Shown here: in pieces, positions 1 to 59,321 of the stretch
Layout of the letters: every line of letters begins with the position of its first letter
Position numbering within the stretch: position 1 is the first letter of the stretch
NCBI GenBank assembly: GCA_000934665.2
Contig: JYFJ02002311.1
Location: 1-59,321 of the forward strand
Length of the DNA: 59,321 nt
From: Catajapyx aquilonaris
Lineage: Eukaryota
Reading direction: 5' to 3'
The notes under the pieces: generated by a model
Told to the model about the DNA's origin: nothing
Database searches by the model: none
The model's input: the letters and a program-made list of their open reading frames with translations, nothing else
Position numbers and translations under genes: made by a program

Positions 1-1
1 C

Positions 2-613
2 CTTCCTCGCAATATCCAAGAGCTCCACGACTCCAAGATGACCTGGGGTACGACATACCTGCTGGCGGCCTTTTACTCCATGGCATTAGAACATGTGAAC
101 AGCCCTCTGTACAGTGACATGATTGACATGATGATGACTGTTCCGGACCTGCGAGGCTGTATGGAGCGCACGCAGTCGCACGCGTTTGCGTGCGTCATTC
201 TGGATGCATTTTACGACCAAGAACGAGACTTTTTCCTGGACCACAAGGGGCATCCCAAGACTCTGTTTCTGCCTGAGGAAAATTTTAAGGCGTACTCTGC
301 TCCGGCATACGGTAGAGACGATGTCCACTTCGCACACGAGGACCGTGTGTTGCAAAGGCTGTTGGAAGCACGTGTGGTAAACCAAGCCAAACGTGTGGCA
401 TATCACGGAAATTTTGTGAGAAATTATTTCAGAATATCTCGTCAACGCAACAACTTCATGCATGGGAGTGAGGAGGTGCATAGTCTCCTCAGTTTGTATA
501 AGATGACCAATGTGTTTGGCCTGTGGCTTGTAGGATTGGCCGCGTCGTGGTTAACCTTTGGATATGAGAAGTATTGCAATAATCGCAAAATGAAATCATG
601 GCTGCATACATAG
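2..613 (+). CDS. Divergent ionotropic receptor (IR), C-terminal part (S2 lobe, last TM helix, tail); 5' end lies outside the window
   Basis: Frame is open from base 2 (LPRNIQELHDSKMTWG...). It has IR-typical P-x-x-I-x-EL-x-x-S after M2, 'LQRLLEARVV' (RL-x-E-x-G-like), 'LSLYKMTNVFGLWLVGLAASWLTFGYE' (M3) and a short basic tail. No introns in this stretch, as is usual for divergent IRs. Confidence 0.75.
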   Translation, partial: LPRNIQELHDSKMTWGTTYLLAAFYSMALEHVNSPLYSDMIDMMMTVPDLRGCMERTQSHAFACVILDAFYDQERDFFLDHKGHPKTLFLPEENFKAYSAPAYGRDDVHFAHEDRVLQRLLEARVVNQAKRVAYHGNFVRNYFRISRQRNNFMHGSEEVHSLLSLYKMTNVFGLWLVGLAASWLTFGYEKYCNNRKMKSWLHT

Positions 614-1239
614 CCATATTTTGCATATTAGAAACAACATGTTATTGCATAACATCTACAAGATTATTGGGAAAACCTTATTACGTCCTTCTTGGAAGCA
701 ATCGGTATATTGATTTACCGTTAAAAACGTCTCAAGTGCCAGGCCATCTTCTCATAACTTATCGGCACAAATTGTAGTTGTGGAGCTCAAGTGACACAAT
801 AATAACATGCAAAGGCGTTTCCTGAGCGAAATGCAGTATTTCACTGTAAGGAGACGTCGTTGGGCCAATCCTATAAAATGATAGGCTGCTGTAGTTGAAA
901 ATTCTATTGTTGTACTGTACTGTAGGCTATACATATTATGTATTGTGTTTGAAGACCGCTATTCCGGTAACCAGGCTGAGAAAACCAAATGGCACCCTTA
1001 CAGCTTGGTTTGTCCAAATGTTTATTACTCAGTATAGCCTACATTTAATCTCGTAAACAATAAACCAACAGTATCACAGTTCATGACAAGAAGTAAGCAG
1101 GAGTAACACATGGTTGAAATGGTTTAAAATGCCAAATACACACAAAAAATGCAACATATTGAGCAATAATGGCTCTCACAAATTGAATTGAATGTTTCGA
1201 AATGAGCATTTCCCAAGGAAGCTCTCTGTGTCCTTATTA

Positions 1240-2150
1240 TCACACCCGATGGCCACCTGCAGAGCCGTCCTTCTCTTCCCGTTCTTGATCATCATCAGAG
1301 AGGACGAGTCCTTCCCAAGCAGCCGCTTCACTCTCTTCAGAGTAGCCGCCCCAGCCGCAACCGGGATAGGGAATCCCGGCCCTCTTCAAAGCATCTATCG
1401 CCGTAGTGACGACCCTCGGGTCCTTAGGTGTTTTATTGTACCATATTCTCTGGTCATTATCTGGTGACATTTGCATCTGAAATTTATTTACTTGCAGTTA
1501 ATCTGTTTATTGTTTGTACATTTTATTTACCTCAGCTGTATTACCACATGCTGTATTGATGGGCTGGTCTGCATTCCCTCCAGATGGGTTTTTCACCTGC
1601 TTCCTAGACTGCTTCCTGTACAGTGTCAACAATTAGTACCTTCAACAACAATTATTAGAAACGGCATAAATCCGTACCGCCGTGCATTGATGAGAGCCTG
1701 AGACACCATGTCGTGGTTGTTGGTCACTGCCAGGGTAACAGGAGTGACCCCTTCGTTGTCTGCCATGTCAGGGTCGGCCCCCTCCTGCAGGAACAGCTCC
1801 ACGCAACGAAGCTTCCCATGTTCTGCAGCCACATGAAGAGCACTTCGATTGTCCTTGTTGCGCTTCGGAAGAAGAGACACCAGAATGTCGCAGACGCCTC
1901 TGTGTCCATTCTTGGCCGCCTCGTGCAAGGCCGTGTTCTCGTGGATGTCCACCGCATCCACGTTGGCCCCATTCTTCAGCAGGCACTCCACCCCTTGGAT
2001 GAACCCTACCTGACTGGCCATATGGAGAGGGGTCTGGTCCAGCTTGTTTCGGACATTGGGATCCGCATTATGCTCCGCCAACAGAAGCTTCATGATTTTA
2101 AGGTTGAAATTGAGGCACGCCACATGAAGCTCACAGTTCCTGGGGTCCAT
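1240..2150 (-). CDS. Ankyrin-repeat protein (about 5 ANK repeats plus acidic tail), 3 exons
   Basis: Exon ~2150-1679 has TPLH/TALH/SALH ankyrin motifs. It splices in frame (CG|gtac..tacag|G) to exon ~1613-1530 and then (GAG|gtaa..ttcag|ATG) to exon 1476-1240. There is an in-frame stop just upstream of the ATG and a minus-strand AATAAA at ~1021-1026. Confidence 0.8.
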
Positions 2151-2678
2151 TGCTTCTTACGATGTCGATGGTGCAGTACACACTCTGACTTGAGATCAAA
2201 GGAGCATTCACACACCCTTTCCCTTACGCGTCTGCAGGAAATCATATCTTGGTCGATAAGATATAGCAACTTGATCCATAATTATACGAGGACAAGCCAC
2301 AGATGGCATTGCAATGCTGGTGGAATTATGACTCTTGCAAGGATGTCTGCACGACAGGGGCAGCTATTATTAGTTTCTTGTGAGCAAAATGTCACCATGT
2401 TTTGTTTCCGATATTGTAGAACCTAAACGATCCTTGTTGACCACTGTCCATTAAATCTTCCTGTACTTCCCTCCACGAAAATCTAGCTAAAGCAATAAAT
2501 ATGGAACTTTTAAATTGCCATTATTGACAAGTGTCGCAAATTGTGACTTTTAACCTCTTAAACTATTGTCTGCGGTTGGACAGTTGTTAATAATGGTGCA
2601 GTTTGAGATGAGCACATCGAAGGCGAGGAATATTCCCACGCCAGGAAGGTAACTCGAAGCCACCACACTCTGCTCCAG

Positions 2679-4437
2679 CCGCCTGATAAGCTGTGGAACA
2701 TCTCGTATTGCATCCATTTTGCCACAATACGAAACACGGTCAGCAAAGTGACATATGGCTGCACTATTCCTAAACACATCCACATGAAAAGTGTGAATTT
2801 GACAATACAGCAGATGTGTTTACCTGCAAATCTGTCTGAGTCTGATCCACTGCCATTGTCTTTGCCGATCTTTGGTCGAGGCCAAACAGCAACGACTCCA
2901 TGTGAATCCAGTCACCACGTGGAGTGAGACCAAAGATGGCTTCGTCCAATTGAAACGTGACGTCACCATGCGCCCATTGTCTCTTCCAATGCCTCGATGA
3001 ACCAGTCAGGTTCAGACTCTTCGCTGGAGCACTTCCTCCCTCAGATTGTCCTAGCACCGGGACATTCCAGAGAAGACGAAGTGCAGGGACTATTGTTCGT
3101 GTATGGGAGACATGTCTTGCAGTTGATTGCCAACAGTGCTTGCAACCAGAATGGCGAAGGCCCCTATGCTCCAGGTGAGTCCTCGTGTGCGGGTAACACA
3201 TGACCAGCATCCAAACATTTTAAAGTTGTTGTAGGCTAATCTAACCACTGGATGACCTGTGTGTTAGTCAGATAAAATAATTGTGGATCTCACGTTCTTG
3301 GAGTCCATTGTTCACACGAATGTATAGCACGGGGAAAGATGCATTCTATAGGAGTTGGAGACTATTTTTGGCTCACTCTTCGACAACCCTCGATAGAAAA
3401 ATGTTGGTCCAGAACATACAAGTACCCGTACAGAAACAACTACAAAAGAATGCCAGAACAGAAGGATCGGGAATATATATCCTATGTAGGGCTCTTATTT
3501 TGCCAGGGGAATTAAAAAAAAAATATTTGGCAACAAGTGTCTGAAAAAAGCGTGATTTTCAACTATACGTACAGGGGTCAAAATGTTGTGAATATCAGAA
3601 TATGTTGCACAGTACTTACTGTTAGTTGCAATGTGGATGAATTTTAATCCTAATTAATTATAGCAATGCAAATGAAAATGAGTAGGAACAATTACATTTG
3701 TTGTTGTGTCATGGTCATAGCTATTATGACTTTTCTTGGAACTAATACAATGGTGAGGTGGTATTATTGTTCTCATTGTAAGGACGGAAACATTTCTGGA
3801 GATGGGTACTTCTGGGTACCAAACTGCATGTTATACATACCTGTAGATAATTAACTTGTCTTTATCCAATCTTCTGTGATTATTTCGTTGGTTTGGAAAT
3901 CGTGACCTCAGGGCGACCTGTGCGTCAAGTTCATCAACGCAATCTACAAGAACAACATGGACGACTTCCTAAGCGATCCCAACCTGGATGTGAACACCTA
4001 CCAGGAGCTGACCGACATATGGGGAGAAGGGATGAAGGACCTCCTCAGGTCAAACGAATGGCCACCAAAGCAGCAACAGGAGGCCACTAAAAACCCACAC
4101 TACATACTGCAACTAGGTACGCTGTTTAAAGTACACCATTAATGTTAAGACAATAAACCGCATTTGATTTCTCCAGAGCACAACTACTCCATATTGGAGC
4201 CCAGTCAGACAAACGACACAACCTACTACCAGCCTGGCCAGGAGTTCATTCCAGGAGGCATACACATCATTGTCTACCGCACTGGACAAATCCATGGTAA
4301 GCCTTGCCATTCAAACCAGATTCAAACGTACCGCCATTGCGGATAGTATCGATCATGCCTATCCGTATCGCCATCAAGTGAAGATGGCCGCCCACATGTG
4401 GATCAATTCCCCTTTGGAATTACCAGTGCTCAATTAA
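2679..4437 (+). CDS. Uncharacterised multi-exon gene with weak resemblance to testis-expressed protein 47 (TEX47, BLUF-like); both ends uncertain
   Basis: A clean exon at ~3045-3174 (cttcctccctcag| ... CCAG|gtgagt) encodes 'EDEVQGLLFVYGRHVLQLIANS', which resembles the recalled TEX47 motif '[21 protein letters not shown]'. Further plausible exons at ~3352-3485, 3912-4116 (DLCVKFINAIYK...MKDLLRSNEWPP) and 4177-4296. A single continuous model could not be fixed by eye. Confidence 0.35.
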
Positions 4438-4447
4438 CAAAATCTAA

Positions 4448-5008
4448 ATGACGAACAAGGCCACCGAAGTAGAGGGACAAGAATCTGGAGAAGATGACAG
4501 TAAGAGTTTGAAGCCACGTACCCATTGATGAGAAAGAGTGGGAAGGAGCCTAAGCAACTAAGGCCACATTCCATCATTATGCATCCATTTGCTAGTTATT
4601 TTACAAATTTAATCATTATTAGGTGACGATGGGGACATGGAAGCACGTGACTTCCTACGCAGCAGGCTCTCCGATATGTTAGAGTTGGGACTACAAGAGG
4701 TTGAGGTGACTTCGAGCAACGATGGACAGGAGGAGGCGGAGGAGAAAGGAGGCCTGGGGATCCACATATTCCAAGGCTCGTCTATCAAGCACCAGGGAGA
4801 GAATGAGATTGTACGCAAGCAAAAGAGACCCAACCTGTTAGTTGCAATTCTTGGGCCACATTTCGCAGCAGTCGTGTAACACCTGTTCGAACGTTACAGA
4901 TTGGGCAAGCGACGAATCGAGACTGAAGACGACCTGAAATCGAGCAAGCAGCGTTTCAAGGAAGCTGCGGTCACAGCCGAGTGGGTCATCCAGCAGAGCA
5001 AGAAATGA
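4448..5008 (+). CDS. Protein CUSTOS-like (C12orf43 family), 3 exons
   Basis: Exons 4448-4499, 4623-4836 and 4900-5008 splice in frame. Motifs 'RDFLRSRLSDMLE', 'GIHIFQGS' and 'KQRFKEAAVTAEWVIQQS' match the recalled Custos blocks (FRAHVAKKLGALLD / GFRLFFTS / RCREAAVSASDILQES). Confidence 0.65.
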
Positions 5009-5326
5009 CATTTATATCAACCGTCCAAAAACTATTTATTAATATTATCAAATCGCCAACCAGTTTGGAGGCAACGATGGAATTATAAAACCTCCACTTT
5101 GATCCTCACATAACCAACATTGCATATTGGAATGTTGTTCTCACTCCTGGTTTTAAAAACAACAAAAAAAAAATTACAGTTATGTACAGCCATACATACA
5201 AATTGTCATAAATTGGTAAACATGTGAGAAACTTCCTAACTATTAAAAAAAAAAAAAAACACTTGAGGATGTTATGGGTTTTATATTTATAAAAAGGAAA
5301 TGAAAGCCACATTTGGGGTGGGGGAA

Positions 5327-8300
5327 TCACTTTTCGGTGAGCGATAGCTCCAGCACCTTTCTCAGCATCTCCTCCTCCTCCTTCTGCCGCCTCTCCTCCT
5401 CCTCCCGCTCCCTCTTCGAGAGCACCAGGGCCATCTCCAGGTCTGGGTCCGCACTGGCCTCCAGCTGGGGGCGGCACTCCAGGTTCGTGTCATGTGGAGG
5501 GGGAAAGTCCATGGAGGGCGTTGCACTCAGACACAAGCTTTCTTGAATGGCTCTAGTGATGAAAAACGTGTGTGTCACTTGTGCAGAACAAAGAAATGCC
5601 AAAATGTACGCTTACAAATAAATAGTTTAAAAACAAACCGCTTCAACTTGTTCACATACGCAATGAATCGAGTCCTCATATTTGTACTTTGTTCCTACCA
5701 ACCTTTGTAGCTGCCTTTCTTCTTCCTGCCTGAGGTTGTTCGCCATGGGCACTGGGGCACGCTGCTGACCTCGCAACGCTTCCCATATGTCAACCTGTGG
5801 AAATTACAGTCACAAATGTAAGGGCAAGCCCATGTAAATTTGCAATAAAACAAACAACACTCGGGACTCTAAGCATAGACTGACCTCTTCCCTCTCGCTT
5901 CCAGCCTCAAGTAGTGACTGTTGGATGGCAAACTGGAGAAGTTCATCCTCTTCCTCGGGTGTGAATTGCCGCCGGTATTCGCTCCCTGCCAAAATAACAC
6001 TCGTTAGAATGGTGCCAAACTATGTTTGTATATCATAATGAGGCATTAAAATTGCTGGTTTCATACATTGGGGCAGTAATAGGAACATGCAGGTCAAAGG
6101 ATGCTGCGGGAGGTCAGGTGAGCTTTTGACTGGAGCACTTGAGGGTCATGGATGCCTTAGTTGCGGCCTGTTGACACACTTCCAGTATTGTGTGTGACCA
6201 ACGTTTGACAGACACATACCTATGTCCACACATTGTCGGTGGCAGCTCTCTCTCTGGAGATCAATGAAACAGTCATAATAAATTACCGTCATTTCAGGCG
6301 TCTCACCTAGAATTGCATATCCTTGTGGTATGTCGAAGCACGAGTCGTCAACGTTGCAGACGACTCTCTCGCCATCCTCCCTCTGGTTCACCCCTATCAC
6401 AGGATCATCCATGCCGAAGATGTTTCCGAATGTAATACGTGCATTTAGGACGTGGAATACTGGGATCTCTGCAAATTGATGGTCAGTACTGCATTAGTTT
6501 CAAGAAAGAAACATCTCTGGCCCTGAAACTGACCGATTCTGACAGGAAATCCGGAGGGAAGTTGAAGCTGAATGAAGTCCTTGAGCTTTGCGAAATGTGA
6601 GGATGATATGGCCATCAGGTCCACAATCGGCATTATCTGCTCAGGAAGGCTCAAAGGGTAGCTCTCACACAGCCACAGAGTTGCCTGGATGAAGCAGTTA
6701 ATCAGTAACGTTCCAACATTTACCATCATTAGAGAGTGCTAGGGCTCCTCTGCACCTTCACATGCGAACCCCCAACCAACCTTGAACTTCTGTATCTTGG
6801 TGCTGATCTCCTTTGGCCTACCAATGTCCCTCTGCCCCAAGTCGTCCTCCCCAAAATATTCCTCTGGTGATATGCTGCATGGGTTGCCCTTCATGACTAC
6901 CTCCTCTGCCTTCTCCACAGCTCCCTCCGTAGCCTCTGCCCCTCCTGGCTGCTCAGCACCTTGCAAATCCTCAGGGGTGGCATCCTGATGGTGTTCCTCA
7001 GCTGCTCCGAAGAACATCTGTGAAACATAACAAGAGTTGAACACCCCGAAAGTTGATGCACAATCAGCTCATATGGAGCGATAACACTACGTGTGCTCTA
7101 CGATCCCCACCTGCAGAGGCGTCCGAGCTGCCTGCTTGACTCTCTCCTTATCTTTGTCCGGTAAGTGCTCAGTCCTCGTCTTGTACACGAGCTCCACATT
7201 GGTGGCAGAGAAGACCTTGCTCTCATGCCCGTTCACCACTTCCGTCTTGTCTGACCTCCAGCCCCACACTCCAGACTTACTGCGCTCAAAGGATATCTTC
7301 TCAGTGTCCACGTAGGTTATCACCGTTGGAGCTGTGAGACGTTGGGCAACAGCCTCTTCCGTGGGCGAAGCAAGAGAGGGATCTTCATCAACGCGAGGCA
7401 CACGCATTTGTTCTGTGCACACTTGGCGGGCATCGTGGTCCACCTCTATTAGTGTTGCTGTGTCACCTGGTGGAAGAAAGGGAAGAATTTGCAATAATTG
7501 CAGGCTGATTATTATCTCACGCATCGCACATGTGCCTGGCTAACTCACTCTGTCCCTTGAAGATGTAGCTCCTGCTCCCCCGCTGCCAACTGTTGCTTTG
7601 GTCAAATCCCAGCAAGGTTGTATCGATCCGGACAGTAGACCCTCGCTTGTAGACCTTGTAAGTGTCGCTTGGGCACATGCGAGACACCAACGGAAACCAA
7701 CTTGTAAACTCCCACTTCATCTCCACATAGAAGTCAGGCGCCTGCCACAAAACACATGGAAATTAGACCATCTGAGGTCAGTACGGCAAAATCTAGTGCA
7801 TTAATTATTATTTGGTGTTGTCATTTTGATGCAGAACTTACCTCTTTCAGCCTCTGCAATAGGGCAGGAATTCCCCCAACTCTTAACGAATGCCGTTGAA
7901 AGTCCCGCTGCTCAAGCATCAGCTGGAGGAGCTCAGGGTCACCTGTCGACACAGCCTCATGGACGACTGCATTCGGATGAACAAAATAATCACATTATTG
8001 GTACAAATTACGTGCAACTATTGGATATATTCCCATAAGGTAGACCAGGTGAAGTGGAAACTAGGTATCCACTTGTTCCAATCATTCATTACGCATTATG
8101 AAATAAACAATTTTATGGGAGCTTAAATAGGTCTGAGGATAAGGCTTCCTTCGCTCCGGTGAGTAGAGGGGACGTCCGTGGCGGGGTCGATGAGGTGCAA
8201 GGGTGATGCCATAGGGAAATGTCGTGATGGTGATGATGATGATTAAACCCAAACCACTGATTTTTGAGGCTTCACTCACCCTGGTCTACCTTAATAAGGC

Positions 8301-9236
8301 TTGTATATAACAGAATAAAGATCGGTTCAGCTTACATCACATCCTGTATGTATGCTCTTTTTTTTCATACGCAAGGAACCTACATCTGTATAACTGGCCC
8401 GCGGTCCCTCCCGATTCGACTTATTCACTGTTGGCCAACACACCTGTAACCGAAATATACAACTTGTTCTCTTTTTTTAAGTATGCTGTCAGAACTCTGA
8501 ATCACGCAGACATTGTGCTATGAAGGATAATTGAGGGTAGGGCATTGCCCACATCTCTGCTACATCATACTGTTCACTTTTTTTTTTTTTTTTTTTTTCT
8601 TTTCACTTTCTATTTCATTGTATTTTTTTTTCTTTTTTTTTTTCTTCCTTATCTGGTGCGTGTCTCTGGTCAAGGTTATTACAATTCCATAAAATGAGTG
8701 TTATAACCTAAAATGAAACATGTAAAGAGCGCTCCCCCCTGCAAAAGGGCCCTTAAAGCCCCGCAGGTGAATAAAACTTACTACTACTACTTACTACTAT
8801 ATAACAGAATAATTATAGCGCATGTGAAACACATGGTATGTCGACAAAATGCATTTCATGACCATTTACCCAGTGCAATTCACTGCCTGGACCAGAATTA
8901 GTGTACAGAAAGTACACTCTGAGCTACTAAATTGCAACTGACCATTCCACCCTGCCCTGTTCTCCACATTGACATTGGCATTGTGTCGCAGCAGAACTCT
9001 GGAGGATTCGATGTGGCCCAGGGTGACAGCCAGCATCAGCGGCGTCCTCCCCCTGGAGTCCAGCTTCTCCTTGTCATCCTGTAAAGGGCATTACCGTCAA
9101 AAATGGAAGCAAAGCGGTGCATGACTTTGCAACAAACCTTCTCCTCTCGCAGCCTCGCGTCCAGATCCCTGTACCTGTTGTTCCAGACCAGCCAGTGCAA
9201 GGGGAAGCCCTTCTCGATCTGCTCCACAGTCAGCAT
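5327..9236 (-). CDS. ANKRD13: Ankyrin repeat domain-containing protein 13 (A/B/D type: ANK, GPCR-chaperone domain, UIMs), about 11 exons
   Basis: Exons encode [130 protein letters not shown], and the UIMs [13 protein letters not shown] and [15 protein letters not shown]. Confidence 0.95.
8319..8797 (+). mobile_element. 5'-truncated non-LTR retrotransposon (LINE) 3' end in ANKRD13 intron 2, antisense to the host gene
   Basis: 15-bp direct repeat TATATAACAGAATAA at 8304-8318 and 8798-8812 (TSD). The remnant ORF '[20 protein letters not shown]...[10 protein letters not shown]' (stop ~8523) resembles the end of the ORF2 CCHC knuckle. T-rich 3'UTR, AATAAA at ~8770 and a (TAC)n tail. Confidence 0.8.
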
Positions 9237-10010
9237 CTTATGCGTACACAACGTACGATGCTCTAATGTACCTCTCTTGTGTACAGTACACGTTCTGCTG
9301 TTCTGCTGCTAAGGAAGCAGCCTCCTCCGCTGCAGCAGTGTCGTAACCACGTGACGACTCTGATTCATCTTTATACCCTTTGCGTCCCTCTCCGGACGCG
9401 GAAGGAAAAGGTGCGAACGGGTCACCACGAATGGAACTGTGTTGGCAAAAAAATTAAACAAATATGGAAAATGAATTTCCGAATATCAAAAAGGGGCGTG
9501 GTTTACGGAATGAGTCACTCTCCGGAGAGAAGACGTGTCACCTACTGGGTGATTACCAAATCATTATATATTACACTGTTAATTACCCGCTGATTTATAA
9601 AATATTAAATTATATATCTGGCATGTTAAACCGCATGAAAGCTAAATCTGGCAGCCATGTTTGATCCGCACCGCCATTTTGAATCCAGCAATGTTGCCAG
9701 CTACTTCGCATATACCAACCACGCAATTTTAACAATTCCGCACCTAATTTGCATAGTAATCCCAATTACACACATTCCAATCACCATAAAATTACTTCAA
9801 TAATTTGCGTTTGATTTGAGTTGTGCGCCTGGCAAGCGAAAGATTTCAGGCTGCCAAGAAAAAAAAAAGAAAAAAAAAAGAAAGAAAGATTTTTGGTTCC
9901 TTTTGTTTTGCATTTTTATATGATTTTTTTTCTCTCTGCACATGTGACCTTATTTTGAGTTTCACGTGTAATTTTTTTTAAAAACGCTGCCTGAAGTACG
10001 GCCAGCTGAA
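9237..10010. promoter_or_regulatory. Putative bidirectional promoter and 5'UTRs shared by ANKRD13 and GIT
   Basis: The divergent start codons are about 775 bp apart. YY1/Pho-like CCGCCATTTTG at 9671-9681 and GCAGCCATGTT at ~9651-9661. Confidence 0.5.
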
Positions 10011-13000
10011 ATGTCACGGGTCAAGCTCAGAAGCACCATGGACATCTGCGCTGACTGCGGATCACCTGGTACGTATACCAACCTTCTGTTCTCTTTGGAC
10101 GCATGGAATTAGTTGTATGGGCAGGTCTTATATTTTTGGGGATTAAAAGCTGAGCGGGATGGAACGTAGAGGGTTACCCCGCCCAGACCTTGACTTGTGC
10201 CAGTCATGCTCGCTCCGACTCATACGTCACGACATGCCGTGGATATGCCCATGACAACAATTACAATTGGGTACCGCAATCGTTGTCATCTCCTTTGCAG
10301 ATCCCGGCTGGGCGTCCATCAACCGAGGGGTGCTGATATGCGACGAGTGCTGTTCAGTCCACCGCAGTCTTGGCAGGCATGTCTCACAGGTCAAGTCGCT
10401 CAAGAAGGGAAGCTGGTCATCGTTGCAACTTGCAGTGAGTGTCGCCTTGTCACGACTCAATGCGGATTAAACTCTGTTTCATTTGGAAGCAATTGATGGC
10501 TACCTGCCACTTGAGGGGATTGCAGTAATTTGGCTATTTTGCAGATGGTTCATGCACTGTCGAGCAGTGGGGCCAACAGCATTTGGGAGCATTCTCTTCT
10601 CGACCCAGCAAATGCCAAGTCTGGACGGAGAAAACCTCAGCCCAAAGATCCTGTTCAGTAAGCATCGACTGTGCTAGCAAACCATTACCTCGTAACTGTC
10701 ATGTCTTAATTTCATTTACAGTCCCATCAAAGCGGATTTCATTCGGGCCAAGCACCAAATGTTGGCGTTTGTGTATCGGCTGGGTCGTGATGAGAAAGGG
10801 GGTGGAGGCGGGGCAGGTGGAGGAGGCGGAGATTCCCTGGAGAGTGGAGACATCAGTCGTCAGCTTCACTCCAGCGTCAGGACCTGCAACCTGGAGACAA
10901 GTTTACGTTTGCTTTCACTTGGAGCAGATCCAAATTATTTTTATGCTGTAAGTGACGTGTTATTATACCGGGAAGGAGTGGGTGACTCACCATTATGAAT
11001 CTCTCAATTTCATTATTGTGACTGTTTTTGCTCAGGAGAAAGGAACATCCACATTGCATGTAGCTGCCAAAGCTGGCCAAGCGTCACAAGTGGAACTGCT
11101 CATTGTTTACGGTGCAGATATCACAGCCACGGACAACGAAGGGAAGACGCCTGCCGATTATGCCAGGTCAGTCAAATTGTCACCTGAACGGTTAGTTTAA
11201 TTCTTGTGTTTCACCTAGAAGGATTCTCGTAACTCATGCTTGCATGTAACTCATGCTTGCACCAGACATTATCATTATAACCACACATTGTTGCAATCTT
11301 CAGCTAGATGCTAGCTACTGTATATTCACTAATTTTTCAATTCATTGCACTGGTGAACACAAGGAGCGCTGGCCACATGGACATATGCGAGAGGCTTCAG
11401 GAATGCCAGTATGAACTGACTGACCGCCTGTCGTTCTACCTTTGCGGTCGGAAGCCAGACCATGCCAACGGGCAGCACTTCCTCATTCCAGAGATGGCTG
11501 ACTCTTTGGACCTGTCTGACTTTGCAAAGGCTGCCAGGAAGAAGCTGCAGGCTGTGAGTGCTACGACTTTCTCTTTATAGATTGAGACAGACTCGTCTCT
11601 TACGAACTGCGGTTGTCATTAATCCTTCTCCTGCAGTTAAGCAATCCACTGTTTGAAGAGCTGGCCATGGACGTCTATGATGAAGTTGATCGCCGGGAGA
11701 CAGATGCAAGTGAGTTGATCATTTTACATCAGGTTGAATTGTCCTGTTGTGACATGGGTTGCATGTTTCATTGAAATTGGCATCAATTGGTGAGGCATCC
11801 ACTGACTTGTATTTCTTTTCCAGTCTGGTTGTCGATGCAGAACCAGAGTGCCCTAGTGGCTGACAGGTGTGCAGTCCCCTTCCTCCCTGTAAACCCTGAA
11901 CTCACCTCCACCCGCAACCAGGGCCGCCAGAAACTGGCCCGATTCAATGCCCGGGAGCTGGCAACACTCATCATTGACATCCTTTCTGATGCTCGTCGAC
12001 GGGCTAATTGCAGCACCAACGGAAGCTTGCAGAGCACCAACAGGTGACTTGCATAAGACATTATTTTACATGTGAATGTGGTTTCTGACACTCTTTAATT
12101 CTGACAGGGAGGTTTCAATAACCTCGGATGAAGAGCCATTGTATGACAGTGTAGCTTCTGATGAAGACTATGTGTCAACTGCCGAGCAGCAGAGCCTGAG
12201 ATCAGAGGAGATTAGCCCCGAGGAGGAGAAGAAAGGGCTGTGTTCTTCTGAGATGAAAATCGACGCCAAAGAGGAGGCTGAGAGAAGGGAACGGTATGAG
12301 TCTTTGAGGCACCAACTGGCTTTCTCAGAAGCACAGGTCCAGAGTTTGATCCAGAGCAACTCGGACATGAAGCAGGAAATTGCACTTCTTCAGAGAATGG
12401 TCAGTATTACCATCCTGCATCTATTTTTTAACATTGCAATTTACTCATAACTACGTAACACTGCCGCTAATTTATGCTTAAGAAAATGTGCAAATTAAAA
12501 CTGCTTATGGTTGAAGAATAACTACATACAAGTTGCACTTACGTATTTTCCATGTTGAAATGACTAATTAATCTTCTTGTGCTATCTCTTCTTATTTGCA
12601 ATGCTTACTTGTGGGTTGCCAATGAAAAAGGTCGTGCACCTGAAGCAGGAAAGGTCAGCGCTGAGCCTGGCTTTTCTAGGACACGGCAGACATGTCAGTT
12701 CTGATTCTTCTGGATGTTGCATGTTCTACGTATAAATTGTTTTTATTCTTCTCGTGAAATGTTGTTGTTTATAATTGTTGACTATTATTATTGTTGTGTA
12801 ATTATAGTTGACTCGACTTTTTTCCAATCATCCAACTGAGGATTACTGAAAGGTTACAGTCACAGAGTGTAACCAGAGACCAGAAATAGAAAGGCTGAAT
12901 ATTAATATTCTGATTGGAATTTAGGTCCACCAACTGATGCAAGAGAATGCTGATTTAAGGGGCAGCCTTCAGCATGCTGGGTTGGTTGGGACTCCAGGGT

Positions 13001-13813
13001 CAACTGCCCCTCCGTCGCTTCTGAATGGCCATGAGTCAGGACTGATTGAGCCCCTGAGAGCCACCAGCTCCCCAAGGTCGTCATCAGCATCCGGCACCTC
13101 GTCTGTCCCTGCCCAGACCCATCAGCATGCCCGGCCTGCATCCATGTATGAGACCAGGGAGGGGCCGAGAGGGTCAAACTGGAAGGCAGGAGGCAAGTGG
13201 ACTGATCAACAGGTAAATATGATGTGTGTTTTTATTAAATTGGTCAGTTAACTGTCCGTCTCTTCCCACAAGCTGTCCCCATCAAGCCCACTGGGTGACT
13301 TGATGCTCCCAGACAAAAAGGTGGTGTTTGGAAAAACAGAGAAGATCACCCGCTGCATCCAGAGCCTCCTCATTGCGGCACAGGAAGGAAGGCACTGTGA
13401 TTTTATGCCGTGTGTGGACAACATAAGAGCTGCCGTAAATGACATGGTTGCTATCTTCCCACAGGTCAGTCTGAAAAGCAGATATGATCTCTAACTTTCT
13501 AAGGACCAGTTTTACTATTATCGATTTAACAACTCTGAGCTTGATTGTGAGATTGTGACCTGCTGTGTGCCCCAAATTGCTGAGAGTATTTTCATCCCAA
13601 CAGGCTCCTCGTGATGAGCGTGTCCGCAGCTTTCTTCGGCAGCTTCTGAGCAGTGCAGTTCGGCTGCAGGTGGAGTGCAGCACCCTTCTGAGCCCTACCC
13701 AACCGCAACAGCAGCAGCACCGACCGGACTACCCTTTCATTGCTCAGCAGCTAATTCAGTGTGCGTACGATATTGCAAAGGCAGCCAAGCAGATTGTGGG
13801 ACTTTACCAGTGA
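10011..13813 (+). CDS. Git: ARF GTPase-activating protein GIT1/2 orthologue (ArfGAP, ANK, Spa2-homology, coiled coil, paxillin-binding domain)
   Basis: MSRVKLRSTMDICADCGSP|DPGWASINRGVLICDECCSVHRSLGRHVSQVKSL (ArfGAP zinc finger); QLHSSVRTCNLETSLRLLSLGADPNY; YELTDRLSFYLCGRKPDH; LFEELAMDVYDEVDRRE; RNQGRQKLARFNARELATLIIDILSDARRR; EPLYDSVASDEDY; QCAYDIAKAAKQIV near the stop. Confidence 0.97.
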
Positions 13814-15231
13814 CACTCTCTATATGTCTTGTAAATATGATCAGTGAGAAGGAGGTTAAATATTGCAACAGTCCCTGGTTGAAATTAGCTTCTGGTAAAA
13901 TGCAGGGCATCTAATAATACGTGTCCAGTGGTTTTGGTTGGAGACAAGACACTATTTTGCAGATTTTTTAAATTTCCGAAGGTCACAACAATGTTTGTTG
14001 AAAAGTGACTGAAGTCAATTTCCGTCTCTGGGGGACACTTTACTGAAGTGTTCTCATGCCATTCTGCCTGTAGTTACCACCCAACAAATAAAAAGACATA
14101 TCCTTCTTCTGATACGAAAGCACTGGACGTGTACTATGGTTATGCCTTGTAACTTGCTCACACTACAGTCAGTTTTTTTTTGTTGTTTTTTTTTTGTAAA
14201 AAGTAATGTCCCATAAAGTATTACATGCCATTCCAACCCAGCTCCTGTAAGAATTCAGATTTAATTATTACAATCATAATTGTTGATGGGCCTAGGTCTG
14301 CTTAGCTCACTGTTGCAACTACTCATTTTGTAATCACACTATTTGGAGATACCAAGTGCCAATAACACGGTGCAGGGACGTGAAATTCTTGCACTGTTCG
14401 AAATATTGTTGATTAATTCACTCCAGGTGCTAATGCGAGATTTATCAAAACACTAAAAAAGACGACTTTAATCCTATGCTTCCATTTGTTGTTACATATC
14501 ACACACTGTTGCGTAAAATACACCACCAGCAGAGAGACTCTGCTTCTATTGTTGGCACATGTGTAAAACTCCACGTCACCTGCAGTCAAAGTCGTGCCTT
14601 TAGCTATCATATTGTTACGTGCCTAGGGATTCCCAACAATTATTATCATATGCAAGAAAGTATATTATATGGACAAGTATATGTGTGACGTGCCAAAATA
14701 ATTTCCTTTTTAAGAGAAGGATTAGGGATATTGGAACTTTGAGGCCTATTTTAAGTGGTTGCATTATCAGGAGATGCCATTTATTATATGCAGGTAGACT
14801 GGAAAAATGTCAAGTTTTTATTTCGTTTGTACATAACCCCCGTATTATTATTAACACTCTGTTTATATACAATTGTTACCCCCCCAGTTCATTCCCAATA
14901 GATAGAACAACTGCCAAGAGCTGTGCCTTCATTGGCTGTTAAAACAACTATGTTCAGTTACAATAAAACCATGCTCATAGTTCTGAAAAAACTGGAAAGT
15001 GGTTAACGTACTCATTTATCCGAAAGCGATGTGAATATGTCGACTAAGGGCCAGTGGTATCAAATCAAGTTAGGGAGACAATCTCTGATTACATACCGGT
15101 ATTGAAAATAAACGTACGGAAGCTGATTGTCCCTCACTTGCATTGGCTTGCATTGGCGCTAAATGCAGAATTAGTGGCCATGGTTGTTGACTCGTTTTGT
15201 GTGGTGCAAGCCAGTGCTTTCTCACTAATAA

Positions 15232-16704
15232 CTAATAAAGGCCACAAGGTGACTCGGAAGGCCTCATCTTCATTGTTGTCCTCTTGAGCGAGTAGTGGCC
15301 TCCTCTGAAGTGAAACCATGTCATACCCTGCATCCATGCCTGAGTTTCTCCTCCCAAATTGGGACCATTTAGATTGGCCTGCAATGAAATGGTTTAGAGT
15401 AGTGAAATCAAAGAGCAACATTGGTTCATGCTAAATGCTTACTGACATCAAGACAGTCAGTAAACCACCATCCACTCTTGAACACCATGGCACAGTTGCC
15501 ATCTTGATGGACGTCATTGTCATTGTCCATTGTGCTGAACATCATTCCCGAATGTCTTCGCAAAGAATCTCCTGAAATTTGCGACAACGATTAAACAGAC
15601 ATTTGACACTAACGCACCTTTTTGTACTTTTTGCATTCTAGCCCACTTAGAGTTGGCTGTTAGTTCCATGAGAAAAATGGTCATGTATCATCAAAACTTT
15701 AGGGCCATCATCACATGCTGTAAAGTACCTGCATTCCCACTGTACTCGGACACATGTAACCGGTAGTTGTCATCTTCCCCAGCTACTCTGAAGTAGCCGT
15801 AGTGTGCAGTGCGAGTTTGGTTCTCGTAGTCTTCAAGCTCAATCCTTAGTGTCATTGGCTTGGACCAGTCTGACAACAGGTGTATTGCATCCAGGCCTGT
15901 AAAAAAGCTGAACAGTTCACAGCAGATAAAAGTAAAATGACTTTAGTACCAAGCCAGAAGTCTTCCTCATGCCGGAAACCTGTCTCATACTGTGTCCAGC
16001 CTTGAAAGAAATCTTCCTGGCCAGAGTTCTCTGTGCGATGCTGAAAAATGGTCCATCCTCCTCCATCAGTGTCCATGTCGCATTCAGTCTGTCGGAAAAA
16101 AAAATGAGCATGTGCAAATTAATACTCTCACGTACAAACAGTGGTCTTACTCTTGTGGTCATGTTGACCAGATTGAGGTGGTGCATTCCACTCTTGTACC
16201 CCATGCACTGAAGGGTGGCACAGTTTCGATTGTAATTCTCAAGTGATTTATGCTGCAAAATTTTCTTCACGGCAGCAAAATCCTGTGTGACATCCGCACA
16301 TGAGTTGCCAACTTGTTCCTGCATCCTCATAATCTGGTTTGCAATTATATCCAGCTTTTCACCTGCATCAATGTTAAATTATATTCCAGCATGATTTAAT
16401 AAGTGCAGCAACCTACCCTGTGGAATATAAATATCGCTGTGAATTATGAATTCAATGCTAAGGCAATAGAAGTTGTACCATATTTTGTTGGTTCATTGAA
16501 GAATTTCTTAGCATGTCAAGAATGCGGTGTTGCATCTCCCAAATCTCACCTACTCGTACCTAAAAAATATGCACTCTTGGCACTATACATTAGATGTGTT
16601 CTATGCAGTGTATCATGTCTTACCCTTTGTGTAATATCAGGATGGTGAGGATATCCATTAGTAAGAGCTATTATTGCACAAAAAACCAGATATTTCATAC
16701 CCAT
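15232..16704 (-). CDS. Secreted fibrinogen-related protein (FReD; tachylectin-5/ficolin/angiopoietin-like)
   Basis: Signal peptide [15 protein letters not shown]. FReD motifs across exons: [98 protein letters not shown]. Stop TAG at 15232-15234. Confidence 0.92.
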
Positions 16705-17370
16705 CTTCTCCTTGCTGGTTATGATGTCGCTATGGTGCATGACGCAGTTGTTAAAAGATGAGGATGTGACCTTTATTGACCATATCAGTTTATCTGGCCA
16801 GAAAGGATGAGCAGCACTAGATGCAGCAGCTCATTAATTAACATTTCCTGTGGATGTCTCATTTTTCAGAACCTGATTGCACAATTTGAATGTACTGTAC
16901 TTTTCATTTGCACAGCAGCACTTAAAGCCATGTTGAAATTAACCAGACTTTAACCATTGCAGGAACCTTGTCTATACCACACGGTAGGCTCCTTTCCATC
17001 TCTCCACAGTGCATGCAGAGAGCAGGTCATGACTCACTCTATGACGTTGAACTCCTTCAAGGTTAAGCAACCTAATGAGCACCAATTATTCAAATGGGAT
17101 CCACTCTGACAGACTCAATAGTTGGAGATGACTGTGATCTCAGCTCTCGGGTAAGTCCATTAAGTCTATTATTTTGCATTCTTTATATTATGGTGTGATA
17201 TGTGGGATAACTCTTTCTTTATATTCTATCAAGTCACCTTGAGGTTACATGCATTTATCTTTCAGTGTTGCAATACATTTACAAAAAATACTTTACATAC
17301 TTTGGCATGCAAAGAGGTGGAGTATTCTCATGTGAATGACCTCCATGACTCAGGCAATCAAGCAGTTTGA

Positions 17371-19492
17371 ATGGAGATCATCAAGATGCTCGGATGGCTC
17401 TGGCTTCTGGCTGGACTTATTGTGATTGCAATTTATTATTGTTTTAAAAACAAGTCCAACAGAGCTAATCTTCCTCCAGGTAAGTACCTGATTGTTGTTG
17501 ATTATTGAGCACAATATGTAACAACGATCATTTCAGGTCCAATGGGTCTACCGCTCTTAGGCTACATCCCGTTTTTGGGCAGAAATCCTTTCCACACTTT
17601 GGGTCAGCTCTCCAAAAAATATGGAGCCATATTCAGCCTCTACTTAGGAACAAACAGGTGCAGTAAATGTGTCAAAAATTATCTCCTTGTCTTAATTGCA
17701 CAAAACTGGTTTCAGAACAGTGTTTCTAAACAGCGCAGACTCAATCCGAGAAGCATGCAAGCTGAAGGGCCTGTGCGGTCGCCCTAAGAGTGACATAAGC
17801 ATACTGTGGAGTGGATGCGGAACTGACCAGTGCCACGGTCAGTTTTCACAAAATGAATTGTGCACCTGAAACTTCCAGTTTAATTTGCACTGCAGGTATT
17901 CTCACCAATGACGGTGAGGAATGGTTGGAGCAACGTCGTTTCGCAGCAAAGCACCTGAAGGACCTGGGCATCCACGGGTCAGTCATGGAGAACCTGATAT
18001 ACGACGAGGTTCAGGACTTTGTGGACCGCCACAGGTTGGTTGTAATAGTCCCGAACAACGACTAGTGTGAACCATATGTCTTTCTGTAGACCAAAGGTTA
18101 ATCAAGCGGTGGATCTGAGCTCCCAGTTTCAACTGGCAGTCATTAACTCTCTGTGGGTTTTAATTGCTGGTCGTCGGTTCAGACACGATGATCCTGACTT
18201 CCTTCATGTGGTCCACTGTGTCAAAAAGTAAGCCTACAAATCATGGGCAATTGTAAAAATAAACTCAATAACATATATTATTTTACAGAACCACAGAAGC
18301 CAATTCGACAGGAGTTGCATTCATTTTCCCCTCATTAGCCAAAATGTTCCCTAAACTTACTGGATGGGCTCAGCTTGAAAATAATATTGGTTTGCTACAT
18401 TCTTTTGTACAGGTCAGTTTGTGCGCTTGTGAATCATAAGATGCTGTGGTCTGGACCTTTACTTTCCTTTCCAGCGAGAGGTGGAAGCGCACAGGAGCAG
18501 TAAGAACGCACTTTCCAACAATCTGATCAGTTTATATTTAAATAAGATACACACCTGTTCTGATTCAAGTTCAAGTTTTTATGGGGGAAAAGGAGGTGAG
18601 GTCAGCTTTTGTAGTCAACTATGAAAAGCCAGTCACTTTCGGTTGTTATTGCAGAAAAGTCTTTGCGGGCGACAATAGTGGACTTGTTTGGTGCAGGGGT
18701 GGACACAACAAGCAATGCATTAAGTTGGGCATGTCTGTACCTATCTTCATGTCCAAGAGTTCAGGAAAAGGCAAGGGAAGAGGTGGATAGGGTCATAGGT
18801 CATCGTCAGGCAATAGTTGCAGACAGGAGCAGGTCAGTTATTTAAACCTATCCAATACCAATACTGTACAGTACAGCATGGTATATTTTACTTTTATGAT
18901 ATAGAATGCCATACATGGAAGCTGTCATTCACGAAGTTCTCAGGCTGTGTTGTGTGGTTCCTCTTTTAATACCGCATCGAGCTACCAAAGACACAGGTAC
19001 TGTACTGTACGACAACATACCTTATTGTGAGATGATACACTACTGTTATGGCCATGAACAACAGTTACTTAGCTTACAGAACTGGGTGGATTTACATTGC
19101 CTGAAGGAACATGGATCATGTTTAACGCATATCATGTGATGAGAGACCACAACAATTGGGACCAACCGGACAAGTTCATTCCAGAGAGGTTCATCTCAAA
19201 GGACGGATCCTTCAACAACAATGACTCTTTCTTGGCTTTTGGAGCAGGTTTGCTAGATATTGTAAACAGACAAAATTCTCACGTTGTTTATGAAATTATT
19301 GTTGCAGGGAAGCGCAACTGCCTGGGAGAAAATCTGGGCCGGATCCAAATGTTCCTGTTCCTGGTGGTCATTTTGCAAAACTTTGTGATTGAAGTTCCTC
19401 CAGGCAAAAGCCCTTCTATGGAATTTGCATTTCCAGGAGTTGTCCTTCATCCTCCATCTTATTACCTTATCCTTCGATCCAGACGACCATGA
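17371..19492 (+). CDS. Cytochrome P450, CYP2 clan (microsomal), about 11 exons
   Basis: N-terminal TM helix, PPG|PMGLPLLG hinge, WLEQRRF (C-helix), DLFGAGVDTT (I-helix), EVLR, PERF, and heme motif FGAG|KRNCLGE. A probable 5'UTR exon ends at ~17150. Confidence 0.93.
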
Positions 19493-19719
19493 GAGTACCC
19501 CTTATAATGTGCACTGTTATTACCACGTTTTTTTTGCGAACTTGAATAAAACACTCGATGATATAATTATTATGAAAAATCTTCACATATACTGTGTCTC
19601 ACCAAAGAAAGAGTGAAATGTATTTCAATAGGCTTCAGACATTTTATTTGATTAGCATCACATTTTAATTGTCGAAACGAAATAGTGTATTATATTTGAA
19701 ACTGGATCAAAGATAATTA

Positions 19720-20004
19720 ATAAATTATTCATACCCCGTTATCAGCCTATCGGCTCTTTAGGGGGGAAGTTTTGTTTTGCCTGGAACTCTTTCTTTGCAT
19801 TTTTACTTCGCTTTTGGGGATAGGATAGGGACGGAAGGAAGCGGCTGTGGCCTATTAGTTTAGGAAACAACTCCGGAATTCTCCTGGAGGAACCGTGGGA
19901 AACCACAGAAAACCATGGTTAGAGTTGCCGGCACCGGGATTCGAACCCGGGACCTCCCGATTAGCAGTCGGACGCCTTATCCCCTCCACCACCACTGCTT
20001 CGGT
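19720..20004 (-). mobile_element. tRNA-derived SINE (SINE2) with 15-bp TSD
   Basis: Minus-strand head ACCGAAGCAGTGGTGGTGGAGGGGATAAGGCGTCCGACTGCTAATCGGGAGGTCCCGGGTTCGAATCCCGG with box A and box B. Body GGTTTTCTGTGGTTTCCC...CCAGG...GGCCACAGCCGCTTCCT resembles hexapod SINE bodies. TSD GATCAAAGATAATTA at 19705-19719 and 20005-20019. Confidence 0.9.
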
Positions 20005-20023
20005 GATCAAAGATAATTACATT

Positions 20024-20418
20024 TACATGTATACAGGCAGTTTCTATCTTACAAGCGTAAGTTCATCCGGATCTTTTGCATTGTACTTACAATTGAACAA
20101 TGCTCCAAAACATTGACCGTGTTCTTATTAGTCATAGTGCCATCCAACTTCCATTGCTTCCGGATGCCTGTTTTTGAAAATAAAAAGAGTTGCATATTAT
20201 TGGCAACAAACGTAATGTACATGTATTAGCAATAAGGATCATTTATCTCCTTGAGCGTGGCACCACACCTCTGAGAGTAGCATCTAAATGTAGCTTTTGA
20301 TTGCAGACTGGCTAATTAGCGAAATGGTAAGATGACAAGGTCAGGCTCATCATTCTTAAACGTTTGAATTAAACGGTCTAACATAAGCGAAACCTACACC
20401 TGCTGTATAAATGTCTCA
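20024..20418 (-). pseudogene. Carboxylesterase gene relic (one partial exon, intron and exon edge, fused to 3'-flank sequence)
   Basis: 20055-20410 aligns by eye with 22262-22590 and ~22720-22740 of the neighbouring esterase, intron included. The exon part is frameshifted. 20024-20050 (ACATGTA..GGCAGTTTCTATCTT) matches 21089-21113, downstream of that gene. Confidence 0.8.
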
Positions 20419-20539
20419 ATGATGGTCTATTTTGAAAATATGAGCATGGAGAAATGGGAACATAAGGGAAATCCATGGACAACCTATTCCACATGGAAAT
20501 GCAAAGAATTGAGCTCAGGTTCACTTTGTTGTGACTACT

Positions 20540-20655
20540 TTAGTGGGGGCTCAAAACCGACGCCAGGGGGTGCATGGTCTGGAAATTGGGCCACTCCGGG
20601 ATCTTTAACGTGCACTCGCGCAATGCCACCACTCAGGGGCCCACAATTTATGAAA
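20540..20655 (-). mobile_element. Probable SINE central-domain remnant (Nin/Deu-domain-like)
   Basis: The minus strand reads GTGCACGTTAAAGATCCCGGAGTGGCCCAATTTCC...GGCGTC, resembling the recalled conserved Nin/Deu SINE core. No tRNA head or TSD seen. Confidence 0.4.
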
Positions 20656-21422
20656 TAATAAACCTACGTGGTGAGCCATTATAATATAAAACTAACTTCC
20701 TCTAAGCGGCACCAGCAGAACAATAAAAACTGTAGCAAAAAACTGGATGTTACAAGGATGAATACCTCTGGCTATTTTTAAGTGTATTAGTGAAGGTTGT
20801 GCATGTGGACACGCACATTCATTTTTCCGAAATCCTACCACATGCTTTGTCAAGCAGGTTATGCCATACTACAAAATATGGCCACATATTAGCTCAATAA
20901 TAATTACTACCTATAATATATATGAGAGACCCCATATCAACACATCACCTTGAACCTGAGCGATTCGAATATAAAACTGCTAATGTATTTTAAGAAGCCT
21001 TAGCCATTTTATTTCATTAGCATCACTGACATTAATATTGCTGAAAAGAAAATGTACAGTGGAAAATACGATCAAACTAATTCAATGGACATGTACCGGC
21101 AGTTTCTATCTTTAAAGCATGCTTTTAACTTCTTCTGGCTAGTTGAGTCCTTGTACTTTCTCAATGGTCAATGACTATTAGTTACCATTCATCTACTGTA
21201 GATTTGATTATAATCATATCTTACTGTGCAAAGCGTAGGACACACAATGGTTGAGTGTGACCCAGTCATGTGGCAGTGATTTTGATTATTTCTCATCTAA
21301 AAATACAGACTGTCATTACCTAACTATTGTCTATAATATACACTGGTGTTGTTTTTTTATGCAAGAAAATTATTACACAATACTGTAATTATGTAAGGGC
21401 GACGTCACTGGGCTGGTAAGTA

Positions 21423-24723
<3,301 letters not shown>

Positions 24724-25027
24724 ATTGTTGGAGTCACTGCACTGATGCGACTCCTCTCACCAGTGCATCAGACTGCACTGCGCTCGTAAATTCCGCCAAC
24801 CTAAGAATAATGATGGAGTACTACTTTCTAACCTTGACTGATATATTGATGCAGTCAACCACGTAATTCATGTCTGTACGAATTGCCAGGAGTGGACACC
24901 TGTCCTATACCTCGAAAGAGCAAGGCCAACTTGTAACTGACACTGACGCAAACAAAATTACCGTCACAATGCATCGTAATTAAATATTAATAAGCAGCAT
25001 CACATTATGTCACACATATTGCACTAA

Positions 25028-25061
25028 ATAATAATCATAATAATAATAATGGTGGTGGTGG

Positions 25062-25108
<47 letters not shown>
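25028..25108. repeat. Compound microsatellite (ATA)n-(GGT)n-(GAT)n
   Basis: Directly visible trinucleotide runs between the two esterase genes. Confidence 0.95.
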
Positions 25109-25110
<2 letters not shown>

Positions 25111-25571
25111 GCTGGTAGAGCTACTCGTAAATTAGAAGCTAAGCTAATTAATCATTCAAGAGCAGGAAGGCCTCCCAGGTAGCGCGTAGTAAATGCCAAT
25201 ATTTTGTTTACGCAATAATAAGGGCGGCAGCTTTCAAGTTCGCAGCCTCAAGGCGTGGGTGTGATTCGTCGTTGTTATATCACCATTGACTCATGTAGAG
25301 ACATTTCGGCCGCTGCAAAATGTGGCTGGCACTTCCTCATGCGGTCGGCACTTCCTCATGCGATGCGGCCATTCAAGTTGGTCGTCTATTGGCGAACTGC
25401 AGAGTAGCTATTATTCACAATCAGAATAACGTGATTGCATGAGTCATGAACCAGTTATTTTATTAGCACTTGTTGGGATTCGGTAATAAAATTTTGAATT
25501 GCTGCGACAGAAGCTTCCATTTAACACTCTGGTTATAACAGCTGACAATAGGTACATAGCACCGTTTGGAT

Positions 25572-27978
<2,407 letters not shown>

Positions 27979-28569
27979 GGCACTATCTGGCACTGTCTAC
28001 TACACAACTGAACAAACTCCAGTATGTTACGCAGTGAAAAAAAAGTGTCTGTCCAATTATAAGAGCGGCACTTGCTCGGCCAAGAAATTCCTGTAATAGA
28101 GCACGCCATGACCTTGCCATATTTTTTTTGTTTCACTTTTTTTATTGTTGTTGGTTAGGATGGTTAGGACGAAGAAGGAAATTGGGGTGGTTCGTGTGCC
28201 CTCACACATTGTTAGGGTCGAGACACACTCGTTATGTCATCAGGATTAATGAGCAGTTAATGAGCCAGTTCTTGGCCGTAGACTCAGCGTAGACTATTAG
28301 TAGAAATGCGGAAGGACCGGCGTGAATGCAAAGACAGTGTCAAGTGATTATGTAAGAAGTGTGGAGGAGAGTTGACCTAATGTATATGGGCAATTCCCAA
28401 TCAATTGTTGAGTCAACAATATATTCATTCATTTCATCACAGCATCATTCTACAATGGGGGTGTTAACACTTAGCTATCACACATGTATTTATATTTTTA
28501 TTAATTTTTCATATTTGTTTACTTTGCAAATTAATAGTTTACATAATTATTTGTATATCTAGCTATCCC

Positions 28570-28700
28570 TCAATCAATCAATCAATTAATTTGTTTGTTT
28601 CATTCTTCATTCATTCACTCATTCACTATTCCTTTGTTTATTTATTTCTTTATTCATTCATTCACTCATTCATTCATTCATTCACCCATTCATTTATTTG
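28570..28700. repeat. Degenerate (CAAT)n/(CATT)n tetranucleotide tract
   Basis: Repeated TCAA/TTCA/TTTA units are directly visible. Confidence 0.8.
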
Positions 28701-29073
28701 TCATCTCTATTTGTAATGCTTCATTTTTATTGTAATTTTATACTTCGGGTGAAAATTTAGGTACTAATATACTAATTAATTTTTAGTTGGTTTTAGCTCT
28801 CTCATGCTGAATTTCAACAAAGTTTGCAGAGCTACTTTGAGGTGATTGACGCACTTAAATTGCCTTTCCTCCCCGGGGCCGCGGGTCTGCTGAGCAGACC
28901 GACCTTGAAGCGGGAACAGCCGCCCGAACGCGCCCTGCAAGGTCGATCCAAGATGGCTTCCATGGGACAGTGAACCCTCTCTCTCGTCTCCTCCGTCTCC
29001 TTTCCCTCCTTCCCCTTGGTCGGACACTACCTCGTCGCCTCGTCGGCCACACCAGCACCCCCGGAGGTGCCCG

Positions 29074-32000
29074 ATGCACTTCTCCTCCTCCGTGTCCCAG
29101 GACGAGGCTTCGGCGTCGGCCGCGGGTGCCCTGGGAGTGGTGGCCTCCAGGGGCGACGCCCAGCTCCTGCTCCAGCTGCTCAGGCAAGGGAGGCCTCCGG
29201 ATGCGGCGGACGCCAAGGGCTGGCAGCCAGTGCACAAGGCGGCGCACAACGGGAGGATAGACTGCGTCAGGATACTGCTGCAGCAGAGTAAGTAGTAGGC
29301 TGCCAGGGTCTTACTGTTTGTTGCACTCCTCCGTCCGTAGCATATTGTGCACGCTCATCATTGTTGCACAAAGAGTGGGGCCTATGCTTGATGGGCATTG
29401 AAATGTTTTGCAGGCTCCACAGCTTTCCTTCCTTATTTCCAGGCAACGTGCGTGTGAACTGCCAAACTCTGGAGGGCGAGACGCCTCTGTACCTCTGCTG
29501 CGCTTCCAGGAACAGTCATGAAAGGCAGCTGTACCTCACCGCCAAGTTCCTCGTGGAAAACGGGGCAGACGTCAACATTGCAGGCAGCAATGGAAAGTCT
29601 GCACTGCATGAAGGCGAGTTCGCAATTTTAATATCGGAAAGAAATTTCATTTTAATCCTGCTGTTGTTATGAATGAATAATTGTTGAGTTATATGGGCAG
29701 AGGCATTTATTATAATTTCTTACGCCCAAACCCCTTATTTGGGAAAGTAGGTTTGATGTTACCTTTGCTTCAGGCATTTGGTATAAAATATCTGTTAATT
29801 TTTGACAAATTTTGGTAGTCCATAGTTGCCTTTTAAGGTCCTGCTATAAGGACCTCATTGTTAATTAGTATGAAAAGAATAGAAAAATTTCCATTGTGGA
29901 ATGCACTAGGGTATGCTCATTGGGTACAGTAAGTAGGATGTATGCTGGGGCAACGACCTGTTAGCTGTATTGTTAGTCATGCGAAGGGACGATATAATCG
30001 CAAAGGCAAAGGTGATGTTTTTGATCTCTGGTTTCAAGTAATGACACTTTGAAATTATTCCTTTTTTGTTTTCAGCTGTTGGGAATGACTCAATGGAGAG
30101 GGTGAAATTGCTCTTGGATCATGGTGCCAATGTTAATGCTCAGGACTATTTGAAGAGGACTCCCATGCATTTTGCAGCTGCTCGGGTATGTCACACACAC
30201 AATGTTTGGGTTGATAAACGTTTTCTGGAAAAATAATTGCCAGTTAATGGTAGGAGATTCAGTGACGGTTAATGGGGCAATATTAAAGCTGTATTGTTAT
30301 GGGAATTTCATGCTGCACGTTTTTGGTTGGTCCCGTCATCTATTATAATAGTGATTTCTTCCCACAGAACTGTACTGATGTAACGCAGCTGCTGATATCT
30401 CAGGGCAGTGACTATGAAGCCCTGGACTTCTGTAATCGAAGCCCACTCTTTCTGGCAGTCAAGTGGGTCGCACTGCACTCACTCCGAGTTCTGCTCTCCC
30501 AGAAGGATGTACGCCTGAACTCAAGGACCTCGGACGGGGAAACTCCTCTTATTATGGCTGCTATGAAGGGGTCGATGCCATGTGTGGAGCTACTAATCAA
30601 GCATGGAGCTGATCCAAACATCAGTGATGGGATGCACTACTTACCCATACACTATGCCACAGAGATGGGCCATGCTGAGTGAGAACAAGCTGCATACTGT
30701 CTGACCTTGATTACGATTGTACAGTAAAACACTGATAAGATGGACTTTGGGCGTCTTTGTCTTTAGCCCTGTAGTGTCTATGTCGAAAGCATTGAAAACC
30801 CCTTTGCCTGGGTCAGCGCATTGGTTTTGCTTCATCATACATCGTATATCAGATTTATCTTACTTCTTATCCAAGTTCATCTTATTACAGTTTCTCACTG
30901 TATTTGTAAAAAAAAAAAAATTAACTATCTGCCTTAGTGCAGATGCAGTATATATCACATATTTGCATTTGATCGCCATTGTTATTGCATGGAAAATAAT
31001 TTGGTCACGACTTGTAATTAATTTTGTAACATTTTTGCAGCATCCTGCAGATGTTGTTGAATGTCATGAATGAGAACGCAATTGAAGAATGCTGCGGGAA
31101 TGGCCAGATAAGTCCTGATATTCGCAATCCATGGTGCTTGGCCATCGATTTTAACAAGTGAGTAGACTTTGCGCGATGAGTTTTCATTTAGTTCAATCAA
31201 TTACGCTTGATTTTTATATGCCATGGGTAAGTTTTACATGCAGATTCTGTGTCGTGTCTCACAACAAAACTAATTTTACCAGTACCTTGGTATGTAATTT
31301 TGCACATACAGTATTGTAAATTGACTAATATTCTTTTTAAATTTTACTTGCATATAAAGATGGTATTAATTGTTCCAGGTGGGAGTGCTTGCAAATATTG
31401 ATCAAGTCTGGGTTTAAACTGAACAACTACTACCAACAAGGCTTCCGAGGCACCCTCGTGACCAACTTTGCAAACGAAGGGATCCTCTACGACTCTGTTT
31501 TGGGGCATGCGCTAGCTGGAAATGGTGACAAGGAAAACCAGATGAATGTTATACATGCATTGTTGGAAGCTGGTAAAAATATTTTTCACTAAAATATGAA
31601 GACACTGCACAAATTAACATGGAAAATATTGCCTGTTGCAGGAGCAAATGTTAATGAGACCAATGAATTGGTGTGTGCTCCACTGAGTCGACTGGCTGAA
31701 AATGAGCGGATAGAATGGGCGACTAATGCTGAAGCTTATGGCATGTTTGGCCTTCTCATTCAGAAGAGAGTGGACGTTGACTACAGGATCAGGTATAGCA
31801 ATCAGATTGTTTTTTCATTGTTGAAAAGGAGTCCATAGCAGATATTGTATCACCATACTTTTTGCCAGCAGATCCACATTTGAAGGTCCAGATGCTATAT
31901 TCCGTGCATCTCTGAAGAACCCGACATTCTTGCCCTTGCTGCTGAGCCACAGCAAGTACACAGCCTCCGACATCATGAAAGCATGGATGAAGTATGCGAA

Positions 32001-32476
32001 TTCCCAAATCCCCACATTTCTTGACGGGCCACACGTCCATGCCAGCTACAGCCGACTGGTGGCAAAGGCACTCACCCACACAGCATTGGTGTTGGTTGAG
32101 TTTGCAGGCAGCGATATTGGCATGTCCCACATGGATGAGTTCAAGATTGCAGTTTCTCTCTTGGCTGATTTGTCACCAGCCTATGAACAGGTGTATGCAA
32201 GAGTGGGTGAGTCGCTTGTGGCCGAGCTTCACAATTCAGCTTTCGTGTTTAACAGTTGACTCTTAATTTTAAATGCTTGTGGTCTGCATTCCAATATTTG
32301 CAGGTGAGCCCTGCAGTTTGAAGCATCTTTGCCGACATTCAATCAGATCCAGCTTCAAAGCAAGCCTGCAGGCAATGCAAGTCAAGGAAGCCATCCAGGA
32401 ACTGAAAATCCCGCACGAGCTAGGCCAGTACCTCATGTACTCCGAGCTGGACGCCGTCGCATTCATGCCGGAGTAA
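29074..32476 (+). CDS. Ankyrin repeat and SOCS box protein, ASB3-like, copy 1
   Basis: N-terminus MHFSSS..GVVASRGDAQLL..DAADAKGWQPVHKAAHNG; several ANK exons; SOCS box PCSLKHLCRHSIR..IQELKIPHELGQYLMY in the last exon. One intron uses a GC donor (GAAG|gcgagt at 29614). Confidence 0.9.
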
Positions 32477-33353
32477 GAATTGCCGCCAAACTCCTATAAC
32501 AAATTCTCTTGTGTTCTTATTGAATCTACGTTTCTGTGATAATGATGTGTGACAAATAAGTATTCAATTGTTGTTTTGTAAAACATTTACATAATTTACA
32601 GTGTAATGTTCGCTCAACGCTATGGTTGCATTGTTTCAAGTACCTCTGGAATTTTTATAATACAAATGTTGCTGTGATCATTATTACCATGTAAAATGTA
32701 TTTGGTGTATATAAAAACTTTACGTGAAGAATTAATTGAATGTCAAGGAAGCCGCGCATTTTCATTTGCTCTCTTCACGCCTTATCATTCGCAAAGATGG
32801 ATACAGTTTTATATTGAAACCAAATGTAAACTCGTCCCCACCTTTATTTTGAGCGATATAGGACTACACCTTACCATAATAATATGAATGAATTAATATG
32901 TTTATTATACCCAGAAAATGCCTGAAAAATTATTCAGATGACAGCAGCCATATTGGGCGCATTCTGTTGCCCGTTGAATCGCAGCTACTTCTAAAGTGCT
33001 ACTAACTGCAAGTAGCACCTACTACTTTTCCATTCCGTGGCTGTAATGACATGCCTTTTTGCATGATTCTGTACACAACCACGAAGCCCAATCAATCAGG
33101 CTCTCTAGTGCATTGCAAGCATTGTTCTGAAGCAATGTGTCTGTTCAGGAGGTTCAGGAATAGCTGTCAGCAGTTGCGCCCGTAACTGCTCGGCTACATT
33201 CGACCTCCAGAACACATGCAAAATGGCGCCGGTTCCAGGCGGAAGAGGGACCCCTTCGAGAACGTCACTCTGTCCTGTGCTCGTGTAGTACGACATCCAT
33301 GACCTGCCGGCCGCTGTAATAATGAACACTTCCTATTGCATGCGGCGACCCTG

Positions 33354-36300
33354 ATGGAGTTCAGCGAGGTGTACCCGGACATGATGTCCCCCGTGTCCAG
33401 GGCGTGCACAGACGGAGACCACCGCACTCTGAGGGCCCTGCTCAGGCGTGGTTATCCGGCAGACACCATGGACAACAGGGGGTGGCAGCCCCTGCACTGC
33501 GCTGCCTCATCCTTGCATCCAGAGTGCCTGGGGATGCTTCTCCTCAAGGGTAACTGAAAGGCTCATTAACGAATAAGGTTAAACTTATGTTGGAGTATGG
33601 CCATGATTGTTTGGAAGGCAGCAACTAGTTATGTTGTGCAGCGTTTTTTATCGTACATGTGGTTTTTCAGGTGGCGTTAATGTGAACTGGCAGGCACACG
33701 ATGGCATGACGCCGCTGCTTTTAGCCTGCAGTCGTTCAGATGGACCCGGAAGCCATATGCTGAAGTACAAAATTGTTCAAATTCTACTCGAAAATAAGGC
33801 TGACGTCAACATTCCTGCCAATTGCCGAGTGACACCCTTGCACAAAGGTGATTGTGTTGATGGGATGCTTTTAGAGCAGTGGTTCCCAATGTCTTTTTAC
33901 TCATGTGCCGAAAATTCTGAAGGCATCCCTAACTTTACACTATATTACTTATTGCGAATAGCCATAGGGAACATTTGATAGTGAAAAGTAAAATATCAAA
34001 TGGAATTGCATTACATTTCAACCAGCATTATGACTCGTAAAATTATAAATAAAAATAAATTCCACACGAAGGGAGACTGTGATGTTAAATTTTTTTTGCG
34101 GCACCCCTACATGATGTCCGGTGCACCCTAGTTGGGAACCACTGTTTTAGAGAGTATCCTGTAATATGTGGATATTTTTACAGCTATTGAAACCAACCAT
34201 ATTGAAGTTGCAAAGCGCTTGCTGAAAAGTGGTGCCGTACCTGATGTAAAGGACTGGAATGGATGGACTCCATTGCACTTTGCTGCTATGAAGGTGTGTG
34301 GCAGTTGATAACTTTGCATAATTTTGTTATTTACGTCCATTTCTACTTTTCCCTGCAGGATGACGTCCCGATGGTAAAGCTGTTGATGAGATATGGTGCC
34401 AATATCAATGTTGGTGATGATAGTGACCGCAGCCCCCTCTTTTTTGCTACTGATTCAAATGCACATGGAGCAATGAGGGTCTTGTTGCAACAGGAAGGTG
34501 TAGACGTGAACATGAGGTAATGGAGTGGGCCTACCGTGGATGACATGTAAAAAGATTTGAGAAAAACCTCCCCTTCATTAACTAATAACAAAATTTCTTT
34601 TCAGTACATCGGTTGGAGAGACTCCACTAATGATTGCGACCAAGAAGGGATCAATGACATCGATCAAACTGTTGCTTAAACATGGTGCAGATCCAAATGC
34701 TGAGTGCTCAAGCTATCCTCAGTCCCTGGCCATTCATTATGCTGTGGAATATCATCATGTTGAGTACGTTATGAACTTCTAATGATTATCACATGTTATA
34801 AATGGGAAAAATTGTGATCATTTTCAGCAGCTTGTCAGACCATTTTCATTAGCCCCCATTGACGGCAGGGTAACATAGTTTCATATTCCGTTTTGAGATG
34901 AGTTTGAAACTCACAGGAAATGCAGTACATAACATTGCCCTCTTTCCTATGCTGGAACCGTTGTTATGCTTTGTTACATGGAGGGTTCTCATCAGATATC
35001 TGCACATGACCTCATTTCTCCCATTGTGATAAAATCTCAGCATTACAAGTAGTATCATTGCCTAATTGCCGATGCTCTACTAGTTTCCTCTACTAAAGAG
35101 CATGGGAGAAGATTTGTGTACTTGCTTTTTATTTGTACCGTTGTGGCCTGACCAGTCACTAGACTGACTAGGGGATCCATTGCAATGGTCGTACGAGATG
35201 ACCAGGTGAATGTACCTGGTCATCTCTGGCAACCCCAGCTTGGGAACATGCCTGATTGATTGTGACTTTGTGAATAATGATGTAGCCTGCTCTTGCAGTG
35301 CCACATCCAGGATACAGAAGTTATGACTACTACTTTTGTTACAGAATTCTGGATCTGCTCTTGAAGTGTACCAGTAAAGCCGCACTAGAAAAAGCGTGCG
35401 ACATATCGTTGTGCAGTCACACGCCAAACCCACTTATCTTGGCCATTAGTGTGGGCAAGTACGTAAATGATTAACTCTACAATTGATACCTTTAACCCTC
35501 AAAATTGTGACTTGATCTGTGTTTGTTTAACTCAGTGGTTCCCAACCGAGATCCCATGGACATCATGTAGGGGTGCTGCAAAAAAAAACTGCATATCATA
35601 TCTACGAGGGCCGTACTAAAATGATTTACAATTTATTTGTTTGCCACAAATACAGTGCCCGTACAGGTCGGCAGATAGTCACATATTATAGATAGAATCC
35701 TCCTGGAGCTGAATACACAGAAGTTATGGGTGTGAAACCTCTCCGTGCCCTCCAGGAATCATTATTAGGAGGTTCGGCGCACCCCCTCCAGGACAACTGC
35801 TTACAGTCAACAATGTCCTTGACATTGCATCAGCGAAGGAGTTTTTTTCATGGATCTGAACAGGTGAAAGTCACGGGACCAAGCACCAGGTGTGGAAGTA
35901 CCCAAACCCAGATTCATGAAAAAAACCCTTTCGAGGCCACTGTTGACAGTTGTTGATTGTGCACAGTTTTCTGGTCGTGGGTGCGTCTCACCTCCAAAAA
36001 GTGATTCCTGGAGGCCCTGGAGAGGTTGACACACCTGTGGTGGTAGTGCATTCTTCTCCAGGAGGATTCTATCTATAATGTGTGACCATCTGCCGACCTG
36101 TACAGGGACTGTATTTGTGGCAAAAAAAAAGAAATTGTAAATCATTTTAGTCCGCTCCTCGTAGTTTCCCGCTGTGATGCATTGCAAAAATTAAAATATA
36201 AATTGAGGTTGTTATAATAATTTTATATAATACGTGTCATAATACTGGTTAAAATGTACAAGGCAACTCTATTAACTATTTCACTTTTTATTATGAAAAA

Positions 36301-37932
36301 ATATTGCGTATGATTATATTTGCAAGTTAGGGGCCTTCAGAATTTTAGGTGTGCCTTGGGGTGTCAAGAGAAAAAAGGTTAGGAACCACTGGTTTAACTC
36401 GAGTTTAACATTGCACGTCATATATCCCACTAGCAATTTTTGATGAGGTCTGACGGACAGTGAGATCCACCATTTACTTGCTTGTCAGATCAGTTTATCA
36501 CTTGCAGCGTAGAATGTGTGAAGTTGCTGATCAAAGCTGGAGTTCAACCCAACCACTGCTACGAATATTCTCTTTTTCCACCCTGGGGGAATGAGTACTA
36601 TGACACAGCTCTGGGTGCTGTTTTCCATATGACATCACCCAAACAAGAAGAGATGCTAGCAATTTTACTGCAGGAAGGTTGGTGCCCTGTGACCTTAATC
36701 GTCTCATCATTTAATACTGATGAAAAACCACTTCCAGGCGTAGAAGTGAATGTGCCACAGGGTAATGTTCGTGCTCCTTTGACGAGTTTGGCATCAACTC
36801 TTCACAAGGATTTAACAGATAGCAAGGCAGAACGTTTCTTCACTATGCTGCTGGAGAAAGGAGTAGATGTAGATTACCAGAGAAGGTTAGTGATGAACAG
36901 GGGTGTTACTGGTTTCCAGTATTCGTTGTCTTTGAGGTGTGTAGAAGTAAATACTGATTCTCTTCCTGTTTGTTAATCTATTCTTGCAGTGATACGGACT
37001 TTGGAGGTCCAGATGCCATTCTTCATTCTTCATATTGGAGGCCAGGATTTTTTCCAGTTTTACTGAGGCACAGCACGTTCACAGCTTCTGATATCCTTCG
37101 TTTTTGGTGTTGCTACTTTCACCGACACTTGACTCCTCGCATGCACCAATATGGCCTCGACATATTTTCACGCGTTGCTGCCAGCACTCTGATTCTGATT
37201 TCTCTATCTGGAAGTACAATTCGAAGGAGTGTGCTTGACAAAATAATTCTTTCATATGAAGAAAATTATTATAGGAATGTCCAAGTCATAAAGATGTGCC
37301 AGAAAATTCGCCAAATTGCAGGTATTGTAACTTGTGGCATGCTCTTAGTTAATGCAGAACAGATTATGGAAATGGTGCTGTCAAGTCACACCTACTTCTG
37401 TAGGTTGTAGTAGAATGATTCAGTGTAATTTGTTGTTTGCATTGTGTTCCGATGTCCATGTCTAGATAATCAAGTGACTTTTAAAATTGAATGTGAACTT
37501 ATATAGGGTGTGGCTGGTCCAAATAAATTCCTATTGAGCAAGTGAATAAAGGTATATACTTTCAATTAAGATGATTTTACGTAATGAAATAATCATGCAT
37601 TCCCCATACCGTGAGGGGTACGGAGACTTTTGGCCAACCCTGTTGTTTTTGTACTAATTTGAATGAAGATACCTCTCTCAAGATAAATGTAGTAATGGAG
37701 GTAGACGAATGTTATTTACTGTATATTACGTTTTTATTTCACAGACCAACCTTGCAGCTTAAAGAACTTGTCTCGCCACTGGATCCGGACAGCAATGGCA
37801 AAGCATGGGAGCCTAAGTATTGGTGCTGTAGAGACTTTGGGACTCCCGCAGGCGTTACGTGATTATATCCTTTATCAGAATGATCGAGTGTTGGAAGGAA
37901 ATGTGGCACTCATTCCTTCCGAATGTCTGTGA
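33354..37932 (+). CDS. ASB3: Ankyrin repeat and SOCS box protein, ASB3-like, copy 2
   Basis: MEFSEVYPDMMSPVSRACTDGDHRTLRALLRRGYPADTMDNRGWQPLH closely follows the recalled ASB3 N-terminus (MDFTEAYAD..DNRGWMPIH). Same exon layout as copy 1. Last exon 37745-37932 encodes SOCS box PCSLKNLSRHWIR..LGLPQALRDYILY. Confidence 0.88.
33877..34144. mobile_element. hAT (Buster/Charlie-like) MITE in an intron of ASB copy 2
   Basis: TIRs CAGTGGTTCCCAA / TTGGGAACCACTG. 8-bp TSD TTTTAGAG at 33869-33876 and 34145-34152, with a central TA. Confidence 0.9.
35533..36391. mobile_element. hAT (Buster/Charlie-like) MITE, same family as 33877-34144 but inverted, interrupted by a nested element
   Basis: TIRs CAGTGGTTCCCAACC / GGTTAGGAACCACTG. 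8-bp TSD GTTTAACT at 35525-35532 and 36392-36399. The subterminal GGACATCATGTAGGGGTGC is the reverse complement of the sequence at ~34101-34119. Confidence 0.9.
35605..36161. mobile_element. Tc1/mariner-type fold-back MITE nested in the hAT MITE
   Basis: TA|CGAGG ... CCTCG|TA ends (TA TSD at 35603-35604 and 36162-36163). Imperfect inverted arms at ~35605-35858 and ~35910-36161 around a spacer of about 50 bp. No transposase. Confidence 0.88.
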
Positions 37933-38981
37933 ATTTATGTGAAATTATATGCCAAGTATTTGAAGGAAGAGTTGTTGATCTCACAATGGAACCTTCTAAA
38001 AATCCTGTTTGCAGAAAAAATCAAGACTAATATTGCAGGTGATTCCTTGCGGTGTGTATAGTCTGGTGACAAAATCTGATTCAACCACTGTCAAAAGAAG
38101 AAGATTAAGGTAAAAAAGTCTGCAAATTTTCTTCCAACCTATTCAAAGGGTGCTAGTAGCTGAGTATATTTTTCTGAATAAGCTTCAATCCCCCATCCTT
38201 GTCCCAATTTCCAGAGAGTCCGTGCCTCAGGGCAGATTCCATCCTGAGAGAGAGAGCTGACTAGGAGCCCACAAAACGCAGATCATGATTGTGTCTCCAA
38301 CAGCTCCTCTCGGGACTGACTTCAAACATATCAGGCAATGAGTTAGCAAGCCTTTTCACTTGTCTCATGCACCTATGACAGTGAGCAGCAAATTTTAGAA
38401 CTGGAGTGCAACACATACCATTAGCTTTAGTTGATCTTGTAACTTGCATTTTTGTTCGATTGCCTTGGAATTTCCTGGTTAGTATTATGTTAATATTCAG
38501 AAGAGAAACACGTGGTGGCACTATCAGTAAGTAACTTGTACCTGCTGTGAGAAAATCCATACTTATACCGTATGTGATAACAGCACTTATGCCTGTTTTG
38601 AGCTTTTAGCTGTTTTTGCACTTACGCTGGTACATTTTGGGTTACAAACATGTGTTCAAATTGTTGTGAGAGATGTATGGTGATAAATAGATCATCCAAG
38701 GCACTGGGAATTTTTGTTGCGTCTGTCGCAAAGAATCTCATATTATGCTTCTATCATGTTTTCATTGCCAGTTGGTCACAATACGTCTGTCAACTCCTGT
38801 GGGCATGACCTGGTCAACAAGTATTTTTAAAGTATGAAGTCGAGATATAAACAATAAACAATTGTACTTTATGGATCTTCTTTCTGCCTTAAATAGAATT
38901 ACCTTTCCAACTTTGTCAAAGGAAGTGCATGCATAATATAAATAATTTATTGACAAAACAAACCCAAGAGTTTCCTTGAAA

Positions 38982-41900
38982 TCAGAAGAAGAAAAAGAAC
39001 TTCCTTTTGCGACGTCTGGTGTATATTTTCTTCTCTCCTGAAATGAATAATGTTAGGGAATTATTTGACTGAGAACCATTGGTTTATAGGGTGGTACTCT
39101 GCTATGTGGGCAGTGTACCACCCTGCTGAGCAACTAAGGATCAAAAAAGAACTGACGTTTTGGAACCTTCACAGATGATGTCCTGTATGCCATTCCAAAA
39201 ATGATGGCAACTATGAACATTGGCACAAATCCAATGCTGATTGCCATGGGAACAGCAGGGTAAGGCATGGGGGGCTCCTTGATGAATATGGCAAATGATC
39301 CGGAGACGTTGCTCCTAGATGCCAGGTCGGACATGGATATTTTGACGTGATACATGCCGGATCCTTTCAAAACCATGTACAAGTCGTCAGGGTCCCACAC
39401 GTTGTCAAACTTGGACCTCGTAAACAATGCAGAGAAGTTGTTCAGAGCCTGCCTGGATTTCATGCCTGTTTGGAATGCATTCGAATCACTTCCAGGGGAT
39501 AGGTCCCAGCAGGTTTCTAGTTAAGTTTGCAGCACTGATTGTTTGGAGGTTAGTCATTTCACCAAACATTACATAAAGCATAGAATTTCAAGTGTCCCAA
39601 TGCTTACTGTAAAACTCAATATCTTGCCGGCTGTTCACTTCTTCCACCATGACGTAGTAAGGTCCTGTCATCAAAATGGAATCCCTCCAGTCGTCTTCTA
39701 GGAATGTAACCACCTTAGCATTCACTGGCAGTTCCATAATCACCGCCTGCAATGGGGAGGCAAGCGTTTGGGGTTAATTCATCTCACTGAAGTTTTTTTC
39801 CAGTGCATACCTTTTCTCTGCAATCGCTGTACTGCACACTCTCACTCAGCTTCATCCACTCCTCACATCCACATTCTTCTCGTGTCTTTTTGCCATGACA
39901 GAGTTTAAAGACTCCTAGCAGCAGAATTTGTTGGGGGCACAATTTGGGATAAAATTACGGTTGGTTTATCTCGCACCGTTTTACATGTAGGTGTAGTGAT
40001 AGGCATGTACGAAAGTGACTAGAAACAGTTACGTGATCAATACCATTCTAGAAAATAATATGAGCTAATCACTTGTTCTGGATTTACGGTATACCCTAAT
40101 ATCATGTAACCAAATATTATGAGATAGTGTTCTTGAATTCCTTTTAGTAGTACTGTTCCTACTTACCAACTTCTTTGGGCAAGTATGAAGTTTTATGCAC
40201 GTACACTGTGGGGTCAGCATTGTATACATGATTCGACATGTGAAGTCCTATGCCCAAGTGTGATGGAGGACGGTAATTCACCTGCAGTGGGGCAAAGTAA
40301 GAGAGTTGATTTTATTGTAATAATACTCATTTAAGTAGAGCCAATGAGTCTTTTGTAAGTTCAAAATAATATGAGGCTACTCACAGGAAGGAGTTGAAAA
40401 ACAGGTGCTACTCTATTTTTAACTGGAAGAGCTTCACCCGCTTCGAGGTATTCTTCCTTGGTGAAATTCCGAGGTACAGTGTAGTTGAAGGCAATGTTTC
40501 TGCGTGGGTTGGAATCAGTGTGTACTATAATGGTTGTGCTTCTAGTCTTGCAGCGGAGTGAGCTGAAGGGAAGGCGAAAAACCACGCTGCTCATAGCCGT
40601 GCGATGAGAATTACTGGTCAGCCTCACTGACAGGATATCCTTCCCATTTGTTCGATGCAACTTGCAACGCACATCCAGGACTTTGGGATTGCTGTTGCTT
40701 ACTTCAATCATTGATGTTGCCCACTTAATTGGACGCTCTATAAATATGAATGGTAGGCAATGTGAATGTTCAGTGTGAGCATAATAATTTATCACAAATG
40801 TAAGGTGTGTGCTTGTCAGTCAATGTGCAGGTAATTACTTACTGTCCATTGTCATTGCTAACATGGAGCCTTCGAACATATCCTGAATGTCGGCATAGAA
40901 AAACTTCCTCTTCATCCAGCCAATGGGATACAGGTTAAAATGGCAGTCAGCCTCACTTTTGTACCATGCAAACTGAAATATTTCCTAATTAAGTCATTGA
41001 ACAACAATGCAAAATTTTGGGTACTATAATGAGCCACTTACCTCCTCAGGAGTGAAATATTCGCTGTTGCCATTCTTCACGTAAGCACCCAAGTTGTAAA
41101 ACTCCCACATGTTCATGTTCACCTCCACTGGAAATAAGATGTCTTTGAGGAGTGGGGCAGCTGTAAGAGCTTCGGCTTTTACACCCTCAACCTTGGTTAT
41201 GAGGAAACTCATTCCTCCTTTGACGTATAGGGTCTTGCCTAGGTCAGTGTCGGAAAATACTCCTGTGCGGAAATAAAAATTTAATGAATGTTCCCCAATT
41301 TGCCGAAAATGTATAATTACCTGTGCCAGTCAGTTGTATTTCTGCAGCATACAGCTTGCCCTCAACTGTAGTGAGCTTCAACCCATTTTCCTTTGGTAGG
41401 TCACTAGTTTCATCAACTATAAAAGGAGTAATGACGTGACACCAAATGATGTGAGTGAATCCTTCCTCGTACTGGTAGTGATCCTCTAGCACCTTCTTGA
41501 TCACGCATTGGCCACCATTCCTGTAATTGGTGAATTGTCTCATAGAAACATTTCCAAAGGATGTGAGAATGGGCTCACCTCTGACGTACAGCCAATCCAA
41601 CATCATTTGGTGTAAAGTCATGGCCAGGATTACGTGGGATTTGACTGCCAAGTTCTGTACCTATGTCAAACTCATGGAGAATGACATGCATGTAGTGAAT
41701 GAACTGTACAAGAAGAGGATTCCTTATCACATATTCTGTGTTATCCTGAAAGTAAGTGGAAGCTACATCAGTTTTCACCTGTCCGAACTTCACGTGAGGG
41801 ATCGCAAACTGTAATGTTTGGTGCACCTGAACTCACCACTATATTATGTGGTATCATAGTGTAGCACATGCTTGATGAATTACTGTTAGTTTCATTGCAG

Positions 41901-44347
41901 AAGCCAACCAGGAAGCTCATATCATTTTCAGTGCGAACCACAGTGTACAAGCCTTGGGTCTCGATGCCATTGTCCTTCAAAGAAGCTTCCATGTATCGCT
42001 TCCTTGCTGCACTCCCTAACACCACATTGCCCATCTCTGAGATGCAAGTGAACATTTGGTCTGCGTCCCCAAAGGCGCAATCTCTCAGGAAGTCGCCCTC
42101 CTTTGACATTTGATGAGACTCCTTTGGCTGTTCCATGAATGACCATGACACATACAGCTGCCAAGGAAAGACTCTTGAGTGAAGGGTGTCACACACAGTA
42201 TGTATGACGCAAGCTCACATACTCTATCTCCAAGAATGTAGAGGTCATTAGTGCTTCGATGGCGCACCACTTTTCTCAGGTTGAAATTATATGCATACAG
42301 AACTGTCACATTGCGTTCAAGCCGATCTTGAATGGAGTACTTGCAGGTGGGGGAATACTTGCAGATGGTGGTATCTCTCCAGCTCTGCCTGGATTGACTC
42401 TCTCCGCAGTTGTTGGGTCGGAGCGAAATGTAATGACTCTCATTGCCCTGAAGCGACATGTTGTCAGAACCCTACGTCTGGGCACAATTGAGGAGGCTTA
42501 CCTTGTGGTAAAATACCCAAAAGACTATTCGATGTGGGTTGTACACTGCTGTTTCTATTCCAGGTAGGAAGTCCTTCAGGTCAAAAGGCAGAAGGGTGTT
42601 TTTGTCGTTATTGTCCACCAAGACATCCCACTCCAAATATGGTATGGTTGCGTAAGCTACAATTGTGTGCCTTTGCGTGGTAGGAATAACCACAACGACA
42701 GTGTCATCTGAAACCAGAGGTAATGATCCAGTGTGATTGTTAAATTGTGATTTCGCAACAAGTGCTTACCAAATGAGTTGCCCTGGGAAGTATAGCACAG
42801 GTTGGAGTATGTGAAATGGACATTGGTAGATTCATTTTCCTGCAAATAATACCATGGAGTTTACTTACTGTAGCTAATGTAATATTGGCATTAACCACAT
42901 AATATATTTCAAAAGTAACTTCACCTTGAAGCAACCTGAAGAACTGGAATTTTGGCATGGATTCACCAGGGTGAAGTTTAATAAATTGTCATATTCAGTA
43001 CTGTGAACTCTGCAGGGTCCGTCTAAGGTTTTATTTAAAGCATTGCTCACTAGTACGCCTTTGGTGGTTGCAATGAGCATGCGCCAATTGGTCATTGCGA
43101 CGTCTAAAATCACAGTATCCTCACAATCTGAAGAGAGACATGGATGTGACACTTGACCAACAGAAGATGTAGCACGGACACTCACTTTTCAGATTCCTGC
43201 AAATGTGGGGTTTGAAGTCGTACCATGTGTCGAAGTACCCTTCTGCATATCGATAGAGGTACACACCAGTGAGTATTTTCTTGCCGAATCCAAAAAGTAT
43301 GACTGGAAAAGGGATGTGAAGATGCTGTGTTCATTGTTACCTGCTTGCTCCTGCTGGAACTTACCTTGATCATGGTAACAAGGATGTGGAATGGACACCA
43401 AGTTTGTGATTGGACTATCAATCACTGCCTTTCCCTTTGTGATGCTACCCAACTTCCAGCGGTTCAGTAACTCTTTCAAAAGTGAAATGTAATAAGTTAG
43501 TGATGGGCAGTTTTGTAAGCCAGGTCTTTCCATGAGACGAGTCACATACCTGATGTGAGATCAACAAGAACTCCATGACACTCCGCAGCTCCAGTGCCCC
43601 TTGTGAGCTCAACCAATACTTTCCATTGGTTTAAAATGGTTGAGTGGAAGTTTGTGCCCACGAGCTTCCTGTAAGTAAGATTGTTACGCATGCATTCATT
43701 TTAGAAACACTCATCACTCATGTGAACATTATTTTATAGGTGTCGTCTGATTCTTGGCCACCGCCTCCACATGAATGCTGCCCCACTTCAACTCAACCTA
43801 CTGCCTCGGGATGGTCACTTTCCAGTAGGGTCTCTCTCCATGCAAGCCCAGCTCAAAAGTGAACGACTCACTCCAGGTTAAGTTGTATATCATGATGGAC
43901 GGCTGGTTCCCTTTCATGTTGTAGTAGTGAGCAAGGGTTTTCCTCAAGGCCCATGTGTCAGATTCGGCAGATTCGGTGGAATACAACTGGCTGCGGAGCT
44001 CCTGTAAGTCCATGCATGATATTTTACGATAGAGTGTACCAAGAGGATCCGGCACCATTTTATTGTCTACTTATGATATTACCAATTGATCTGAATTCAT
44101 GAAGAGCAAGTTGTTCACTTCCTTCCCTTCACTCAAGTAGAACTCCTGTCTATCTGTGACCACCTGAATACCTGGTGGAAGACATATTATGCAACATCAT
44201 ACTCTCCAGCCCCATGTTCAAAAAGGATAACATGTACCCACTGATGGTTTTCCAAAACTTGTCATCATTGGGGTAAATGGCTGGTGGAGCAACAGACGTG
44301 ATGCCATGAATCGTCATCAGCAGTGCCAATAAGGTAGTGTACAACAT
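38982..44347 (-). CDS. CATSPERB: Cation channel sperm-associated auxiliary subunit beta (CatSper-beta)-like, multi-exon, apparently full length
   Basis: Signal peptide at 44347, then collinear blocks matching recalled CATSPERB: GNQPSIMIYNLTWSESFTFELGLHGERPYWKVTIPR; ILDVAMTNWRMLIATTKGVLVS; YATIPYLEW; VNYRPPSHLGIGLHMSNHVYNADP (~40282-40210); GVFKLCHGKKTREECGCEEWMKLSESVQYSDCREK (~39914-39811); GPYYVMVEEVNSR; VWDPDDLYMVLKGSGMYHVKI; FAIFIKEPPMPYP followed by one TM helix. The last exon (to 38982) is inferred; an unspliced stop lies at 39134. Minus-strand AATAAA at 38946-38951. Confidence 0.88.
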
Positions 44348-45517
44348 GGCGCTTCTGTACTTGCTACGATTAATTGTTACATCAGGGCATGGATTTCATT
44401 ATGCAACCATTAATTTATAAACTCTCACCAGCAGCTATATTATTTTTCAACAATAGCCAGAATCTGATGAATGGAATAAAACACTGAATATTGTCAACAA
44501 CAACGTTGGTGGTGGGCTACTGTGAGAGAAGTAGCATATGTATTTTCTAACATAAATTAGAGTATGTTTCATTGTTCAATTACATGGCTGGGAAACATTA
44601 TTTACCACAATCTCCTAGAGGATGGTATCAACAGGGATGCTTCAGTTCAACCTTAGAAGTGATGAATATATTCTACACGGTGGGAAAAAAAGTGCTGGAG
44701 TAATAAGCTACTAAACAACAAGAAGCCAAGGTACACAATTTCTAATGGAACGACCAGGGAACGACTATCCAAGGTGATTTGTGAAGAATCAACTGTTGCC
44801 TGGCAACAACTACTTGTCCTTTGTGATGTCATGTATATGGGTTGATGCATTTATTGCCTAGTCTGCTGCACAATGAAAATAATGAGGTGTCCTGGAAGTT
44901 TAGTTAGTTTAGTCGTACATTGCAAAAATAATAATGTATGTCCATTATGTCAAATGTCAATTATTCATGTTATGCGCAAGTAGTTGTCAAACCCTATGCA
45001 ATTGTATTGACTTGTAACTACAGTAGAATAAAGAGGATGCCATTTTAATCAAGTGGTTTATGCCTGTGAATGTGATGGCACAAGCCCAAAGCATGTGATG
45101 AGACCAACACAACTTCTCATAGAATCCCCTTTCAGCTTGATTGGAAGGGTGAAAAATAAATTGAGCGAATTCTATACTTGCGGGAATGCTGATGACATGA
45201 AATAGTTCTCACAGCTTCAAGCTGTCACCAGCAGACAGGATAAAATGAAAGGAAGTCATAACATTTGAAGAACTTTTATTTCTCATCTATACAGCACCCA
45301 TATTAACAAGAAATGCATATTTTTATGCTGCACATCATAACTATTCTGGTCTACAATTTCTCACAGTCTATATTTTGTTCTACCGAGAGATATATGATTT
45401 TCTTCCCAAATTGTTACACACTGAAGAATCACTCTATATGTTATTTACACTATCTTTACATCTATCAACACACGAATACATTTTCTTTTCGCGTGTTTCC
45501 TTTGTCTTTGGGTCGCC

Positions 45518-47821
45518 TTAATTAATTTTCGTGACCTGTGAAGTATCACGTCGGCTTTTACACCAACGTGTGAAAGGTCGAATTGTCAGAAAATAAATCA
45601 ATTCGGCCACACTCACGAGGCTAAATCCAACGAAGAGGCCCACAATTCCTCCAAAACCAGCTGAAAAATTACAAATTTAACTGAGACCAATATTCTAGAC
45701 ATAAGTGTCGTGTTTACTTACAGATAAATCTGACTGCGGTAAACTGCAAGTCTCGTGTGTACTGTACGAATATCAAATCTTTAAAGAAGACTCGCAGTAA
45801 CACCAGATCTCTTCTGCACAAATAAGGAATGATAAAATGCGGATATTTACTTAAAATTAAAATTTGTTAAAAATATCTTACTCATTGACATCCTGCATAT
45901 CCTCCAAGTCTGAGATGTACATTGGGAAGTTGGCGCTGGTAGCTTCTGGAGTGTATGTCACTTCGTCACAGCTAGGTTTGCACTTACATGTCATGCTACT
46001 GACAGTGATAGTTTCTTTGTCCAACATGTCAGAACTAATAGTAATATTTGATTTGCCTTGAATGGACACAAATTTTTCTGCAAAATATATTAGTTAAATT
46101 AATGTGACCATCGCGTACAATCGTGCAGTGCAATTGCTTACTTGCGTTTCTGTTAATGCACATCGTTCCATTATAATCGCAAAGTTTGGCTTCCTCTGCA
46201 AAATTGTCAGTTGCAGTAAATAATTTTCAAATGATATATCATTTAGTTCAGCTTACATACCGAGGTTTGCGTACAGGTACGGAACACACCCGCAAGTTCT
46301 TCTCATGGACTCCACCTGACATTCCAAGAAGCAGTTGGCATAACTGTAGGTCGAGTAAAATCTTAACTTAAATTCCGATGGAAGTGAACATCCTCTCTTG
46401 TAGCTCGGAGTCTTCTCAACGTCACTTGAACTGTCGATCATGACTGGTCTGACTGGCACAAAGACTTCTTTTCCCGAGTTGACCAAGAACGACTTGGCGG
46501 CCACATCTGGAAAATTCCACGGGCTGTGAATCAGCACCTGTAAAAATAATATTAACTACAGTACTTAACAATCGAAATTATATTTCTATATGCAATATGC
46601 GACCTTCCATACCTTAAACCCATCAATAAAATCATTTGCTGCAAAATACTGATCCAACTCTGGATCCAGCATAATCGTGATCCCCATGTTTGGTCCTGCC
46701 CCGCTCACCACTCTGGGAACAAACTCCTTTTCATCAATGCTGTGTGATCCGGCTGTTGGAGCTTCACCAACACCATCGTACAAATAGTCTATGCTGAAAC
46801 AACAGACCATTATGCCAACAAACCTCAGACACCAACAGTCATATTCAACCTGGCGCCTGCATCACTTGGTTTGTCCTTCATTGGCACAGAGTTGAACGAC
46901 CAACAATACCCTTGGTTTGTGAGCCTCAATGTGAGAAGATCTGAGCAGTTGTATGGTTTACCAGCCCACCAACATCTTATGGCCATGTCATTCAAAGGGT
47001 GGATCACCTGTGATATGAAAAGCAGGACATATCGTGACAGAGGGCAGTCACATACTACAAACTGTTCACATACAGATTTCATCAGGTCGTCCACATACTC
47101 CTTTTGCTCGTTCACAATCTTCTCAACCATTTTGTCATGAGCTGGTTCATAGAATTTAACCGCACCTACTTCAGACATCAGGTGTATAACTTTGAACACA
47201 TCAGCTTCAGAATAATTCGACCACCTGAGGAAAGTTAGCGTGTATACATTTCCATTAACAGCAACAATAGTGTAGCTACTCACGGCGATTGCTTGACGGC
47301 CCTCATGACATTGTCGCGTCTTGCCTGGTTGATGTTGCACACTGTCACTGCCGGAAACGGTATCTCCCAAATTGGCACCGCTGTCGATCTGATACTAATT
47401 GCCGTCTGCGATTCTAGATACGATTCAAACATTCTAGCCAGCATCCACAACGCTCCTGTTACGGCTAAGCAGCAAACCAGAAACCACATAACTCTGAAAG
47501 TAACACTATCTATAGCCTTAATTAGATATATGGCATTAAACTGACTCTATACCTTTCCCAAAAGAAGTTACTCGAATCGGTGCTGTACTTGATGCCATGA
47601 AGAGACGCATTTTCAGTGTATTCCCTGAGACTCTGAACTGCACACTCCATAATATTTGGTTGTCTCTTAACACCACTGATGTCCTCACCATTGTTTCTAG
47701 GCTGTGGATCCATCCTCATGTTGCTCGTTTCTTTGTCCCACGAATACATGGGAGCACCAATCTTCCTGGCCCATGCTGAAGGCATAGATGGCCTGATGTA
47801 GTTTGACCTTTCACGACGCAT
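45518..47821 (-). CDS. DEG/ENaC sodium channel, pickpocket-like
   Basis: NASLHGIKY (HG motif), TM1 WFLVCCLAVTGALWML, IPFPAVTVCNIN, TNQGYCWSFN, YSYANCFLEC..CGCVPY, CKCKPSCDE, and TM2 FGGIVGLFVGFSLVSVAELIYF. An extra 5' exon near 47880-47930 is possible. Confidence 0.93.
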
Positions 47822-48160
47822 AGTTGCTGAAACGAACTGTATTTTCACCGATTGTTTAGTTACAAAGAGACAAAACTTACTGACAATGTTGTCCTTGTGA
47901 TGGTTGAACAGGTAGTCCTTCCTCGACTATCTAAATGTTCGATTGTGATGGTAGGAGGGACCTTATTGAGCGTCCAAATCATGCATGCCAATGAATAAAA
48001 CCCTTTGCGTGTGTAGGACACACAAAGAAAACTTAAATAATAAAGCTCGCTAGGATTGTGTAAGTAGGAAGTGCTTCAAGTAGTTTTTTAAATATGTGGC
48101 AGACTAAGTAGCATAAATATTTATTGCAAGGCGCATAAAAATAATATTTACATTCACAAG

Positions 48161-51100
48161 CTATTTCTTTCTGTCTTTTATTTGTGTCATATTAGCTCCT
48201 CTTCCAACATTAGCAGCAGGAATGGCAGCTTTTTCTTGTGGAATATGCGTAGTAGTGTTGGGCTTCATGGGCACAATTGCCTTGAGTTTAGGTCTTCTCC
48301 GTCTTTGCACGATGGCTACCACAATCTGACAAAAGAATGTCAAACATAGCATAATATGTTGCAACAAAAAACAGGCCACATTTTACTAGCTTTCAATCAA
48401 CATCGATCAAAATGACATAGTGTGCCCATACATGCTGAATTATCGTGACAAACAGTCAATATTACCTAGGTGTTATTGGGAATTTCCCAATCAATAGAGC
48501 ACGACCAGAATAGGGTCGATATAGCTTCAATTTTGGGTAACTCACGCAAATGTCAGCTAAACAATGGGTCAACACTTTCAACAATGTAAACAATACAAAT
48601 GTTTCTGACATCAATGCCATTTTCTGGTTGAATGTGTAAAATGATCTTCAGTTGAACCAGTGATTCGCACATAATGGTGCATAAAATGAGTTTTTAATCA
48701 CACTTATTGGCAGTGTACTGCACAATATTACCTCCGATCCCATAATTGCAAATGCTGATATGGTTCCGATAATGAGGAGCAGAAAGACAGGCGTGCTCTG
48801 CTGCATGTCCACGGGTATCCAGACGTTTCCATCGCACTTGGGAGGACCAGGGAAATACTTGGAGTAAAGGCGGTTGAGTATTCCAGTCATGTGGAGTTTC
48901 ACAATACTACAAGATGTAATGAAAACAAAAGGTTCCATTTCCATTGTTAGACTTTGCCAGAATCACATGGAGATATGCATACTTGTAGTTGAGGATGTGC
49001 CTGTAAGGAGACTTTTTCCTCAAACCATAGGCCAGTCCATTTGGAAGGTAGTGCTTTGGTATGGGTATGACACTGCAAGTTATGCTTATTGGTAGATCCC
49101 TGCTCAGTATGGTCCTGGCAGCCAATTCGTCAGCTAAGAACGCATAATGACCCTGCAGATAAACAAGTCCATTAGGCTACTGTATTGTGTAACAATTTCT
49201 TACAAACCTAAAGCCTCTTCTACAGTAGCGGTAGATGTGTTCCTACCTGAACAACCTTTTGAAACCCTTGTTGCAAGTTGTTTACAACATTGTCGGGTCT
49301 TGCAAGAACCAAGTCATGGTACAGGCTGTAGAACTCAGTTCCTTCTTCCGCAAGCTAGAAGCATTTGCAGTGGGTGCATGGAATCAAAAAAATGAACTCC
49401 CAAAAATATTCAGACTGCACAACATATCAGACATGTTCCGACTCACCTCAAAAACAAGGCTAGCTGCATCATTCGATTCAAATCCCAGGTTCCACCCGGC
49501 CATGTCAAGCAGGTCTCTCATTTCTGCGAACGGCATGGTGGTCACCTCCGTGGCCAGGTGGGAAATCAGCTGTGCCGAGTAGCTGGTGTAGCCCACCAGA
49601 AAGAGTATGTAGGCCATCCAAAACACAATCCGACCTGGAGTGTTGCTGGGCTCCACCCATGAACCTTTACAAGTGAAACATCACATGTTGACATTTTTAA
49701 TGTGGAGGATCCACGTAAGTTATACCACTGTTTGGAGCAACCTAAAGACTTGGTACCATTTCAAATATTCGCCACAATCATGTATCATGCAACACAAGTA
49801 TTCAATCCTACTTTGCTCGGAGACGATTACATGACAGTCTGCAAGAAAAGAATGTGCCATATAGGTAAGGGAGAGGAACGGTGGCAAGTGATAATTTTAA
49901 AAAAGATTACACATACACACACAATTCATAGAACAGCCAAGTGTCTCATTCCGGTACTGAAAGAGAGTTATGAATCATCCACCATGACTCCTGCATGTTG
50001 TGGATTAGTAACGTGAATTTGAGGAATAATTTCACCGTCTTTCTCACAAGGATATTAATATTCAACCACTGGGTTTCCGGTGCTTCATATATTTTATTTG
50101 TGTATCACAGATTTTCTTTTAAAGGAACTTGCTAACATAGCAAACTACTACTGGTAGGCACACAACCAAAAGTATGTATTCACATTCCTGACTGGGAGAT
50201 AAAGAGATACTGCTTGGATGCCATGTGATGTTAGGGGACACGGGGATCCTCTCGCTCTTGAGGTTCGCATCCTTAGTGCCGGATTTCAAAATTGGACATG
50301 GTGTACTTGGGGATGGTCATCTCGTTCCTGAAGGACGTCTTGTCAATCCTTGACTGGGGACTTCCGGTGAACTGCAGCCAAGCCTTCCTGCATGCCAGAT
50401 AAACAGATAATAATATTAGAAAAATTGCGCACGATGTACTGTAACAGTGGCATGGAAACTTGGGTACTGACTTCCCAACACCAGCCATCCATTCAATAAT
50501 GTTAACAATGGATGGCTAGCATCAGCCTAGCTTAAAGCAGTCTTCCATTACACGTACATGTTCTGCACTTTGGTTGGTACACCTTCCAGGAGCCCATGGA
50601 CAGTCCCTTTCTCGGTGTTCTTGCACCAGCCCTTCAGGCCTAGCTCCTTCCCCTTCTGCTGGGTGTGCTTGCGGAAAAACACCCCTGGAAAAACAAGAAC
50701 GGACGTGTTAGCAACACATCGTACCCAACAGTTGTGCTGTGTACACATGTGGCCAGACTCTGTCGGCACATGATTCGACACAGTCAACGTCAAGAGCTAA
50801 TGTCAACGTACATCCAATAATGAACTTGCGGAACTTCCCACTGTGTCACATTTCCATGGAGATCTCCCGCAACAATAGCAGTAAACAATGTTGCAGCCCA
50901 TGGAAATAGGTTAAGTGGAAGGCTCCATAAGTGCGTTCTCAGATGTCCGTTGACCATGCCCTGATGGGTACTACGGCCATACCGTCCTCAACGGCCCTGC
51001 ACTGCCAGTGCATACAATGTGAACATGAGTGCAAATAATATTCCATGGATTGGATATACTTGCCCTGCACCCTTCCAAAGACTTCGAACTCAACAGAGAC

Positions 51101-53056
51101 GAGCTTCGTCCCTGCCATCCCTTCCCGACTGTCTTCCGAGGGCCCTTGCGAGGTCTGCTCCTGTGCTTCAGCGGACATGCAGCCTCCCTCTTCCAGGTTC
51201 GAACAACGACTGGTTGTCCCTCCTTTTGTTGTTGGTGTCACCGTCGTTGTTGTGGCGACGCAGGGTCGGCAACAGGAGGCCAACAACGCCCAGGAAATGA
51301 TCAACAACCTTCTGAGCCGCATTCGGACCGCTGCTCTTCGGTTCACAGGAACGGTTCGGTTCGCGGTTCGGAATAAGGAACGAGCGCGACTTTCGAATGT
51401 GACATCATTCGTTCTTCATTAATTGCGGCGTTATTTTATTTAATTACAATTTGAGCATGGCCTCCAGTAAATGCATGAGAGCCCATAACTCCTTCTGGTT
51501 TGTTTATAAATGATAGGCTACTATAAATAGTTGGCCGTTGATCTAGCTATACATAGCTGAAAGTGCTATTGATCAACATACTGTGGGACCTTGCACAGCT
51601 GGGCATGTCCCCATCATGACACGCATAAAAAGGAGCGTCACGCTGAAGTTTATTCCCGTATTAGTGACGTACAAGCAATAAATCAAAGACCAATCGATTT
51701 TAAATACTATATTTCTTTTGAGATATTAATCATACCTTGCTGGCAAATAGCTGCGTAGACAACAAGGCACGAGTCTGCTGTTCCGATACTTTCAAGGCCA
51801 CAGTTCCACAACTGCGACACCCTGAGGGCCACCACCAACAATGGGATGCTGCACAGAAGGGCCATCCAGAGAGGGAAACTGAATGGGCTTATGTATTCCT
51901 TCAGCTTTAGTTCCCTCGCAAACTCTCGCTTCACAAATAATACTTGGCTGGAAATAATATTGTTTAAAATATTGCGCTTTAATAGTGTGATTAATAATAA
52001 TGACCTGCTGCTAACTAGAGGTAGAGTGAAGTCAATAATTTTGCCTCTTCGTGGGTCCATTGTCAATTCATTTGTTGTGACTTCGACTTCACCTCGTTCC
52101 AAACTACCAACTGTACCGGTCCATTTCTGAGTTTTGGCATCCAGTGACCCGTATATGTCGCCTTCCGATCTGATCAAGTCTGTTCTGCAATGCAACTTTA
52201 CTGTAATATTTTCCTTTCTCTGTATATGTAAAATACTCACGTAAAATTCATCATGGATTCCAGGGCGAGCCAAACCTCTCCGAAGAATCCTCCGATTATT
52301 CTGTACTTCCCATTGTGTCCTTCAATTTCCTCCAGTTCACACCAGTGTTTGTAGTTCTGAAAATTCAACAATGTATTACTGTGAGGTGATACATTGTTGT
52401 GTACTATATACATACAAGTCCAATGGCCTTCATGACAAGTCCATCCAGATTACTTCTTTCTTCGTATTTGTGAATTCTTCTTTTAACAATGGCTATTTGT
52501 CCTGAATCGTTCCACTTGCCCAAATGTATTTTTCGGAGCGGGTAGGTCATACCTACTTTATATATTTCATATATCTGCAAAACGTATTTGTGAAGGTCAA
52601 GTGCGTGGACAAAATCAGTTGACAAATATTTACCTCAATGTCGTGATTCATGTCCACCACACCGTAGACAATGTCGTTATCAATTAGAGTTTCTAATCCC
52701 TTCAAAACCTCTATTAAATCAGAGTACTGAGATTTACCAACAAGAATGAGCCAGAAAAATCCACCATGGAAGCCTCCAGATTCTGAAACCTTAATTTGAC
52801 GACATGACCCCTTTAGTAAATTAAACTCTAAATATGTTGTGCAAATCACGTGTAATTAATCCCTGCTCACATTTTTCAAAAACCGATTGTCCCAGTCATT
52901 GTTGTTGAAGATAAATACTTTGAGGCTGTAGAAACTGTTCCACGCTCCAGAAGCGAGGTCATCTGGTTCCCAAAAGCGAACTTTGACTGCATGAGATATG
53001 GCAAGGAAAGCTGTTCGCAATTTAACTCCAAAAAATTCCGCTGACATCGCCGTGCC
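48161..53056 (-). CDS. Ionotropic receptor, multi-exon (IR75/IR64a-like); N-terminus not resolved
   Basis: GFFGEVWLALESMMNF; YGSLD...WTGTVGSLERGEVE..MDPRR..IDFTLP (S1 with conserved Arg); SPFSFPLWMALL (M1); ICQQG|; PGRIVFWMAYILFLVGYTSYSAQLISHL (M2); KKSPYRHILNY..KLHMTGILNRL; PVFLLLIIG (M3); last exon 48325-48161. Confidence 0.9.
50273..51322 (-). CDS. Acyp: Acylphosphatase, 3 exons, nested in the IR intron; possible long form with N-terminal hydrophobic extension (core starts at the ATG at ~51118)
   Basis: MAGTKLVSVEFEVFGRVQG|VFFRKHTQQKGKELGLKGWCKNTEKGTVHGLLEG..NM|KAWLQFTGSPQSRIDKTSF..FEIRH*, containing the G-x-VQGV-x-FR signature and the catalytic Asn (GW-x-x-N). Confidence 0.93.
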
Positions 53057-53379
53057 TATTTAAAAAATATATAAAATAATGATCAAATTATCGGTGCTAG
53101 CAATTTATTAGAAAAGACGTCAAGCTAAATAATTTATTTGGATAAGTAGCTGCCAGAATGAGCGATTGTTGGCGAAGTAAACACCACTTCGTATTATCGT
53201 TAAACTGTCAGCAATAGTGAATCATCTAATTATTTTGTGTCATAAAATTTTAATGGCAAATGGCAATTTGCACTTTCTTCTCTCGCGTGTTATTGTGGCA
53301 TCATTTTTTTGCCCTTGAACCGCATTATTTAGATATGCATTTCGTATAGCTGACACCTATATTACTTATTGATAGTTTC

Positions 53380-53846
53380 ATGAGCCAACATCTGATTGAT
53401 CACACGCAAGGGAATGGTTGTAATACCTTATTGGTCAGCAAGCATATGACCATGTACTACATATACACATCAAAATTTTTGAAATAATTTTTCTTTGTAT
53501 TATTTTACAGTATTGTCATAATCTGTCATGCATTTTATACTGTCAACCACTAGTACGTGCAAAGACACATCTAACCATTGCCGAAGTTATCGATGACATC
53601 CAAATCGTCGAAACTGTCCTTTTGACTATACACGTCCAAGAATCTGGACAACCAATTGGAACCCTCATGATGTCTGGTATGTGCACAAATCAGGAAAAGA
53701 ACAAATACCGTGCACTTGAGTATAACGCACATGATGTTGACCTCATGTTTTCACGCGGACAACACGCGTTCAACTGCTGGACACTTGCGACAAAGACACT
53801 GTTAATCGATGGCCTCTGCGCGGAAGATATGCGACGTCGTAAATAA
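53380..53846 (+). CDS. Small two-exon orphan gene, 129 aa, no family recognised
   Basis: Exon 53380-53433 (ATG..TTG|gtcagc) joins in phase 0 via ttttacag| to exon 53511-53846, which is open for 111 codons. AATAAA at 53861-53866. Confidence 0.5.
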
Positions 53847-54353
53847 ATCGAAAGGGGATTAATAAAAACAACAAGGCGCATAGGAAATTGTGTATTTATT
53901 TTGTTATTCAAATCACACAGTATAGGAACACAACAATTGTTTTTTTTATATTTTTAATAATATTCATTTTTGATCCTCAGCGACGGATATTTTCTTTTCT
54001 TCCCACTCGATATGTAGACAATCGCTTGTGAATTTTACATAAAGCATTATTGTTACTCACAAGCACTTCCGCAGTCTCACGTGCCAGTTTGTAAAGTTAA
54101 AAACAATATTCAAATAAACGATATCAGAGCGTACAAAAATAAATATGCAACATGGAGCAATATTTTGCCAGAACAAAAAGTTCCTGCTCTGATGAAAAAT
54201 ATGAGGAACGGAACAGAGGAGTAGAAGGCATTGTTGGGGGGTGACTAAATCTGTACAAAGGTTATGAAAAATGGAAGAAGCTATTTCTTTTCACGCAAAG
54301 TACAAATTTTTGGCATCGATGTTTGTCTCAATTTGGGTGGCGATGATGTCTTT

Positions 54354-56979
54354 TTAAGGGTGTTGGAGAAGCAGTTCGACGTCCAATGGTTTCCTTGCCG
54401 AACAAGGTATGAATGGATTCCTGCAAAAGTACATGAAATAACAGTTACATAGACCTGCTCTCGTGCCGAAAGCTGGGAAGGAAATCAACAGATGGCGCAT
54501 GCTGTTTCTTCCCAAATTCTCAGCAAGACATGACGATATCGTTTTTAAACTTACGAGTGCCCAGGTGTGAAGAAGGCATACTCCTGCACCTCCTCGATGT
54601 CCGTAGTGTCGCAAATGTAATCAGACAGCTTTCTATGTAGTATCTCGATCATCTGGTCCTGACTGAAAAGACCCGGGTTCTCCAAGTGCGTGAAGAAGTA
54701 CCTGTCGCCGTACAACATCCTCTGGAACTGGTCGACCAAAATGCAAGCAAATGTAGGTCCGACCTCAGCTCCTTTCAATGGCCTCTCCCAGAAGCCAGCT
54801 ACGTACATGTCGATGTCTTCGGGGTGCCTATGAGAAGTACGGTCGTATTATACGTGTGGTGTACCGGTTGGTATATACTTACTGGTAGAGCTGTTGAAGT
54901 TTGGCCCATGCTTTGGGTGAAAACTCTGGAGGCTTGTCATGGTAGCTTCGAATTGGGCTGAGTCCACAGTACTTTCGGTATGCGACATACCCTGGTATGC
55001 CATGGTCGCGGTTACGCTGTACGTCTCTGGCGAAGAGATCCTCGTGACGTTGGACACCAAAGAGGAAGTTGGCTGCCTCGAAGGACACCACAGGGTCAGC
55101 ACCAGAATGCGCGTTCTGGTGCAGAAGACCTCCGACCATTCTCTCCACGCCTCGAGGCTGCAGGAGGTCGCGGTTGTTCTCAAAGTCGTCTCTAAGGGCG
55201 TGACCTCCCACCTCCTCGTGACCTTCGAACAGCAGCACCAAGCTGGCGATCTGGGTATGACCGAATCTGCCGAAGAAACAGTGACATTCAGGGCATGTCC
55301 TCACGAAGAAATATTTAGAGTTATACCTAAAAGCGGCCGTGGCGAACTCGTTGGACATCGTTGCGTCAAGGTCAGGGTCATAGTGCGTATAGCGACCAGT
55401 CAGGACCAATCCGGCAGCATCCAATATTTTGGGGCCTAAAAGCGCTGGCAGGTACTCAGTATACAGGATGTTTTGCCACTCAGCCACCAGGATGCGCCTG
55501 AATTACATTAAAAACAATAATTACACATGGGACACTGTTTGAATTTAGCGCTTTGGCTCGCTTAGTCGTGCCAGGTGGCACTTTCAGCATTGCTCCCTAG
55601 AAGGCAGCACATGACGGTGATTTTGGGTCAAATGTGCTCACCTGGCTTCGTGGAAGATCTTGTCGTCACTCCAGCGTGGCCTGAGTCCCTTGATGACCAA
55701 CGCCAGACGGTTATGCTCCCTCATACCCACTGAAATCGACATATTTTGGTCAATTGTTTCCTGGAATTCTTAAGTCTCTGAGGCAACTAAGAGAAAGTTA
55801 GTGAGCTACTTACGCGTCTGCAAAGTGCTGATCATTTGGTTCTGGTTGACGCGCTCGTCTCCGGCGACGAACCCTTGTTGCTTGGAGCGTCCTCGCTGTG
55901 AAGAGTGGTATGGCTTCCTGAAGTTGGCCGTCGCGAACGGAAGAAGACCAGGGAACTGGTCATTCTCGCGAAGAAGACCTACACAGAATGTAATCAGATC
56001 GTGAACCACACAACATGGTATGTTACTCACCGTCGCGAAGTGCTCTGAGCTCAAAGTTAGAGTCGTCGTCCGAACCGTACACGTTGTCGGCGTCCAGATA
56101 CGTCGTCCTCATGTTGATCTGCTGGAAGGGCACTGAAAAGAACTCACTGTTATGCTTGTCACGCGTCACAAGCGACACCAAAAGGAAAAAAGTACCATTG
56201 AGGCAGAACGGAACCGATCGGGTGAAGTTATGGCAGGTGTCTCCTGGGAAGTTTTCGAGGTAGAAGTGGTCATCTGGAGGTACGGCGATTGGGAAGCACT
56301 CCAGAGGAGTACCGGGGTTCTGACAGCAATCCATATCTGCAATAAAATCCATGAACTTTGTCTCCTATTTTGCTTTTGATATGTACTGTACCTGATCTAT
56401 CAGGGGTCAATGTGACGTCGTGAGCAATCAGCTGACCCCATGACATGAACAAGTGTGTGTGCTTCTGGTCTAGCAGCTCGTCTCTAGGGTACAGCTCATT
56501 GCTGACCTCACGGGCTCCTGGTATATGCGAAAAGATTGTGGAGCCACGAGGAACAGTCAGGTCTGCAAGAAACGTCATTAGTGGTGACAACAAGGTTTTG
56601 GACAAGGTAACACTCACAATCTTCGTACTGAGGATGAAGCAGCCTCCTGAAGGCAAACAATGTCGCTCCCCAGCTGGGACTGCCCAGATTGTTGCAAGAA
56701 CCGTCCAACAAACGGTACTTGAGATGTGAGTCGCATCTCTGGGGTCTAGGGAAGCACCTCTGGAAGAGCGCCTGTGTGTCATTCTGTTGTTGTTGCTGCT
56801 GCTGCTGTCTCCTCTGTTGTTGTCTCTGGCTCGGTCCCTGCTGGAAGCCCTGGATGGGTGCTCCGACGAAGAAGTCCACTCTTCTGTTGGCGTCTTGCAC
56901 CAAGGGGGTCACTCTATGAGGGGTTGGCTGGGGTTGAGGCAGAAGTTGTGCAGGGCCTGCTCTTGGGTCAGGTATTGGG
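54354..56979 (-). CDS. Animal heme peroxidase (chorion peroxidase/Pxt-like); further 5' exons probably at ~57196-57399 and ~57473-57529
   Basis: [43 protein letters not shown] (distal His); [40 protein letters not shown] (distal Arg); [12 protein letters not shown] (proximal His); [34 protein letters not shown] poly-Q tract precedes the catalytic domain. Confidence 0.93.
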
Positions 56980-57020
56980 CTGTCAAAGAAATGAGTATGA
57001 CATTAATCGCGTCATACTGC

Positions 57021-57434
57021 TAGCGACATTTTCTGATACGGGAAATCGAAGTGTGATCCGTGCGAGTAAGAAGAGGTAGGCCTTGAGTGACGTCACCGGC
57101 TGTGGGGAAATGTAGAAAAGGCTCGTCCCCAGCCACTGACGTCACCCAAGGGCTACCATTTCTTACTCGCAAGGCTCTATCACTTCGATTTTCACGTCTG
57201 CCGCATTGGAAATGTCGCTATTATGCTATTCACGAGTCCTGGCCTGTTAGGCTCCACCCATCTCCTCCCAACGTCAACGGCGGAAGAAATCAGGCACTGC
57301 TGCCAAGTGCTCTCCCCCATCCTCCTGGCAGGCGTGTGAGGCCATGGCGGACGCGGACGTGGCAACCTCGCCTTCAGAGGTCGGAGGACGGGGGAGGAGC
57401 CTAACAGGCCAGGACTCGTGAATCGCATAATAGC
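57021..57434. repeat. Two abutting inverted repeats at the 5' end of the peroxidase gene
   Basis: IR-A arms at 57021-57102 and 57130-57220 (imperfect). IR-B arms at 57217-57255 and 57396-57434 (39 bp, one mismatch). Confidence 0.85.
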
Positions 57435-58886
57435 AGTACCAGCACTGTACTTTGAGATCAAAAACTGTGACTCACCTGACTTGCTCATTTTGTGTGTAGA
57501 GGATATTAGAATCGGCTGTTCCTTCTCCACACTATAAACAGAAATTAGTGGTCACCATAAATAACATACACATTCACACTTCATTGAACACTTACATCAC
57601 CCTTCTCCCCCCAATTTGGCATTACCTTCAATCGGAAATATCCTTGAAGAATTTGATTCGTAATCGTCATTCAATTCTAAGAACTAAAGGTCACGATTTT
57701 GTGAATGCACGAGACGCAAACCCAAAAGAAAAAAAAAAAATCGAAAGGTTTTTTTTTTCGTGATTGCTATGCGCGCTCTAAATTTCATGAAGGATTAACC
57801 CTTATAAGTGAAGGGGATTTGTCACTCTAGACAATCCCATAGGAAATTACGTAATCACGATCAAATTTTTTTTCCCCCCTAATACTCAGGCCATGTTATT
57901 GCACTTTTTTATGCTCTTTCTCTTTTCCTTGGGATAATTTCTCGTGATGCACGCACTTTCGATGCATTGTGAAAATAACGGTTATTTCAACCCAATGTCA
58001 AGTGTCTGTACTATTGTAACTAGTTTGTGCTCATAGGATCATTTAGGTAATGACATAGAAGCTTTGGAGGACATTGAAAAAAAAACACTTTCACATTACT
58101 GCATATAAGATTTTTTTTTGAAGGTTTGTTGTCCTCCGTTTCCTTGTTTGTGGTTGTAACACGTGATAGTATCGAACCGGAAAAAGTCTCGGACAATCAT
58201 TTAGCAACGGTACATGTCATTCCCACAGCACGAAAATTTTTCGCATGTATTATTCGACACATCCTGTCATGACTTAGTGAATGCGAGTTTGAAGGGCTAA
58301 AAAATACACAATAATACACCCCGTTTATGGAATAGCACGTGTCATAATAACAAGAGAGAAAAATGTCACGCAAACGTGGTCTTATGGAGAGAAAAAAAAT
58401 GTCTTGGACAAGGTTGAAAGATTCGCATAAATTTTTGCTTGAATTAACAATGCCAAGGACGCCTTTTGGCCTGTTTTTTTGCGTAAAAATGTGCGGATTA
58501 TATTCAATGGACAGATCCTTAGAAGCGAAAATAGGGTTAAACAATCAGGGCGTAAAAAAGGGGTAGTCATTCTTGTGTGCTCTTTTGAGGGGGGGGGGGG
58601 AAATCCAGGTGTCCAAAATAGGGTTAGATATGTTGAAAACACGTGTATGTAAGACCACACATATGCTGCACTATATACACGCACGATTTCCCGTTACTTT
58701 CTTTTCCGCGGTCTGATTTAAGCACAAATCTTGTTAAAGAGAAAACATAGTTTTCGAAATATGTACTGCAATTATGTATATTAGTGTCTTTTTGTTAATT
58801 ACGTAAATTGTCAGAACTGTTGTGAAATTAACAAACATTTAATTTTTTTAAACGTGTGTATCACTAATTTCGCACGGGGTCATTCC

Positions 58887-58938
58887 TACACTCTTAACCA
58901 TTTACCCTCTCTAGAGAAGGTAAATGGTTAAGAGTGTA
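58887..58938. repeat. 52-bp near-perfect palindrome with TA ends (possible minimal MITE)
   Basis: TACACTCTTAACCATTTACC-C-TCTCTAGAGA-A-GGTAAATGGTTAAGAGTGTA, with a single mismatched pair. Confidence 0.85.
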
Positions 58939-59321
58939 TATGCTAATATAATCTTCCTAGAAACTATTTCCTGTCAGGTAATCATACGTGTTGAGCTGCT
59001 TTAAAAAGAACCGGACACAATCAGCAGGATATCCTTATGCGATATACTCTCACTTGGTTTTTATAAAATCGCAGAAACAATGCATATCTGCATGTGTGGA
59101 AGGGGAGCTCCCTTCACCACAATCACACATGCAAATCCGGAGATTTCACCAATTAGCACATGTGCTTGCAATATCTCATTCCCAATAAAAAAATAATATC
59201 TGCCCATAACTTATACACCTTAACTAGTAAATCGGCGTGAAAGGGCAATGCTACAACGCCTCATTAGACTCACAAATCTGCAATTAACGTCGCCTTATTA
59301 CTATTCAGCTCACAGAATATG

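Follow-up and report, generated by a model that had tools for sequence, protein, structure and literature searches.

An apparently intact CATSPERB-like gene in an arthropod-like genome

Structure of the locus

A CATSPERB-like gene lies on the minus strand of the window (the whole 59,321-nt stretch of DNA analysed), in the company of carboxylesterase, peroxidase and iGluR-like sequences. An Rfam scan of the window returned a tRNA only. The spliced gene model comprises 20 exons with a 3588-nt CDS of 1195 codons, free of internal stops, and introns of 54-252 nt (median 70) that are GT-AG throughout. The ATG at 44347 is the first past an in-frame upstream stop, and the stop codon occupies 39134-39136. 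GC content is 0.452 in exons (GC3 0.524) versus 0.391 in introns. The initial annotation had described a multi-exon gene at 38982..44347; the multi-exon structure holds and the upper coordinate is the start codon, but the lower one falls in presumed 3' UTR, beyond the stop. Frame-breaking lesions in the spliced mRNA, which it had proposed looking for, number zero, the 1195-codon frame is open and the gene is apparently intact. The features are as follows.

39134..44347, minus strand: CATSPERB-like gene, ATG-to-stop coding span (20-exon gene model)
44242..44347, minus strand: exon 1, start codon and hydrophobic signal-like leader, ~aa 1-20 (Kyte-Doolittle 19-residue window 1.64 at aa 6-24)
44083..44171, minus strand: exon 2 (gene model)
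43802..44001, minus strand: exon 3, CATSPERB_1st match at ~43804-43962 (PF21541, 33.0 bits)
41579..43668, minus strand: exons 4-12, middle ectodomain, presumed beta-propeller region (gene model, without family match)
43668-43550, 43472-43365, 43302-43186, 43127-42925, minus strand: exons 4-7 (gene model)
42839-42770, 42707-42502, 42447-42223, 42157-41837, 41745-41579, minus strand: exons 8-12 (gene model)
41321..41520, minus strand: exon 13, CATSPERB head domain, first part (PF22830, 18.9 bits)
41042..41262, minus strand: exon 14, CATSPERB head domain, second part (PF22830, 29.7 bits)
40843..40984, minus strand: exon 15 (gene model)
40385..40737, minus strand: exon 16, weak CATSPERB Ig-like match at ~40529-40717 (PF22831, 15.0 bits)
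40167..40281, minus strand: exon 17, CATSPERB_C, NYRPPSH block (PF15149 and mouse CATSPERB alignment)
39811..39914, minus strand: exon 18, CATSPERB_C, cysteine block (PF15149 and mouse CATSPERB alignment)
39608..39746, minus strand: exon 19, CATSPERB_C (PF15149, 16.6 bits)
39134..39516, minus strand: exon 20, end of CATSPERB_C, TM helix, 16-residue tail and stop (PF15149 and mouse CATSPERB alignment)
~39185-39256, minus strand: TM helix, aa 1156-1179 (hydropathy peak 2.45)
38946..38951, minus strand: AATAAA polyadenylation-signal-like hexamer, 183 nt past the stop (sequence match only)

The exon 1/2 and 12/13 junctions, those of exon 15 and the 3' end of the gene are predicted from DNA. The exon 1 donor is weak (TCA/GTGGGT, the slash marking the junction) and the junctions of exon 2 were picked by hand, while exon 15 has a second in-frame acceptor 12 nt downstream, at 40972. 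In-frame alternatives also exist at the exon 12/13 junction, where the raw ORF gains 8 bits on the head profile. The consensus junction was kept because a 1-nt insertion allele at 41539, inside the modelled intron, would frameshift any alternative reading through that position. The first automatic gene model was discarded at three places, namely a read-through of exon 1, three spurious mini-exons at ~40095-39867 and a stop that had been spliced out. An alternative last exon from the same model, ending at 38982 and using a weak GTCAGT donor, is less likely.

Predicted topology and family membership

By hydropathy analysis, the predicted protein is hydrophobic over two segments only, aa 6-24 and aa 1154-1181. 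The predicted topology is type-I single-pass: a leader precedes a large ectodomain, and the one TM helix, at the C-terminal end, is followed by a short tail. This bears out the initial annotation, which had reported a signal-like leader, large ectodomain and single C-terminal TM helix, and the four motif blocks it had quoted are all present, in the order it gave, across exons 17-20. Exon 17 carries NYRPPSHLGI...N-x-Y-x-ADP, exon 18 FK-x-C...TREEC-x-C...SDCREK, exon 19 PY-x-V-x-V-x-EVN, and exon 20 KGS...H...F-x-I..E-x-P-x-P-Y-P followed by the TM helix. The protein contains 25 Cys and 13 N-x-S/T sequons. AlphaFold modelling of exon 20 alone gave an unusable model (mean pLDDT 45.8, pTM 0.21) whose sole well-formed element is a helix at exon residues 96-112, at the TM position.

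The Pfam search for CATSPERB, a check put forward by the initial annotation, was positive for both exon translations (searched at E<=10) and 17 ORF pieces (E<=1). CATSPERB families were matched by 8 of the 17 sense-strand ORF pieces (E 2.6e-11 to 0.037), at increasing profile coordinates; other CatSper-subunit families matched none of these pieces at E<=1. With the exon translations, CATSPERB families were the only matches and were collinear, running from 1st through head on two exons and a weak Ig-like match to C on four exons. Five exon matches are each above the curated Pfam cut-off of 27 bits for these families unaided. CATSPERB_1st (PF21541) matches exon 3 at 33.0 bits (E 6e-8, profile 32-84 of 120), or 33.8 bits on the ORF piece. 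The head family (PF22830) matches exon 13 at 18.9 bits (profile 45-106), rising to 26.9 bits on the longer raw ORF, and exon 14 at 29.7 bits (E 5.8e-7, profile 111-168 of 179), the two matches adjoining. CATSPERB_C (PF15149) matches exon 17 at 31.0 bits (profile 39-69), exon 18 at 39.5 bits (profile 80-112), exon 19 at 16.6 bits (profile 130-156) and exon 20 at 34.7 bits (profile 162-245). The Ig-like family (PF22831) matches exon 16 at 15.0 bits (E 0.029), under the cut-off of 27, and the middle ectodomain of exons 4-12 (~500 residues) has no CATSPERB Pfam match.

A search of the PDB aligned three of eight exon pieces to mouse CATSPERB (7eeb_E), in gene order. Exon 17 aligns to residues 865-909 (E 5.1e-6), exon 18 to 908-944 (E 1.7e-3) and exon 20 to 1010-1081 (E 2.8e-4); the exon 18 alignment takes in three cysteines and the SDC-x-EK motif. 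The other five pieces gave no CATSPERB match in this search; PDB matches were lacking for pieces of the N-terminal, middle, head and Ig-like regions, the exon 11 piece among them. Word-indexed protein searches returned 110 candidates with exon 20, none at E<=0.001, and seven with the exon 17 piece, none at E<=10. Exhaustive HMMER with exon 20 gave six matches at E<=0.001, all repetitive FG-GAP, PKD, Big, fn3 or He_PIG proteins in which several weak stretches add up by chance, with no CATSPERB among them. CATSPERB relatives are absent from the protein searches with exons 20 and 17, and orthology is therefore drawn solely from the profiles and the mouse protein. The CATSPERB family matches of the ORF pieces exceed chance.

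The mouse protein (PDB 7eeb chain E, also 9ubw chain E) has a like topology of leader, ~1150-residue ectodomain, one TM helix and short tail. It is similar in length (1109 aa vs 1195 aa here) and its Pfam domain order is identical. The C-terminal stem is collinear over mouse residues 865-1081 and has in common both the NYRPPSH and cysteine blocks and, just before the TM helix, P-x-P-(F/Y)-P. However, pairwise similarity is detectable over the last ~230 residues only.

A different member of the CatSper ancillary superfamily (beta/gamma/delta/epsilon-like), not a true beta orthologue, could also present much of this picture. CATSPERD, CATSPERE and CATSPERG share the single-pass architecture and a related C-terminal stem, and the nearest clusters in a language-model atlas mix their C-terminal families. 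For exon 20, the nearest cluster bearing a name is 'delta-like' (score 0.86, no more than a lead); 68% of its members carry CATSPERD-E_C and 29% carry CATSPERB_C. The Ig-like and middle regions are without a significant family match. Yet all CatSper-family Pfam matches are to CATSPERB families, with the 1st and head families included. Four CATSPERB families match, whereas those of delta, epsilon and gamma match none of the 20 exons at E<=10, and the pairwise PDB matches are to beta chains only. Among the canopy subunits, the head domain is known only from beta. A non-beta identity is very unlikely.

Selective constraint and origin of the locus

Polymorphism at the locus was assessed from contigs of three DNA runs, at one allele per contig, all from one sample that may be the assembly's own source. 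A further run with the same species label, X5, yielded no sequence over the gene. All three indels among these alleles are intronic (chance 0.03). SNPs number 10 in 3588 exonic nt (2.8/kb) vs 13 in 1626 intronic nt (8.0/kb; binomial p 0.010). Six of the exonic SNPs are synonymous and four non-synonymous, giving a pN/pS of ~0.18 (p 0.009), a value from small counts in one sample. Exons 4-12 hold seven of the ten, including all four amino-acid changes. These data indicate that the CATSPERB-like gene is under purifying selection.

They also bear on whether the gene was recently silenced or is never expressed, as a young pseudogene or an annotation mirage. Protein searches with exons 20 and 17 did not turn up its product, as such a reading would have it. 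Against this stand the open 3588-nt frame over 20 exons with consensus splice sites, the confinement of indels to introns and the pN/pS of 0.18, and silencing is highly improbable. The locus is very probably a real, functional CATSPERB-family gene.

CatSper is well known in deuterostomes and cnidarians, and a contaminating or misassembled scaffold from one of these groups would offer another source for the gene. The taxon signal of the neighbouring genes is weak. A peroxidase exon in the window has 42 matches, of which 16 are organism-named; 11 of these 16 are arthropods, at identities of only ~30-36%. A tree of this exon, built with 15 of the 16 organism-named matches (one of two Ranitomeya rows and the 26 unnamed matches were left out), has no supported clade and a long branch for the window's sequence. 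Clusters returned for the iGluR exon by the language-model atlas are predominantly arthropod. The iGluR-like gene flanking the CATSPERB-like gene has a sub-threshold IR75a-type match and, by its sequence, looks like a variant ionotropic receptor. The arthropod-like setting given in the initial annotation is weakly favoured by the peroxidase relatives, the iGluR clusters and the IR75a-type match, but the low peroxidase identity and the tree do not place the sequence.

The argument against contamination made in the same annotation, from a common intron style, fares better. GC content lies between 0.39 and 0.49 in each 3-kb bin of the window, and the neighbouring carboxylesterase gene model has a median intron of 60 nt vs 70 nt in the CATSPERB-like gene. 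Each of the three DNA runs has one contig over the entire 5.55-kb gene stretch, at depths of 22-37. No echinoderm, cnidarian or tunicate occurs among the 16 organism-named peroxidase relatives, and the adjoining gene resembling a variant ionotropic receptor also speaks against a foreign scaffold. Contamination is unlikely because the neighbouring genes have a common GC content and intron style, and a deuterostome or cnidarian origin of the scaffold is extremely improbable.

Possible roles and CatSper in arthropods

For steering and hyperactivation, the sperm of mammals and sea urchins rely on CatSper as the key route of Ca2+ entry, yet it has been lost many times. The best explanation of the locus is that it encodes an intact, selectively constrained CATSPERB (CatSper-beta) orthologue, predicted to be a type-I single-pass membrane glycoprotein. 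From the N-terminus this would comprise a signal leader, a '1st' domain, a large, poorly conserved middle region and a head domain. Next would come an Ig-like/stem region that includes the conserved cysteine block, then a single TM helix and a short tail in the cytoplasm. By homology its role would most likely be as in mouse, whose sperm flagellar membrane carries the CatSper1-4 pore topped by four large extracellular 'canopy' subunits, beta among them. As in mouse, it may be anchored to CATSPER4 via its TM helix, touch delta via its ectodomain, touch gamma as well and be required for complex assembly. According to a preprint, mouse beta is anchored to CATSPER4, contacts delta and gamma and forms a beta-beta dimer interface; when it is lost, the entire complex disappears and male mice are infertile (Oh et al. 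2026 preprint, PMC13484710).

The CATSPERB-like protein is fairly likely to form part of a retained CatSper channel. The pore and partner subunits would presumably be present in the same genome, with expression in male germ cells and assembly of the protein into a channel. CatSper-beta is described as the fastest-evolving subunit, with a dN/dS of 0.409, which the weak pairwise similarity observed here fits (Cai & Clapham 2008, PMC2572835). Sea urchin, sea squirt and Nematostella CatSper-beta, likened here by description, are likewise non-vertebrate and fast-evolving; unlike the present case, all four pore subunits are documented in these animals, none of which is a protostome (PMC2572835).

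Alternatively, the gene may be functional and constrained in a species that has lost the CatSper1-4 pore, its product perhaps being a glycoprotein of the cell surface or the sperm surface. Purifying selection shows that there is a function, not which one, and partial CatSper sets have been published, with two of four pore subunits in a butterfly and three of four in ostrich (Romero & Nishigaki 2019, PMC6660944). The window holds no pore gene, as neither Ion_trans nor any other CatSper family was found among 236 ORFs of >=70 aa outside the gene. However, pore genes are normally unlinked, so the lack of one within 59 kb carries little weight. The mouse subunits are mutually dependent, with no role of beta outside the complex reported in the available text of PMC13484710, and the four CatSpers and CatSper-beta have been lost together in lineages (Cai & Clapham 2008, PMC2572835). 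Such an orphan beta is unlikely, and membership of a CatSper channel is the preferred reading.

The CatSper complex was absent from the protostome genomes sampled by Cai & Clapham 2008 (PMC2572835), who also mention a CatSper4-like EST from the springtail Onychiurus arcticus. Arthropods have since been called 'heterogeneous' for CatSper (Romero & Nishigaki 2019, PMC6660944), and CatSper1 of the springtail Orchesella cincta, Lamellibrachia satsuma and Lingula anatina appears in Table 1 of a further report (PLoS Biol 2026, PMC13674862). The novelty suggested by the initial annotation was therefore overstated, with arthropod heterogeneity and the O. cincta gene already in print. The present species or its relatives may already be in the arthropod listing of PMC6660944. 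PMC11148248 and a 2025 bioRxiv channel survey contained nothing relevant to arthropod CatSper, and no functional study of CatSper in a protostome was found in the literature searched. A few arthropods are known to keep CatSper genes, and the CatSper-beta gene described here is interesting but not unprecedented. In the available text of the published reports found, the protostome CatSper genes are pore subunits, whereas this gene is a beta.

Practical value is limited until the other CatSper genes of the species are known, and the CATSPERB-like gene flags this species as a place to seek other members of the complex. If the whole complex is present, the species would be a protostome for studying CatSper function. 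Should the pore be missing, a canopy subunit with a role independent of CatSper would be implied. The protein would then be the first orphan CatSper canopy protein with its own function, which might be adhesion at the sperm surface or the scaffolding of another channel. Finding a beta subunit under constraint in an arthropod-like genome provides a new data point, suggesting that loss of CatSper within the group was patchy and not ancestral.

Gene model and family membership of the predicted product

The CATSPERB gene occupies the minus strand with 20 exons, numbered from the start codon, and introns of 54–252 nt (median 70 nt) that are all GT-AG in the spliced model. An automatic splice model contained three plain errors and was rebuilt by hand at those places. 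The resulting CDS of 3588 nt forms an open frame from ATG 44347, the first after an upstream stop, to TAA 39134–39136. The CatSper-beta motif blocks quoted in the initial annotation were all found, in stop-free stretches of the minus strand, across its three frames, from 44347 to 39134. The span then proposed, 38982 to 44347, is correct at its upper end, which is the ATG, whereas the lower end lies past the stop codon and in the presumed 3' UTR, as an AATAAA hexamer follows 183 nt beyond the stop.

Four points of the model are provisional: the weak donor of exon 1, the exon 12/13 junction, an alternative acceptor of exon 15 (12 nt), and a possible extra terminal exon reaching to 38982. Every alternative at these points keeps the frame. 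Alternative exon 12/13 models with an 8-bit Pfam advantage were set aside for the consensus junction, because a 1-nt insertion allele at 41539, inside modelled intron 12, would frameshift those reading through this position.

The predicted product carries a hydrophobic N-terminal leader, 25 cysteines, 13 N-glycosylation sequons, and one strongly hydrophobic helix (aa 1156–1179) followed by 16 residues. In a Pfam scan at E<=1, eight of 17 sense-strand ORF pieces matched CATSPERB families and none of the 17 matched a family of other CatSper subunits. Exact exon translations gave the same picture at E<=10.

Pfam matches by exon of the CATSPERB gene
Exon 3: CATSPERB_1st, 33.0 bits, profile 32–84
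Exon 13: CATSPERB_head, 18.9 bits, profile 45–106
Exon 14: CATSPERB_head, 29.7 bits, profile 111–168
Exon 16: CATSPERB_Ig-like, 15.0 bits (below the cut-off of 27), profile 40–103
Exon 17: CATSPERB_C, 31.0 bits, profile 39–69
Exon 18: CATSPERB_C, 39.5 bits, profile 80–112
Exon 19: CATSPERB_C, 16.6 bits, profile 130–156
Exon 20: CATSPERB_C, 34.7 bits, profile 162–245

Profile positions increase along the gene from exon 3 to exon 20. Five single-exon scores exceed the curated Pfam cut-off of 27 bits, with the Ig-like match below it, so that the HMM check is positive, exon by exon, for the CATSPERB-type gene first proposed. Among solved structures, three of eight exon pieces found a match, and this was to the mouse beta subunit only (CATSPERB, PDB 7eeb chain E). 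Exon 17 resembles mouse residues 865–909 (E 5.1e-6), exon 18 residues 908–944 (E 1.7e-3), and exon 20 residues 1010–1081 (E 2.8e-4), while the pieces with exons 3, 11, 13, 14, and 16 had no match among these structures. The middle ~500 residues remained unmatched throughout, in keeping with the published fast evolution of CatSper-beta, the fastest-evolving subunit examined by Cai & Clapham (2008, PMC2572835), with a dN/dS of 0.409. Database searches for relatives with exons 17 and 20 as queries retrieved no other CATSPERB sequence. The putative orthology is based on the per-exon profiles together with the alignments to the mouse chain.

Alleles and constraint

Polymorphism was read from three DNA runs of one sample, which may be the assembly's own source, with a single contig per run carrying the gene. 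Compared with the window over the 5.5 kb of 38900–44450, these contigs show 5, 9, and 15 differing letters, and they also differ among themselves; several alleles are therefore present in the sample, which is a heterozygous individual or a pool. The alleles resolved by the three runs differ across the gene at 23 SNP places and by three indels. All three indels are intronic (chance 0.03), and SNPs are sparser in exons, at 2.8/kb (10 in 3588 nt), than in introns, at 8.0/kb (13 in 1626 nt; p 0.010). Six exonic SNPs are synonymous and four non-synonymous, giving a pN/pS of ~0.18 (p 0.009 against neutrality), on low counts from a single sample. GC3 of the gene (0.524) is higher than intron GC (0.391). 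The polymorphism pattern agrees with the intact frame of 1195 codons and with the GC3 excess; the gene is under purifying selection and is no decaying relic. Its earlier description as apparently intact is upheld.

Genomic surroundings and host affinity

A Pfam sweep of the rest of the window took in every ORF of 70 aa or longer, 236 in number (26 + 210), with the 19 ORFs inside the gene span excluded. The matches point to ordinary animal genes, including ANKRD13, a GIT-type ArfGAP, a P450, and a heme peroxidase; among these 236 ORFs of the window there was no Ion_trans pore gene or second CatSper-family gene.

Other features of the window
2–613, plus: 203-residue open frame with a hydrophobic C-terminal stretch, open at the window start
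15694–16118, minus: two adjacent ORFs with a fibrinogen C-terminal globular domain (Pfam match)
19926–19998, minus: single tRNA gene (Rfam, 34.1 bits)
21376–24756 and 25444–27978, minus: two tandem type-B carboxylesterase genes (Pfam sweep)
28909–37929, plus: long ankyrin-repeat gene with a terminal SOCS box (ASB-like)
45881–47926, minus: DEG/ENaC (Pfam ASC) channel gene (Pfam sweep)
49387–52634, minus: iGluR-like gene (weak ligand-binding and channel matches)
50551–50796, minus: acylphosphatase-like ORF between exons of the iGluR-like gene

The frame at 2–613 has no Pfam match and is probably the final exon of a gene that extends beyond the window. The fibrinogen-domain match suggests a ficolin- or tachylectin-type lectin gene, and the cytochrome P450 gene has the tRNA gene close downstream. 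The second carboxylesterase model, of nine exons, encodes 560 aa that open with a signal-like segment and end in a hydrophobic C-terminus; the GESAGG-containing exons of the two carboxylesterase genes are closely alike. The ankyrin/SOCS-box gene converges on the CATSPERB 3' end. The DEG/ENaC gene lies directly upstream of the CATSPERB start, ~1.5 kb off on the same strand. Together with the weak ligand-binding and channel matches, a hit below threshold to the IR75a N-terminus (24.7 bits vs. 27) in an upstream exon suggests that the iGluR-like gene encodes a variant ionotropic receptor of chemosensory type.

Contamination or chimerism of the contig is unlikely, because GC is even across the window (0.39–0.49 per 3 kb) and the neighbouring carboxylesterase gene also has short introns (median 60 nt, against 70 nt in CATSPERB). 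The case made against contamination at the outset is supported. The description of the genome as arthropod-like is weakly supported. The peroxidase exon has 42 relatives, none of them close and none a self-match, at only ~30–36% identity. Sixteen have an organism name attached, and 11 of these are arthropods, the best two being from a copepod and a sea spider; the other five come from a nematode, a mollusc, a bryozoan, and frogs (two entries). A tree of 15 peroxidase matches gave no resolution. For the iGluR exon, the nearest clusters in a language-model atlas are marked 'commonest Arthropoda' in four of the best five rows, which is a lead only. As judged from these likenesses, the host is tentatively read as a protostome, probably an arthropod or at least an ecdysozoan, of a lineage poorly represented in protein collections.

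Likely role and CatSper retention in arthropods

The mouse channel has four single-pass canopy subunits over its CatSper1–4 pore, among them beta, whose TM helix is anchored to CATSPER4 and which contacts delta and gamma and provides the beta-beta interface of channel dimers (Oh et al. 2026 preprint, PMC13484710). Sperm in which beta or its delta contact is disrupted lose the complex as a whole, and infertility results (PMC13484710). Because beta is reported to be retained or lost jointly with the four pore subunits (Cai & Clapham 2008, PMC2572835), the most economical reading is that this animal would keep a CatSper channel with the present protein as its beta canopy subunit, which we consider fairly likely. 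An orphan beta subunit with a new role goes against this joint pattern and appears improbable, with a partial precedent in species that retain some of the pore subunits but not all (Romero & Nishigaki 2019, PMC6660944).

The CatSper complex was absent from the protostome genomes sampled by Cai & Clapham (2008, PMC2572835), who mention a CatSper4-like springtail EST. Arthropods were later described as heterogeneous for CatSper, with Brachiopoda among the keepers (PMC6660944), and a 2026 PLoS Biology table (PMC13674862) includes CatSper1 from the springtail Orchesella cincta, an annelid tube worm, and Lingula. A study on a mud crab reports that CatSper was sought in its genome and not found. In the portions covered of the CatSper literature on arthropods, protostomes, springtails, and crustaceans, we found no description of an arthropod beta subunit (the species-level figure and supplementary tables of PMC6660944 lie outside this scope) and no functional CatSper study in a protostome. 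The gene is apparently a new, unannotated member of a known family. As patchy CatSper retention in the host's group is already documented, the find is less surprising than first held, and the genome of this species is worth searching for further CatSper genes.
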